A stretch of 62,869 nucleotides of DNA from Candidatus Hermodarchaeota archaeon (GTDB taxonomy: Archaea > Asgardarchaeota > Lokiarchaeia > Sigyniarchaeales > SOKP01). Each line of letters opens with the position of its first letter. Positions within the stretch are counted from its first letter, which is position 1. The stretch lies in the NCBI GenBank assembly GCA_048885525.1, contig JBHLLP010000018.1, positions 1-62,869 on the forward strand. The letters run 5' to 3'. The notes beneath the pieces were generated by a model that saw only the letters and a list, made by a program, of their open reading frames with translations, was not told where the DNA came from and did not search any database. The position numbers and the translations under genes were made by a program. Positions 1 to 62,869 of the stretch are shown piece by piece.

Positions 1-112
1 TGAGGAATGTACAAAATAATTAGATTCTAAAAAGTTAGGATTTAATGTTTGAAATAAAGAAAATTATAACAAGAAATTTGTATTAAATTTTTTAAAAATT
101 ATATTTAAAATT

Positions 113-325
113 TTATTCAAAATAGTTCAAAAAAGAACGAGTAAAATCTTTTACTAAGGAATTATCAATTTCACCGAATTTGTACTTTCCATGTGGCATC
201 TTCTTTTCCCGAATTGAGAAGTGACGCTTTAAAGAAAGTTCAAAATCATTTATAGCTAAACTATTTTCTTCTGCGAATTTTATCTCACCAAATTTTAATA
301 AAAAGTCCGGATTCATAATACTCAA
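113..325 (-). CDS. Small hypothetical protein (70 aa)
   Basis: ORF preceded by a GAGGTGA ribosome-binding site; KFGEI occurs twice; no family recognised. Confidence 0.5.
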   Translation of the reverse strand: MSIMNPDFLLKFGEIKFAEENSLAINDFELSLKRHFSIREKKMPHGKYKFGEIDNSLVKDFTRSFLNYFE

Positions 326-464
326 CTATTTTTCACCTCAATTGATTATGTTTTATTCAAATGTTTTTTTAATTAAATAATTATTTTTATTATTAAAGAT
401 AAATAACTATATAAATCTTTTCCTACACTTGCGAAGGTTAAAATTTCTTGGTTTTTACCGAATC

Positions 465-489
465 TTCATTCACTGAATGAACGTTCATT
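465..489. promoter_or_regulatory. Overlapping palindromes, candidate TetR-family operator
   Basis: TTCATTCA-C-TGAATGAA (465-481) overlaps the perfect palindrome AATGAACGTTCATT (476-489), upstream of the TetR gene. Confidence 0.45.
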
Positions 490-812
490 AGTTTTTTTAT
501 TATCTTTATTATTCAACGAAAAATTCGATAAAGATATAAAATTAACACTTTTGTATTAATTCCCATAATTTTCCCGCCCTTCACCTCTCTTTTTTACGCT
601 CTCCATAAATTGTATTTCCCTTCTTGCTATTTATAGATAGATATAGTTATTGAAGATTAGAAGATTATAGAATTCCCAAAAACATAATAAATCTATAGAA
701 TTTTTAAAAGTAAAAAATAATAAATTTTAACATAATTTCTTAAAATGTAATAATAATTTTAAGGAATTTTGAAATTTTATGAATTGTACATTATTTTGTG
801 AGCTGATTGTAA

Positions 813-1427
813 GTGTCTTTAAGAGAAAAAAAGTCTGAAATAATAAAGAAGGAAAAGAGAAATCTATTTATAATCTCATCTCTTTCAGTTTTTGAAGAAA
901 AAGGATTTAACAACACTCGAATAAAAGATATCACAAAAAAGGCAGGTACTTCCGTAGGAAACTTCTATAATTATTTTAAAAGTAAAGAGGAAGTAATCGA
1001 GGTTTTAATCAGTGGATTAGCTGACCTTATGATCAGTAAATTTAAAGAATTATTCGTTTATTTTAAGCAAAATAGAATTCCCCCAATCTCTGCGGTTAAA
1101 AATCTTTTTCGGGGTTATGCAAAAATGTTTAGAGCAAAAAAGGAGACTTTTTTAATTTTCTTTGAGCAAATGGGGGGAATGGATCAAAAGTATAGAATCA
1201 AAAGAAATGAGATTCTTGACAATTTTACGGAAGAAGTTGAAAAAATTATCTCAAGATTAATAGAATTCGGAGCTCGTAATCAAAATCCTAAAATAACAGC
1301 TAGAGTTTGGACATCTACCGTACTTGGAGTATTTATTTGGTGGATTCGTAGTAACTTCGAACTTGAAGAAGAAGAGCTTATTGAAAATTTAACAGGTGTT
1401 CTTGTCAAAGGAACAATGTCAAATTAA
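813..1427 (+). CDS. TetR/AcrR family transcriptional regulator
   Basis: N-terminal HTH FEEKGFNNTRIKDITKKAGTSVGNFYNYFKSKEE. Confidence 0.93.
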   Translation: MSLREKKSEIIKKEKRNLFIISSLSVFEEKGFNNTRIKDITKKAGTSVGNFYNYFKSKEEVIEVLISGLADLMISKFKELFVYFKQNRIPPISAVKNLFRGYAKMFRAKKETFLIFFEQMGGMDQKYRIKRNEILDNFTEEVEKIISRLIEFGARNQNPKITARVWTSTVLGVFIWWIRSNFELEEEELIENLTGVLVKGTMSN

Positions 1428-1525
1428 TTTAATGAACAATTTAAAACAACAGTTATAATTATAAGTAATATATTTAAATTATATTTGGAGAAACCACATT
1501 TTAAAATTATTTGAATTGACTTAAA

Positions 1526-2473
1526 ATGAATAAAAAATTAGATGATAGAACTTACTTAAAATTTCTTTTGCAGTATTTAGGAGTTGATGATTTAAAACAA
1601 ATATGTAGAGATTTTGATATAAAAGGATTTTCAAAATTAAAAAAATTAGAGTTGATAGACTTTATCCTTGATTCATTAGCAGAAGAAGAATTTAAGGAGC
1701 TTTTGCAACAGAAAGAAGTTGAAATTATTTCTGCTGGAATTGATTTAGCTATTAAGAAAATTAACGGTGAAGATAGGGAAAGTGTTACTGAAATCAAGAT
1801 TGTAAATCCAAGTAATCATGAAATCGAGTTAAAATTTAAAGGATGGAATTGGGAAACACAATCTTATTTATCTATTAATCCAAAAAATATTGCAAATCCT
1901 GAACGTGACTGTGATTGCAGAATAGGGGAGAATTTGGGATTTTGTAGTCATTTTTGGGTTGGCTTCATCTATTCTTTAAAGCAAAATTGGTTCAAACTTG
2001 ATGATTGGACTTTAACAGTTCTACCTGATGATTTTGAAAAAAAAATTAAGACTATAAAACTTATTGAAGCTCAATTAGGTGAAAAAGGGGATATTAAAGA
2101 AAAAGCAGCAGTTTTAGTTGACGAATCATCTTCAGGTGCAAAGTTAATGAAATATCTTAATTCTTCAATAACAGTCTATGAAGCAGATATTACAGAAATT
2201 GTTGAAAAGGAATCTGAATTCCAAGGAAATATAACAATATTTTATATGGCTTCACTTAATAATCTCAAATTTGGGCCTAAATTGAAAAAAACAAGCGATT
2301 ATCGTGAAGAAGATACCGAACATGTTGAAAATATAAAGGTACGAATAAGTCAAAAATTGCAGAGTGAAAATAGTTTCACAAAAGGAGATAAAATCAGTTT
2401 TAGTGGAAAACTGGTAAAAGATAATTTCTGGGGTTATACAGTTAAGAATGTTAGATCGATTAAAAAGCAATAA
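1526..2473 (+). CDS. Putative nucleic-acid-binding protein: SAP/Rho-N-like HEH + SWIM zinc finger + OB-fold-like C-terminus
   Basis: LGVDDLKQICRDFDIKGFSKLKKLELIDFIL (HEH-like); CDC-x8-CSH (SWIM); C-terminal beta-rich GDKISFSGKL segment. Confidence 0.65.
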   Translation: MNKKLDDRTYLKFLLQYLGVDDLKQICRDFDIKGFSKLKKLELIDFILDSLAEEEFKELLQQKEVEIISAGIDLAIKKINGEDRESVTEIKIVNPSNHEIELKFKGWNWETQSYLSINPKNIANPERDCDCRIGENLGFCSHFWVGFIYSLKQNWFKLDDWTLTVLPDDFEKKIKTIKLIEAQLGEKGDIKEKAAVLVDESSSGAKLMKYLNSSITVYEADITEIVEKESEFQGNITIFYMASLNNLKFGPKLKKTSDYREEDTEHVENIKVRISQKLQSENSFTKGDKISFSGKLVKDNFWGYTVKNVRSIKKQ

Positions 2474-2591
2474 ATAGCATATTTACATTCTATAGCATTT
2501 TTTTCCTAGAATTAATTTCATTATTTTAATTTAGCAAAATTTTAAATTCTTTATATCTAAGAATTTAACAATTAAAATTTATTGAATTGAT

Positions 2592-3443
2592 ATGTTAAAC
2601 TCTATGCAAGGGAAATTTTGCCTTATAACTGGAGCAAACTCTGGGATTGGTAAAGCAACAGCAATTGGATTAGCCAAATTGAATGCTCACATAGTAATGC
2701 TCTGTCGTGATAAAACTCGAGGTGAGGAAGCTAAGTCAGAAATCATAACTGAAAGTGGTAATGAATCAATTGACTTATTATTAGCAGATCTTGCTTCACA
2801 ACAATCAATACGACAATTTGTGGCAGAATTACAGATGAAATATGACAAATTGCATATTCTAATAAATAATGCAGGAGTTAATCCTAGCAAGCGATATGAA
2901 ACTGTTGATGGTTTAGAAAAAACGTTTGCTATAAACACTTTAGCTCCTTTTTTATTAACAAATCTACTCTTACCTACAATCAAAAATAGCATTCCTGCTA
3001 GAATAATTAATGTTGCCTCAGCAGTACAAAGTAAATCTATTAACTTTGAAAATCTCCAATTTAATAAGCACTTTCGGTCTTGGAAGACATATTCTCAATC
3101 TAAAACAGCACTTATAATTATCACCTATGAATTTGCTAGAAGATTAAACGGTAGTGGGGTTACTGTAAATTGTCTTCATCCTGGAGGTGTGAAAACCAAT
3201 ATTATTCAGGATTACAAAGGAATAATTAAATTTTTTACAAAGATCATCTTTAGTTTTGCTAAAAATCCTGAAGAGGGAGCGAAAACTTCTATTTACCTCG
3301 CATCATCACCAAAAGTAGAAAAAGTAAGCGGAAAATATTTTATTGATAAAAAAGAAGCTAAATCAAAAGATGTAACTTATAATAAGTCTATAGCAGAAAG
3401 ACTTTGGAATATTTGTGCTGAACTAACAAATTTTGCTACATAA
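2592..3443 (+). CDS. Short-chain dehydrogenase/reductase (retinol dehydrogenase-like)
   Basis: TGANSGIG, NNAG, YSQSK catalytic motif, LHPGGVKT. Confidence 0.93.
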   Translation: MLNSMQGKFCLITGANSGIGKATAIGLAKLNAHIVMLCRDKTRGEEAKSEIITESGNESIDLLLADLASQQSIRQFVAELQMKYDKLHILINNAGVNPSKRYETVDGLEKTFAINTLAPFLLTNLLLPTIKNSIPARIINVASAVQSKSINFENLQFNKHFRSWKTYSQSKTALIIITYEFARRLNGSGVTVNCLHPGGVKTNIIQDYKGIIKFFTKIIFSFAKNPEEGAKTSIYLASSPKVEKVSGKYFIDKKEAKSKDVTYNKSIAERLWNICAELTNFAT

Positions 3444-3502
3444 GAAGTAGCTTTTATTAATATTATTATATATTCCTATATACTCTCCAATAATTATGAA
3501 TT

Positions 3503-4888
3503 TTAACTGTAGGGATATTTAAGTTTCAAAGAATCTGTAAGATTTTGTAATTTTTCTGATATTTTGAGTTTGAAAAGATGAGCTTCTTCTAATTTCATAT
3601 ATGGACTGGGTAATCTTTTAATATTGTCTATATAAAATCTCTGAATATCGTCCAATTTTGGCTGTTTTGTTATTAATTCTCCATTCCTCATAACCGGAAT
3701 TAGTAGTGCCTCTGAATTGGGAGGTGCAGGTTCATCATCAAGACATAGTATATCTTCTTTAAATTTGTCATTTTTATCGTAAATTCTATAAACTTGTTTT
3801 TTTCCTGGATATGTCAATTTTTTTTCACTAATTTTAATCTTCGGCATTCCATTATATTCTATTAATTTGTAGACTCCCGCAATTGTTGGATCATCTCGAG
3901 ACGTTGCTAATTCAGTTCCTACACCAAAAGCATCAATTGGAGCCTCTTTATCAATAATCTCTTTTATTTTATATTCATTTAAATCTGAACTTGCTACAAT
4001 TAACACTTTGTCACATCCGTTTTCATCTAAAATTTTTCGAACATTTTTAGCATGGTCAATTAGATCACCAGAATCTATTCTTACTCCCATTATTTCATTT
4101 CCAAATTTGCAGGATTTCTGAGCTGCTATTTCCGTATCATATGTATCTATCAAAAGAATCGAGTTTTTTCCATAAATTTTATAATATGATTCAAAACTGT
4201 CTAATTCATTGTCAAATTTTTGTACATAGCTATGAGCCATAGTACCAGTAGAATTAATTCCTAGTTCGAGATCCGCGATTACATTACTAGTACCATTAAA
4301 TCCAGCAATATAACTTGCTCTGGCAGCATATACCCCCGCTAAAGGACTATGTGATCTTCTTGTACCGAACTCAAGAAAAACTTTATCTGGAGCGACATTT
4401 TTAATTCTTGATGCTTTAGATGCTACAAGGGTTTGGAAATTAATTACATTAAGTAAATAAGTTTCTGCCATTTGAGCATGAAATATTGGTCCTTGAACTC
4501 TCATTATTGGTTCGTTGGGAAAGAAAAAATTTCCTTCTCTCATTGTCCATAGGTCTATGTTAAACTTAAAATTAGGTAAGTACTCATCAAAAAATTGTGA
4601 ATCAATTTTTTTAAAAACTTCCTTGTTTCTTAAAAATTCAATTGTTCTTTCTGTAAATCTAGCATTAAGTAGGTAATGGAGTGCTTGTTCCAAACCTGCA
4701 AAAATTAAATAATTCCTATTTCTCGGAAATTTTCTAATAAATAACTCAAAAGTAGCAATATCATTAATCTCATCAATATTATTTTCAAGGTTATATTGAT
4801 AATATGCGGCTCCCATTGTTAATTGATAAAAGTCTGTTGCAAGAATCATGTTCAAATTATTTATAAAACCAGAGTTCATAATATTCAT
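3503..4888 (-). CDS. pncB: Nicotinate phosphoribosyltransferase
   Basis: TDFYQLTM, EFGTRR, GTMAHS, LIDTYD, GVRIDSGD, FGVGT motifs. Confidence 0.95.
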   Translation of the reverse strand: MNIMNSGFINNLNMILATDFYQLTMGAAYYQYNLENNIDEINDIATFELFIRKFPRNRNYLIFAGLEQALHYLLNARFTERTIEFLRNKEVFKKIDSQFFDEYLPNFKFNIDLWTMREGNFFFPNEPIMRVQGPIFHAQMAETYLLNVINFQTLVASKASRIKNVAPDKVFLEFGTRRSHSPLAGVYAARASYIAGFNGTSNVIADLELGINSTGTMAHSYVQKFDNELDSFESYYKIYGKNSILLIDTYDTEIAAQKSCKFGNEIMGVRIDSGDLIDHAKNVRKILDENGCDKVLIVASSDLNEYKIKEIIDKEAPIDAFGVGTELATSRDDPTIAGVYKLIEYNGMPKIKISEKKLTYPGKKQVYRIYDKNDKFKEDILCLDDEPAPPNSEALLIPVMRNGELITKQPKLDDIQRFYIDNIKRLPSPYMKLEEAHLFKLKISEKLQNLTDSLKLKYPYS

Positions 4889-5319
4889 TTCTTATTCATC
4901 AGAATTATTATAATTTCCTTAAATATTTACTTTATTTTCATTATTATAAAGATTTGCGGGAATCTGGATAATTTCTGTAAAGGATTAAAAGAAAATAATC
5001 ACATTATAAGATTTAATTTTCAATTATTTTTTGGATTAATAAAGCAGTTATTTTACGAGGTTATATAGATTTTCTATTCTAGAAAAATAGTTATAAAAAA
5101 AAGAAAGTAATTTTAAGTTATTTTAAATTTGAAGAATACTATAAAATCATACTAGAGCCAGAGAAAAAATCGTTTTTAAGTTTATTAACAAATAATATTC
5201 GTAAACATAGGAAAAGTAGAAAAAGCTTTAAAAATCTTCAAAATTAATCTTTGTTTAAACACTTATTTTAATAAATAAGACGATACATTTATAAAAATGT
5301 CAACAGAAAACGTGATTAT

Positions 5320-7056
5320 ATGTACCATTTAGACGATGATGAATATTTAAACGTACCTTATTATCGAAAAACTAGAAGCATTTGCCCAGAATGTTTAGAA
5401 CCCATTGATGCAGAAGTTTATGAAGAAGATGATCAAATTTGGATGAAAAAATCATGTGAAGAACATGGATCATTCAAAGATAAACTTAGCTCAAGCGCTA
5501 AATATTACAAGTGGACACATTGGGCTATAAAAGGTAAAAATGGAAAGGTTATTTGGCAATTTGATAAAGATGGTGAGGCGAATCCTCCAGATTGTGTTGG
5601 TGAGGATCCAAGGGGTTGTCCCTATAATTGTGGTTTATGTGATCAACATCTTTCAACCTGTTCATTAGCGTTAATAGATCTTACAAATCGCTGTAATTTT
5701 AATTGTAATTTTTGTTATGCAAATGTCCTCCAATCAGGATATCTTGTAGAACCTACTTTAGAAGAAATTGACAGAATAATGAAACATTTTAGAAGTAAAC
5801 CAATCCCAGCTGTAGCTATCATGTTTACAGGAGGAGAGCCAACAGTTCGGAAAGATTTTCCTGAAATTTGCAAGATGGCTAAGGATAATGGATTTAAAGA
5901 AGTTATTGTAGCTACAAATGGCTATGGATTTCAAAAGAAAAATGGCGGTCTTGAATGGACTAAAAAAGTAAAAAAAGCAGGTTTAGACACATTATACTTC
6001 CAATTTGATGGAATTAATGATGTTACCTACGAAAAAACCAGAGGCATTAAAAATCTTATGGCATACAAACAGCGAGTTATCGAAAATTGTCGCAAAGCTG
6101 GATTAGATTCTATTGTCCTAGTTGCTACAATTGCTAAAGGGGTTACTGATATTGAGGTAGGTAATATAATTCAATATGCTATTGATAACGTTGATGTTGT
6201 ACGTGGTATTACTTTTCAACCAGTATCTCTTTGCGGGCGTATAGCATATGAGGAAAGAGAAGAATTAAGAATCACTAATGCTGATGTGCTCAAGATTATC
6301 GAACAGCAAACTGCAGGCAAGATTAGCATGGAGAATGCGTGGTATCCTCTAACAACTATTGTAGAATTCGGCAGAGTCATAGCCTATTTGGCAGATGTTG
6401 AGCCAATAGAATTCACATGTCATCCTGATTGTGGTTTTGCAAGTTACATGGTAGTAGATCCAGACTCGGGAGAAATGATGCCAATTATGGAATATTTTGA
6501 TCCTTTAAAAGTAATAGATTTTGCAAACCGCTTCTGGGATAAGATTAAACATAAAGAAAGGAAACCACTTAGACTATTTGAAGATTTATTAGGAGATTTT
6601 GGTAAAACACTTGACAAAGGGTTAAACTTTTTGGATAAAACTCAGTTACGTGCTAGGTTCCTTTTAGGTGTATTACAATATATGAAAAAACCAGGAAAGC
6701 TTATGGAAATGTTCTCAAGGCTTTTAATGCGTGGAGATTGGGAGAGTGTTAGCTCTTTTAGCTATGGAGCACTATTACTCTCTAGTATGCACTTTCAAGA
6801 TGCTTATAACATGGACCTTGAAAGAGCAAAGAGATGCATAGTACACTTCGGTATCGCAATGCCAGATGGAAGTGTAAAAGAAATTAGTTTTTGTACAATG
6901 AACACCATTCATAGACCTATTATTGAGAAACAAATTGCCAAAAAAGTTACCGCAAAAGTAAGGGATGAATTTGATACATCCACAGGTCAAGCTATGGAAG
7001 AGATCGAACAGGAAATAGCACGTAATGGTGGAATCAAGAAGGAGGAGAAAGTCTAA
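5320..7056 (+). CDS. tes: Tetraether lipid synthase (GDGT macrocyclase; MJ0619-like radical SAM enzyme)
   Basis: N-terminal CPEC...CEEHG metal site, GCPYNCGLC, radical SAM CNFNCNFC, TCHPDCG, MHFQDAYNMDLERAKRCIVH...FCTMN. Confidence 0.88.
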   Translation: MYHLDDDEYLNVPYYRKTRSICPECLEPIDAEVYEEDDQIWMKKSCEEHGSFKDKLSSSAKYYKWTHWAIKGKNGKVIWQFDKDGEANPPDCVGEDPRGCPYNCGLCDQHLSTCSLALIDLTNRCNFNCNFCYANVLQSGYLVEPTLEEIDRIMKHFRSKPIPAVAIMFTGGEPTVRKDFPEICKMAKDNGFKEVIVATNGYGFQKKNGGLEWTKKVKKAGLDTLYFQFDGINDVTYEKTRGIKNLMAYKQRVIENCRKAGLDSIVLVATIAKGVTDIEVGNIIQYAIDNVDVVRGITFQPVSLCGRIAYEEREELRITNADVLKIIEQQTAGKISMENAWYPLTTIVEFGRVIAYLADVEPIEFTCHPDCGFASYMVVDPDSGEMMPIMEYFDPLKVIDFANRFWDKIKHKERKPLRLFEDLLGDFGKTLDKGLNFLDKTQLRARFLLGVLQYMKKPGKLMEMFSRLLMRGDWESVSSFSYGALLLSSMHFQDAYNMDLERAKRCIVHFGIAMPDGSVKEISFCTMNTIHRPIIEKQIAKKVTAKVRDEFDTSTGQAMEEIEQEIARNGGIKKEEKV

Positions 7057-7344
7057 ATGCCCGAAGAATTCATTGAAGATAAAAATGGGATGAAAATCCG
7101 TAAACTGGCGGAGCTAAGAACTGTCACTAATAAAGATTATGAAGAAGCTATGATTAGGCGAGTAGATGAATTCAAGGAGCAAAAAAAGGAAAAATCTCAG
7201 TTTAACGATGTCCTTCAAAATACGTTTTTTAAAGCTTTAAGTACTGCTTTCGATTTAAAAGTCCAAGTTGATAAAGCACTTGGAGAGGAGAACTTAAAGA
7301 AACTTCATAAAGCTATAGATGACATTCTTTTATTAGGGTTATAG
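7057..7344 (+). CDS. Hypothetical helical protein directly abutting tes
   Basis: ATG immediately follows the tes stop codon; GGAGGAG upstream. Confidence 0.75.
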   Translation: MPEEFIEDKNGMKIRKLAELRTVTNKDYEEAMIRRVDEFKEQKKEKSQFNDVLQNTFFKALSTAFDLKVQVDKALGEENLKKLHKAIDDILLLGL

Positions 7345-7459
7345 TTTTTCAAGAAATCCTATTTTTTTTAATTTAGCATTTTTTTCAACATTCATATTTC
7401 ATATCTTATTAGTTTAAAATTATAAATAGTCAAAAGAGAAATAATAATTAAACAGATTT

Positions 7460-8752
7460 TTGTTGATAGCTCTTATGACTAAAAATAATAATGAGAAATC
7501 AAGCGAGAGGTCAAACTCATACTTTAAAAATCTCTTATTAGTGTTAATGTTTGTGCAAATTCTTGACTCTTACGTAACTTTAGTTCCTGGAGCAATTCCT
7601 TCTGCAATTGCAGGAGAATTTCTAACTGGTTTGACACCAAATGTACAGAATTCCATTATGGCATTTGCGAGTGGACTAGTCTCGAGTGGTATGATGTTAC
7701 TCTTTTTCAGTCAATATTTGACTGATAAACTTGGAAGAAAGAAAATGTTAGCCATTACAGTCCTAGGAATGGCACTCGCATCATTAGGCATGTTATTATC
7801 AGTAAATTATGTCATGTATATGATTTTCGTATTTTTCTTGAACTTTTTCTTTAGCAGTGATATTTGGTTTATTTATATAAATGAAGAAGTAAAACCAAAC
7901 AAACGCGCATATTATTCGAATATAATACTGATGGTTGGATTATTTGGCGCGATAACAATGGTGATTTGTCGCCTAATTTTTATCAAGGAAGATAATCCCT
8001 TTTGGAGAGGGATGACATACGTTCCCATTATTTTAGGAATAATACTCTGTATAGTTATTATCTTAAAGTTAAAAGAGACTTTAAAATTTCAGATGATGAG
8101 AGAAAGTGGTGTTAAAGAAAAAAGATCTTTTAAGGAAGATATAGCATCTATTTTTAAAACAGAAAATCGTCAATCATATATATTCTTATTAGTTATTGTT
8201 CTATTACGCGGAGGATCATCAATATACTTAAGTCTTTTTGAAAAATATATAGATGATGTAGGGAGACTTAATCAGGATCAAGTGACAAGCATTTTTTTTT
8301 TAACTGTATTTACTGTTCTGATAGCTTACGGTATAAATGGATTTCTTGCTGATCGAATTGGAAGAAAACCTTTACTTTACCTCTGGTTTTCTTTAGCACC
8401 AATATCAGTATTCATATGGGTATACGGAGCCAATAATCTTGAAAATGCCTATGTTCTTGTTATGATTGGTTATGCTTTAAGTCATATTGCGTTCTGGGGT
8501 TCTATTGGTATTATTAGGCTTATAACAGTCGAATCCCTTCCTACTGACAGAAGAGGAACAGGTGTGGGATTTCGAAGTTTCATAGGTGCTTTAGGAGGTA
8601 CAATTGGATTGTTATTAAGTAGCGCAGTTATTATAGTTCTAGGGTTAGGTATCACATTTATAATATTTGTAATGGGAAATTTCGTAGTCATCCCCTTGGC
8701 TGCCTTATATCTTAAGGAGACAAAAGGAGTTGAATTATCCGAAATTAAATAA
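7460..8752 (+). CDS. MFS transporter
   Basis: About 12 TM segments; motif A copies TDKLGRKK and ADRIGRKP; ESLPTDRRGTG. Confidence 0.92.
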   Translation: MLIALMTKNNNEKSSERSNSYFKNLLLVLMFVQILDSYVTLVPGAIPSAIAGEFLTGLTPNVQNSIMAFASGLVSSGMMLLFFSQYLTDKLGRKKMLAITVLGMALASLGMLLSVNYVMYMIFVFFLNFFFSSDIWFIYINEEVKPNKRAYYSNIILMVGLFGAITMVICRLIFIKEDNPFWRGMTYVPIILGIILCIVIILKLKETLKFQMMRESGVKEKRSFKEDIASIFKTENRQSYIFLLVIVLLRGGSSIYLSLFEKYIDDVGRLNQDQVTSIFFLTVFTVLIAYGINGFLADRIGRKPLLYLWFSLAPISVFIWVYGANNLENAYVLVMIGYALSHIAFWGSIGIIRLITVESLPTDRRGTGVGFRSFIGALGGTIGLLLSSAVIIVLGLGITFIIFVMGNFVVIPLAALYLKETKGVELSEIK

Positions 8753-8876
8753 ACTTGAAATTAAATACTCTATTTTTTTTGATTATTTTTAAATATAAGA
8801 GAAAATTAGATTACTCTAAATTAATCAAATATTCTCCGAGATTTAATTAATCTGCACTAAAAAAGGTACATTATTT

Positions 8877-9476
8877 ATGACTATTATATTTCAATATACA
8901 ATACCCAATTTTTTTATGATAATCCAAGCTATTTTGTCTATTTTATCTTATGCATTCTTATTTTATGGGGGGAGATCACTTCAAAGTACTAGAGAGTCAT
9001 ACATACGTTCAGATTTGTTTATTAAAGGTGGTATTATAAGTATAATTCTTTTTATTATTCGATTATGTTTTCCTGGATGGACTGCTTATAATCTCACTCC
9101 CGAGGAAACACAATTGATATTTATTCTTACAATCTTATTTTCTTTACCTGACTACTTGATATATATAGTGGTTTATGGTATTTTTTTCATGGTCATAGGA
9201 TTTAATAATAAATCGAATTATGGTTATTTTCTATTAAGTGCAGGAATATTATTTATCTTAAGAACAATTTTTGGGATTCTCAGTTATTTCTCCATTAATT
9301 ATGCTGATAACAGAGGTATGATTGTTATTAATCATTTCTGGACCTATTTTTCAGTATCTGCTATGGTGATTTTTCTAATCTATACTCTCTTAATAAATGA
9401 AAAATGGCTTAGTGTATCAGGAGTTTCTTTAATAGCAAATCATTTGATATCTATATTTTATATTTATTTAATCTAA
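8877..9476 (+). CDS. Hypothetical membrane protein (about 6 TM)
   Basis: Hydrophobic segments only; no family recognised. Confidence 0.7.
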   Translation: MTIIFQYTIPNFFMIIQAILSILSYAFLFYGGRSLQSTRESYIRSDLFIKGGIISIILFIIRLCFPGWTAYNLTPEETQLIFILTILFSLPDYLIYIVVYGIFFMVIGFNNKSNYGYFLLSAGILFILRTIFGILSYFSINYADNRGMIVINHFWTYFSVSAMVIFLIYTLLINEKWLSVSGVSLIANHLISIFYIYLI

Positions 9477-9521
9477 TTATATCAAAGATAATATTGAGAT
9501 GGTAACTTAGTTAACATTATC

Positions 9522-10604
9522 ATGGTCTATAATATTCTCACTTTACCAGTGACTTTTTTTTATATGATTAACGGGTTTGCTCACCTATATTATGCTTTAA
9601 AGTTAAAGAAGAAGTATCCAGATCATAATTTCATTAATTCCATTTTGATTTTTATATTATGGATTGCTGCTGGTGCTGTGTATCCTTTATTCTTTCCTAG
9701 AGATACAGTTCAAGTAAGATGGTTTGAAGGATTAGCTCTTCAAATTATATGCATATACGCCCCATTATTGATTTCTTTTATTTTATATTATCAACATCAA
9801 TTTGTATTGAAGAAAAATCCACAACTAAGAGAAAAGAGAACCATAAATAAATTTACAGAGGGATTTAGTCTAATGGACATAAAAAATCTCAATAATAGAA
9901 AGGAAGCTTTAAAAACAGATATCCATAGAAAAGCATTTCATCTATTGCCAGCAGTAATTATTATTTTTTTATGGATTTTTGCTGTATATATCTGGGATAA
10001 TCTCTGGCATGCTGATCAATTTTGGGGGATTTCTGGGACAGAATATGGCATTTTCTTAATATTGACAGTTGGCTATACTGGAATTATTATATTTGCTGCT
10101 TTAGATTATCTTCGTTTATCGCATATTTTTAATAAAAGGAATATTTATCATTTACTTCCAACCCGTATTTCCAATACGTTGGGAAAAACATTAAAAAAGA
10201 ATGAGATTTATGAATTTACTCGACCTGTTGCATTGGTATTATCACTAGTACCTACATTGTTCCTTCCATTTGGGCTTTTTACTACTATAGCACTAATTGC
10301 CACTTTAGGTGACGGTGCTGCATCTATATTTGGACTCAGATTTGGTAGAATTCACATCCCAAAATCTTCTAATAAGACCTTGATTGGATACATATCTGGA
10401 TTTATTGTATCATTTGGGATTAGTCTTCTAATATTATGGATCTTTGAACAAAAATCTCTTAATATTTTAAACATTGTCATAATTGGATTAGCTGGGGCTA
10501 TAACCTTTTTAATAATTGATATTTTAAATCTCAAAATAGACGACAACATTACAAATCCATTACTCTGTGCGTTAATAATGGGTTTATTATATATATATTT
10601 ATGA
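9522..10604 (+). CDS. CTP-dependent kinase, dolichol kinase/phytol kinase/DGK1 family, with extra N-terminal TM region
   Basis: RKAFHLL, GDGAASIFGLRFG, KTLIG, DDNITNP motifs. Confidence 0.8.
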   Translation: MVYNILTLPVTFFYMINGFAHLYYALKLKKKYPDHNFINSILIFILWIAAGAVYPLFFPRDTVQVRWFEGLALQIICIYAPLLISFILYYQHQFVLKKNPQLREKRTINKFTEGFSLMDIKNLNNRKEALKTDIHRKAFHLLPAVIIIFLWIFAVYIWDNLWHADQFWGISGTEYGIFLILTVGYTGIIIFAALDYLRLSHIFNKRNIYHLLPTRISNTLGKTLKKNEIYEFTRPVALVLSLVPTLFLPFGLFTTIALIATLGDGAASIFGLRFGRIHIPKSSNKTLIGYISGFIVSFGISLLILWIFEQKSLNILNIVIIGLAGAITFLIIDILNLKIDDNITNPLLCALIMGLLYIYL

Positions 10605-10702
10605 GGAAAGTTATAATTTAAAAAAAAAGTTATAATCATTTATATAAAATGTTATCATTAATGAGAAAACATTTGAAAGGGGACAGAATAAAAGGATTTA
10701 AG

Positions 10703-12136
10703 TCAATGTTTTCCTCTAACATTTATATTTCGTTTTTTTGTCTCTTTGTATTCAATTAATTTATCTTGATGGGCTTTTTCAATATATTTCTTCAATTCTT
10801 TTAGATAATCTCCCTTAATTTGATAGAATTTTAAAGCAATCATTCCAAGAGCATCCATTATTGAAGGAACGATGAATAATAAAAATTTAATACCGATAAT
10901 AGCACTTTCAGATTGAATGTATCCTTCGGGTGCATTTTGTCTAAATCCAAAAAGAATTAGAACTGTGACAGCGAGGATTGGACCAGTACTTTCTGCGATT
11001 TTATTAAAAATAGCATTAGTTCCAAGGTACATCCCTTCTCGGCGTGTGTTATACTTCATTTCATCTTCGTCACAAACTAATAATAAATATGGGTTGACAA
11101 AGACCGAATATCCTCCTAAAATGATTTTAATTATTAATAACCCAAACCATATAAATTCAGTCCCTTTTAGCAAGCTAATAAGAAATGCAACCATTGCAAT
11201 GGAAATCTCTATCGCTCTTCCATGCATTATTAATGATTGCATTACTTTTTTCTCAGATAATCTCACATAGACCAATTGACCAATTACTCCTCCTAATCCA
11301 AAAGTAATTAGAAGAATTGTGTCAAATCCAGTAGTAAAAAGAAGGGCGTACACAAACATGAACGAAAAAGTCATTGTTTCATTAATAACTCGAAAAAATC
11401 TATAAAGAGTAAAAGAAACAAAGGATCTTGAGCGAATACATTGTTTAAAAGATTTAAACCAGCCAGATAGATTCATTTCTTGATGTAATTCGGGTCGTTC
11501 ATGTAATTTTATTCCTGCCAAGACAAAGATTATGGCACTTATTACAGCTAGGATACCTGAAAATAACTGAAAAGCGATTAATCCAGCATTCTTAATTGTT
11601 AAAGTAAAGAGGATAGGAATTCCTCCAATAGCGCCTACGACACCTCCTAAGAAAAAAATTTTATTCCGGTCATCTATACTTTCAGCAATTTCAGGTAATA
11701 ATGCATCCCATACCAAGATAACCATTGTTAACATATTATCGTAAAGAACCATCATTATGATGAAATGGAGAAAAATGATAATTTGATTATCATAACTCCA
11801 AGGTACCCAAATAAGAAAAAATAAAAGCGCCCAGATTGGCCCCCCATATTTAATAAAGATTAGACGACGACTGCCCCATTTATTCACGTCAACACGATCA
11901 CTCCACTGTCCTAATAATGGGTCATTTAAAGCATTGAAGATTCCATATATGACCATTCCAATAACAAATAAAAATTGTTCCAAACCAAGATAATCCCAAA
12001 AGAAATAAACATATACTATATTAAATATTCCCGGCATCAAAGTGAAGGGGACTTTGTTTATTAAATAATAAATCTTTTGATTGCGATAGAATGTATCTGC
12101 GTCCTTATGATTAGTCATGGGTTCATTTTCGGACAT
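10703..12136 (-). CDS. MFS transporter, glycoside-pentoside-hexuronide (MelB-like) family
   Basis: NALNDPLLGQWSDR, DEDEMKYNTRREGMY. Confidence 0.9.
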   Translation of the reverse strand: MSENEPMTNHKDADTFYRNQKIYYLINKVPFTLMPGIFNIVYVYFFWDYLGLEQFLFVIGMVIYGIFNALNDPLLGQWSDRVDVNKWGSRRLIFIKYGGPIWALLFFLIWVPWSYDNQIIIFLHFIIMMVLYDNMLTMVILVWDALLPEIAESIDDRNKIFFLGGVVGAIGGIPILFTLTIKNAGLIAFQLFSGILAVISAIIFVLAGIKLHERPELHQEMNLSGWFKSFKQCIRSRSFVSFTLYRFFRVINETMTFSFMFVYALLFTTGFDTILLITFGLGGVIGQLVYVRLSEKKVMQSLIMHGRAIEISIAMVAFLISLLKGTEFIWFGLLIIKIILGGYSVFVNPYLLLVCDEDEMKYNTRREGMYLGTNAIFNKIAESTGPILAVTVLILFGFRQNAPEGYIQSESAIIGIKFLLFIVPSIMDALGMIALKFYQIKGDYLKELKKYIEKAHQDKLIEYKETKKRNINVRGKH

Positions 12137-12264
12137 TGATTCTTAACCTTTGATAGCAGATTTTTAATGAAATAAAGAATAATAGGATTTAAACGTTATA
12201 ATAAAAATCTTGGGATAATATCACTCGAAATTAAGTTTAAAATTTCTTACATTAAAACTGAAAG

Positions 12265-15177
12265 TTAAAAGAAGGCATCCATTTTTTTAATACCTTTTAT
12301 CTCCTCATAGGTAATACCTAATGCATCCAATACTTGTTCTAATGCTGAAATAAGAAGTTGTTTATACTTCTTTATGTCAACATCCTGGAGTTTAGCAAGT
12401 TCAAGTGCTTTAGCACCGAATAATCCCTTACTTTTGATGAAACTAATAGTTTCGCCTTTTTGAAATTCTTTTCCGGTGACATCCCTTAATTCTAATGCAG
12501 CTCTAACATGTTGAGGGACTACTTTTATATAACTTTTAAGATCCTTTTGTAATGCTATATTTATTGCATAATCCTCTAAAGTAAAAGTATCTGTTTTTCC
12601 AATCTTCTTAAGATTATTCCTTACAATTTCGATAATATTGTCTTTAGCTTTCAAAAATTCATCATTTGTTGTTATAGCTTTCAAGATTTCAATCATTTCA
12701 TTAAAGACTTTCTTGATAAAATCAGGTGTGTTTTTCTTTTTAGCCACGAGTCCTTTAATATCTACATATTTCGTATCTTTATAAATACCTACATAATTTT
12801 TCTTTCTATCAGAAAGTGCTAGAAATTGATATGTCTTTTCTTCTTCTAAATCAAGATCCAGTTCTTTTTTACTCCATTCTGATATTTGTCTCATCTGACC
12901 TTCAGTAGGGTTCAAAAGAAAAACTGAATCTGTATCTCCATATAAAACTTTCACACCTATGTCTTCAGATTTCTTAATTGTTTGTTTTATAGAATACTGA
13001 CCTATCGATGTTGTACTTTCTGCTACAGGGAGACAAAAAAGAGGAAAATTCTGAGAACCGAAAACTCCATAAGAACCATTAATAAATACTTTAAGAGCTT
13101 GTTGAATTGTTTCATAATAGTTTTGTTGTTTTTCTGTTAGACTTTTATCCCCTGATTTAGGTTTAAAATATTTTACTCTGATATCTCGAAAAAATCCTAC
13201 AACATATGCAAAGATCCCCATTTTTTTAGTGCAAATATGGTATGGAGTGCCTTTTACAAGATTATCTTCATCATCTTTATGAGGACATAAAACAGTTTCA
13301 TATGAAAGATTATATTCCTTAATAATTGAAGGGTATAGTGAGGCAAAATCCATAACAACAACATCGAAATGGATACCTGGAACGGGTGGAACTACATATG
13401 CTCCTGCAAATGTTTTACCTTCGATAACTGCCTTAGAATATCCCCCAGTTTTTAATTCATTTATTTCAGATCTACGAGGAATAAGATAATTATTACGTCT
13501 GTGTTCAAAATAAAAAATATTCTGTATCCAAGTTGAGATTTGACGCCTTACTGTTTCATGAATAGGCATCTTAGTTATACGACATAATAATATAATTAAA
13601 TTCCAAACTAATGAATTATTAAATTTTGTTAATTCTAATGTAAGAATTGAATCTTTTAAATTATACCACGTAAGTATATTATATTCCATTTCATGGATCT
13701 CTTCTTCATGTTCATATTTCTTTCTTCCAAGCAAAGCATCACTAATTGCATTTAATGAACTACTTTCGTAGGCTCCTCCAAAAGCATAACCTGAAATACT
13801 TCTATTAAAAAAGAAATTAAAAAGATCAACATGGATTCCTTTTCTTAAATCGCAATCTGATGCTGATAAGAAACCAAACCCTCTTTTAATATGTATAGGA
13901 TTTAAATCTTTATCTATTTTTAAAATGTTTGCTCTATGAAACATGTAATTTAAATCAAAATTATCTCCATTAAAAGTAATTATTACCGGGTATTCCCATA
14001 AAAGCCGAAATGTTTCTGTTAATAATTCTTTTTCACTTTTAAAAAAAATTAATTTAGCATCTGAAGGAAATTTCTTATGAAGTCCAGTATAAAAAAATCC
14101 TTCTCTCTCTAATACATAAACCAATTTTAATCCATCTGAAGCCACAAAAGATATACTAATTATTGCTTGTTTCGCTTGACGAGGATCTGGAATAATAAAA
14201 TCTTCTGATCCCAACCTTACTTCAATATCCATTGCTAGCCGCTTTACATCTGGAATTGGAGTTAAAAAGATATCCAAAAATTTTTCTGAAAATTCTTGAA
14301 TTTCTTTAGATTCTTCCAAAAATAAACTACGTAATTCACTTGCCATCCTTTTTGTTTCTTCTGAATCCTCTTCAAAACTTAGTTTTTTAATTTGTCCACC
14401 CTTAATGTTATAAATTAAACCAGGAATAAGTTGCCTATCGAAAATATAGTTTAAATGGTATCTGATGTCTGCTTCCCAGGCTTTTTTATTATTTTTACCC
14501 AAAATATTTCTGACATTAGTACCAGATCCTCCTATATCCGAAGGAGTTTTACCATATATTTTTGTCATAGATATTTTTTTGTCCTTTAACAAATCTATTT
14601 TTTCGATTTCTTCAAATCTAATGAATCCTTCATAATCTTTTAATTCAACAATGTTTTCCAATTCTGAAATAGATTCTTTACTTAAACAATAAGGCTCATG
14701 ATCCGTAGTATCAATCCAAATCTTTATATCATCAGTTTCTAAATCATAAAATTTACAAAATGCTTTGTTTTGTCCACCATCATAATCAACATCAAGTAAC
14801 AATCCTTTATTCATATCTTCTACTATTTCTCCTTTTTCAATCAAGTATCGAATGTATTTTGAAGATACACTTTCACGTGTAACCTTGGGTAGTTTTATAT
14901 TTCCCTCTTTTAAGCCAAATGGTTTTCCATTTCCCTTAAAAAATAAATTTGAAGGAATTTCTTTTAAAGCTTTTTCTAATTGAGAAGTTGATTTTATTAT
15001 TTCCTCTTTTTTTATAGTCTTGGGTTGAGTTTTTGGTTTTTCTTTTATGCTTTTTTTTACCTGTGGTTTTTTGGGTTCTTCAGGTGTTTTTTCCTTTTCT
15101 TTTTCCTTTTTATTAACAAAAGTAAAAAGTGAAGTTTGAGACTTATCATCTGGTTTTTTCTTTTTCGCAGGTGGCAT
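12265..15177 (-). CDS. polB1: Family B DNA polymerase (PolB1-type) with intact exonuclease and polymerase motifs
   Basis: Exonuclease DIEV, FNGDNFD, YNLKD; polymerase DFASLYPS, KVFINGSYG, YGDTDS. Confidence 0.93.
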   Translation of the reverse strand: MPPAKKKKPDDKSQTSLFTFVNKKEKEKEKTPEEPKKPQVKKSIKEKPKTQPKTIKKEEIIKSTSQLEKALKEIPSNLFFKGNGKPFGLKEGNIKLPKVTRESVSSKYIRYLIEKGEIVEDMNKGLLLDVDYDGGQNKAFCKFYDLETDDIKIWIDTTDHEPYCLSKESISELENIVELKDYEGFIRFEEIEKIDLLKDKKISMTKIYGKTPSDIGGSGTNVRNILGKNNKKAWEADIRYHLNYIFDRQLIPGLIYNIKGGQIKKLSFEEDSEETKRMASELRSLFLEESKEIQEFSEKFLDIFLTPIPDVKRLAMDIEVRLGSEDFIIPDPRQAKQAIISISFVASDGLKLVYVLEREGFFYTGLHKKFPSDAKLIFFKSEKELLTETFRLLWEYPVIITFNGDNFDLNYMFHRANILKIDKDLNPIHIKRGFGFLSASDCDLRKGIHVDLFNFFFNRSISGYAFGGAYESSSLNAISDALLGRKKYEHEEEIHEMEYNILTWYNLKDSILTLELTKFNNSLVWNLIILLCRITKMPIHETVRRQISTWIQNIFYFEHRRNNYLIPRRSEINELKTGGYSKAVIEGKTFAGAYVVPPVPGIHFDVVVMDFASLYPSIIKEYNLSYETVLCPHKDDEDNLVKGTPYHICTKKMGIFAYVVGFFRDIRVKYFKPKSGDKSLTEKQQNYYETIQQALKVFINGSYGVFGSQNFPLFCLPVAESTTSIGQYSIKQTIKKSEDIGVKVLYGDTDSVFLLNPTEGQMRQISEWSKKELDLDLEEEKTYQFLALSDRKKNYVGIYKDTKYVDIKGLVAKKKNTPDFIKKVFNEMIEILKAITTNDEFLKAKDNIIEIVRNNLKKIGKTDTFTLEDYAINIALQKDLKSYIKVVPQHVRAALELRDVTGKEFQKGETISFIKSKGLFGAKALELAKLQDVDIKKYKQLLISALEQVLDALGITYEEIKGIKKMDAFF

Positions 15178-15342
15178 ACTTAACTATCAAACTAATATTA
15201 TTCTGTCTAATATAAATAATTATTACAATATTTATTATAATACCCACTTATTCCTTCTTTAACAATTTATATACTACTCAAAACTATAGTAATTTTATAG
15301 ATAAAAGAGAACGAGCTAATAAAAGAAAATAAAACTCTGTGA

Positions 15343-15690
15343 CTAACTGTTATTACCAATTAGTTTCTTAATTTCTTCTAAAAGAAGTTGTTTCTCAGCG
15401 ATATACCAATCAATTTGACTTCGACTTGGATTCTCATGGTAAATTACTTCAGCTACATTCCTAATTTCGTCTTCTGAGGGAGGAATCAATTGTCCGTTGA
15501 CATCATCTCTTATTAAAAGAATTAAGTTGTCGGTCTCTAAGGGTTTAATATCGTATCCATCTTTGATGTTATTATTAATAGTAACACATAGTTCGGCAAG
15601 TCTCCAAACAGACTTCTCTAAACTTTGATTCTCTTTATAAATTTTGAATGCTAATTTAGTTACATCTTCTTTTGTAAACATTTTACTCAA
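15343..15690 (-). CDS. Hypothetical protein with a duplicated short helical motif (DUF2934-like)
   Basis: EDVTKLAFKIYKE...WRLAE and DEIRNVAEVIYHE...WYIAE. Confidence 0.7.
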   Translation of the reverse strand: MSKMFTKEDVTKLAFKIYKENQSLEKSVWRLAELCVTINNNIKDGYDIKPLETDNLILLIRDDVNGQLIPPSEDEIRNVAEVIYHENPSRSQIDWYIAEKQLLLEEIKKLIGNNS

Positions 15691-15839
15691 ACAGAAGTCT
15701 TAATTGAACAAAAATTTGAAGTCTTAATAACAAAAAGAATAGTAGACTTTTAATTATTTGTGTTGATTTTATAAAGGGTTTAAAACCACAAAATTAAAAA
15801 TTTATAATAATTTCTTATAAATAGACATTATTATAAATT

Positions 15840-15941
15840 GCCTCCGTGGCTTAGTGGTAGAGCAGCAGACTTGTAAAAGAGCTTTTTAACAAAATGCTCT
15901 ATAGAATCTGCCGGTCGTGGGTTCAAGTCCCACCGGGGGCT
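15840..15941 (+). tRNA. tRNA-Thr(UGU) with a 30-nt anticodon-loop intron
   Basis: Acceptor stem GCCTCCG/CGGGGGC; D-arm; anticodon stem GCAGA/TCTGC with CT-TGT-A; T-arm GTGGG-TTCAAGT-CCCAC; intron about 15876-15906; CCA not encoded. Confidence 0.95.
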
Positions 15942-16060
15942 CTATTATTCTAAAAATCTCTAATTAGTTTTGGTTTTTATCTTAATTAATTTTTTATAAG
16001 AGCATTTATTAATTTCAAAGAATAAGAAGATATAATTAGTTCGAAAATTGGTGATATCTA

Positions 16061-17635
16061 ATAAATAAGGTCGACAGAATTATTCTTTGTATTATGGATG
16101 ACGTCAGATCCGCCCATTTTTTTGATTTTATTAAAAAAGGGTTACTACCAAACTTAAAAAAATTAGTAGAGAATGGGATTTATAGTGAAAATTGTATCAC
16201 TGATTTTCCCGCTACTACTTATCCTACCCAAGTTTCTTTATTAACAGGAACCTATACCGGAAATTTTAAGAAGGAGCCATGTCACGGAGTTCCCCTCCTA
16301 AATTGGATGGGACGTGATTTTTCACCGCCAATATTAAGGGAATATGCTGCTAAAGATTTACAAATATATAAAATAAACAATGATATGGGGAAAAATTGTA
16401 GAACTATCCTTGAAATGGTGGGAGAAGGAAATACCGCGAGTATAGCACAGTTCATTAATAGAGGGGCAGATTACATTTTTCCTGAGAGAAAGACAAAACT
16501 CGCAATGTTTTATCTTCTCTTGAAATACCTTCCTAGTGTTAAAAGAAGATTGATTAGATCTAATTCTGTAATAGCACAAAAATTAATACAAGTTTTTGAA
16601 AAACCTAGGAAATTCTTTGATAATTCAGAACCACCCATTGCTTCTTTACTTTGGTTTATCTCATCTGATCTTTTAATGCATAAATTTGGTTTTGACTCAC
16701 ATATATATAAGTTAAATTTACTCCATATAGATAAAGTCATTGGAGTTTTAATTGATAATTTGGAGAGATTAGGCTATTTAGACAATATTGCTATAGTAGT
16801 TACTTCTGATCATGGAAATTATAAAGTTAATAAGATAGGCAATTTAGCTCCCTTTTTCAAACAGAAGGGTTTAGTAAATTATCATCCTCATAGAAGAATA
16901 AAAGGAAATATGGATCTTGCTTATTATGCTGGTGTAGGATTTTTCTATTTTAAGGGTATTGATAATATCAATTATAATAATGGTTGGGGTCATCCTACAC
17001 TTAAAGAGCTTGAGCATTATGGCCCTAAAAGAATAAACTTATTGAGAGATTTATTTAAAATCAATGGAAGCCGTTTAATGTTTTATAAAGATGATAATAA
17101 TAAACATAATAAAGGAATCATTCATCTTAAAAGAAAAATTGAAAACACTGGCAAAATAATAACTGGAAGGCTTGAGTATGAAAGAAGTAGTAAGGATTAT
17201 AAAACTCGATATATTTCAGACAGCAATGATCAGGATATTTTTGGATTTCTTAATGATATTGCAGCGAGTAGGTTATTAGATAATAAATTTCACTCGATTC
17301 AAGAATGGTTAGAAGCTACATACCACTTAGATTACCCTATGCATCCAGATTTGATACCACGCCACTTTAAAAATCCTAGAAGTGCTGATATAATCCTATC
17401 TAATGATGAAACCATAAAATTTGGAATTCACCATGGGAAGCAAAAAAGTAAAACTCTTTATGATCATGATATAGGTTTACGAAAATGCATGACAGTTCCC
17501 TTAATAATAGGAGGTTCTTTAGAAATTCCTCAAAAGCAAGTTAAAGTCTGTAAAATCACAGATATAGTTCCCACTTTATTAAGTCTTATAGGAAAAAGAC
17601 CACATGACAGTGTTATTGGTGAAAGTTTGGTTTAA
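16061..17635 (+). CDS. Alkaline phosphatase superfamily protein (nucleotide pyrophosphatase/phosphodiesterase-like)
   Basis: IILCIMDDVR, FPATTYP (Thr nucleophile), DLLMH, TSDHG, DHD; start extended from 16094 to ATA 16061 (see findings). Confidence 0.85.
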   Translation: MNKVDRIILCIMDDVRSAHFFDFIKKGLLPNLKKLVENGIYSENCITDFPATTYPTQVSLLTGTYTGNFKKEPCHGVPLLNWMGRDFSPPILREYAAKDLQIYKINNDMGKNCRTILEMVGEGNTASIAQFINRGADYIFPERKTKLAMFYLLLKYLPSVKRRLIRSNSVIAQKLIQVFEKPRKFFDNSEPPIASLLWFISSDLLMHKFGFDSHIYKLNLLHIDKVIGVLIDNLERLGYLDNIAIVVTSDHGNYKVNKIGNLAPFFKQKGLVNYHPHRRIKGNMDLAYYAGVGFFYFKGIDNINYNNGWGHPTLKELEHYGPKRINLLRDLFKINGSRLMFYKDDNNKHNKGIIHLKRKIENTGKIITGRLEYERSSKDYKTRYISDSNDQDIFGFLNDIAASRLLDNKFHSIQEWLEATYHLDYPMHPDLIPRHFKNPRSADIILSNDETIKFGIHHGKQKSKTLYDHDIGLRKCMTVPLIIGGSLEIPQKQVKVCKITDIVPTLLSLIGKRPHDSVIGESLV

Positions 17636-17783
17636 TTTTTATTATGTTAGTTTTTTAAATTAAAATAATTTTGGATTAATAATTAAAGTATTAATTCAAA
17701 TTGATGAAAGTAATTATATTGAACTATATATTCTAAATAGAATTAATTAGTAAATAATTATAAATAAATAAATATTTAAATAA

Positions 17784-18464
17784 TTGATGGAAAATCTTGA
17801 TATGAATGAAGTTGATGAAAAAAAGCTTGTTAAATTAAATATTGATGATTTAACACGTTTATTCATGGAAAACATTAAAGAACAAACTTTAAAGTTAATT
17901 GAGGGAATTGAGTTTCTTGTAGATGAAAATTTCGATAAATTTATGGAAGATATGAAATATGTCATTAAAACTTCTACCGAAGTTCATATAAAAAAAGTGT
18001 TTGAATCAAAGATTTTTAAATCGAAATTAATGTTTTCTAAAGCTGATAGGTTAAAACTATTTACTAAAATTAATGATATAAAAAACATAGGGGAATTTTT
18101 AGCAAATAAAATGCTTCTTTATAGAGTAGTATTCCCTGATGATACATTTAAACTTCAAATTTTAGATATACTTAAATCTTTAAGAGCAATTTCTAATGAC
18201 ATATCTGAAGCTGTGAGTCTAATTGGATCTGATCTGAGTAAAGCTCATGATGTCTGTGAAAATATAAAAGAAGAAAGAAGATCGATGAGAAAAAAAGAAT
18301 GGAAATTAATAAATCGTTTATACAATTATGACATGGATTATTTATCTAGGACTTTCTTATATCTTAAAGAATTAATTGAAACTATAATGATGCTTGCTGA
18401 TCATATTAAAAATTTCTCAGAATATATACAATTTCTTGCTACAAAGTATCTAATTTTTGATTAA
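17784..18464 (+). CDS. DUF47/PhoU-like phosphate transport regulator (divergent)
   Basis: All-helical; KADRLKL and LADHIKNFSEY resemble DUF47; lies directly upstream of PiT. Confidence 0.65.
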   Translation: MMENLDMNEVDEKKLVKLNIDDLTRLFMENIKEQTLKLIEGIEFLVDENFDKFMEDMKYVIKTSTEVHIKKVFESKIFKSKLMFSKADRLKLFTKINDIKNIGEFLANKMLLYRVVFPDDTFKLQILDILKSLRAISNDISEAVSLIGSDLSKAHDVCENIKEERRSMRKKEWKLINRLYNYDMDYLSRTFLYLKELIETIMMLADHIKNFSEYIQFLATKYLIFD

Positions 18465-18485
18465 GAATTTAAAAAAAGATTAATC

Positions 18486-19517
18486 ATGGCTGCAGAGCTT
18501 ACTTTAATTTTAGTTATAGTTTTAATAATAATGGCAATTTCTCTTGCTTTCTCAATAGGGGCAAATGATGAAACTCTTTCCGCATTAGTAGGGGCAGGAG
18601 TACTTAAATTTAAAATTGCCTTAATCATTGGAGGTATTGCGATTGCCTCGGGTATGATTTTGTTTAGTGGAGGATTTGTTGCTAAGACAGTAGGAGCAGA
18701 TATTTTAGGGGAGGGAATAACTTATACTACTTTTATGTTATTAACTGTTTTAATAAGTAGTATAATATGGTTAGTTATAGGGAGTTTTGCTGGTATACCT
18801 TTAAGCAGTACCCATTCGCTTATTGGAAGTATTTTTGGAGTTGTTATAATATATGCTTTATATCAAGGCGGAGTAAATCCTGAGACAGTTTTAAATTGGA
18901 CTAAATTAGGAAATGTTGTTTTAAGCTGGTTTTTATCTCCCTTATTTGGGTTTATTGTAACTTTTATTCTATTCAAATTAATTGCGAAATTATTTTTATC
19001 TCGTTTAAAGGGTTTAAATCAAATTGAGAAATCTGAAAGAAATTTCAAATGGATTTTGCTTTTTTCAGTAATTTTTGCTGAAATTTGGGTCGGTGCGAAC
19101 TCAGGTGAAGCTTTAGGTATTCTTTATGGACTCTTAAGCAGTGGTTCTATAGGTTTAACTCAATACTTCTTGTTTGCTGTTATTTGCGGAATTTTTGCTG
19201 GTTTAGGTATTTATATAGCTGCTCGTTATGTTATTAAAAATTTAGCTTCTCAGATGATCGATACTCGTCCTAGCGAGGGTATAATTCTACAAACAAGTTC
19301 AGCTGTTATTTTAATGATGGCTACAATTTTTGGATTACCAATATCTCATAGTCATGTTATAGTGTTTTGTATAATTGGATTAAGTGTAGCGCAGAAAAAG
19401 GAAGTAGATTATAAAGCTTTAGGTAAGATGGGAATATTTTGGTTTTTAACGTTTCCAATTGCAGCATTATTAGCAGGATTAATTTATTATGGATTTATCT
19501 ATTTTGGATTACCCTAA
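18486..19517 (+). CDS. Inorganic phosphate transporter (PiT family)
   Basis: GAND, GIPLSSTHSLIGS, GLPISHSH. Confidence 0.9.
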   Translation: MAAELTLILVIVLIIMAISLAFSIGANDETLSALVGAGVLKFKIALIIGGIAIASGMILFSGGFVAKTVGADILGEGITYTTFMLLTVLISSIIWLVIGSFAGIPLSSTHSLIGSIFGVVIIYALYQGGVNPETVLNWTKLGNVVLSWFLSPLFGFIVTFILFKLIAKLFLSRLKGLNQIEKSERNFKWILLFSVIFAEIWVGANSGEALGILYGLLSSGSIGLTQYFLFAVICGIFAGLGIYIAARYVIKNLASQMIDTRPSEGIILQTSSAVILMMATIFGLPISHSHVIVFCIIGLSVAQKKEVDYKALGKMGIFWFLTFPIAALLAGLIYYGFIYFGLP

Positions 19518-19590
19518 AATATTTATTACCAATTCATTTATATAGTCATATCATAAATAATTTTGATTTATTTATAAGAAAAAATCTTAT

Positions 19591-20283
19591 GTGATTATTA
19601 TGGGGTCCTTGATTGAATTTATGAAAAGAAGAACTGCTGAAAACGTATTAGAGAAGTCTGTAAAGCATGCTCAACAAGTTCAAAAATGTATCAGAAAACT
19701 AAATGAAGGAGTACAGCTTCTCTTAAAAACAAAGAAGGTTGAAAATTCTCATGCTATATTCCTTAATGTTGATGTGTTTGAAAGAGAAGCAGATACAATG
19801 AGGAGAGATATTATGAAAGATGTATCAAAAGGAGAATTGAATCCTAGTGTTCGTACTGATTTATCACACTTAGTAAAAAGAATGGATGACGTAGCTAATT
19901 GCGCAACTGGAGTCGCTCGAAGAATTGATACAATTCCAAACAAATTTTGGGAAGAAAGTAGTGAAGAAACCACTAATTTGATAAGTGAAATGATGATGAA
20001 ATCTGTTGAGTGTGTTGAATATTTAGATAAACTTTTAATAGATCTATTAGGAAACCGAACCCAAGTTAAAGATATTGCTATAAAAATCAATGACCTTGAA
20101 CATCAAGTTGATGTACTTAATATTAAACTAAGAAGAAGCCTTCAACAAACTGAATATGATGTTAATTACTTTACTGTTTTTACTGTAGGAATGACGATGA
20201 ACATAATTGAAGCCATTACCGATGCCATAGAGAATGTAGCTGATTATATAATGGTATTATTAACAAGCTCAGAAACAACCTAA
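19591..20283 (+). CDS. DUF47 family phosphate transport regulator
   Basis: EREAD...R, RxDL..L...MDDVAN, LEHQVD, ITDAIENVAD. Confidence 0.9.
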   Translation: MIIMGSLIEFMKRRTAENVLEKSVKHAQQVQKCIRKLNEGVQLLLKTKKVENSHAIFLNVDVFEREADTMRRDIMKDVSKGELNPSVRTDLSHLVKRMDDVANCATGVARRIDTIPNKFWEESSEETTNLISEMMMKSVECVEYLDKLLIDLLGNRTQVKDIAIKINDLEHQVDVLNIKLRRSLQQTEYDVNYFTVFTVGMTMNIIEAITDAIENVADYIMVLLTSSETT

Positions 20284-20570
20284 ATTAAATAGGATACTTA
20301 TAAATTAGAGAGATTTTACTAACAGTATTTAGAATAATTCATAATCTCAAAGTAAATCCTCTTTAATTCTTACATCTATCTGATATTCGAAATTCCTATA
20401 AATATTAAATTATTATACCTCTATTGCTTTGAATAGGAAGGATCTTAGACATATTTTATATAAAAAAAGAATTCCTATATATAGTCTATATAGATAAGAA
20501 TTTAAATAAAATAAATATTTGATATATATAAATAAAAAGCATCAATAAGGATAAATAAAATTCTATATAG

Positions 20571-21587
20571 ATGATTATAATTATGGTTTTTCATATTGAA
20601 ACAAGAAAGGTCCAACAAACAGGTGGGTCATCTTTCATAATTAGTTTACCAAAAGAATGGATAGAAAAACACAATATTGAACCAAAAGATACATTAGGTA
20701 TCTTAAGTCAACCAGATGGAAACTTACTTATTACACCAAAAATTAATTCTGAAGAATACATAAAGAGTAAAATTTTTGATGTTGATGGTATAGTAGATTC
20801 TAATTATTTATTTCGTCTCCTCATAGGGATGTATATTATGGGATATTCCACTATTATAATTAAATCCAGTAAAAAATTTGAACCGTCAATAAGGGATACT
20901 ATAACTAATTTTACTCAAATCGCAATAGGTCCTGAAATCGTAGAGGAATCTAATAATATTATAAAAATAAAGGATTTACTTAATCCTAAAGAAATGCCAT
21001 TTGAAAAAACAATAAGAAGAATGTATATTTTAGCTCAAGATATGCACGAAAATGCTATGAAATCTTTAAATTCCAGTGATAAAACTTTAGCTGAGGAGGT
21101 CATTAAGAGAGACGATGAAGTTGATCGATTACACTGGTTAATTGGAAGACAATCTCAGATAGTGCTAAGAGATATTATACTTTGCCAGAAAATGGGTATA
21201 ACACTCGAAGATATAATTCATTTTCAATCTATGAGCAGGTTCTTGGAGCGAATTGCAGACCATTCAGTCAAAATTGCAAAAAACGTATTATTAATTGATT
21301 TCCAAAAAATTGATAAAAAGATTTTTAGTGGGCTTTCAAAAGCAAGTAAATTTGCACTAAAAATGCTTGAAATTAGTTTAGATGCATGGCTTAATAAGAA
21401 TCTTAATTTAGCAAATGAAAATATTAATTCAGTTAAAGAATTAATAATTGTTTGCGAAAACATATATTCCAAATTAAATAATGTTGCAGAATTCTCAGTT
21501 CCTATAGGCTATATAATTGAGAGTATAAGAAGGACTGGAGAATATTCGGTTGATATATCTGAAGTAATAATTAATATGCTAATTTGA
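20571..21587 (+). CDS. phoU: Phosphate uptake regulator PhoU with AbrB/SpoVT N-terminal DNA-binding domain
   Basis: ETRKVQQTGGSSFIISLPKEW; DDEVDRL; LERIADH. Confidence 0.92.
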   Translation: MIIIMVFHIETRKVQQTGGSSFIISLPKEWIEKHNIEPKDTLGILSQPDGNLLITPKINSEEYIKSKIFDVDGIVDSNYLFRLLIGMYIMGYSTIIIKSSKKFEPSIRDTITNFTQIAIGPEIVEESNNIIKIKDLLNPKEMPFEKTIRRMYILAQDMHENAMKSLNSSDKTLAEEVIKRDDEVDRLHWLIGRQSQIVLRDIILCQKMGITLEDIIHFQSMSRFLERIADHSVKIAKNVLLIDFQKIDKKIFSGLSKASKFALKMLEISLDAWLNKNLNLANENINSVKELIIVCENIYSKLNNVAEFSVPIGYIIESIRRTGEYSVDISEVIINMLI

Positions 21588-21648
21588 GATTAATATCAAT
21601 CATAAGTCTAAAAAAATTATAATCTAAAAAGATGTAATTAATAATTAA

Positions 21649-22530
21649 CTACTTTTTTTCCCATTTGAGTAAGGAGATAATAAGATTTTCACGTGAAAGA
21701 TCACCTTGAGTTAATTGCCCTATAACACTTTCTCGCCCAAATAGCTTTCTAACTATTTTTTTTATTAATTTTTTTCCAGAAAGCCCCTCGCTCTGAAGCC
21801 GTTTATAAATTTCATGAACTTTCGTATGTAACTTTTCAATCTCTTCCATTTTTTTAATTAAAATTTCTCTCCCTTGTAGTACTCCATTCCCCGCAGAAAA
21901 AATTACTAAATTATTCATGCCCTCAGTAAAATCATATAGCTTTAATAGAGATTGATATATTAATGATATATCCTCTTGAATGTCACTATTTTTTCCAAAT
22001 ATCATTTTGTATTTTGGTTGCACGGCATCAGCTACAAAAGCCCATTGCTGATTCTTTTCAATTAATGCAACTAATTCAGGAGCATGTCCCGTCATAGGAA
22101 ATAATTCAAATTTATATTTCTTTGATTTAGTTATTATTGTTTGGTTAATAATCTCTGCATTTACAGGCATTAATTCTATCCCCCATGCAGCTTGACGATA
22201 TTCTGGGTATTTTTTACCTTTTTTTAAAAAATTTATAGCTTTTTCACTTGTAAATATCGGTATTCCAAATTCTGTATTTAACATGTGGGATCCTCCCGCA
22301 TGATCTTCATGTGTATGAGTAATAAAACATTTTTCAATCATTTGATCATGACTGAGAGATTTAACAAATTCTCGAAGATCTTTTTCTCCACCAGGAGCTC
22401 CAGAATCAATAAGGAGTCCATCTACGAAATAACAAGATGTGAAATAGGGATAAGGCATTAACTCATTATCAGATGCCCACTCCCATTCTAAAATTTGATT
22501 ATTACAATGATAAGTTATGCGAACAACCAT
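21649..22530 (-). CDS. MBL-fold metallo-hydrolase
   Basis: THTHEDHAGG, GH and AD metal ligands. Confidence 0.88.
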   Translation of the reverse strand: MVVRITYHCNNQILEWEWASDNELMPYPYFTSCYFVDGLLIDSGAPGGEKDLREFVKSLSHDQMIEKCFITHTHEDHAGGSHMLNTEFGIPIFTSEKAINFLKKGKKYPEYRQAAWGIELMPVNAEIINQTIITKSKKYKFELFPMTGHAPELVALIEKNQQWAFVADAVQPKYKMIFGKNSDIQEDISLIYQSLLKLYDFTEGMNNLVIFSAGNGVLQGREILIKKMEEIEKLHTKVHEIYKRLQSEGLSGKKLIKKIVRKLFGRESVIGQLTQGDLSRENLIISLLKWEKK

Positions 22531-22571
22531 AAATCAAATCTCCAATTATAAAAGTGAAATTTAAAAAAAAT

Positions 22572-23669
22572 TTATTCTATTTCTATTCTTTTAGGTGGGA
22601 TAAAAACATGTCTAGGACCAATCCTTTCAAGATGATTAGCTTCTTCTGGACAATGATGAGCGCATACTCCACATCCAATACATTTATCTTCATTTACAAT
22701 GGCAATGCTATTATCTAAATCAATTGTTTCCATAGGACATTTTTCAACACAAGTTCCACAACCTATGCAGGAATCCTCATCGATATGTGCTAAATAAGAT
22801 GACATAGTATGTATTGGTGCTGCACCACGATAATACATGTTAATCATCCCACAACAACACTTACAGCAATTACAAATAGCCTCAATTCCCCTATTTGTAT
22901 CTGAATGAACATGAAATACTTTATGGACTAGTCCCTCGTCTTCTGCTTCCATTAATATTTTGATTGCTTCTTCCTTTGAAACAGGTTTGCCAAATCCTTG
23001 TTCAATACCAAATCTAGCAGTTTTATCAAAAAGGAAACAATTATTTTTTGATGCACCTAATTTACATGAATCTCCAACCAGATCTTTAGCATGACGACAA
23101 TAACAATGAACTAATGCAATGTCATCGTATTCTTGAACATATCTTTTTATTTCCTCAAATGGTATCACAGTTTCAGTTCCAACTTCAACTTCTTTTTCAA
23201 CCGGAAGAGTTCTATCAGTTGGCGGTAAATCTCTAAACACATTTATGATACTATCATAATTCTTTTGAGTTCCTTTACTTATTTCCCTAAATAGTTTTTC
23301 AAATAATACTGCAAGGTTTTTTTCTCTTTCTGAAGTACCACCCCGTAGGAAAGTATACTCAAAAATCCCTGGATATAAACCCATTAAACGATAGACCATG
23401 ACTCCAGTAGTTCGACTTCTTGTACCGACAATGATACCATTATGCATTAAAGTATCGAGCGTTTCAAGAATCTTTTGTTCTTCCATATTGATTTTTGGCT
23501 TAATTTCATCAAGTGTCATTGAAGGCTTTTTATATATTAAAATAAATTTCGCTTGTTCTTTAGTTATTAGAGTTTGTAATAATTCTATCAATGTATCACT
23601 AATGGGTAAGGGAAATACTCCTGCTTTTATAAATGTTCTTGCCACTTTATACCAGAACTTATCTGTCAT
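22572..23669 (-). CDS. 4Fe-4S ferredoxin-domain protein with N-terminal wHTH-like region
   Basis: CYCR, GLVH, CNCCKCCC, two CxxCxxCxxxCP motifs. Confidence 0.88.
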   Translation of the reverse strand: MTDKFWYKVARTFIKAGVFPLPISDTLIELLQTLITKEQAKFILIYKKPSMTLDEIKPKINMEEQKILETLDTLMHNGIIVGTRSRTTGVMVYRLMGLYPGIFEYTFLRGGTSEREKNLAVLFEKLFREISKGTQKNYDSIINVFRDLPPTDRTLPVEKEVEVGTETVIPFEEIKRYVQEYDDIALVHCYCRHAKDLVGDSCKLGASKNNCFLFDKTARFGIEQGFGKPVSKEEAIKILMEAEDEGLVHKVFHVHSDTNRGIEAICNCCKCCCGMINMYYRGAAPIHTMSSYLAHIDEDSCIGCGTCVEKCPMETIDLDNSIAIVNEDKCIGCGVCAHHCPEEANHLERIGPRHVFIPPKRIEIE

Positions 23670-24258
23670 CTTTCTTATAACCTAATTTAAAGAATACTTT
23701 AAAAATTATCTAATTGAAAAAAAAATACATCATTTAATTATCTTTTGAGTATAATTAACTAAGAGAGTTTGATCGAATAAAAAGCAGTTAGTAGCAAGAA
23801 TCCATAAATTTCTGAGACTCTTATAATTTTTAAAATAATATTTCTTAAATCGATAATAACTCAAAAAAATATGATTTGAGTGAAAATTTTATTATGAGTG
23901 ATGTCCAAAAAAGAATGAATAGATTGGAGCTCTCCATTAATCTTTTGGAAGATCATTTTATGTAAATACGGCCACCTCATACCACCAAGACCTCTTAGGT
24001 TTATAAAAAACCAAATTAATCATTATAAACGAGAACTCTAGATTAGGAAAGATTTTCCCCTATAAAAGATTAAAAGTTCCTCTTTTTCTTCTTATCATTC
24101 AAGTTAAAGATAGATATCTTTCAAGTTGGTTTAACCAAGTTATCGTTTGTTGAATGTAACATTTCTAATTTGAACTTTTAATTTTATTAAATATAAAAAC
24201 AATAGTACCTTTTAAGATTCAAATTAAAAATATTATTAATTACACTCTTTTTTATATC

Positions 24259-25572
24259 ATGGGGGATAATAAAGTTCAGTTTAAAAATAGTTATATAGGA
24301 ATATTTTCACTAAACTATTTTATTCAAGGAATTAATCAAAGTATGTTTGCTGTCATCATTCCCATTTATTTAATTTTCGAGTTGGGAACCTTAGGAGGAG
24401 AAAATATCGCTTTTTTAACCTCTATTGTTTTGTTTCCTTTTGCTCTTAAGTTCATTTACGGAATGCTGAGTGATAAAATTGCTTTAAAAAACTTAGGGAG
24501 ACGGAAACCTTGGATTATTGGATCAATGATGGCTTCTGGTTCGATTTGGATATTTATACCTTTTATTATTAAAGCTGAAACAGCATTTATTATATTTACA
24601 TTGGGTGGTATTCTTATCGTTCTTGGAGTAGCTATAGCTGATACTAGTATCGATGGTTTAATTCTTGATATTTGCCCAAAAGAGAAACTTGGAAGGGTAC
24701 AAGGAATTTGTTGGGGAATTAGATCATTAGGAATAATTGTAGGAGGACCTTTAATTGTGGTTTTATATCTCCTCATAGGAGGGAGTATTGATTTAATTTT
24801 TATAGTATTAGGAATATTGATGACAGTATCAACATTAACGATTCTTTTAGTAAAAGAAATCATTATAACTAAAGATATAAAAATTATCCCAAGTTTAAAA
24901 TTGATTTTTGGAAAAGCTAGTAATTGGAAAGTTTATTTATATTCATTATTCAATTCTTTTGTTGATGGAGTAATTTTTGTTTTTTTATCTCTTTATATTA
25001 TTATACAAACTCCATTACTCGAGGCTGAGGGTGCAACAATAGAAATCCTAGAAACTAATGTTGATTTGTATGGACCTAATGCATTTATTTCATTCATAAT
25101 CGGTTTAGGAGTAATTACGGGATCATTAATAGGAGGTCATATTGCTGATTTAATATCTCGAAAAATTAGTGTCTATTCATCACTTTTAATAACAATCATA
25201 TTTTTACTTTTATTCTTAATTCCTGTTTCTGTTCCAATTATGATAATTTTTGCTTTCTTTATTGGATCATCAGCTGGATGGAGACAAGCTGGTTTTTCTG
25301 CGGTCATTGGTCAAATATCAACTAAATATCCTGAAGTCGATAGTACATATTTTGCAACATGTAATTCTTTTACCAATTTAGGGGCAGTGTTAGGATTGCA
25401 AATAACAGGATTGTTATTTAGTGGCTTAACAGGATTAAGTACATATGCGATATATGCATCTATCTTTGTTTTCATGGTTTTGATGTCAAATCTAGGACTT
25501 ATACCTTTTTTGACAATAAATTCTAATGAATATGAAATAACTTCAAAAAGGAAAGAAACTATAAAGACATAA
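24259..25572 (+). CDS. MFS transporter (AmpG/acetyl-CoA transporter-like)
   Basis: PFALKFIYGMLSD, GRRKPW, ADTSIDG. Confidence 0.88.
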   Translation: MGDNKVQFKNSYIGIFSLNYFIQGINQSMFAVIIPIYLIFELGTLGGENIAFLTSIVLFPFALKFIYGMLSDKIALKNLGRRKPWIIGSMMASGSIWIFIPFIIKAETAFIIFTLGGILIVLGVAIADTSIDGLILDICPKEKLGRVQGICWGIRSLGIIVGGPLIVVLYLLIGGSIDLIFIVLGILMTVSTLTILLVKEIIITKDIKIIPSLKLIFGKASNWKVYLYSLFNSFVDGVIFVFLSLYIIIQTPLLEAEGATIEILETNVDLYGPNAFISFIIGLGVITGSLIGGHIADLISRKISVYSSLLITIIFLLLFLIPVSVPIMIIFAFFIGSSAGWRQAGFSAVIGQISTKYPEVDSTYFATCNSFTNLGAVLGLQITGLLFSGLTGLSTYAIYASIFVFMVLMSNLGLIPFLTINSNEYEITSKRKETIKT

Positions 25573-25660
25573 GATTTATTGTTTCTAAAAATTTATTTCA
25601 TTTTATTAATACTAAATTTCATATATTTATAAACCCAAATTTTAAGATATGGTGTTTTAA

Positions 25661-26842
25661 ATTAAAATAGAATATTCTGAGAGGATAAAAAGACTTCCAA
25701 CATATATTTTTCTAGAAATAGAGCAATTATTAGAGGAAAAGAGGAAGAAAGGTGTTGATCTAATACCATTAGGAATTGGAGATCCTGACTTAAAAACACC
25801 CGAATTGATCGTTAATGAATTGATTAAACAGGTAAAGAACCCAAGTAATCATAACTATCCTTCAAGTATGGGAGAAGAGGATTTCAGAGAAGCGGTTGCT
25901 CGATGGTATACAGTGAGATTTAATTTAGATTTAAATCCTAAAGATGAAATTTCAAATGTAATAGGAGGTAAAGAGGGGGTGGCAAATATTACTCGAGCAT
26001 TTATTAATCCAGGGGATGTTGTACTTTGTCCTAATCCAGGATATCCGGTTTATGAGAATGGAGCAACAAAATTGTGCGATGCGGAACCATACGTAATGCC
26101 TTTATTGAGAGAGAATCAATTTTTACCTGATTTAGATAATATTGATAAAAACATTCTTAGAGAAGCGAAATTAATGTATTTGAATTATCCAAATAACCCT
26201 ACTGGTGCAATTACACCAATAGAATTCCTAAAAAAAGCAGTTGATTATGCTGAAGATTATAATTTTTTTATAGTCCATGATAATCCTTATTCAGAGTTTA
26301 CTTTTGGTGACTATGTTGCACCATCGATATTACAGATAGATCAAAACCATGTTGAGATTAATAGTGCTTCTAAAATGTTCAATATGACTGGATTTAGATG
26401 TGGATGGGTTGCAGGTGATAAAGATATTATTAAAGGATTAAGAAAGATTAAGTCTCAAATTGATTCTGGTTGCCCAATGTTTATACAAAGAGCCGTAATT
26501 AAAGGATTGAATGAATATAACTCAACTAAAAAGCCAAATATCGTCCAAAAGACAGTTGAGATATATCAAAAACGAAGAGATATTCTAATTAAAGGATTGA
26601 ATGATATAGGGTGGAAAACAGACACCCCTCAAGCAACCTTTTATGTATGGACCCATGTTCCCGATAAATATGTGTCTATTGGATGTATGGAGTTTGTGAA
26701 GAAATTAATAGACGTAGGAGTAATTGTCACTCCTGGTATAGGTTTTGGTCAATATGGAGAAGGATTTGTAAGATTTGCTTTAACTCAACCAGAAGAAAGA
26801 ATTCTAGAAGCATTAAATAGAATTGAAACTATTCTAAATTAA
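25661..26842 (+). CDS. PLP-dependent class I/II aminotransferase, LL-diaminopimelate aminotransferase-like
   Basis: LGIGDPD in the extended N-terminus, NYPNNPTG, DNPY, SASKMFNMTGFRCG; start extended from 25805 to ATT 25661. Confidence 0.88.
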   Translation: MKIEYSERIKRLPTYIFLEIEQLLEEKRKKGVDLIPLGIGDPDLKTPELIVNELIKQVKNPSNHNYPSSMGEEDFREAVARWYTVRFNLDLNPKDEISNVIGGKEGVANITRAFINPGDVVLCPNPGYPVYENGATKLCDAEPYVMPLLRENQFLPDLDNIDKNILREAKLMYLNYPNNPTGAITPIEFLKKAVDYAEDYNFFIVHDNPYSEFTFGDYVAPSILQIDQNHVEINSASKMFNMTGFRCGWVAGDKDIIKGLRKIKSQIDSGCPMFIQRAVIKGLNEYNSTKKPNIVQKTVEIYQKRRDILIKGLNDIGWKTDTPQATFYVWTHVPDKYVSIGCMEFVKKLIDVGVIVTPGIGFGQYGEGFVRFALTQPEERILEALNRIETILN

Positions 26843-26888
26843 AAAATTTAAAAAAAAAATTATTTTTATCGAAAGACTGATGATATTT

Positions 26889-27068
26889 TTACCTCATTTT
26901 TTTTCTCATTTTCATTCTTAATGCCTCCATTTTTTTCTCATCTTGAGCCTCAAGACTTTCCGAGAACTCATTTGGGACATCTAAAAACATCATAACGGGA
27001 GCATTATAAGAATCCCAATCTTTATAATAATCTAATATCAGATCATTTTTATCTGATTCTTCTTCCAG
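26889..27068 (-). CDS. Small hypothetical protein (about 59 aa)
   Basis: Strong GGAGGTGA RBS (27074-27081) positioned 5 nt before an in-frame CTG. Confidence 0.55.
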   Translation of the reverse strand: MEEESDKNDLILDYYKDWDSYNAPVMMFLDVPNEFSESLEAQDEKKMEALRMKMRKKMR

Positions 27069-27212
27069 TATTTTCACCTCCAATTTTTATTGAATCCTTC
27101 ACTGGGAGAATTAAATCTAATATTGGCCTATTTCAAATAAAATCTAATGAATTATAGTATAAAAGAGAATAAATCAATAAAGATTATAAGAAAGAGGTCA
27201 AATATTTTTGAT

Positions 27213-27299
27213 TTATTCTCTCTTAATACTACGGATTAAAGGGAATACTGTAATATGTGCCTTACACCAATAATCCATAGTATATTGTGAAAAACTCAT
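27213..27299 (-). CDS. Candidate leaderless 28-aa micropeptide MSFSQYTMDYWCKAHITVFPLIRSIKRE
   Basis: BRE/TATA-like GAAGATTTATAA ends 24 nt upstream of the ATG. Confidence 0.3.
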   Translation of the reverse strand: MSFSQYTMDYWCKAHITVFPLIRSIKRE

Positions 27300-27489
27300 T
27301 ATTTAAATTAAGTTAGGATCACCTTATAAATCTTCCCATTCCATTCCCATTTGTCAGCTTATTATGTTATGTAAATTGACAAGTAAGTATAATGGATAAT
27401 TTAATGAAACCTATTAAAAACCTATTAAATTGATTATATGTTTAAATAAGATAGCACAGCAATTTATAAAGATGTAGTTTTTAAGAGAG

Positions 27490-28812
27490 ATGAATAAAAA
27501 GATTGTATTAATTGGAGCCGGTTCGACTTCATTTGGTCCACCTATATTTAATGACGCTTATTTAAGTGAAGTTTTGGAGGGATCTACAATTGTTCTTCAT
27601 GACATTAATAAAAAGAAGTTAGAAATGATTTATGACCTATTACTAGTTGAAAACGACGCAAGAAATAAGAAATTCAACCTTGAGCGAACATGTAATAGGA
27701 CTAAAGCACTTAATGGGGCTGATTTTATAATTAATTCAATAGAAGTTGGAGATCGAATGGAATTATGGAGCCAAGATTATGAAATACCAAGGAAGTATGG
27801 TTCAACACAAATTTTAGGAGAGTGTGGTGGACCAGGAGGTACATTTCATGCATGGAGAATAATTCCTCCAATTATTGAGATTATAAATGATGTTGAGAAA
27901 ATTTGTCCTAATGCCTTTTTTATTAATTTTTCAAATCCCATGTCCCGTGTGTGTTTAGCAATTAAAAGAAGCGTAAAAAAAATTAAATTTATTGGCTTAT
28001 GTCATCAAATTGGGTTTATGATAAAGCATCTACCTAAGTTGTTTAATAAACCAATTAGTGAGTTAAAGATGAAAGTTGCAGGGCTCAATCATTTTGCATT
28101 TCTCTTAGGATTAGAGGAATTATCTACAAAAAAAAATTTAATGCCTTTTTTCAATGAAAAAGCCTTGAAGTATTTCATAGAAAATGAAGATAGATTCGAG
28201 TTCTCAACCCTTACATTTGAAGTTTTTAGGAGATTTGGATATTTTCCTTATGTAGGGGACAATCACTTGGGAGAATACCTTCAATTTGGTGAAGAATTCA
28301 CAGAAACTCAGGATATGGTTGATTGGATAAAAAGAATAGATAAAGAAGGTGAATTTTGGTATGAGAGATATCTGCATTATCATAAGAGAGTTAAAAGAAA
28401 TAAATATCCGAGAAAAGGAATTTTATCTACAAAACCTTCGGGAGAACGAGCCATTCCAATAATTGAAGCAATAATTAACAATAAGAATTCATATGAAACT
28501 GCAGTGAATATTCCTAACGACAATATAGTAGATAATTTACCAAAAGATTTAATCTTAGAATGTTCAGCTAAAGTAGATAAGAACGGTGTTCATGGAGAGA
28601 AGATAGGGACTTTACCTAAGAATATTGCGGCATTGCTTCGTATTGAGGCTTCAATACAAGACTTATGTGTTGAAGCTGTTCTAAAAAGATCTAGGGATAT
28701 TGCAATCGCATGTTTAGCCGTCGATCCGAATGTTGGAAGTTTCGAAATGGCAGAGAACATTTTTAATGATATGATTGAAATACAGAAAGGCTTTTTACCG
28801 AACTTTAAATAA
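27490..28812 (+). CDS. Glycoside hydrolase family 4 (NAD+-dependent, alpha-galactosidase-like)
   Basis: IGAGSTSF, GECGGPGG, NFSNPM, GLCH, AGLNHF. Confidence 0.92.
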   Translation: MNKKIVLIGAGSTSFGPPIFNDAYLSEVLEGSTIVLHDINKKKLEMIYDLLLVENDARNKKFNLERTCNRTKALNGADFIINSIEVGDRMELWSQDYEIPRKYGSTQILGECGGPGGTFHAWRIIPPIIEIINDVEKICPNAFFINFSNPMSRVCLAIKRSVKKIKFIGLCHQIGFMIKHLPKLFNKPISELKMKVAGLNHFAFLLGLEELSTKKNLMPFFNEKALKYFIENEDRFEFSTLTFEVFRRFGYFPYVGDNHLGEYLQFGEEFTETQDMVDWIKRIDKEGEFWYERYLHYHKRVKRNKYPRKGILSTKPSGERAIPIIEAIINNKNSYETAVNIPNDNIVDNLPKDLILECSAKVDKNGVHGEKIGTLPKNIAALLRIEASIQDLCVEAVLKRSRDIAIACLAVDPNVGSFEMAENIFNDMIEIQKGFLPNFK

Positions 28813-29106
28813 TCAATGAGTATTTACTAATTAAACCAAATTAAAGTTTTTTAATAAATTCTCTAAACCATTAGAATTTTTTTAAATTTTTATTATTCCA
28901 ATTACTTTTCGATAGTAAAGTTTTATACCGGTAATTTTTAGATTTCTACCCCTAAAATCTATGTTGTACTACTATTTTTTACGATTTACGAGTGAGTAAA
29001 ATAAAATCTTTTAAGTATACCTAATACTCTAGTAAATATACCCTAATATATTTATAAATGAATATTTACATAATTCTCACGATACAAATAACCATTATTT
29101 TGGGCA

Positions 29107-32100
29107 ATGGCATCAAAAAATAGTGATAATTCACAGGAACGGATTAAAAAAGCCACAGAAGCACTTCAGAAATTCTGGTGGTTTTCATTTTTTTTAGTTA
29201 TTGCTCCTTTAGTAGTAGCCATAGGTACTTTCTTAATTCTTAATTTCGCTAGAGCTGGCTTCTTAATTGCTTTATCTTTATCCGTTGTAAGCTTTATGTT
29301 CGCTTTACTTTTTTTTTATAAAGCTTTTGACAAATACAGAAATAAACCATTTTTTCTTAATAAAAGGAATAATCTATCAGCAAGAATTCATGTACTTTTT
29401 CTAATTTCTATCTTATCGTTTGTATCAACCCCTATTTTTATAATTATTTCTGGATTTGGTTCATTTTATCACCTTCCAGTAATAAGTTATTCAGTGCTTT
29501 ATAGTATTGTATATTATTATTACTATTTCCAACCTATAGATTTTTTTGACTTATCTAAGGAGGAATTCAAACACGCAGACAGTTTTAACTTAATAGCCAA
29601 GCAGCCATATAATTTTTTCGTTGGTATTAATCACTTTATTCATATAATTTTTTTATCATTTACTGCGTATACTAATTTATCCTGGCTTTTTGCTCTGACA
29701 ACAAATTTAATCTTTTACTTCATCACTTTAACAAGAACAAAGAGGCATGTTAAAGAAATCAATGAATCTATAGAAAAAAAAACGCCTATTCTAAAAGATT
29801 TAACAGTCTTTAAAAAAAAATTTGTAGTTTCGATAGTTGGCCTTATTTTTTTCTTATTGATTCAAATGCCATTTATTATAATTATAATTTTTAGCTTATC
29901 AGGAGTTCAGTATTCAAGCTTAGATCTCATAAATAATTCTTTTTTGACAATAATATTTATTCTATTTTATTTTAAATCTAGTTTTTATATAAACTATTAC
30001 TATGGCTCAAAAGTTGATCTTTATGATAAGCCAGAAAAATTAGAAGAATTTGATGGAAGTGCTCCTCCACTAAGTGCTAAATATCAAAGATACAATTCTT
30101 ATATGTCTATAATTTTAATACTATTAATTACATTATTCTCATTTCTGATTCAAATTCCCTGGTTAATGGTAATCATACTTCCATTCATTTATTTACTTCT
30201 GCATTACGAGCAGAAGTATAATCTATGTTCAAAAAAGTACAACAAATCCGTAGTTTTATTAAATTCTATTGCCCTTTTGATTTATATCTCTTTTGGGATA
30301 ATTCTCCCAACAATAAGAACCGTATTATTACACTTTCTTGTATTTTGCATTTCATTTTATATTGTTTTACAAGCGTTTGTTAAATTTGAGTATTTTAGTA
30401 AAGAAAATGTTTTAATAGTCCAAAATCTTCTCGCAGTTGCTAGTTTTACTTTATTAGTGTATTCTTTTTTTCCGATAATTATTGTTGAATATATTTCTTA
30501 CACATTAGATCCAGTTGTTTCAAATATTCTCCTACATACATTAATTATTTCAGTGGTCTTTTTAATCTCTCAATATATTATGGGAGTAAGATATTTCTAC
30601 AGTAAATCCCCAAAATTATTCAGAATCATTGTTTTAATAAATAGTATTTTAGTTGAGTTATTTGTTTTTACCTTAATTTTATTTAGAAATTATTTCTTGA
30701 TCGAACTAATACCTTTTCTACAAGGAATTTTAATATCTTCTGTGTTATTTCCTATTTTTTTCATCCTTTTTCTTTATTTAAATTATAGTTTACATGTATT
30801 CCCCTTAAAATACTTTTTAAAATTATGCTATTTTACTCTCTGGATATTTATGGTTAACTTTTTTGCATTGTTATTGATATTATCTCTAACTACTAACTAT
30901 TATATTTTAATCCCTATAGATTGTATCATCACATCTATTCTTTATTACTTTATATCTAAGTTTGGATTCCAACAGGAAAGAATAGATGAATCCAAATTTA
31001 AAAAGCGGGTCAAAATAAATTCTTATTTATTAACTATTGAACTTTTTTCTCTATTTAATTTGCTGTTTTTCAGTGCTTTTCAAGCACTTTCATTGGTTGA
31101 GAATATAATTTATTCAACATATCTATCACTGGCACTAGTTTGTGGGTTGATTAACCTATTTTCAAAAAGAGAGATATTCTCTGAAGATCTTTATATCAAA
31201 ATTAATACATTTATTCTGTTATATACCTCTATTATAGCATTTTACTATTTTCTGTTGCTAACAATTGATATTCTTTTTGTTTTTATAATACCTTTGATGG
31301 TTTCTAGCATAATTTTTTACATACCAATTTTATACTTAAGGAAGAAAAAGCTCTATCCTAAATTCATTAGTAAAACAATAAATATTAATGCTATAGTATT
31401 GTCGACCACAATATCATTAATTCCAACTATAACAGGGTTGCAATTATACTTTTTGGGCATATATTTTGACTTAATTTTCTTAGTTTTGACAGTGATTAAT
31501 TCTACACTATATATTTTATTAGTAATATTCACAATCGTATACGCTGTATTAAAACAACCCAATAGTGTCCAAAAACGTGAAAAAAGAATTCAGAAATTAC
31601 AAATACTCATATTATTTTGTATAAGCGGTACAACAATGTTTTATTATCCTTACTTCTTATTAATCAAATTCACATATTATTCCATTGTCTTACCTTTAAG
31701 TTTTACTTCCTTATTCCTATATATTCCTCTATTTATCTCATATAAACATAAAATTTTCAATGTTGAACATATAAAAAGAGCAATTATATTCAATACCATA
31801 ATTCTAACAGGATTGATTACTTCGATCCCCCTACTAATAGGCCTGAATTTGCTTTGGTTAGGTCTAGTTGTTGATTTTAACATATTTGTCTTGAATATTT
31901 TAAATTCTTCCATATATATCTTCTACATATTCTTGTTAATTCTCATTAATTTATCCAAAAAGGTTAGTATCAAGGATAAATTCGTCTTATTTTTAAATCG
32001 TTTAAAAATTGTCATCTTATTTGGTGTTTCTATCACAACTGTCTTTTTTTATCCCTTTTTCCTACTAATCAACTCCCTATATTATATTATCTTACCTTCA

Positions 32101-35100
32101 ATTTTTACTTCCTGCTTCGTTTATATTCTTTTGTATTATTCCTATAGAAAGGTAATTTTCAATGTGGAACATTTAAAAACTGCAATTGTTTTAAACACAA
32201 TGATACTGACAGGATTTTTTACTTCGATTCCAATACTTATAGGATTGAATATATTTTGGTTAGGTCTTGTTGTTGATTTCAATATTTTTATATTGAATAT
32301 TGTAAATTCCTCCATTTATATCTTCTATGTATTCTTATTAATTCTAATAAATATTTCGAGAAAGCTCAATATAAAGGAAAAATATTTACTAGATTTAAAT
32401 AGACTTAAAATTATTTTATTATTTTGTATTTCTTTTACGACTATTTTCTGTTATCCTTTTTTCTTATTAATCAATACATTTCATGGAATATTCATTTCAA
32501 TAATATTGCTCCTATTTTCTTGGTTCTTCCTATTTTATTATTCTTATAAACAAGAATATTTCAATTTGCAATTTGTAAAGAAGATAACAATCTATAATTT
32601 TATTACCTTCTCTTGTTTGATTATCTCTTTACCGACTATTATAGGTTTAGAATTGACGAGAATAGAATTAAGCGTCAGTATTGAACTTATAATAACTATA
32701 ACCTTATTGTTACTTTTTAGTTTTCTCAAAATTTCTGAAGAAGTAAGTGTTAAGATCAAATTGAAAGAGAAATACATTAAACAATTTAAATTAGCAGGAT
32801 TATTTTCTTGGTTTTTATTTACACTTTTTATCTCATATTATATAGCATCAACATTTATTGTGGAACTTGTTTTTACTCCATTAACCTCTCTAATCTTAGC
32901 TTGTTCTTTCTTTAACTTCTTTATATTAAGTATATATACAGTGAGTCTTATATCCAAAAATTTCCCAGAATATTCAAATGTTAAATATTTTCAAGATTTA
33001 ATCATCTATGGAATAATTGTTTCAATTTCAAGTATTTTTACCTTTTTAGGGCTCTCGAGCGGGCTTTTTTCTTTTCTTATCTGGTGGCCCCCACTGTTAA
33101 ACATGTCTTTCTTAATTGGTTTCTTTCTGGCTGTTTTTCTTATATTTCTAAACGTATTAGATAAGCAATTTCAATTATCACAAACCAAAACTATTTCCAA
33201 GCTTGCTTCATGGTTAACTATAAAGATAATCATTTGTCTTTCAATTATATCACTTGCTGAGTTTTTAGGATTTCTATATTCTATCTTTAATAATATATTT
33301 TTATTTTCCTTAGCGTTCACCTTTTTAACTCCTATAAGTCTTTATATCTTAGAAAATTTGAGGTTCATTTCGTCCGAAAAACAAATACTACTGAAAAAGA
33401 TCACTTTAACAGTATTTATCTTATCTATTTTAATTTTGCACGTAGAATATCTTTATAATTTGATAAATTTAATCCCTATCTTTTACTTTAATCTTTTTGT
33501 AGAGATTACTGCTTTTGCGGTCAATTTATTATTATTTTTTTATTATTATAGTTTAAGATTTAACAAGAAAATAGAAGCAAAATCTGTTTTTGAATTATAC
33601 AAGGTCTATTTCACTTCTTTTTTCTTGTTTTTGAGTTTGTTATACTTTGGTTCAGTTCTTTCAATATTTCTTATTCTAATCACTTATTCATTAATCCTCT
33701 CTCGGAGGAGTATTTTACCTGGTTTTCGGTTTCTTTCATACTTCTTACTTAGTTATTATACGTTCCTAGAAATTATGGTTATTCTCAGTAGTTACAATAT
33801 CATAGTAGTATTAGATATTGCATTAGCAGGATTATATGTAATAATATATCTTCTGTCAATTAATGGGATCCTAATTTTCTCTATATTGCTACATATAAAG
33901 AAAAATAATAATCTTGAAAAGTTTACTTTATATTCTCTTATTTCTCTTTTGTCTTTTGTTTCATTAATGATCTACACTAATATCTGGCTTCTATATAACG
34001 TAACCATATCGCTTTTTCTATTATTCTTATTTATTGGAATTTTCTTCTATCGTCAAAAAGATGAGCGATATAAATGGTTTATCAAACCTTGTGTTCTTTT
34101 ATTTGTTTTTGATCTTATTAGCTTTTTATCATACTCTTGGTTGTTTAATAATTTAAACTTCGCAATTTACAGTCCAATTTTAACTTTAACATTAACAATA
34201 ACCATTACTGGATTGGTATTTATCCTGTTATATAATTCTTCACCAGCAAGATTTAGAAAAAGATCTTTTTATATTGTATTGTCATCAGTAATAGTCTCAT
34301 TTCCTACTTTCTTGTATTTTATTATCATTGCCTCTTTAGGAATGCCAATATTTTCTTTAGTTCCTTTAATTTTTGCGATCGATATTGGAGTTCTATTATT
34401 TTATGTATCTATAGGAATTTATCAATGGAAGATATCTTGGGCAATCTGGAAATCTGGGTGGTATGCTTGGAATATATTACCATTTGTTAACTTTTTTATA
34501 ATTTATCAAAGCCTTACTGGAATTGATGTATATACAAATTCTTTGAGATTTGGGGCATTCAGTGCAAGCGGATCGTTTATTTTATCAATTATTATTTGCT
34601 CATTATTTTTCTTTCCTGTAGTGTACACTAAAATCAAGAAACATTTTTCTAGAATAGTTTTTATAATTTGGGGTGAAAGCTTATTCTTGCTCTATTGGGC
34701 TAGCTTCAATTTATTTAAAACAGATTCTCCCTTAGATCTTTTGTTAAGAAATATTTCTTTTATTTTGTTTTCAGTTGTCTTATTAATACCATTGTTAATG
34801 GCATTTAAATATTGGAAAATAGTTTCAATTCTTTGGATATTTCCTCTAACAATTATTAATGCTACATTTCTATTTTTCTATTTATTCTCAATTGATATCT
34901 TATTGGAAATGACTGTCGCAATTGACATTTTAGTAATAGGGTTATTTCTAATAGTTTATTCGTTTTTCCCAACTATTAGATCAATTGGTGTTATTTTAAT
35001 AACTGCATATTTCATTACTCTACTCGGCATTTTCTTAACAGTCTACTTCATTTTGTATCTGATCTTATTGAATCCTATTTTCTCATTAAACATCAGCTTT

Positions 35101-38100
35101 CTCGTAGTAGGATTCAGTCTTTTTTCCTCTAAATATGTTGAAGTTCCAAAAAGACTAATAGATTTGTGTCTTTCATGGATTCTAATTATCAATTTATCAT
35201 GGTTGACCTTTAATACATTCAATCTACTTCCGGGGTTATTAATATTTGCTATCTCATTAGCTATAACTGTATTCGGATGTTCCTTTTTTATAATTAATCG
35301 CTATAAAATGAAAATTTCTATAAATAGGATATTTCCGTTCTTAACAGTGGCATTTGGAACATCATCTTCAATCACATCCTTAAGTTATATTATATTTAAT
35401 ACAACACCTGGAATTTTAATTTCTATATTTTCTTCAGTGTTCATCATCTTTTTATATTTTACTTTCGTTGAATATCGCTATGTTCTGTGGTTTATTATTC
35501 CAATTCCTATAACAACTCCTATTTTAGAAGGAATGTTAGAATTTGAGGTAATAAAACCTTTCTGGCTTTTGACATGGGCAATACTTTACCTTCTCTCTTT
35601 TCAAATTATATTTAATTTATTTAAAAATGCTGTAAAGAAAGAATCTCAAGAAATAAAAAGAAGAAAAAAAAATAGTTTATTTAAGCTTTATCAGGATATG
35701 AATCAAGTGAGATGGCTTAATCTTACTTGCTTCTTTTTAAATTCGATATTTTTCTCTTTATTCATCGCCATAATTATTCCACAATTATTACCATATTTAG
35801 TGTTCTCTCATATTTTGTTTGTTTACCAAATTTCTGATTTTCTAATTATCTGGCCAATCTTATTTTTGATTTGTTTGAAATATGTCGAAAAATCAAAATT
35901 GAATTTGAAAGTAAAAGATTTCAAGCGTTTTTTCAGCAAAATTAGTTCAATTTTATATCTTGTAATACCTATTGGGGTGGGTATTAATCTTATGCTTTAT
36001 ATGGTTCTCACTAATACGAATCCCATCATTTCAATTTATATTCTATTGCTAGGTGTTAGTGGTTTAGTTTTCATAGAAACATCCTTTATAGACAGGACAA
36101 TATTACATTTCTTATCAGATATCACTCAGAACTTATTTATTTTATGGTCTTGGATAGCATTGAGTAATAGTTTTTCACTTTTCCTTTTCTTATTTCATTC
36201 AGACTTATTTTTGTTAGTTTTAATGATATCCCTTCTGGGACTCATTTCTGTTCAATTCTTATCTTATTTTGATGTTCCTAAAAAAATAATTTCTAAAAGT
36301 CGTTTAACATTGATTTATAATGCTTTTATTTGGAGTTCATTATACGTAGCATCTATAATCTCCGATGGTTTGATACTAATCTTTGAAGAATTAGCAGGTA
36401 TTCCTCAATATTTATTGTTATATCAAAATTCCTCAATTATTTTATATATTTTGAGCGTAATTTTTGTTAGAATTGAGAGAAATTTAAAAAATAGAATAGA
36501 ATTTATTCTTTTCATTGTATTTCAAGGATTACTTCTTATAAATTTATTCTATATATTCATTATATATGGTATTTTAAACTTTTTCTCAATTAATTTAGTT
36601 ATTTTTATAGAGGTATGTCTTTCATTCATTTCTATTTATTATTTCAATACAATAATAGCAGAGCGAAAATATCCAAATTTTAAACCAAAAATGCATGAAC
36701 TTCTAATTTTGATATTATATTGTGAAATAAGTATTATGAGTTATGCTTTATTATATGCAGTTATAGGAATTTATCAAAACCTGATTACAGCTCTTTCTAT
36801 ATTATTCATTCTTACAATAATTGAAATTTACTCAATTAAAAAGATCAAAACTGGTTATGCACGATTAATTCACACTATCAGTTTCCTAGCAATTTCGGTA
36901 ATAGTATTTTTACTTTTATATAGCTATATCTCTCAATATCCATTCTTTCTTGGTTTAGGTATTTTTATTTTTATGATAATGCAGTTCTATACTAATTATT
37001 CTCTATTTAAATCATTAGAGGAGATATTCCCGAAAACTCAAGCTACTTTTAAAAAAGATCAAGTTATAATTCAACAATTAATCGGAACAGCTTTTTACGG
37101 GACTATATGCATATTCTTAGCACAGATTTTAAGTTTGTATAGAGTAGAATTACAATTAATCCTTTTAATTTTAAGTCTTATAATCCATGGATTAATGTTT
37201 GTAGATAAATTTTTATTTAAATTTTTAGGGAAAATTGCGAATTATGTTCAAGTAATATCGTGGCTCTCTATTATGACATTTACATCAACCTTTCTCATTT
37301 GGTTATATAGTTTCTATTTCATTGCTTTCTTCTACGTAGTTATTCCCATCATAGTAATTATCCTACTCCTTGAGTTTGCTTATCTAATCAAATTATTAGC
37401 TTTTTGGAGATTCACTGCTACCAATAAAGAAAAGATTAAATTTATATTGGTACTAATATCGTATCTTAATTTTATAACTTGGCCGTTATATTTTGCTTCC
37501 TTTACGTTATATTTTGCTTCCTTTAAATTATTATACATACTTAATTTAACACTTGTATCTTTTATCATCATGTTTTTGATAACTTTAATTGATAAAGTTA
37601 TAAAGGAGGAACTCAGAAAATCCTTAAGATCATTCTCAATTCTAATGATAGGGGGTTTATTATCTATTGATAGTTTCTTATTGCTGAATTCTGTTCCTAA
37701 TTTCGATATTTTTTTGAATTTAACAATTTCTTCTTTAATTATACATGTATTAATGCTACTAGATAGCTATGTGTTGAAATTTATTGGTAAAACCACTAAT
37801 TCTATTAAAATTTTATCGTGGATCTTAATTATGATTTTCACATCGTGGTTTTTTAGTGTTTTTTGTCTAAGCATCTCTTATGCATTAATCCCATTCATTA
37901 TGATTATGCTTATCATAGAATTTACCTATCTCTTCAAATTATTGGCATCTTGGAAATTTGTCGCTTCTAATAAAAAGAAAATAAAACATTATTTAGTAAT
38001 ATCAACATATCTTAATTTTATTACTTGGCCGTTATATTTTGCTTCTTTGGATCCTTTTCATGTTCTCAATTTAGTGTTAGCGTCTTTCTCCATTATGTTC

Positions 38101-39018
38101 TTCTTGAGTTTAATTGATACAGTCATTAATGAAAAACTCCGAAAATCCTTGAGATCTTACTCATTTCTCATAATTGGAGGGTTATTATCAATTGATTTAT
38201 TTCTAACGTTTTATTTTATTTTGAATCTTATATTTTTAGGTTTAAGCATATCTGCGTTAGTTTTTGTGATTTTCCTTGGAATTGTAATAAAACCATTTAA
38301 AGGACACTCAGCTAGAGCTTTAATATTTTGGATTGTAATATTTCTGTTGTTAAGTTCAATAATATATCATATATCATTATCTTTTGTTGCTGCTGGAATA
38401 TTTTTTGCTTTTACCGTTTTAATTTATCCTTTTGTTTTCCTTTTGGAAGAACTTAGAGAACTAGTTAATAAAATTATTGGAGCTTTTACAAGATTTTTGA
38501 ACCATCTCAAAATATTAATTAAGAATATATTTATTAGATTATTGGTTTTTCTCAAAAAGCATTTCAAATTCATTTGGATCATTATTTGTGCAATTATTGC
38601 TTCATTTAGTGGTATTCTTTTTTCTGATCTGATTTTGGGTCTATTAAACCCCTACCACTCCATTCTTCTAGTATTCCCGGTTTTTGGGATATTATTTTCT
38701 CTTAAACCTTCTGAGAAAACTGAAGATGTTGACATAATGTTTAGACGGAGAATGCTTCGTTTAGTTACTAGCTGGGGTAGCATTATAATAATTTTGTTTT
38801 CCTTTATGTTTGTTCTAAATGTAGAGGCTTATTGGTATGCTTTAGCCACTTGGATTTCGATATGGATTTTGGGAGCAATATTGTTGCCTTATATCATTTT
38901 TAAAGAAAAAAGGGAAAATATTTCGATTAAATGGAGATTTTATACTTTAATAATATTAATTAGCATGCTAATTTTATTTGGAATTATTGTTGGTATTCAG
39001 ATTTATATGAATATCTAA
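29107..39018 (+). CDS. Giant polytopic membrane protein (3303 aa, about 100 TM segments), function unknown
   Basis: Uninterrupted 9.9-kb ORF of hydrophobic hairpins separated by Lys/Arg-rich loops; internal repeats. Confidence 0.88.
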   Translation: MASKNSDNSQERIKKATEALQKFWWFSFFLVIAPLVVAIGTFLILNFARAGFLIALSLSVVSFMFALLFFYKAFDKYRNKPFFLNKRNNLSARIHVLFLISILSFVSTPIFIIISGFGSFYHLPVISYSVLYSIVYYYYYFQPIDFFDLSKEEFKHADSFNLIAKQPYNFFVGINHFIHIIFLSFTAYTNLSWLFALTTNLIFYFITLTRTKRHVKEINESIEKKTPILKDLTVFKKKFVVSIVGLIFFLLIQMPFIIIIIFSLSGVQYSSLDLINNSFLTIIFILFYFKSSFYINYYYGSKVDLYDKPEKLEEFDGSAPPLSAKYQRYNSYMSIILILLITLFSFLIQIPWLMVIILPFIYLLLHYEQKYNLCSKKYNKSVVLLNSIALLIYISFGIILPTIRTVLLHFLVFCISFYIVLQAFVKFEYFSKENVLIVQNLLAVASFTLLVYSFFPIIIVEYISYTLDPVVSNILLHTLIISVVFLISQYIMGVRYFYSKSPKLFRIIVLINSILVELFVFTLILFRNYFLIELIPFLQGILISSVLFPIFFILFLYLNYSLHVFPLKYFLKLCYFTLWIFMVNFFALLLILSLTTNYYILIPIDCIITSILYYFISKFGFQQERIDESKFKKRVKINSYLLTIELFSLFNLLFFSAFQALSLVENIIYSTYLSLALVCGLINLFSKREIFSEDLYIKINTFILLYTSIIAFYYFLLLTIDILFVFIIPLMVSSIIFYIPILYLRKKKLYPKFISKTININAIVLSTTISLIPTITGLQLYFLGIYFDLIFLVLTVINSTLYILLVIFTIVYAVLKQPNSVQKREKRIQKLQILILFCISGTTMFYYPYFLLIKFTYYSIVLPLSFTSLFLYIPLFISYKHKIFNVEHIKRAIIFNTIILTGLITSIPLLIGLNLLWLGLVVDFNIFVLNILNSSIYIFYIFLLILINLSKKVSIKDKFVLFLNRLKIVILFGVSITTVFFYPFFLLINSLYYIILPSIFTSCFVYILLYYSYRKVIFNVEHLKTAIVLNTMILTGFFTSIPILIGLNIFWLGLVVDFNIFILNIVNSSIYIFYVFLLILINISRKLNIKEKYLLDLNRLKIILLFCISFTTIFCYPFFLLINTFHGIFISIILLLFSWFFLFYYSYKQEYFNLQFVKKITIYNFITFSCLIISLPTIIGLELTRIELSVSIELIITITLLLLFSFLKISEEVSVKIKLKEKYIKQFKLAGLFSWFLFTLFISYYIASTFIVELVFTPLTSLILACSFFNFFILSIYTVSLISKNFPEYSNVKYFQDLIIYGIIVSISSIFTFLGLSSGLFSFLIWWPPLLNMSFLIGFFLAVFLIFLNVLDKQFQLSQTKTISKLASWLTIKIIICLSIISLAEFLGFLYSIFNNIFLFSLAFTFLTPISLYILENLRFISSEKQILLKKITLTVFILSILILHVEYLYNLINLIPIFYFNLFVEITAFAVNLLLFFYYYSLRFNKKIEAKSVFELYKVYFTSFFLFLSLLYFGSVLSIFLILITYSLILSRRSILPGFRFLSYFLLSYYTFLEIMVILSSYNIIVVLDIALAGLYVIIYLLSINGILIFSILLHIKKNNNLEKFTLYSLISLLSFVSLMIYTNIWLLYNVTISLFLLFLFIGIFFYRQKDERYKWFIKPCVLLFVFDLISFLSYSWLFNNLNFAIYSPILTLTLTITITGLVFILLYNSSPARFRKRSFYIVLSSVIVSFPTFLYFIIIASLGMPIFSLVPLIFAIDIGVLLFYVSIGIYQWKISWAIWKSGWYAWNILPFVNFFIIYQSLTGIDVYTNSLRFGAFSASGSFILSIIICSLFFFPVVYTKIKKHFSRIVFIIWGESLFLLYWASFNLFKTDSPLDLLLRNISFILFSVVLLIPLLMAFKYWKIVSILWIFPLTIINATFLFFYLFSIDILLEMTVAIDILVIGLFLIVYSFFPTIRSIGVILITAYFITLLGIFLTVYFILYLILLNPIFSLNISFLVVGFSLFSSKYVEVPKRLIDLCLSWILIINLSWLTFNTFNLLPGLLIFAISLAITVFGCSFFIINRYKMKISINRIFPFLTVAFGTSSSITSLSYIIFNTTPGILISIFSSVFIIFLYFTFVEYRYVLWFIIPIPITTPILEGMLEFEVIKPFWLLTWAILYLLSFQIIFNLFKNAVKKESQEIKRRKKNSLFKLYQDMNQVRWLNLTCFFLNSIFFSLFIAIIIPQLLPYLVFSHILFVYQISDFLIIWPILFLICLKYVEKSKLNLKVKDFKRFFSKISSILYLVIPIGVGINLMLYMVLTNTNPIISIYILLLGVSGLVFIETSFIDRTILHFLSDITQNLFILWSWIALSNSFSLFLFLFHSDLFLLVLMISLLGLISVQFLSYFDVPKKIISKSRLTLIYNAFIWSSLYVASIISDGLILIFEELAGIPQYLLLYQNSSIILYILSVIFVRIERNLKNRIEFILFIVFQGLLLINLFYIFIIYGILNFFSINLVIFIEVCLSFISIYYFNTIIAERKYPNFKPKMHELLILILYCEISIMSYALLYAVIGIYQNLITALSILFILTIIEIYSIKKIKTGYARLIHTISFLAISVIVFLLLYSYISQYPFFLGLGIFIFMIMQFYTNYSLFKSLEEIFPKTQATFKKDQVIIQQLIGTAFYGTICIFLAQILSLYRVELQLILLILSLIIHGLMFVDKFLFKFLGKIANYVQVISWLSIMTFTSTFLIWLYSFYFIAFFYVVIPIIVIILLLEFAYLIKLLAFWRFTATNKEKIKFILVLISYLNFITWPLYFASFTLYFASFKLLYILNLTLVSFIIMFLITLIDKVIKEELRKSLRSFSILMIGGLLSIDSFLLLNSVPNFDIFLNLTISSLIIHVLMLLDSYVLKFIGKTTNSIKILSWILIMIFTSWFFSVFCLSISYALIPFIMIMLIIEFTYLFKLLASWKFVASNKKKIKHYLVISTYLNFITWPLYFASLDPFHVLNLVLASFSIMFFLSLIDTVINEKLRKSLRSYSFLIIGGLLSIDLFLTFYFILNLIFLGLSISALVFVIFLGIVIKPFKGHSARALIFWIVIFLLLSSIIYHISLSFVAAGIFFAFTVLIYPFVFLLEELRELVNKIIGAFTRFLNHLKILIKNIFIRLLVFLKKHFKFIWIIICAIIASFSGILFSDLILGLLNPYHSILLVFPVFGILFSLKPSEKTEDVDIMFRRRMLRLVTSWGSIIIILFSFMFVLNVEAYWYALATWISIWILGAILLPYIIFKEKRENISIKWRFYTLIILISMLILFGIIVGIQIYMNI
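31270..32700 (+). repeat. Intragenic tandem repeat, 402-nt (134-aa, 4-TM) period, about 3.5 copies
   Basis: IFNVEH codons at 31753 and 32155; WLGLVVDFNIF...NSSIYIFY and YPFFLLI recur. Confidence 0.85.
37174..38200 (+). repeat. Intragenic duplication of an about 182-186-aa (6-TM) unit
   Basis: YLNFITWPLYFAS at 37462 and 38008; LRKSLRS and IGGLLSID each occur twice. Confidence 0.85.
37484..37525 (+). repeat. Perfect in-frame 21-nt tandem duplication CGTTATATTTTGCTTCCTTTA x2
   Basis: Read directly from the sequence; gives LYFASFT-LYFASFK. Confidence 0.9.
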
Positions 39019-39201
39019 TTTAAAGTTAAAGATTTCTAGTCTAGATAATGTTTTTTAACATTTTTTACTAATTTTGACATATTTATGCTAATGTTTCATA
39101 TAAAAAGTTGAAAACTTTAAATATATGTTAAAATGAACTATTATTTGAAAATCTAAAAATAAACATACATAACAAATTAAAAAAAAAATTTAAAAATTGA
39201 A

Positions 39202-40653
39202 GTGATCTTTTATATGGAAGCTTTAACAAAAAGAATATTGGCAATTGTTATCATAGCTGTTGTAGGTGTAGGTATCGGTGTTGGCGCTTGGATTTTCCTT
39301 TTAGCGCCTGGTGCTGGTGAATATTCATGGGGTTCTAAGGATTGTCCTGGTGCTCCGGCGGGAGTAGATCCAGATAATATTATAAAATTTGGAATTACTG
39401 GTGATATAGGTGAAATAACTGGAGATGGTGCTTGGGAAGGGGCCTGGCTTGCTGCATATGAAATAAATCAAGCAGGAGGAGTAGTTCTCAATGGTACTAC
39501 TTATTATATTGGGATTACAAGGGAGGATACAGATGAAGCTAATCCTAATTTAGTTACATCGCGAGGAATTGCAGCAGCAGAGAGATTAGTTTATAATAAA
39601 AAAGTTCAATTCGGTATCGGAGGTTTCAGATCAGAGGCATTATTAGCATATCAAGAAGTTTTCATGGATAATGAAATCATCTTTATCGGCACTGGTGCTG
39701 CTACAGATGTATTTTGTGAAAATGTGAGATCCTGGTATACAAGATATAAATATTTCTGGAGAACTATGCCTATAAACTCAACCGCTTTAGGAGGTCAAAT
39801 CTTTGCTTATCTTTTTACAATGATAGCTGTTTTGAACGGAACCTTTTCAGGAGAAATTCAAAATCTTGGAATAATTTACGAAGACTTAACCTGGACAGAA
39901 GATTTGGTTGCTGCTGTGAGTTATTACTTTGGACCTTATGGACCACTTCCAGCATATAAAAATATGCTTAAAGCAAGTATCGCATATGATGTTACCTTAA
40001 CTGCTGCAGACATGCTTACTCATGTGAATACACTTATAGCAGCTGACTGTGATATTGTAATACCCGTGATATCCGCTCAAGGTGGACTTATGATGATGCA
40101 GCACTATGCCACTCTTCAACCAAACTTTTTGGTTATAGGTATTGATGTACAATCACAGTTGGATACATTTTGGACCCAGACTAATGGAGATTGTCTATAC
40201 GAGATTGTCATGCAAAGCATACACGTAACTAATAAAACTGATACTACATTATCCTTTTGGAACGCTTTTAGGGCTAAATGGGGTCATGATCCCCTTTATA
40301 CAGCATCAGGTACTTATGATGCTTTAAATTTTCTCGTATGGGCAATCGAAGAAACTCAATCATTAAGAGCATGGCCAGATCTTACTTTACAAATGGAGAC
40401 CGCCACTAAAGCAAATGTACTTGCGAATCCTGGAGACTTTCCTGGAAGTGTTGGTGGACTAGGGGCTTTTTGGCCTGAAACTCATGATCTTGTTGCAGGA
40501 TTTCCATATGGATATACGCTATGGGTTCAATGGCAAGCAAACGCAACTAAAGTGATCATGCCATCATATGGCTCCTGTTACATTGATTCTTACCTTACAA
40601 ACATAGGAATGTGGGCGATACCACCGTGGGTTCTTACTGATTGGACTACATAA
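39202..40653 (+). CDS. Branched-chain amino acid (Liv-type) ABC transporter substrate-binding protein, N-terminal TM anchor
   Basis: GAWLAAYEINQAGG, GGFRSE, YDA; first gene of the liv operon. Confidence 0.88.
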   Translation: MIFYMEALTKRILAIVIIAVVGVGIGVGAWIFLLAPGAGEYSWGSKDCPGAPAGVDPDNIIKFGITGDIGEITGDGAWEGAWLAAYEINQAGGVVLNGTTYYIGITREDTDEANPNLVTSRGIAAAERLVYNKKVQFGIGGFRSEALLAYQEVFMDNEIIFIGTGAATDVFCENVRSWYTRYKYFWRTMPINSTALGGQIFAYLFTMIAVLNGTFSGEIQNLGIIYEDLTWTEDLVAAVSYYFGPYGPLPAYKNMLKASIAYDVTLTAADMLTHVNTLIAADCDIVIPVISAQGGLMMMQHYATLQPNFLVIGIDVQSQLDTFWTQTNGDCLYEIVMQSIHVTNKTDTTLSFWNAFRAKWGHDPLYTASGTYDALNFLVWAIEETQSLRAWPDLTLQMETATKANVLANPGDFPGSVGGLGAFWPETHDLVAGFPYGYTLWVQWQANATKVIMPSYGSCYIDSYLTNIGMWAIPPWVLTDWTT

Positions 40654-40864
40654 TTAAAAAAATAAAATCCTAATTTAAATAATAAATATCATCTTTTTTT
40701 TTAATATTTATAAAAATATAATTTCCTCTTTATTTCATAATTTTTTTAAATAGATTTAATTATATTTTTGTCCAGAAGTAATAGAAGAGTTAGCTTTATA
40801 AAATATGAGATAAAATATAATTATATACAATGTATATTATGAAAAATCTCTTGAGTAAATAATT

Positions 40865-41764
40865 ATGGCTACAATTGGTATAGATATAATGAACATGTTA
40901 TTCAATGGTACTTTAACAGGTGCTGTATACGCATTAATTGCAATGGGATATTCATTAGTCTATGGGGTAGGAGGTATAATGAATTTATCACATGGAGCGT
41001 ATTTTATGTTAACTGGATATTTATTATTATGGATGCTGCAATCTCCATTTTTCTTAGGTCTTGAATGGTTAACTGTTATTATTGCCTTGATTGTAATTAC
41101 AGTTATTGGAGGACTTACATTTTTACTTTTAATAAAGCCTTTACAAGATTCTCATGTAGCTGTGGTAATAGCTACTTTTGGATTAGCGTTCTTGTTAGAG
41201 CAAATAGTTATTATTTCTCCCTCCGGAACAGAAGTATGGTCTATTGGTCAATTAGAAGTGCTTCAAGGATTTACGATGGTTTTAGGATATCCTATTGTTC
41301 ATCAGTATGTTTTTCTTATCATTATGTCTATCATAATTGTTTTATTATTTGCATTATTCATTAATAAATCCAGACTAGGGAAATCAATTAGAGCTGTCTC
41401 ACAAGATCGTGAGGCTGCTGAACTTATGGGGATAAATTCTAACAGAATTCTCTTATATACTGTTATGATTTCAGCACTTCTAGCGGGTGTAGCTGCTTTT
41501 ATGTATTTACCGGGAGCTTCATTAGATGGCCCTGCTATGGGTTGGGGATATTTAACAAATTCATTTGCAATCGTGATTCTTGGAGGGATGGGAAGTCTGG
41601 TAGGAAGCGTAGTTGGAGCTTTTATTGTTGGTTACATAATCCAATTTACTAATGTTTTTATTCCCAATGGTCCATCCTGGGCTCATTTGGTACCAATAAT
41701 AATTATAGTTATAATACTTTTAATAAGACCTCAAGGGTTATTTGGAAAGAAAGAACTTAGGTAA
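40865..41764 (+). CDS. livH: Liv-type ABC transporter permease
   Basis: YALIAMGYSLVYG, NLSHG, LGKSIRAVSQDREAAELMGIN, RPQGLFG. Confidence 0.93.
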   Translation: MATIGIDIMNMLFNGTLTGAVYALIAMGYSLVYGVGGIMNLSHGAYFMLTGYLLLWMLQSPFFLGLEWLTVIIALIVITVIGGLTFLLLIKPLQDSHVAVVIATFGLAFLLEQIVIISPSGTEVWSIGQLEVLQGFTMVLGYPIVHQYVFLIIMSIIIVLLFALFINKSRLGKSIRAVSQDREAAELMGINSNRILLYTVMISALLAGVAAFMYLPGASLDGPAMGWGYLTNSFAIVILGGMGSLVGSVVGAFIVGYIIQFTNVFIPNGPSWAHLVPIIIIVIILLIRPQGLFGKKELR

Positions 41765-41784
41765 TAGAAGAAAAAGAGGGGAAG

Positions 41785-42846
41785 ATGAAAATGTTAAATT
41801 TAAAATTATTAAAAGAAAAGGTGAATGAATTTCCGCGTTACTTAAAGTCTTGGGTTAAAACTTTCACTGGTAGTTTAACAATATTATGTTTATTCATACT
41901 TTTTGTTATGCCATTTTTTTCTACTAATCGAAGTTTTACGCATGTTTTCCTGCGCCAATTTTCACTAGCTATGATATTTGCAATTTTTGCTGCTAGTTGG
42001 GATCTTCTAACTGGTATCTCAGGACAAATAAGTTTTGGACATGCAATATTCTTTGGAATATCAGGATATCTTTGTGCTTACTTAGTTAAATTTCAACATT
42101 TCCCGATATGGTTATCAATAATTTTAGGTGCAGTGGGGGCTGTGATTTTTGGTTTAGTGATAGGAATTCCATGCTTAAGACTAAAAGGTCCATATCTAGC
42201 ATTAGGAACTCTCGCAATGAGCTTAATACTATTAAAGTTATTTTTAATGGGTTCATTAGAACCTTGGCTTTTTGGTTCGGAAGGAATACCAGCAATTCCA
42301 AGGTGGACTGATAGCCCAGTAGTAGAATATTTTATAATATTTATTTTTATGATATTTACATTTGTTGCTTTAATTCAAATATCAAAATCTAAATTCGGCA
42401 CCATTTTAAAATCAATTAGAGATGATGAGACAGGATCTGGTGCATCAGGAATTAATACTACGAAATATAAAGTTTATGCTTTCATGTTAAGTTCTTTATT
42501 CGCGGGGCTTGCAGGTGCTTTCTATGCTTTTTATATTAGAGCCGTAAACCCTACGGGAAACTTTGGTACGGTCATTTCATTTTTTGCAATTCTAATGGCA
42601 TCCTTAGGTGGAATAGCAACAATTTCTGGAGCCGCCCTAGGTGCATTTTTCTTTATCTTTCTTGAATATGCTCTTATTGAAATTGGAGTTGTGGAGATTG
42701 GGAATTTAGCAATCGATTTTGCTCTTTATAAATTTGCAATTTTTGCTGTAATATTAATAATTATTATTCGCTTTGCTGAACATGGTATTTTAAGACCTTT
42801 ATTGGAACGTTTAAAAGATCTATGGGATGTGTTGTTAGGGAGATAA
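41785..42846 (+). CDS. livM: Liv-type ABC transporter permease
   Basis: GQISFGHA, LRLKGPYLAL, IRDDE...GIN. Confidence 0.93.
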   Translation: MKMLNLKLLKEKVNEFPRYLKSWVKTFTGSLTILCLFILFVMPFFSTNRSFTHVFLRQFSLAMIFAIFAASWDLLTGISGQISFGHAIFFGISGYLCAYLVKFQHFPIWLSIILGAVGAVIFGLVIGIPCLRLKGPYLALGTLAMSLILLKLFLMGSLEPWLFGSEGIPAIPRWTDSPVVEYFIIFIFMIFTFVALIQISKSKFGTILKSIRDDETGSGASGINTTKYKVYAFMLSSLFAGLAGAFYAFYIRAVNPTGNFGTVISFFAILMASLGGIATISGAALGAFFFIFLEYALIEIGVVEIGNLAIDFALYKFAIFAVILIIIIRFAEHGILRPLLERLKDLWDVLLGR

Positions 42847-42878
42847 TATATAAATAAAGTTATCAGAGGGATTAAATT

Positions 42879-43619
42879 ATGGGTGTTATTTTAGAAGTTA
42901 AAAATTTGACTAAAAAGTTTGGTGGTTTAACAGCTGTTAACGATTTTAGCTTTGAAATTAAACGAGGAGAATTTGTTGGGTTAATAGGTCCAAATGGTGC
43001 TGGAAAAACCACTGTATTTAATTTAATTAGTGGTTTTGAAAAGCCAAGTTCTGGGAAAATTCGATTTGACGGAATGGATATTACTGGAATGCGTCCGTAT
43101 AAAATTGTTAACAAAGGAATTGCAAGAACCTTTCAATTAGTTAGATCATTTAAATTCTTAAGTATACTTGACAATGTTCAAGTTGCATGTCTTTCAAAAA
43201 GGGGTAAAAAAGTGTCAAAAAAGGTAGGAACTGAAGCCTATGCTAGTTCAATACTTGCATCATCCGGTCTTGTAGATAAAGCTAGAATTCCCCCAATCAT
43301 TTTACCTCATGGTGATTTAAGAAAGTTACAGATTAGCAAAGCTCTTGGAACTAATCCCGAGTTACTTCTTCTTGATGAACCATTCAGTGGTCTTTCTCAC
43401 GAAGAACAGTTAGTTATTACAGATTTAATTAATAAATTACATTATGATGGAGTTACAATTTTTATAACAGGTCATGTTATGCGTGAACTTATGACATTAG
43501 TTCCCAGAGTAATTGCTATGCATCAAGGAAAATTTATAGCTGATGGTCCTCCTCGCGAGGTTGCCAATAATAAAATTGTATTAGAAGCATATTTAGGTAG
43601 AGGTGAAGCATTTGCTTGA
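42879..43619 (+). CDS. livG: Liv-type ABC transporter ATPase
   Basis: FGGLTAV, GPNGAGKTT, ARTFQ, LLLDEP. Confidence 0.93.
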   Translation: MGVILEVKNLTKKFGGLTAVNDFSFEIKRGEFVGLIGPNGAGKTTVFNLISGFEKPSSGKIRFDGMDITGMRPYKIVNKGIARTFQLVRSFKFLSILDNVQVACLSKRGKKVSKKVGTEAYASSILASSGLVDKARIPPIILPHGDLRKLQISKALGTNPELLLLDEPFSGLSHEEQLVITDLINKLHYDGVTIFITGHVMRELMTLVPRVIAMHQGKFIADGPPREVANNKIVLEAYLGRGEAFA

Positions 43620-44316
43620 CATTAAAAAAATTTATCATTATTATGGTAAGGCAAGAGCTCTAGAAGAGATAAATTTGACTATAGAAGAAGAGTCTCTCGA
43701 ATCTGTTATCGGACCTAATGGAGCTGGAAAGTCTACTCTTCTTAGAGTTATATCAGGTTTAGAAGAACCTGATAGAGGAAAAATAATATTTCTTGGAGAA
43801 AGGATAGATGAATCAAAAGCTTATCGAATTGCTAGAAAAGGTATTGCCCACTGTCCAGAGCGTCGTAGATTATTCTATGATATGACTGTTAAGGAAAATC
43901 TTGAATTGGGTGCTTACTCACTCAAAGATAGGAAAAAATTTAAAGAATTACTTAATTTTGTATTTGAGTTATTTCCTCGTCTTGAAGAAAGAAAAAAACA
44001 AAGAGCTGGAACATTAAGTGGTGGAGAACAACAGATGCTTGCTGTTGCACGCTCATTAATGTCCAATCCGAAGCTTCTTTTGATGGATGAACCATCTTTA
44101 GGATTAGCTCCAAAAATAAAAGAAGCTATATTCGAAGCTATTCAACAAATAAAAAAAGAAGGTACTACTACTTTGTTAGTTGAGCAGGATGCTGTTTTAG
44201 CAATGCAAGTCTCTGATTATATTCATGTTCTTGAAGAAGGAAAAATTGAAATGAGAGGGACAAAGCAAGAGTTAGAAAAAGAACCTCGTATAAAACAAGT
44301 ATATTTAGGAATTTGA
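43603..44316 (+). CDS. livF: Liv-type ABC transporter ATPase
   Basis: GPNGAGKST, LSGGEQQML, DEPSLGLAP; true start possibly TTG 43612. Confidence 0.93.
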   Translation: MKHLLDIKKIYHYYGKARALEEINLTIEEESLESVIGPNGAGKSTLLRVISGLEEPDRGKIIFLGERIDESKAYRIARKGIAHCPERRRLFYDMTVKENLELGAYSLKDRKKFKELLNFVFELFPRLEERKKQRAGTLSGGEQQMLAVARSLMSNPKLLLMDEPSLGLAPKIKEAIFEAIQQIKKEGTTTLLVEQDAVLAMQVSDYIHVLEEGKIEMRGTKQELEKEPRIKQVYLGI

Positions 44317-44317
44317 G

Positions 44318-45739
44318 GTGAAAAAATTGTCAGCACCGTTAGAAAAATTATTGAGAGATGCTAGAATTGATCTAGTCTTATCTAGAATTGAAAAAGATGA
44401 ATCTGTCTTAAATGAAGTTATTACGCATTTAGATAGTGATATTAGGTCTATAAAATTCAATTCTATTCATGTTCTAGGAGAAGTAGGACAAAAATCGGTA
44501 AATGCCGTCTCAAAAATCATTAGCTGTTTAGAAGATGATGATTGGAGCATATGTCGAGAAGCAGCCCGATCGCTAGGAAAAATTGGTAATGTTGCTAAAG
44601 ATGCAGTCTCGCAATTATCTCATCTATTAAGTGATAAGGAAGAATCGATACGAAAGGAAGCTGCAATTGCTCTTGGTAAAATTAAACATCCCTCTCTAGA
44701 ATCGATATCTAGTTTAATAAGCGCTTTAAATGATGAGAATGAAGTGGTTAGAGCTGAAGTAGCAAAAGCACTTGGAGAACTTGGTTCAGAGGCGTTTGAA
44801 GCTATTCCTGCTTTAATGAAGAGTCTTAAAGATGTAAGTTGGACCGTTAGAACTGCTTCAGCTCAATCAATAAGTCAAATTGGAAGAGGATCTATAAAAG
44901 CAATCCCGAGTCTTATAACTGCACTGGAAGACCCAGATTGGAGAGTACGTTATAGGGTTGTAACTACTCTTTCTGAAATAGGAACCCCTGCAATTCCGGC
45001 TATTCTCGAAATATTAGATCATAAAAATAAAGTAGTAAGAAAAGAAGCAATTGACGCTTTAGGAGAGTTGAAAATCTCAGATCCCAAAATAATTGAAAAG
45101 ATTTCAGAATTATTGCATGATAAAAAAGAACAAGTCAGGGGAAAAGCAGCTGATGCACTCAGGAATGTTGGTAAAGAGGCTATCCCCGTTTTAATTAAAG
45201 AGCTTGATTCTGCTAAAACAGAGATGAAAAAAATATTAATCTCTGCGCTTGGGGGCATTGGTCTAGGAGCTAAAGAAGCAATTCCGGCTATTAGCGATTA
45301 TTTAAAAGTACCTAAACAATTGTTAGTTTATCCTGTTACTAATAGATTTAAACGAGCAATTTTAACCTTCCTAAATGACCCTTTTAAAAGAAAAACATCA
45401 ATTAGAGTAGAAGCTGCAAGAGCTTTAGGAAAAATTGGATTTGGTTCGGAAGATGCAATTAATGCCCTGCAAGATTCCTTAAAAGATCCTAGAAAAATTG
45501 TACGTCGTGAAGCAGCACTTGCTTTAGGTAAATTGGGTGAGTCAGCAAATATTGCAATTCCATTGTTATTAATTGCACTAAAAGATAGAAAACCTGATGT
45601 AAGGTGGAGAGCCTCTGAAGCACTAGGATTAATTGGAGTAAATACTGAAGATGTAATTTCAAATTTGAATGAACTAATCCATGATGAATGTGATTATGTA
45701 TGTGAGGCTGCTATAAACGCTCTCGACGAATTAACTTAA
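44318..45739 (+). CDS. HEAT/PBS-lyase repeat protein
   Basis: More than 10 repeats of L-x-D-x3-VR-x-AA-x-ALG-x-IG. Confidence 0.92.
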   Translation: MKKLSAPLEKLLRDARIDLVLSRIEKDESVLNEVITHLDSDIRSIKFNSIHVLGEVGQKSVNAVSKIISCLEDDDWSICREAARSLGKIGNVAKDAVSQLSHLLSDKEESIRKEAAIALGKIKHPSLESISSLISALNDENEVVRAEVAKALGELGSEAFEAIPALMKSLKDVSWTVRTASAQSISQIGRGSIKAIPSLITALEDPDWRVRYRVVTTLSEIGTPAIPAILEILDHKNKVVRKEAIDALGELKISDPKIIEKISELLHDKKEQVRGKAADALRNVGKEAIPVLIKELDSAKTEMKKILISALGGIGLGAKEAIPAISDYLKVPKQLLVYPVTNRFKRAILTFLNDPFKRKTSIRVEAARALGKIGFGSEDAINALQDSLKDPRKIVRREAALALGKLGESANIAIPLLLIALKDRKPDVRWRASEALGLIGVNTEDVISNLNELIHDECDYVCEAAINALDELT

Positions 45740-45996
45740 TAGGTCAAATAAATCAGCGAATTCCAAAAATTTGATAAGTAAACAAATAGAATTTTTTTAT
45801 AGAAGATTATATAATTACGAAATAAAATAATAAAATCTTTAAAAAAAATAATTTAATAATATCTTCCAAAAGAAGAACTTAGCTAATTAATTCAATACCA
45901 GAAGAATAGTTTTTATATTAATATACGTTTTCTATTTATAAAATAGAATTAATAGAATTTACTTAAAAATAATAAATACGAGGTAATTGAATAAAA

Positions 45997-47682
45997 ATGA
46001 GTGAAAATCCATATGCCGCAAAACCATGGTTAAAACATTATGATGAAGGAGTTCCGTATGAAGTAGAAATTCCGGAAATGAATATCTATGAGTTTCTTGA
46101 CAACACAACAAACGAATTTGGAAGTAGAACTGCTATTTGGTTTATGAAAAATAAGATATCCTATAAAAGACTCAAAGATGCTGCCGATAGACTTGCAACA
46201 GTTTTAGTTGATCTAGGTGTTAAAAAAGGGGATGTTGTTGCAATTATGCTTCCAAATATGCCGCAATTTGTAATTAGTTTCTATGGCATCCAGAAAGCTG
46301 GTGCTATTGTAACCGCATGTAGTGTTCTTCATACAGAACATGAATTAGCCTATCAATTAAATGATTCTGGAGCTGAAATAATAATAGCGTGGGATAGTCA
46401 ACTTGAGAAAATTATGAATATTAAGGAAAGGACGCGTCTTAGGCATATTATTATAACCAATGTATTCGATTATGGTCCTATGGCACCAAGGAATCCACCA
46501 GAAATATCAGGTACTATGCAATTCTTAAACTTAATTGAAAAAACAAAACCTATTCTACCTACATTTGAAACAAATGCTAAAGAAGATATAGCAATCCTTC
46601 AATATACGGGAGGAACAACAGGTTTACCCAAAGGAGCTATGCTTACACATTATAATCTCGTAGCAAATTGTGTACAGATGTATGAATGGACAAAATCTGT
46701 TTCGCAGAGAGGGAAAGCAACAGCATTAACAACATTACCTTTATTTCACATTTATGGGATGCAAGTTTGTATGAATGCATATATATACAGTGGAACTACA
46801 ATAGCATTACATCCTGATCCTCGAGATCAAAAAGGCCTTTTTGAAGTGATTAAAGCAACTCATCCAAGTCTTTTTCCTGGTGTGCCAACAATGTATATGC
46901 GTCTATTAGAACGTGATGACCTTGAAGACTATGCTAAAGACCTCAGATCAATTGAAGTTTGTAATACTGGCGCTGCCCCAATGCCTCCTGAGGTTCTCAA
47001 AGAGTTTGAAGAAAGAACAGGAGCTACTATTATAGAAGGATATGGGATGACTGAAGCCTCACCAGCTACCCATGTTAATCCATTAAAAGGAACGAGAAAG
47101 ATTGGCTCTGTAGGATTAGCATTGCCCAATACTGACTATCGGATCGTAGATCTTGATGATTATACTAAAATTCTCCCGATTGATGAATCTGGTGAAATAA
47201 TAATTAAAGGCCCGCAAGTTATGAAAGGTTATTGGAATAAACCAGAAGAGAGTGAAAACCAATTAAAAGATGGATGGCTTTTAACCGGTGATATTGGGAA
47301 AATGGATGATGATGGATACTTATATATAGTAGATCGAAAGAAAGATATGATAATTGTCAGCGGGTTTAAAGTTTATCCAAGAGAACTTGAAGATGTTTTG
47401 TTTGAGCATGAGGCAATCGAAAATGTTGCTATTATTGGACTTCCAGATCCCACAACACCTGGTAGCGAGCATGTTAAAGCCTATATAGTTCTTAAGGATG
47501 GTTATAGGGAAAGTGATGAAATTAAGAATGAGATAAAAGAATTTTGTAGAAAAAATGTAGCTCCTTATAAGGTTCCAAGGGAATTTGAATTTAGGAAAGA
47601 ATTACCTGAAACTCTAGTAGGTAAAGTTCTTCGTAAGGACTTAAAAGAGATAGAAGCTAAAAGGCGGGGAGAAGAAGTCTAA
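45997..47682 (+). CDS. Long-chain fatty acid--CoA ligase (FadD-like)
   Basis: YTGGTTGLPKG, EGYGMTE, TGD, DRKKD, GKVLR. Confidence 0.93.
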   Translation: MSENPYAAKPWLKHYDEGVPYEVEIPEMNIYEFLDNTTNEFGSRTAIWFMKNKISYKRLKDAADRLATVLVDLGVKKGDVVAIMLPNMPQFVISFYGIQKAGAIVTACSVLHTEHELAYQLNDSGAEIIIAWDSQLEKIMNIKERTRLRHIIITNVFDYGPMAPRNPPEISGTMQFLNLIEKTKPILPTFETNAKEDIAILQYTGGTTGLPKGAMLTHYNLVANCVQMYEWTKSVSQRGKATALTTLPLFHIYGMQVCMNAYIYSGTTIALHPDPRDQKGLFEVIKATHPSLFPGVPTMYMRLLERDDLEDYAKDLRSIEVCNTGAAPMPPEVLKEFEERTGATIIEGYGMTEASPATHVNPLKGTRKIGSVGLALPNTDYRIVDLDDYTKILPIDESGEIIIKGPQVMKGYWNKPEESENQLKDGWLLTGDIGKMDDDGYLYIVDRKKDMIIVSGFKVYPRELEDVLFEHEAIENVAIIGLPDPTTPGSEHVKAYIVLKDGYRESDEIKNEIKEFCRKNVAPYKVPREFEFRKELPETLVGKVLRKDLKEIEAKRRGEEV

Positions 47683-47707
47683 AAATATTAATTAAATTAC
47701 ATGTTTT

Positions 47708-47866
47708 TTAATCTAAATTTTCCTTTCTCCATTTTTTTATAAAATCTTTAAAATTATTTTCAGAGATTCCAAGTGAATTAATGTCATCCTGCTTTAGTTT
47801 CAAATCTGATTTAGGTTTATCTCTAAATGATTTTTCCCAGTCATAATATGAAACCGCTTTTGACAT
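47708..47866 (-). CDS. Candidate 52-aa microprotein MSKAVSYYDWEKSFRDKPKSDLKLKQDDINSLGISENNFKDFIKKWRKENLD
   Basis: ATG-to-TAA ORF with protein-like composition filling an intergenic gap; absent from the ORF track. Confidence 0.5.
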   Translation of the reverse strand: MSKAVSYYDWEKSFRDKPKSDLKLKQDDINSLGISENNFKDFIKKWRKENLD

Positions 47867-48054
47867 ATTTTTATAGAGAACTTTATAATTGATAAATTCA
47901 AACAGACTAATAGTTTTCTAATAATCTGGTAAAAGTAATATAAATTTATCTATTTAGATTAAAGCATTATAATCTAATCATTTGGTAATGAAGTATCCGA
48001 CAATATTTTTGAATTTTTTAAATGATTTTGGATTATTTAATATTAATTTGATGT

Positions 48055-49071
48055 TTATCTTTCTATAATAGAATATACCCGTTTGGGTCGACCTACTTTT
48101 TCTCCTTTTATAACTGTTTCTTCAATTAATCCTTCATTAAGTAAAAAATCTAGAATTTCTTTTAATTTTGTGCCCCCTATTTTTACCTGGCTGCTAAGAT
48201 CTCTAGTTTTTATCGTATTAGCTATTTTAATTGTATCTAATATTTTGGAAATTGGCTCTGGATATTCAATTTCAATTCTTTTAACCACAGTTAACACATC
48301 TAGATAATCTTTAGCTTGTTTTGCAAAAGGACCTCGAAATCCATCAATATGAAAGGTTTGGTCCTCTTTAAAAATTATTGAATTCAAATAATCCTCATCT
48401 ATAATTATGTTTCCCATATTCACAATGTCATCGTTATACCTAATAACTTGGCATGTCTTTTGTTCTGTTTGAATAATCTCGATTTTATTTTTTTTAAATA
48501 TATCAGTAATAATTTCAAGATAATTCGATATTGATTCAAAATCTGTTAATGAAAAATGGAGCTTAATTTTGATCCCCCTCCTATAAGCTTGATATAAACT
48601 TAGTTCTAACTTTTTCAACAAAGAGGGAGGTAAAGAGGTCATTATGATTTCTTTCTGGGTTGTATCAAATAAATTATAAAAATTTTCATATGCAAGATTA
48701 ATATCAGAATAATGGTAGAAGCTAATATCCTTAAGACATCGTCCAAATTTACTCTCTTGAATTCTTAATTCCTCATCAACTTTCTCTATATTTTTTTTAA
48801 AATTACTGAATTTTTCCTCCAAAAATCTATTTAAAGCAATTTTTGGATTAATTCTTATAAAGACCTTTGGTTTTGAATCTGTTGAAGATTCTACAAGGTT
48901 TTTTTCTTCTAAATAAAGAAGATTATGATACACTTGAGTATAAGAATAGTTCAATTCTGTTTTAATATCATTTATAGTTCCAAATTTATGCAATAAAAGA
49001 TATTGGTAAATCGCAATTTGAATATCTGAGAACCCAATCTCTTTTAGAAAAAGAAGAATATTTGAATTCAT
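48055..49071 (-). CDS. TrmB family transcriptional regulator with a second C-terminal wHTH
   Basis: N-terminal TrmB HTH (VYHNLLYLEEKNLV, PKVF...P); C-terminal LLNEGLI...GRPKRVY. Confidence 0.85.
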   Translation of the reverse strand: MNSNILLFLKEIGFSDIQIAIYQYLLLHKFGTINDIKTELNYSYTQVYHNLLYLEEKNLVESSTDSKPKVFIRINPKIALNRFLEEKFSNFKKNIEKVDEELRIQESKFGRCLKDISFYHYSDINLAYENFYNLFDTTQKEIIMTSLPPSLLKKLELSLYQAYRRGIKIKLHFSLTDFESISNYLEIITDIFKKNKIEIIQTEQKTCQVIRYNDDIVNMGNIIIDEDYLNSIIFKEDQTFHIDGFRGPFAKQAKDYLDVLTVVKRIEIEYPEPISKILDTIKIANTIKTRDLSSQVKIGGTKLKEILDFLLNEGLIEETVIKGEKVGRPKRVYSIIER

Positions 49072-49112
49072 ATTAATAAAAATTATATTAGTATTTTATA
49101 TCAATTAAAATA

Positions 49113-49170
49113 ATTTGTGACATAATTTAAATATTTTTTGTATGAAGATAAATTTTTTATTGTCACAAAT
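49113..49170. promoter_or_regulatory. Inverted pair ATTTGTGACA / TGTCACAAAT, candidate TrmB operators
   Basis: Perfect 10-bp inverted repeat with a 38-nt spacer, in the divergent promoter region. Confidence 0.55.
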
Positions 49171-49218
49171 AATACATTATCTTAATACATAAAAAATAAT
49201 TTTGATGTGATTTATTAA

Positions 49219-49350
49219 ATGGCTCAATGTAAAGATTGTAAATTTTATAAACCAATTGATGAAACTAAAGGAGATTGTTTTGGTCATGAAGTTCCTGCTA
49301 CACTTGATGTTTCCAACTGTCCTGCTAATTCTTTTCAACCCCGTGAATAG
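49219..49350 (+). CDS. 43-aa four-cysteine microprotein (possible Fe-S or Zn binding; BssC/HiPIP-like pattern)
   Basis: MAQCKDCKFYKPIDETKGDCFGHEVPATLDVSNCPANSFQPRE; GATGTGA RBS-like sequence upstream. Confidence 0.75.
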   Translation: MAQCKDCKFYKPIDETKGDCFGHEVPATLDVSNCPANSFQPRE

Positions 49351-49370
49351 TATTAAATGATAAAAAAAAG

Positions 49371-50003
49371 GTGAAATTAATGGCAATAAAAGTAGATTTT
49401 AAAAAATCAATGAAAGAATTTTATAATCCAAGTGCAAAGGAAGTAGTAATGGTTGAAGTTCCTGAAATGCAATTCTTAATGATTGATGGAATGGGATCCC
49501 CAGGAGATTCTCAAGAATATTTGAATGCACTTGCAGCGTTATATCCAGTTGCTTTTAAAACTAAGTTCTTGAGTAAAGCAAAAGGTAAAGATTATGTCGT
49601 TCCTCCCTTAGAAGGTCTTTGGTGGTCGGATAACATGGAAGATTTTACAAAAGGAAATAGAGACAAATGGAAATGGACAATGATGATAATGCAACCAGAT
49701 TGGATAAATCACGATATAATTAATAAGGCAATTGAAAACACATTAGAAAAAAACCCAGAGCTTAAGAATATCATTTCAAAACTTCGTCTTGAAAAATATA
49801 AAGAAGGTAAAGCAGCACAGATTTTGCATTTAGGGCCTTATTCAGAAGAAGGTCCTACTGTTGAAAAGGTACATAAATTTATTAAATCTCAAGGCGGAAC
49901 TTTTGATGGACACAATAAAAAACATCATGAAATCTATCTTAGTGATCCAAGGAGATCAAAACCAGAAAATATGAAGACTGTTATAAGACAACCATTCGCT
50001 TGA
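49371..50003 (+). CDS. GyrI-like small-molecule-binding domain protein
   Basis: FLMIDGMGSP, VPPLEGLWW, HLGPYSEE, HHEIYLSDPR. Confidence 0.9.
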   Translation: MKLMAIKVDFKKSMKEFYNPSAKEVVMVEVPEMQFLMIDGMGSPGDSQEYLNALAALYPVAFKTKFLSKAKGKDYVVPPLEGLWWSDNMEDFTKGNRDKWKWTMMIMQPDWINHDIINKAIENTLEKNPELKNIISKLRLEKYKEGKAAQILHLGPYSEEGPTVEKVHKFIKSQGGTFDGHNKKHHEIYLSDPRRSKPENMKTVIRQPFA

Positions 50004-50105
50004 AGTTTTAAAGATTTTCCTCTTTTTAATACAATCATAATAAATAGAGCAAAAAGGTCAAAAGATTAACTAAGTTTTTTTTATTTCTTTTATTTTAATA
50101 TTATT

Positions 50106-52694
50106 ATGTTTATTTGTATAGAGAATTTATTAGTTTCAGAAGATACAAGCAAAGAAATATATTTAATTCCCCAGCCCTATTATTTTAAAGTAGAAAGTTT
50201 ACAAAAAATGGAAATTACTCAAGAATCAATATTATATACAAATCTAGAGAAGAAATCTCTATTTATTTTAGAGCATCTTCAAAAAAAATTAAAATTGTTT
50301 GGATTAAAACATGAATTAAAGATTGAAGAAGTAAATGATATTAATAAATTCCCTAAAATTAATTCGATTTTTGAGAGAACAAAAAATAAGTTTATAGAAA
50401 AAATTTACAATAAAATAAGAAATGAACCAAATTTTTTAGAACAAGGGTATATTTTAATTTCAGATGAAATCAAGATTTATTTAGAGGCTCCAAGCAGTCA
50501 AGGGATTTTTTATGGTGTCCAAACGTTAATTCAACTTCTAAATTCAAGTCAAAATAGACTCTGCTTAAATAAATTAAGCGTATTAGATTACCCCCTTTTA
50601 AAGATAAGAGGAATATCAGACGATATTTCAAGAGGTCAAGCACCCACTATAGAAAATTTAAAGAAATTCATTAAGGAATTAAGCCATTATAAAATAAATC
50701 AGTATTATTTAGTATATATAAATGATATGTTTAAGTTTTCTCAACATCCTGAAATTGGGAAAGATCGGGGCGCTTATTCAAAAGAAGAAATTGCTGAATT
50801 AACTAGTTTTGCAAGTAAATATTTTGTCGAACTTATCCCTATATTTCAAACTATAGGTCATTGGGATAATATTTTAAATAAGCCCAAATATTGGGAATAT
50901 GGAGAATTTCCAGGGTCGAATAGCTTGAATATAGCAAATGATGATATTTACAATCTATTAGATGAGATGATAGGCGAGTTGAGTACTGTTTTTAGTTCTG
51001 AATATTTTCATATTGGAGCAGATGAAAGTGGGGATGTTGGAAAATTGGCATCGAAAACTTTAGTGGAAAATATTGGTATTGACCAAGCTTATCTTAATCA
51101 TTATAAAAAAGTCTATGATATAGTAAAAAAACATGGGTATAAGAAAGTGATAATTTATCATGACATTCTTTATAAATATAAAGATGTCCTTGAGGGGTTA
51201 CCAAAAGATATGATAATAATGTATTGGAAATATAATACCCAGAAAAATCATCCAATTTTAAAGAAAATTAAAAATTTTGGTTTTCCATTAATTGTTAGTC
51301 CATCTATTATGGATTATAATCGAATTTTTCCTTCTTTTGATAAATATGAAAAAAATATTATGAATTTAATTAAATTTGGTTATGAAAATGGAGCAATTGG
51401 AGAAATTACATCAAGTTGGGGTGACTATCGGAATAAAGAAATTCGAGAAAATCGATTTTATGGGTTTGCTTTTTCTGCTATGATTGGATGGAATCCAGAA
51501 AAAGAACCTAATTTATTATTATTTTGGAAAAGCTTTTTTAAACATTTTTTTGGGATTATTGATACTAAATTAATTCATATTTTTAGCACTTTTCGTTCAA
51601 TTCAAGATAGGGGTTTGTTATTAGTACGTCCCACTGCATATTACAACCACTTTTTTGCTCATCCTTATTCCAATAATACAGTGAGACACAAAAAAAATAT
51701 AAAAACTTCTAAATTTGATAAGTTAATATCTGATTTAGAAGAAATTGTAAAGATCTGTGAAGATTTAGAGGATATTGTTATTAGGAATAAATTAAATATG
51801 AGAAATCTAGCATTTATAGCAAAAAACATGATATTCTTCTGTAAAAAAAGATTGAATTCAAAATCATTAGTGGAAATTAGTTTTACTAGGGAAGATTACA
51901 TAAATCAAAAAATTAAAGAGATAAAAAGCTTGATATCCGAATTAAAATCTCTATTAGAAGAATATGAAATATTATGGTCAGAAAGTGCGAAAAAAGAAGG
52001 TTTGAAATCAATTAAAATGCTATACTTATGGCTAATAAAGTTTTATAATGAAAAAATTGAACAATTGCAAAACAATATAAATTGGATAAATCCTAATATC
52101 CCAAGTGAGCTAATATATTTAGATAATAAAGCATTACATACAGTTCATATGACTTATTATAAAAATTTAATAAAGATTGACGGAATAATAGAAAGCGCAT
52201 ATTTACAAGTAATTGCTGGCACTTATGCGAAAGTTTTCCTAAATAATTCATATATAGGGCATACCATTACAAGACATTCACTTAATTTTGTTGTTTTAGA
52301 AAAAAACATTCAATTATTTGATATAAAAGAATATCTTAATCAAGGAGATAATGAAATAAGGATAGAAAATGCTGATTTCATCGGAGGAATTAGTCCTATA
52401 AGTATTTATGGTGAAATTAAACTGGTTAATAAAGAAAGAATTGAAGTAAAAACAGATAAAACATGGTTAGCTACAAGATTATTGAATGAGAATTGGAAGC
52501 CAGTAAAAAGTTTTGGCAGACCTCCTAGAGTTACTGGAGGATTATATTATCCTGATTTCCAAAATTCTCTGCATTCAAAAGAAAATGATTATCTAGCTTT
52601 CTTTAATACATTAGTGAGCAAAAAATCAAGAAAATCATTTTGGATATTAAAATTGGTGTTTAAACTTTTTTATAGGTTTAGCTTTTTGGAATGA
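50106..52694 (+). CDS. Glycoside hydrolase family 20 (beta-N-acetylhexosaminidase)
   Basis: LIPQP, DYP...[18 protein letters not shown] catalytic pair. Confidence 0.9.
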
Positions 52695-52787
52695 ATAAGT
52701 AAGTTTTCTCTTTGATTATAACATGAAAATTTAAATAATCTGTCTTAATAGTATTTTTAATTAAAGTATGATTTATGAGGATAAAAA

Positions 52788-53339
52788 ATGATTAATGAAG
52801 AACAAGAAGGAACTAAAAAAATTAACGTTAAAGACTGGATTACGCTAAGTACTGTAATGATTGGAGCAGTTCTGACGATTCTTGCTTTAATATGGCAGAT
52901 TCCACCCCCGAATGGAATAGTTACTTCAACATTTTTACTGATGGTATCATTTATATTTATGATTAATTCTGTATCTGCTAATTCTAAAGCTCAATTTGAA
53001 GCAAATTTAGGTAATGTTTCTGAAGAACGCATTAACCGCTTTGTTACTTTTGCTGAATATTCATTTGGAATCGGCTTCACCCTAATAATAACAGGATTTA
53101 CAATACTGGGTTATGAGTATTTATTAAATTATAATGGCCGTGAATTAGTTACATTATTGCTTCCAATTACTTTTCTAGTCACTGCTTGGGTAATTATCTT
53201 TATATATAACTTAATAAATTACTTCGGTAAACCACTAGGTGCTTTAAGAAGTTTAAAACGTAATCTATGGATATTATTAGAACTAATTTGTTTGGTAATA
53301 ATAATTATGGACTTTTTTCAGATACTCTTAATTCCCTAA
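52788..53339 (+). CDS. Hypothetical membrane protein (about 5 TM)
   Basis: Hydrophobic segments; no family recognised. Confidence 0.75.
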   Translation: MINEEQEGTKKINVKDWITLSTVMIGAVLTILALIWQIPPPNGIVTSTFLLMVSFIFMINSVSANSKAQFEANLGNVSEERINRFVTFAEYSFGIGFTLIITGFTILGYEYLLNYNGRELVTLLLPITFLVTAWVIIFIYNLINYFGKPLGALRSLKRNLWILLELICLVIIIMDFFQILLIP

Positions 53340-53356
53340 ACTTATTTTTATTTAAA

Positions 53357-55765
53357 TCAAATAAAGCAAGAGAGATCTTTTTGAAGCAGTTTTTTATTAT
53401 AATCTAACGTCAATAATTTTTCAAGCTCAGGGAATTCAAAAGGGAAGATATTTTCAAAAGCTCTTTTAAGAAGTTCAACATATTTTTTTCGATCGTATTC
53501 ATGCTTTTTCTCATCATATAAATCTGAAAGGATAACTTTTTTTTCAGGGAAATTTGGATCTGCATCAGCGTTAAGGATAATGTATCTTACATTCTTTCCA
53601 GCCGATGCAATGACACCTGATCGTTCTAATTGCTTAGCTGCAACTGCTTGATATGAATTTACCTTATATTGAGAAGGTTTGCGAGATATTTTTTGACGAA
53701 TTGTAAGTTCATCTTTTGATAGTTTTCCAGAGTATGTTCTTTCAACATATTCATAAAGTATTTTCTTCGCTTTAGGAATTCTTTCCATGAAATCATCAAC
53801 GGTTTTTGCAACTTTAAATGTATCTATAAAGGCATATTGAGCATCTTTTACTATTTTTGGCATATCTCTTCGTCTCACTTCAATACCTCTCACCTTCACT
53901 TCACCATTACTTTTTATCCCCCAATAATGGCTGAGTGCGGGAACATCAGATTCTGCTTTTGAAGGTAAAAAAACGATAGTATTGAATCGACCATCCCAAC
54001 TCATAGGAATACCAGTACTGTCCGAAATTTCCGCAGCTATTCCTCTTGTCAATTTTTCAAATTCTTCTGGAGATCTTCCTTTTGTATCTTGGAGCCACAT
54101 TGAATCGACAATTCCATGGACCACTTTACAATCATATTTTTTTGCAATCTCAGCGGATCTCAGAAGGAATTCACGGGCAAAAGCACAAACTGTTTGATGA
54201 GCCTCAATTTTGCCAAAACGGGCATTCTTAAATCCTAAATATCCAAAACTAACAACAAGTACCCATTTTAATGCAATGTCTGTGAATTTATACCGAAGAT
54301 CATCATGCGTCTTGTTATATTCTTTGCACTCTAAACGCTTTCTTAATGGTAAGCTAATTGATTTTGATATAATTCCTTGTCTCTTTGTACATATATGGAA
54401 ATTTGTACCAGGTACTTTAATTCCAGTACTATCATCTTTGCAGCATTGACAGTTGATGGTTTCCGAAGAGATGTTGAAATTTGCCATCAAAGAGGGATAC
54501 ATTGAAGAAAAATCTAACTCTACAACTTGATCAAAGACTCCGATTAATGGTTCAAATATGTGTCCTCCTCGATCGTTTGTGATTAAGTCTATGCCACTTC
54601 GAAAACCCTCTGGACTCTTCTTGAAAGGCGGGATAAGATGATCTAATTTATATGCATTATAATATTGTATCGATTGCAAAGCACCTCCGATTGTTACTCT
54701 ACATAATCTTTGCATAGGAACTCGAGACACTCTTGCAACTTCAATAACTCCAGGAATATTTCCCTCACTAAAATGTAAACTACCATAAGTTGTAGTGTCT
54801 AAATGAAAACGCCCCGTAAAGTAGACTTGTGTTTTGGAACGTCGCATTATGATTCCGTAAGACATATAGTGATCTGAGTTTCCTGATAAATTAAAAATGC
54901 AATTTCTAAGTGGTGTTCTAGTGCGAGAAAAATAGAGATCCTTTGATACGCGATTCACTGATGCTCGAGCAGCTAAGTAAGGAAATATAAATTCATCTCC
55001 TCCATGTGTAAGTATAATATCGGGATCTAGTTGCTCAATCACCTTACTGATTGTCGAAATGGTTTCAGCTTCATCAGCTTTATCAATTAAAATCTTTCTT
55101 TTTCTCTGCCCATCTGCTCTAGGAATATTGGCTTTTTCATCTTTTTCGACAATGCTCACTTCTGCATACAATAGAGGGTCATTATAATATGATCTCATTC
55201 CGCGCTGCTGTACTTTAATATCTAACCACACAGCTTTTAGAGGGGGTAACTCATAAAACAGTTCTTCGTTGTCATCATTTAACTCAAACGATATCAAACG
55301 CATTACATTTGTACTAGTTCTTCTCATATTTTCAATTTTGACCCTAAAATTACAAAGAGACATCGGAAACAGGTCATTTACATATAGATACATCTGAGAG
55401 ATAGGAAGATCCGTATTGTACAATGTGAAAAAGCCAATTTCATCTATTTCCTTAATTGTTTTCTTAAACACGGAGGGTTTTACAACGGAAACTCCAAATA
55501 TTTTTGTCTTTTCATGGTCTTCTAGCTTCACATATTTTTCACAGATTCTTACTGCTTTTATATTATGATGGGATTTGAGAATCTGTTTCAATCTCCTGAA
55601 ATCTTTGCCAACATGTCGCTTTGGTACAGCAAAAAACTCGGGGTGGAAATCATGGAATATTTTTACAATCTTTTGCTCTTCTACCGTTTTTACCCACAGA
55701 ATTACTCCGTTGCTATAAGTTGAAACATCTAAAAGCCAACCGTCAAATTGTTCTTGATAATCCAC
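53357..55765 (-). CDS. polB2: Family B DNA polymerase, PolB2 (Dpo2) group
   Basis: DFSSMYPS, KWVLVVSFGYLG, HGIVDS (PolB2-type motif C), degenerate exonuclease. Confidence 0.92.
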   Translation of the reverse strand: MDYQEQFDGWLLDVSTYSNGVILWVKTVEEQKIVKIFHDFHPEFFAVPKRHVGKDFRRLKQILKSHHNIKAVRICEKYVKLEDHEKTKIFGVSVVKPSVFKKTIKEIDEIGFFTLYNTDLPISQMYLYVNDLFPMSLCNFRVKIENMRRTSTNVMRLISFELNDDNEELFYELPPLKAVWLDIKVQQRGMRSYYNDPLLYAEVSIVEKDEKANIPRADGQRKRKILIDKADEAETISTISKVIEQLDPDIILTHGGDEFIFPYLAARASVNRVSKDLYFSRTRTPLRNCIFNLSGNSDHYMSYGIIMRRSKTQVYFTGRFHLDTTTYGSLHFSEGNIPGVIEVARVSRVPMQRLCRVTIGGALQSIQYYNAYKLDHLIPPFKKSPEGFRSGIDLITNDRGGHIFEPLIGVFDQVVELDFSSMYPSLMANFNISSETINCQCCKDDSTGIKVPGTNFHICTKRQGIISKSISLPLRKRLECKEYNKTHDDLRYKFTDIALKWVLVVSFGYLGFKNARFGKIEAHQTVCAFAREFLLRSAEIAKKYDCKVVHGIVDSMWLQDTKGRSPEEFEKLTRGIAAEISDSTGIPMSWDGRFNTIVFLPSKAESDVPALSHYWGIKSNGEVKVRGIEVRRRDMPKIVKDAQYAFIDTFKVAKTVDDFMERIPKAKKILYEYVERTYSGKLSKDELTIRQKISRKPSQYKVNSYQAVAAKQLERSGVIASAGKNVRYIILNADADPNFPEKKVILSDLYDEKKHEYDRKKYVELLKRAFENIFPFEFPELEKLLTLDYNKKLLQKDLSCFI

Positions 55766-55767
55766 TT

Positions 55768-56040
55768 CTAGCCTTTCCTTTTTATCATTTCTCCTAATTC
55801 TTTTACTCTTTCTTCGAGCACTTCAATTCTTTTTTCTTGTTCAACTGCAAAGGAGATGAATAATATTTCAGATAGCAGTGGACGTGCACTCATGCTACCA
55901 GCATCAGCGTGTATTCGAGCAAAATTCATCAATTTATCAAATATCTTCTGATCGTGAGGACGTAGTGCTCTTTTGAAGTCTTTCCAACTTTCAATTTCAT
56001 GCTCCAATGCAGGCCTAAATGAAGGTACAGTCCTACCCAT
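55768..56040 (-). CDS. Small alpha-helical PolB2-associated protein (arCOG07300-like)
   Basis: MGRTVPSFR...W..F.RAL...D...FD.L pattern; ends 2 nt before the polB2 start. Confidence 0.85.
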   Translation of the reverse strand: MGRTVPSFRPALEHEIESWKDFKRALRPHDQKIFDKLMNFARIHADAGSMSARPLLSEILFISFAVEQEKRIEVLEERVKELGEMIKRKG

Positions 56041-56051
56041 TATTCACATCC

Positions 56052-56130
56052 GATTCTATTAGAATCCCAGAAAGTAAGTATTTCGGGACATTAAAAGGAG
56101 AATACATTGCAAATTTTCTAATTTCTGGGA
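56052..56130. promoter_or_regulatory. Inverted repeats upstream of the PolB2 operon
   Basis: GATTCTA-T-TAGAATC (56052-56066); TCCCAGAAA (56065-56073) versus TTTCGGGA (56081-56088) and TTTCTGGGA (56122-56130). Confidence 0.45.
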
Positions 56131-56220
56131 GGAACATTCTCTGTAGTTTCATTCATTTTAAATAAATATAATCCTTAATTATTATTTCTAGTAAAAGAAC
56201 TTACTATAAAGAGCATATTT

Positions 56221-57192
56221 ATGAGTTATAAAATAATAGATTCTCTTTCTTATGTGCCTACTGAGGAAGTATTTATAGATCTTTTGGTATCTCTACCTCC
56301 GCAAATGGCACGATATCTTAAAGATGTTTTTGGACCAAGAGTAGCTCCCCTCTTAGGTATTACATCAGAAGAACTCTATAAAATGAAATTAACTCTTAGT
56401 ACATTTGAATTAAAGGAGGCAATTAAACCATTTTTGCCTAAAATAAGGAAACTAACAATGTCAGTTGAAGAATTTGTCGAACAACTTAATAAAATGGGAG
56501 TAGAAAAAGCAGTGATTTTTAATTTAGACGAAGAAACTTCCAGTGGTATCGCTGGACTTCCAAATGATTATTATGCTGGGATTGTAAGACAATTTCCTGA
56601 CAAATTCATAGGGTTTGCTGGTATTGATCCTTCAAAGAAAAAGAAGGCAATTCAAGAAATTAAGAGATCATACGAGATAGGTCTTAGAGGGATAACAATT
56701 CGACCTTTCATGTTTCAACTACGTCCAACTGATAAAAAAATGTATCCAATTTACTCAACTTGTGTAGAATTAGATATTCCTATATGGTTTCACATATCTA
56801 TAAATTACTCCACTAATTCAATGGAAGTAGAACGTCCAATTTATCTTGATATCGTCGCTCAAGACTTTCCCGAATTAAAGATAATTGCAGGCCATGGAGG
56901 ATGGCCTTGGGTAAATGAAATGGTCGCTGTTGCCTGGCGTAATCCTAATATTTATATTGATATCGCTTCTTACTTACCTAAGTATATAGGTATGAAAGGG
57001 ACAGGTTGGGAACCTCTAATGCACTTTGGAAATTCAGTTCTACAAGATAAGATTCTTTTTGGCTCCACTTGGCTATTTATGGGATTGTCAATAAAACAAC
57101 TTGCCAATGAAGTTATGAAATTACCCTTAAAGGAAAAAGTAAAAGAAAAGTGGCTTTATCATAATGCTGCTCGACTTTTTAGTGTGAAATAG
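56221..57192 (+). CDS. Amidohydrolase_2 family protein
   Basis: PDKFIGFAGIDP, FPELKIIAGHGGWPW, KILFGS. Confidence 0.88.
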   Translation: MSYKIIDSLSYVPTEEVFIDLLVSLPPQMARYLKDVFGPRVAPLLGITSEELYKMKLTLSTFELKEAIKPFLPKIRKLTMSVEEFVEQLNKMGVEKAVIFNLDEETSSGIAGLPNDYYAGIVRQFPDKFIGFAGIDPSKKKKAIQEIKRSYEIGLRGITIRPFMFQLRPTDKKMYPIYSTCVELDIPIWFHISINYSTNSMEVERPIYLDIVAQDFPELKIIAGHGGWPWVNEMVAVAWRNPNIYIDIASYLPKYIGMKGTGWEPLMHFGNSVLQDKILFGSTWLFMGLSIKQLANEVMKLPLKEKVKEKWLYHNAARLFSVK

Positions 57193-57206
57193 CATAAATG
57201 ATTGTT

Positions 57207-57347
57207 TTAATTTTCTTGTTCATTGCATTCTGGACACTTTATTTCATCATAATCTTCTATATCGCTACGCCATACATATAATTTACCATAACCTTCACAT
57301 AATTTACATATCTTCACATCTCCTTTCGGATACACAAAATAACTCAC
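57207..57347 (-). CDS. 46-aa zinc-finger microprotein (CxxCxGxG...CPxC)
   Basis: GGAGGT RBS then GTG: MSYFVYPKGDVKICKLCEGYGKLYVWRSDIEDYDEIKCPECNEQEN. Confidence 0.75.
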   Translation of the reverse strand: MSYFVYPKGDVKICKLCEGYGKLYVWRSDIEDYDEIKCPECNEQEN

Positions 57348-57371
57348 TTTTCGATTACCTCCGGGGATTAA

Positions 57372-58574
57372 TTATGCTAATAAAAATATTCCTAATGTCA
57401 TAAGGGCTCCACTAACTAAAGGAACTGTAAAATTATCATTTAGTCTAAATGAGACTAACTCTGTCAATGGGGCTGTAATACCTCCGATAATGAGAATTAA
57501 TAATGAAAAATGTAAAGTAAGGTAAAATAAGAATCCACAGATGAGTACAGAGCCAATGTACGCAAGAGTACCCTCAAAAGTTTTATTAAATAATTTATTT
57601 CGACCAAAAGCTAACCCGAAGATTTTACTGAAAATGTCGCCGAAAATTAGAAAGGTTAATGCTAAAATTGCTATGTTTTTATCAAATAGAATAATAGTAA
57701 TAAAGGCTGCTAACAAAAATAGTGTCATGGAAGATAATTTTTTCGACTCACTTTTCCTAAATAGCGATTTCACTTTTATAGTAAGTAATTTATTAGTTTG
57801 CTTACTTAAAAATCTAAATATATCAAGTCCAAAGAAACAAATAAATATAATACCTATAATGGTAAGAGTCAATAATTTTGAGTAAATCAAATAAAAAAAA
57901 ATAAAAATGAAAGCGAAAGGTCTGAGAGCAACTCGCCACCAATGAGTTTTGAAATTCTTATCACGAACCTTAATTACTTTATCAGTTATAATCCCAAAAA
58001 TAGCTGCTAACGTGATATACCCTATAACTATGTAGAAAAAATAAGAGTAAGCATTATGAGAATATAATAAAGAAGCAGAATAACCTAGCAATGGTAAAAT
58101 AATTATTCGGATAATTTTACCATTTTTTGAAATATAAGCAAAAATTATTATCAAAATACCCAAGAATAACATTACATATAAGATATCTATGCTGATGAAT
58201 ATATATTGGAGTAAATAAAAAAGTAATATTCCTGTGGCACAAGCTACACCTCTACCACCTCTAAAACCTAGATAAAGTGGAAAAACATGTCCAATAACAG
58301 TTGCCAATCCACTTAATTGTGCGCAAATAAAATTAGCTCCTATAATTTGAGCAATAAAAATTGAAAAAACACCTTTTAAAGTATCAATAATCGCTGTTGG
58401 AATAGCATAAGAAGCTCCTAAAGTATGATATACATTTGTAGTACCAGCATTACCCGACCCTTGGATTCTTATATCTATATGTTTCAATTTACCGAAAATG
58501 TAAGCTGGAGAGATTGATCCTATTAAGTATCCAATTAATATACTTAAAAGGTTTATTACAAATCCTACAATCAC
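57372..58574 (-). CDS. Fusion: PlsY-like glycerol-3-phosphate acyltransferase + dolichol/phytol kinase-like (CTP-dependent) domain
   Basis: N-half YLIGSI, GSGNAGTTN, DTLKG, GHVFP...FRGGRG; C-half GDIFSKIFG..FG, KTFEG, NDNFTVP. Confidence 0.85.
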   Translation of the reverse strand: MIVGFVINLLSILIGYLIGSISPAYIFGKLKHIDIRIQGSGNAGTTNVYHTLGASYAIPTAIIDTLKGVFSIFIAQIIGANFICAQLSGLATVIGHVFPLYLGFRGGRGVACATGILLFYLLQYIFISIDILYVMLFLGILIIIFAYISKNGKIIRIIILPLLGYSASLLYSHNAYSYFFYIVIGYITLAAIFGIITDKVIKVRDKNFKTHWWRVALRPFAFIFIFFYLIYSKLLTLTIIGIIFICFFGLDIFRFLSKQTNKLLTIKVKSLFRKSESKKLSSMTLFLLAAFITIILFDKNIAILALTFLIFGDIFSKIFGLAFGRNKLFNKTFEGTLAYIGSVLICGFLFYLTLHFSLLILIIGGITAPLTELVSFRLNDNFTVPLVSGALMTLGIFLLA

Positions 58575-58807
58575 TATGACCCTCCTTTTCTTATAGTAAT
58601 TAATTTTAATAATTTATATTTTTTTCATGAAGTTTGAAATTTGAAAACTCCATCAATATCTTATAAATCTACCTATTTAAATGTTTTCATACTTTTTGAA
58701 ATTTAGGAAGATATCTTTTTATTTTTTTTACTCCAAAATTAAAAAAAATTATTATAATTTCCAAATTTAATATGTTAATACCATAAAACTAAGGATAGTA
58801 TTTTTTT

Positions 58808-59227
58808 ATGAATGAAGATTTAAAGAAATGGCACGCTCCATGTGGAATTTATTGTATGAGATGTTCTGGTGTAGAGTCTTATGGATGCAAAGGATGTCGA
58901 GACCAAAATGGTCAAATTCTTAAATTTCCTGTCTGCAAGACTTATAAATGTGTTACAAGCAAAGGATATGATTTTTGCTATGAATGTATAGATTTCCCCT
59001 GCGAAATGCTACAACCTATTGTTAATTTTGAAATATTTAAACCTCATAATTCTAAAGTATATAATTTAATTATGATACAAAAATTAGGATTAGAAGAATG
59101 GAATAAAATCTGTTATGAGAAAACTACTTTATATTATCGAGGAAAAAAAGTTCAATATGGAGGTGATAAATTAACCTTAGGAGATAAAGACCCAAATATC
59201 TATAAAAAGAAGAAAAAAGTAGATTAG
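58808..59227 (+). CDS. DUF3795 family Cys-rich protein
   Basis: APCGIYCMRC, CKGC, C...C, FCYECIDFPC. Confidence 0.85.
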   Translation: MNEDLKKWHAPCGIYCMRCSGVESYGCKGCRDQNGQILKFPVCKTYKCVTSKGYDFCYECIDFPCEMLQPIVNFEIFKPHNSKVYNLIMIQKLGLEEWNKICYEKTTLYYRGKKVQYGGDKLTLGDKDPNIYKKKKKVD

Positions 59228-59324
59228 AATTATCTAGTTTGATTCAATAACTACAAAACCTTTTGAAATATCTAATTGATAATCATCATAGAAGAAATAA
59301 AGCAAATTAAAAATATCTTGAAAA

Positions 59325-59630
59325 CTAAAGATTCTCTTCTTTCTTTTCTGGTTTCTTCTCCGCTTTCTTTTCTGCTTTCTTCTCTGCTTTCTCAGCTTTG
59401 TGAACTTCTTTTCTAGTTATATCAGCTTCCTTCTCTGCTTTCTTAGCTATCATCTTAGTTTCTTTTTGTTGACTTAATTTTACTTTTTCATATTTTTCAT
59501 AATCTTCTTTTGTTGCCTTCATCAAAGCCTTTGCCCCACAATTTTCACAATATTCTGTATCTGTATGCGTAAATTCACCACATTCACTACAAATAAACTT
59601 ATATGTCTTTTTAAACAATTTCATGTCCAA
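59325..59630 (-). CDS. Zinc-ribbon protein with Lys/Ala/Glu-rich repetitive tail
   Basis: CSECG...CENCG followed by KAEK repeats. Confidence 0.75.
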   Translation of the reverse strand: MDMKLFKKTYKFICSECGEFTHTDTEYCENCGAKALMKATKEDYEKYEKVKLSQQKETKMIAKKAEKEADITRKEVHKAEKAEKKAEKKAEKKPEKKEENL

Positions 59631-59803
59631 TATTATTCACATCTGTAAAAATTCTTTTTTTTTATTAGCTAATACTGACTATTATTTTACATTATTTAAA
59701 TTCTATTCACCTTTATGTATTAAAATTTCTAAAGTTTAATACATGCATAGTTGCTTGTCTTAATAAATTGAAATTACCCAAAAAAAAAGAGATGAAATAA
59801 AAC

Positions 59804-60574
59804 CTAAAACCAATAATCTATCGTCATATTCTTTAAAGGAACTTTTTTCTTGGGTGTACGTGGTTTCCACTTTCGCAACCTTCTTTCAGGTAAGTAAGGG
59901 TGTTGTATTAAAACATAATCAGCAAATCTTTCATCATCATTTATCATCACTAATACGTTTCCAAAATGAGAAAGGATTTTTCCTCCTTTAGGTCTGAAAT
60001 GGGAGCGTTCGTGCAAAGGTGACGTTATAATAATTAGAGGCTTTGTTTTGGAGAGTATTTGTTTAATTCCATCTATTGTTCTTAGTAAATCTTCGAAAGT
60101 CTGTTTTTCATAGCCCTCAAACATTGTTGTAATCCCCGAGATTAACACAACTTTCACATCTTCAAGCATGGAAAGTTTGTTCTCCAAAATTTCAACCATT
60201 TGATCCCACGTGAATGCGCGTGAAATAAGAATGTTTTCTAATACTTTCCGAGGAGATAACTTCTGGGAAACTGCAAACTTACTTACATTATAAGGGTTAA
60301 ATCGATTGTTTCCATCGATAAAGGCAACTCTAATACCCTCTCCAAGCCCTCCATTATCAAAAGCTTTTTGGGCAATAACCGCTGTTGTTAATAAAACATT
60401 AGTAGTTAGTTTCTTATCTCCATAGAGTAAATATACTAAATCTCGGTGAAAACCCCCAGAAAGTAACTCATCAAGCGTAATGTCCCCACTTGAAATGAGT
60501 GGTAAGTGATTTTTCCTTTTAAATACATTAAATCCATCATCATAAGAAAGTAAAGATTCCTCGAATGTCATCAT
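59804..60574 (-). CDS. Catalytically degenerate RadA/RecA-family paralog
   Basis: ISSGDITLDELLSGG, FIDGNNRF, LENILISRAFT, GGKILSH; Walker A lacks GKT. Confidence 0.85.
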   Translation of the reverse strand: MMTFEESLLSYDDGFNVFKRKNHLPLISSGDITLDELLSGGFHRDLVYLLYGDKKLTTNVLLTTAVIAQKAFDNGGLGEGIRVAFIDGNNRFNPYNVSKFAVSQKLSPRKVLENILISRAFTWDQMVEILENKLSMLEDVKVVLISGITTMFEGYEKQTFEDLLRTIDGIKQILSKTKPLIIITSPLHERSHFRPKGGKILSHFGNVLVMINDDERFADYVLIQHPYLPERRLRKWKPRTPKKKVPLKNMTIDYWF

Positions 60575-60754
60575 ATGGGATTAAGAGTCTTCAAAATAAA
60601 ATGAAGATACACCGACAATTTTCTGAAATACGTGCAATTTCTCCTTAACGTAGAAAGATCATTCCTTTTTTCAAGAAAGAGTGTTCTCTTAAAAGAAATA
60701 GTGTTTCATGGGGACAGAGAGGGGGGTGATTAAAAGTAAAAATAAATTTTTTTT

Positions 60755-61855
60755 TTAACTCCTATTAGCTAATATTTTCTGATGTAAAGTCTGAAAGTCT
60801 CTTTCTGGTATTTTATCCTTTAAATCTTCTCTTAGAACTATTCGAATTGCATCATTTGGACACTTTGAGACACATACTCCACATCCTATACACCATTCAT
60901 TAGCTACTACTGCGATATTATCCTCTAATTTTAATGCATCTGCAGGACATATTTCAATACAACTGCCACAACCAACACAATTATCACTTAAAGTTTCCCG
61001 GATGAAGAATGTTCCAATTATTTCATCTCGTGGGATCATTCTTCTTTTTATTCGTCCTAAATTCCAGCAAGAACATCCACAACAATTACAGTTCTGTTGC
61101 ACATTATCAATTGCGTTATCTGTAAAATGAACCAATCCTGCTTCTGAAGCTTTTCTACTAATTTCTAATGCCTCATCAAGACTTACTTCTCGAGCAAAAC
61201 CTTTATCAATAATAAAGCGTGCTAAGTCGTTAAATTTCATACAGACTTCTAAAGGATGTTCACATTCTCTACCTATTAATTTCATAGACTGGCGGCAAAT
61301 ACAGTGAGCTACAGCAATTACTTTCGCCTTTTTTATTATTTCACTCATTACTTGATAGGGAAGGATTGCTTGTGTTTCTGGTTCAATTGTCTCATCTACC
61401 GGGATAAATCTAAATGGAATGGGTTCAATACTATAAGCTTCCTTTGTTACTTCTGTATTAAAATATTTGAGTACTTGTTTTGCCATCTTTCTTGAGTACG
61501 GAGTATCTTCTCCCTTCCAAAAAAAGACTTGAGGAAAACCAAATGCTGATTGCTGGAGTGCATAATTAATTTCTCCAGTATTCTTATCTTGATAAGAAAA
61601 CAATAAGCCTCTACTCGCTAAACTCTCAAGAATTTCTTTCAATTGATCAAAAGGTATATCAATAGACATAGATATCTCATTAATAGAAATTCCTTGAAAT
61701 GGTATTTTTTTTGATGGAATTGAGAGAATAACATTGGCTTCCTCTTCAGTAAAATTTGATTTTAAAATTGTGAGTAAATCTTCCCTAGGGGGTGTCATCA
61801 TCCCCATTTGAGAGAAGTGCATCATTAATTTTTCATAGATATCTAATGTTGTCAT
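60755..61855 (-). CDS. 4Fe-4S ferredoxin-domain protein with N-terminal wHTH-like region (paralog of 22572-23669)
   Basis: CICR, GLVH, CNCCGCSC, two CxxCxxCxxxCP motifs. Confidence 0.88.
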   Translation of the reverse strand: MTTLDIYEKLMMHFSQMGMMTPPREDLLTILKSNFTEEEANVILSIPSKKIPFQGISINEISMSIDIPFDQLKEILESLASRGLLFSYQDKNTGEINYALQQSAFGFPQVFFWKGEDTPYSRKMAKQVLKYFNTEVTKEAYSIEPIPFRFIPVDETIEPETQAILPYQVMSEIIKKAKVIAVAHCICRQSMKLIGRECEHPLEVCMKFNDLARFIIDKGFAREVSLDEALEISRKASEAGLVHFTDNAIDNVQQNCNCCGCSCWNLGRIKRRMIPRDEIIGTFFIRETLSDNCVGCGSCIEICPADALKLEDNIAVVANEWCIGCGVCVSKCPNDAIRIVLREDLKDKIPERDFQTLHQKILANRS

Positions 61856-62042
61856 GATAATCTCGTCAGAATTGTTTTTAGCAAAATTGTTTAATTTTCT
61901 AGTTTTCTATTTTATGTAGTAAGTTTTTTATCGAGATTGAAAAAATAAAGTAATTATAATAAACTTTTTTAATAAAATCTAGCTTATTTAATATCAAAAT
62001 TCGATTTTAGATTGTATTTAATTACAAAAAAGTGAAAAAAAA

Positions 62043-62869
62043 ATGTCAAATCCATATGAAAGTCGCTTTTGGAAGAAAAACTGGGATCCTGGAATAGAAG
62101 ACATTCCCCCAGAAGAATTTGAAACCACTTATCCAGAAATGATAAGACCAACATTTGAAAAATTTTTTGATAAAATGGCATTAGCATATCAGGGATTAGA
62201 AATAAGTTTCGGAGAATTAGATAGATATTCTAATCAATTTGCTAATATGTTAATTGAAAATGGATTTAAAGTAGGAGATGTAGTAGGAATTAATTTGGCA
62301 AATATTCCTGAATACGTATATTCTGTGTTAGGTACACTTAAGGCAGGATGTATTGTTTCAGGAGTAAGTCCTTTAATGTCTGAAGTTCAAATGCATTATC
62401 AATTGGATGATCTTGGAAAAGGTGGTAAGAATGTTGCGTTAGTCACTCTTGATGCTATCTTTCAACATAGATTGACAAAAATTGTAGACAAACTACCACA
62501 ACTTAAGGTTGTTGTAGCAACAAGCGTGATTGGCTCATTTTCTAAAGAGGATCAAGCAAAAATTAAAGCAGTTAGAGAAATCCCCTCCGGTGAAGTCACT
62601 CCTTTAGAGGGAAAGGTTGTCTATAATTTTCAGGATGATGTTTTAAGAAAATTTTCAACTGATTTACCAAAAGTTGACATAACTCCTGATGATCTTGGCT
62701 GGATTCAATATACTGGTGGAACAACAGGTCCTCCAAAAGGAGCAATGTTAAGTCATAGAAATTATGTTTCAAATATGAAGGGTATTATTAAATGGCTTCA
62801 ATGGGAAGAAGGAAAAGGAGTTTTATTATCAGGATTTCCTATGTTTCATATTGCAGGTTTAACAGTGTG
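62043..62869 (+). CDS. Long-chain fatty acid--CoA ligase, truncated by the window end
   Basis: MSNPYESRFWKKNWD...; QYTGGTTGPPKGAML; runs off the end of the window. Confidence 0.9.
   Translation, partial: MSNPYESRFWKKNWDPGIEDIPPEEFETTYPEMIRPTFEKFFDKMALAYQGLEISFGELDRYSNQFANMLIENGFKVGDVVGINLANIPEYVYSVLGTLKAGCIVSGVSPLMSEVQMHYQLDDLGKGGKNVALVTLDAIFQHRLTKIVDKLPQLKVVVATSVIGSFSKEDQAKIKAVREIPSGEVTPLEGKVVYNFQDDVLRKFSTDLPKVDITPDDLGWIQYTGGTTGPPKGAMLSHRNYVSNMKGIIKWLQWEEGKGVLLSGFPMFHIAGLTV

Follow-up and report, generated by a model that had tools for sequence, protein, structure and literature searches.

The gene P0001, located in a 62,869-nucleotide stretch of Candidatus Hermodarchaeota archaeon DNA (contig JBHLLP010000018.1; hereafter, the window), encodes a giant polytopic membrane protein in which ~100 helices span the membrane as ~50 hairpins. 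The protein belongs to an undescribed membrane-protein family, without a match among known families and folds, that is restricted to one Asgard order, Lokiarchaeia in the broad sense. The whole reading favored here, to which a probability of roughly 0.4 is assigned, is of a giant membrane protein with a putative functional centre, formed by its core and C-terminal part, and putative in-membrane arms of tunable size. The family is unnamed, without a fold assignment and absent from the searchable literature, and the odd membranes and protrusions of the host organisms are central to present ideas on eukaryogenesis. To our knowledge, no characterized protein contains so many transmembrane (TM) helices and so little else, with one helix for every ~34 residues along a chain of 3,300. 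Whatever its function, the protein offers a test case for how such a chain is inserted and folded, for growth by even-numbered hairpin duplication and for the role of a protein found almost entirely in the bilayer.

The gene is genuine, conserved and under selection, as reflected in its open frame, its homologues and an excess of synonymous changes. The single intact 3303-codon ORF originally recognized stands, with an ATG start and no in-frame stop over 3,303 codons at positions 29107-39018 of the plus strand, as compared to 155-412 stops in the remaining five frames. The start Met is common to 92% of aligned homologues. When the core profile (A1) was used as query, one copy of the gene was found in its own genome (E 3e-250). 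The possibility that the open frame is an artefact, namely, a misassembled or untranslated frame left open on the T-rich strand because the genome is rich in AT, draws on the extreme composition of the protein (L+I+F, 45%) and of the ORF (T at 52% of second codon positions); that this DNA was not found among public RNA runs counts neither way. Such an origin is judged to be already refuted, given that the chance of a stop-free ORF, computed with the base composition of the ORF itself, is ~1e-106, that intact orthologues of 2.5-4.9 kaa, none with internal stops, occur in 116 genomes, three of them closed, and that the MK-D1 orthologue is transcribed. Moreover, two Logan contigs, each a single contig, cover positions 29157-39132 and 29508-39128 with no differences, such that misassembly is not seen as far as contigs can show. 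Finally, a strain variant of the gene contains 21 synonymous vs. 12 non-synonymous codon changes, with 22/35 differences falling at third codon positions.

The original prediction of ~100 hydrophobic segments of TM length, counted by eye, was considered using a segmenter based on Kyte-Doolittle dynamic programming, with thresholds varied from 1.8 to 1.4. This returned 97 TM helices in the 3303-residue protein (89-100 across the thresholds), while control proteins encoded in the same window yielded 11 (an MFS protein), 7 and 9 (LivH/LivM) and 0-2 (soluble proteins). AlphaFold2 modeling of residues 1580-2180 and 2181-3303 yielded entirely helical models (pLDDT 80.8 and 76.8, respectively; pTM low, at 0.46-0.60 over the two models), with 20 long and 2 short helices in the first and 36 helices in the second. 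Accordingly, over the same 52% of the chain, AlphaFold2 places 56 long helices where the segmenter places 53, pointing to ~100 helices in the whole chain. The predicted number therefore holds, with the count being partly compositional. Indeed, since scrambling the chain without altering its composition leaves 72-84 segments, the raw helix count is mostly driven by composition. The signal beyond chance is instead charge segregation, rather than helix number, with 72 charge-free helices in the real chain vs. 15-32 in shuffled versions, and 27 charged residues within helices vs. 66-108. With a stricter Hessa-type scale, 30-51 segments pass (13-51 depending on the penalty), a scale judged too stringent here because its length and position terms are missing.

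The pairing of helices, with uncharged turns alternating with Lys/Arg-rich loops, was likewise confirmed. There are 37 loops without Lys or Arg, with a mean length of 5 residues, and 50 loops with at least two such residues, with a mean length of 22 residues, and the number of Lys and Arg residues per loop shows a lag-1 autocorrelation of -0.59, a value equalled by 0/10,000 shuffles. The tight turns of ~5 residues share one face of the membrane, this being the outside according to the positive-inside rule, with the basic loops of ~22 residues lying on the cytoplasmic side. With hairpins joined in this way, nearly all of the protein mass lies within the bilayer. Predicted TM helices and tight turns together take up ~70% of the residues. 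The absence of any soluble or catalytic domain, as had been claimed, is in agreement with a longest predicted loop of 55 residues and with the lack of any Pfam or NCBIfam match. The parts into which the chain can be divided are presented in Table 1.

Table 1. Coordinates of P0001 and of its parts (positions are those of the window).
Feature	Residues	Position	Strand	Basis or description
Whole gene P0001, giant polytopic membrane protein	3303 aa	29107..39018	+	ATG start
N-terminal region	1-631	29107..30999	+	~17 predicted TM helices; moderate conservation
Five-copy array of ~134-aa repeats	~632-1278	31000..32940	+	Chunk BLAST, iterated repeat HMM, hhalign
Conserved non-repetitive core, ~21 helices	1580-2180	33844..35646	+	Alignment A1, conservation profile, AlphaFold2
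Trp stripe	W1774, W1778, W1781, W1785, W1788, then P1792 and N1795	34420..34491	+	
Older internal duplication	2253-2390 and 2503-2631	35863..36999	+	hhalign probabilities 86-95%
Recent duplication (unit of ~184 aa, 6 TM)	2676-2860 and 2862-3083	37132..38355	+	
Basic amphipathic helix, 9 Lys/Arg	3114-3154	38446..38568	+	Hydrophobic moment 0.53-0.64, AlphaFold2
C-terminal motif E3267 ... S-x-K-W-R-F-Y	3267-3279	38905..38943	+	Conservation 0.89-0.99

Across the chain, 295 positions are conserved at 80% or more, and a series of deep polar residues is conserved (Q439, N440, E645, N1631, N1759, N1918, N1995, Q2473, E2502, E2540, H2694, D3030 and H3184). The N-terminal region contributes the conserved residues E368, Q439/N440, N559 and G620. 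In the repeat array that follows, each copy corresponds to four TM helices, i.e., two hairpins, with the central copies sharing 65% identity and the array matching itself in hhalign at an E value of 2e-35. Five copies are present here and 1-7 among homologues, as judged by the repeat HMM, and alignment occupancy is low at residues 750-1100, inside the array. Stand-alone relatives of the 4-TM unit are limited to one match among 5.8 billion proteins, a sequence of 114 residues that is probably a fragment. These repeats were sought by chunk BLAST, as self-BLAST of the whole chain gave the identity match alone. The protein does contain 4-TM repeat units, but the recognizable array (632-1277) accounts for only ~20% of the chain and the best-conserved stretch (1600-2170) is non-repetitive. 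The profile-profile repeats are confined to residues 632-1277, 1216-1395 paired with 2330-2491 (hhalign probability 90%, a further old duplication), 2253-2631 and 2676-3083. The idea that the entire chain corresponds to one long 4-TM repeat was rejected, as the core is unique in profile-profile windows.

Within the core (AlphaFold2 model pLDDT 80.8, pTM 0.60), in which profile-profile comparison by hhalign detected no internal repeat, 15 residues are invariant in alignment A1 (F1668, F1680, W1781, G1784, P1792, N1795, P1837, W1855, P1895, W1903, W1910, F1921, P1955, Y1968 and P2132). The Trp stripe is the most conserved motif (conservation 0.82-1.0; AlphaFold2 confidence is low here, at pLDDT 55-65), and the 4-3-4-3 spacing of its members places the five Trp residues on one helix face. 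The core also holds a small outer beta-hairpin (1812-1821) and a Pro-rich broken-helix segment (2124-2143). Beyond the core, residues Q2473, E2502, E2540 and H2589, all conserved and embedded in the membrane, fall in the region of the older duplication, and H2694, D2700, E2756, D3004 and D3030 are conserved in that of the recent one. The duplicated 6-TM unit is present once in most homologues, and its extra copy is poorly modeled (pLDDT below 50 at 2856-2955). The amphipathic helix, which is the sole sizeable extramembrane element, starts with the conserved pair E3114-E3115 and is continuous with a TM helix, together forming one helix of 59 residues (913-971 of the model). The cytoplasmic KWRFY motif directly precedes the final TM helix.

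To define the distribution of the family, core profile A1 was compared with 400 genomes of the phylum, of which 116 were matched, all within a single order, and a search of a representative set returned 53 matches among 1.84 billion representatives. The homologues are thus conserved, within this one order. The 80 full-length homologues show identities down to 29% and are predicted to contain 75-126 TM helices. The gene is absent from several near-complete genomes belonging to the same taxonomic family (g7, present in 0/2, 96% complete; g10, 0/1, 97%; g11, 1/10) and is therefore dispensable in some lineages. All three closed genomes examined carry the family, one being that of the cultured strain Promethearchaeum syntrophicum MK-D1. 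Orthologues from cultured or closed Lokiarchaeia genomes include those of MK-D1 (DSAG12_00898, QEE15075.1, 3940 aa), of Candidatus Harpocratesius repetitus (MCF2139232.1, 4296 aa) and of a closed genome of 6,035,313 bp with copies of 4908 aa and ~3150 aa. These orthologues resemble the present protein in matching the core profile (E 1e-57 to 1e-68) and in consisting of wall-to-wall TM hairpins (108-126 predicted TM helices), yet come from another family-level lineage within the order, exceed it in length by 20-50% and are flanked by other genes. All are labeled just "hypothetical protein," in line with the original view of an uncharacterized Asgard protein, and the literature search recovered no paper in which they are discussed. 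Transcription in a Lokiarchaeia culture is documented for a homologue, MK-D1 DSAG12_00898, with an RPKM of 152, as compared to 203-317 for its neighbors (Imachi, 2020; PMC7015854, Supplementary Table 3). With one homologue transcribed in a strain that can be cultured, the family is amenable to proteomics, cryo-ET and cryo-EM.

Scans of the protein against Pfam (E<=1) and NCBIfam returned no families, the precomputed Pfam annotation was empty in 80/80 homologues, and the MK-D1 and Harpocratesius homologues contained no Pfam or NCBIfam domains, such that no match to the MFS, ABC, RND, APC, GT-C or other superfamilies was obtained for any of these three proteins. Sequence and profile searches of the PDB with the core and repeat unit (E<=10) and with the whole chain and C-terminal part (E<=1) gave no matches, and Foldseek comparison of the two AlphaFold2 models (core and C-terminal part) with the PDB gave nothing at E<=0.001. 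Modeling of fragments, as had been proposed, provided helical models of residues 1580-3303 and no significant fold match. The highest VIA-align Z scores, 8.9 with the core model and 10.2 with that of the C-terminal part, lie below ~13, i.e., in the noise range for helical bundles, and an exhaustive profile search recovered only members of the family itself. An ESM Atlas feature search gave nothing usable for residues 1-1600 and, for residues 2150-3303, only unnamed clusters scoring at most 0.82 and DUF2339 at 0.76, which serve as leads only. Neither DSAG12_00898 nor a many-helix Asgard giant was found in any paper in the literature search.

These searches also bear on the concern that the protein might resolve into a fusion of known transporters, which it does not at the level of Pfam, NCBIfam, PDB sequences or significant fold matches. 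That it could instead derive from transporter modules that diverged past recognition, such as small subunits of the Mrp or complex I type, is a very unlikely explanation. The VIA-align rows that score highest with the C-terminal model do correspond to 3-TM subunits of the MrpF/MrpG/NuoK type, led by 7qru_F (Z 10.2, rmsd 2.9 Å, 91 residues, model positions 401-503 corresponding to residues 2581-2683), but this match spans just three helices at a Z score within the noise range, finds no counterpart in sequence searches, profiles included, and exhaustive profile search recovered the own family alone.

The mechanosensitive channels Piezo1 and Piezo2 contain 38 TM helices per chain, with nine 4-TM units in each blade. 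Like Piezo, the present protein is a very large polytopic chain in which tandem 4-TM units lie beside a non-repetitive conserved module, an arrangement that invites an arms-plus-centre logic. By contrast, PDB searches that included Piezo returned no matches for the whole chain, core, C-terminal part or repeat, Pfam returned none, and no Piezo row appeared in fold searches of the two modeled parts (1580-2180 and 2181-3303). Piezo, moreover, has a large extracellular cap, whereas the present protein, with no loop above 55 residues and a C-terminal model consisting of hairpins and an amphipathic helix, has none, and the archaeal protein, confined to one order, contains ~2.6 times more helices. 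The original comparison with Piezo as the most polytopic well-characterized case needs qualifying, as Omnitrophota giants are predicted to contain up to 147 TM helices (preprint, 10.64898/2026.06.07.730766). The latter, likewise prokaryotic giants for which a great many TM helices are predicted, are multidomain proteins of 10,000-147,000 residues that are mainly extramembrane, with ~1 TM helix per 1000 residues (West-Roberts et al., 2023 preprint, 10.1101/2023.11.21.568195; 10.64898/2026.06.07.730766), unlike the present domain-free protein of 3303 residues, ~70% of which is membrane-embedded with 1 TM helix per 34 residues. The bacterial multi-TM families DUF2339 (PF10101) and DUF2157 (PF09925) and an actinobacterial ESM Atlas cluster (1016 aa) likewise consist of long runs of TM hairpins and lack soluble domains. 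Still, these are 3-10 times shorter and all TM-scores are below 0.5, with the actinobacterial cluster showing a weak likeness in shape to the core model (0.49 by query) and DUF2339 scoring 0.29 by query and 0.44 by row over 235 residues (rmsd 5.7 Å). The PF10101 HMM, which matched control genomes, found no match at E<=0.01 in the whole genome considered here. TPR/HEAT alpha-solenoids, i.e., stacks of antiparallel helical hairpins, top both Foldseek lists, but non-significantly (E >= 0.035, TM-scores ~0.1), and as these proteins are soluble, the likeness is an analogy of local geometry alone.

The chain is modular, comprising an N-terminal part, a copy-variable 4-TM array, a near-invariant core in which ~21 helices are enriched in Trp, Pro, Gly and Asn, and a duplicated C-terminal part. 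The last of these was built by older and recent duplications of 4-6 TM helices, bears conserved buried Glu, Asp and His residues, and terminates in the amphipathic helix and KWRFY motif, at both of which cytoplasmic partners may dock. In the favored reading, the putative functional centre would consist of the conserved core together with the C-terminal part carrying the buried carboxylates, as the 15 invariant core columns and the conserved deep polar residues suggest. Most likely, this centre would conduct or sense something, be it across the membrane or within it, possibly as an ion or proton path or as a sensor of lipid or tension. The hairpin arrays would, in turn, serve as in-membrane arms of tunable size, whose gain or loss of even numbers of helices would preserve topology. 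The buried polar residues could also merely provide helix-packing hydrogen bonds.

A doubtful but still appreciable alternative is that the protein is purely an in-plane scaffold, a single-chain raft of ~100 nm2 (as estimated from ~1 nm2 per helix) that acts by bulk to stiffen, shape or partition the membrane, for instance in protrusions, with neither conduction nor catalysis and with the core as a hub for assembly or packing. The near-absence of extramembrane mass, the free tuning of size by hairpin duplication across 75-126 TM helices and the hairpin-stack nature of the proteins that head the Foldseek lists of both models, if non-significantly, are consistent with this, as is the SPFH/flotillin gene that adjoins the MK-D1 homologue upstream. 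This adjacency is, however, seen in MK-D1 only among the loci examined, and a role by bulk would require neither 15 invariant Trp, Pro, Gly and Asn positions nor conserved buried carboxylates. A wedge with a larger cytoplasmic side would, in addition, not be obviously suited to outward tubes.

An improbable reading is that the protein is a machine for handling lipids, whether a scramblase, a platform for binding lipids or polyprenols or an organizer of tetraether and diether lipids, working through the Trp stripe and polar grooves between hairpins. The alignment of five Trp residues along a single helix face, where the inner-leaflet interface is predicted and with an invariant Pro and Asn following, the numerous conserved Ser, Thr, Asn and Tyr residues within helices and the absence of a large pore-forming or soluble catalytic domain speak for such a role, but neither Pfam nor the fold searches revealed resemblance to a known scramblase, flippase or GT-C fold, nor are lipid-biosynthesis genes conserved as neighbors. 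Lokiarchaeia are wall-less and form protrusions. An independent archaeal invention of a Piezo-like machine, namely, a self-contained ~100-helix in-plane solenoid made of a single polypeptide, with a conserved central module and evolvable 4-TM arms, that senses or sets tension or curvature, or gates a conduit, is a similarly long shot. Were it true, membrane machines would gain a new class, found in those prokaryotes that are most closely related to eukaryotes.

Examination of the gene neighborhood led to rejection of a conserved operon partner, as the flanking genes change between lineages. In other lineages, UxaE/UxaC, an FG-GAP protein, PGDH, hisG/hisD or SPFH/flotillin are encoded nearby, with the arrangement of GH4 upstream and a Liv-type ABC transporter downstream being seen in close relatives only.

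The giant protein of the window, encoded by a 3,303-codon ORF, is an order-restricted hairpin-array membrane protein of modular build. The ORF is open in frame +1 from 29107 to 39018, and the remaining five frames of this region contain 155-412 stops; in this window of ~29% G+C, the probability of encountering no stop, computed from the base composition of the stretch itself, is ~1e-106. A core profile search revealed a single copy of the gene in its own genome. Misassembly, raised as a concern in the original prediction, is not seen at the contig level, given that Logan contigs of 9,976 bases (covering 29157-39132) and 9,621 bases (29508-39128) match with no differences or gaps. As these contigs were possibly derived from the source samples, they represent a second assembly rather than independent DNA. 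In an additional sample, the gene was covered piecewise by contigs. A strain-variant contig spanning codons 90-183 changes 33 codons, 21 of them synonymously, with third codon positions holding 22 of the 35 listed differences. The giant gene is real and under selection. A strain variant from run X4 (another sample of the same study, not flagged as a possible source) corresponds to window positions 28884-29692, where 41 of 809 bases differ; this stretch lies over the N-terminal part, where the gene is least conserved, and X4 contigs are otherwise identical. Among public runs, no RNA runs containing this DNA were found.

The number of membrane-spanning segments, put at about 100 by eye, was considered using a Kyte-Doolittle dynamic programming segmenter. 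At the classical threshold of 1.6, 97 helices were obtained (89-100 across thresholds of 1.8-1.4); control proteins from the same window gave 11 (MFS transporter), 7 and 9 (LivH/LivM) and 0-2 (soluble proteins). AlphaFold2, run with family alignments, predicted 20 long and two short helices in the core (aa 1580-2180; pLDDT 80.8, pTM 0.60) and 36 long helices in the C-terminal part (aa 2181-3303; pLDDT 76.8, pTM 0.46). These 56 helices compare with 53 assigned by the segmenter to the same parts, therefore pointing to ~100 for the whole chain. Still, shuffled versions of the protein, 45% of whose residues are Leu, Ile or Phe, yielded 72-84 segments, such that the raw count is mostly compositional, and only 30-51 segments pass a stricter Hessa-type scale (without its length and position terms). 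Ser, Tyr and Asn are abundant in many of the helices.

It is the charge arrangement of the protein, not the number of helices, that far exceeds chance. Helices free of Lys, Arg, Asp and Glu number 72 of 97, as compared to 15-32 in shuffles; charged residues within helices number 27 versus 66-108; and uncharged runs provide 77 helix-lengths versus at most 43. Loops lacking Lys and Arg (n=37, mean 5 aa) alternate with loops containing at least two such residues (n=50, mean 22 aa), and the lag-1 autocorrelation of Lys plus Arg per loop (-0.59) was matched by none of 10,000 shuffles, bearing out the predicted pairing of helices into hairpins. According to the positive-inside rule, the basic loops are cytoplasmic, with the tight turns pointing outward. 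Outside the membrane, the only element of any size is a basic amphipathic helix (aa 3114-3154; hydrophobic moment 0.53-0.64) that, in the AlphaFold2 model, runs on from the preceding membrane helix as one helix.

Features of the giant protein and its gene neighborhood
Feature	Position	Strand	Description
Family-4 glycoside hydrolase (GH4)	27490-28812	+	directly upstream of giant gene
Liv-type (branched-chain amino acid) ABC transporter and HEAT-repeat gene	39202-45739	+	downstream of giant gene
4-TM repeat array	aa 632-1277		five ~134-aa copies, four helices each; central copies 65% identical
Core	aa 1580-2180		non-repetitive, best conserved part; 15 invariant columns
Older duplication, C-terminal third	aa 2253-2390 ~ 2503-2631; also 1216-1395 ~ 2330-2491		
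Recent duplication, C-terminal third	aa 2676-3083		184-aa, 6-helix unit

A conservation profile based on a 72-sequence family alignment revealed 295 positions conserved at 80% or more. The core contains a stripe of five Trp residues on one helix face (W1774, W1778, W1781, W1785 and W1788), followed by P1792 and N1795, as well as a small beta-hairpin on the outer side and a segment of broken helix rich in Pro. The 4-TM unit is present in 1-7 copies in homologues and the 6-helix unit in a single copy in most, with helices always being gained in even numbers upon duplication. Conserved membrane-embedded polar residues comprise E645, E2502, E2540, D3030, H2694, H3184 and several Asn and Gln. The invariant core and the buried carboxylates point to a putative specific functional center, for example a conduit or sensor, with the copy-variable arrays, judging by their look, acting as putative tunable in-membrane arms. 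A pure scaffold role is possible, and lipid handling is likewise a possibility.

As predicted, no soluble or catalytic domain was recognized: Pfam and NCBIfam searches returned zero domains in the giant protein and in its homologues from Promethearchaeum syntrophicum MK-D1 and Harpocratesius, and the longest predicted loop is 55 aa. Nor is a fusion of known transporter domains likely: sequence and profile searches of all PDB chains with the whole chain, core, C-terminal part and 4-TM unit gave no match, and Foldseek searches of the PDB with the core and C-terminal models gave none at E<=0.001, the best non-significant rows being TPR/HEAT solenoids. The best VIA-align Z scores (core, 8.9; C-terminal part, 10.2, the latter over 91 residues of MrpF/NuoK-type 3-TM subunits) fall inside the range that the tool gives as noise for helical proteins. 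A shape search of the ESM Atlas returned an unnamed actinobacterial cluster (TM 0.49) and, more weakly, DUF2339 and DUF2157; the DUF2339 HMM found no match in the protein's own genome. No stand-alone relatives of the 4-TM unit were found among 5.8 billion proteins, the single match being a 114-aa protein, probably a fragment. Giant proteins of Omnitrophota, with up to 147 predicted TM helices (preprint 10.64898/2026.06.07.730766), are mostly extramembrane, unlike the hairpin-array protein.

The family is conserved. A word-indexed search retrieved 80 homologues (1.9-3.7 kaa; 76% down to 29% identity), all unnamed or annotated as 'hypothetical' and none with a Pfam domain, and no literature on the family was found. 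Members are predicted to contain 75-126 helices. A profile of the core matched 53 of 1.84 billion cluster representatives, each a full-length member or a shorter chain, the shorter ones mostly resembling fragments of members. The family is present in 116 of 400 genomes of the phylum, all from the window's own order (by family, 100/134, 1/1, 12/14 and 2/4), with no core profile matches in the other families shown. Within the family of the window's genome, the gene is missing from some near-complete genomes (groups g7, g10 and most of g11). Closed genomes encode longer versions, namely, DSAG12_00898 of MK-D1 (3,940 aa) and a 4,296-aa protein of Ca. Harpocratesius repetitus, and a closed 6.04-Mb genome encodes two paralogues, of ~3,150 and 4,908 aa (3151 and 4920 aa as open frames). 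No other genome of the census shows two full-length copies as clearly as this one (C1:3431958-3433475 and C1:3672769-3674478). At another homologous locus (L005:7061-8014), a called gene of 317 aa shares 14 bases with the start of a 2712-aa giant gene, which may reflect an N-terminal part split off by a frameshift or a wrong start call. Transcripts, suggested as a check in Lokiarchaeia cultures, are reported for MK-D1: the RPKM of DSAG12_00898 is 152, versus 203-317 for adjoining genes (Imachi et al., 2020; PMC7015854, Supplementary Table 3), such that this homologue is transcribed in culture.

The giant gene appears to stand alone, without a conserved partner gene. GH4 is also found upstream in three homologous loci, with the hexuronate genes UxaE and UxaC taking its place in another lineage; its position could be a remnant of synteny with sugar-acid catabolism rather than a functional link. 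The Liv-type block is complete (a Peripla_BP_6 binding protein, two BPD_transp_2 permeases and two ATPases), and is followed by the gene for a 473-aa HEAT-repeat protein. The synteny of the ABC block with the giant gene, like the position of GH4, is restricted to close relatives, other lineages presenting unrelated neighbors. In MK-D1 only, an SPFH/Band 7 flotillin-like gene (DSAG12_00897; L010:207-1442; RPKM 284) lies directly upstream of the giant homologue, an adjacency absent from the remaining homologous loci examined. Finally, an aminotransferase ORF in the window (25805-26842, + strand) spans 345 aa from a TTG start, as compared to 383-397 aa called for orthologues in three homologous loci; a true start further upstream, at a non-canonical codon, would fit these longer calls.
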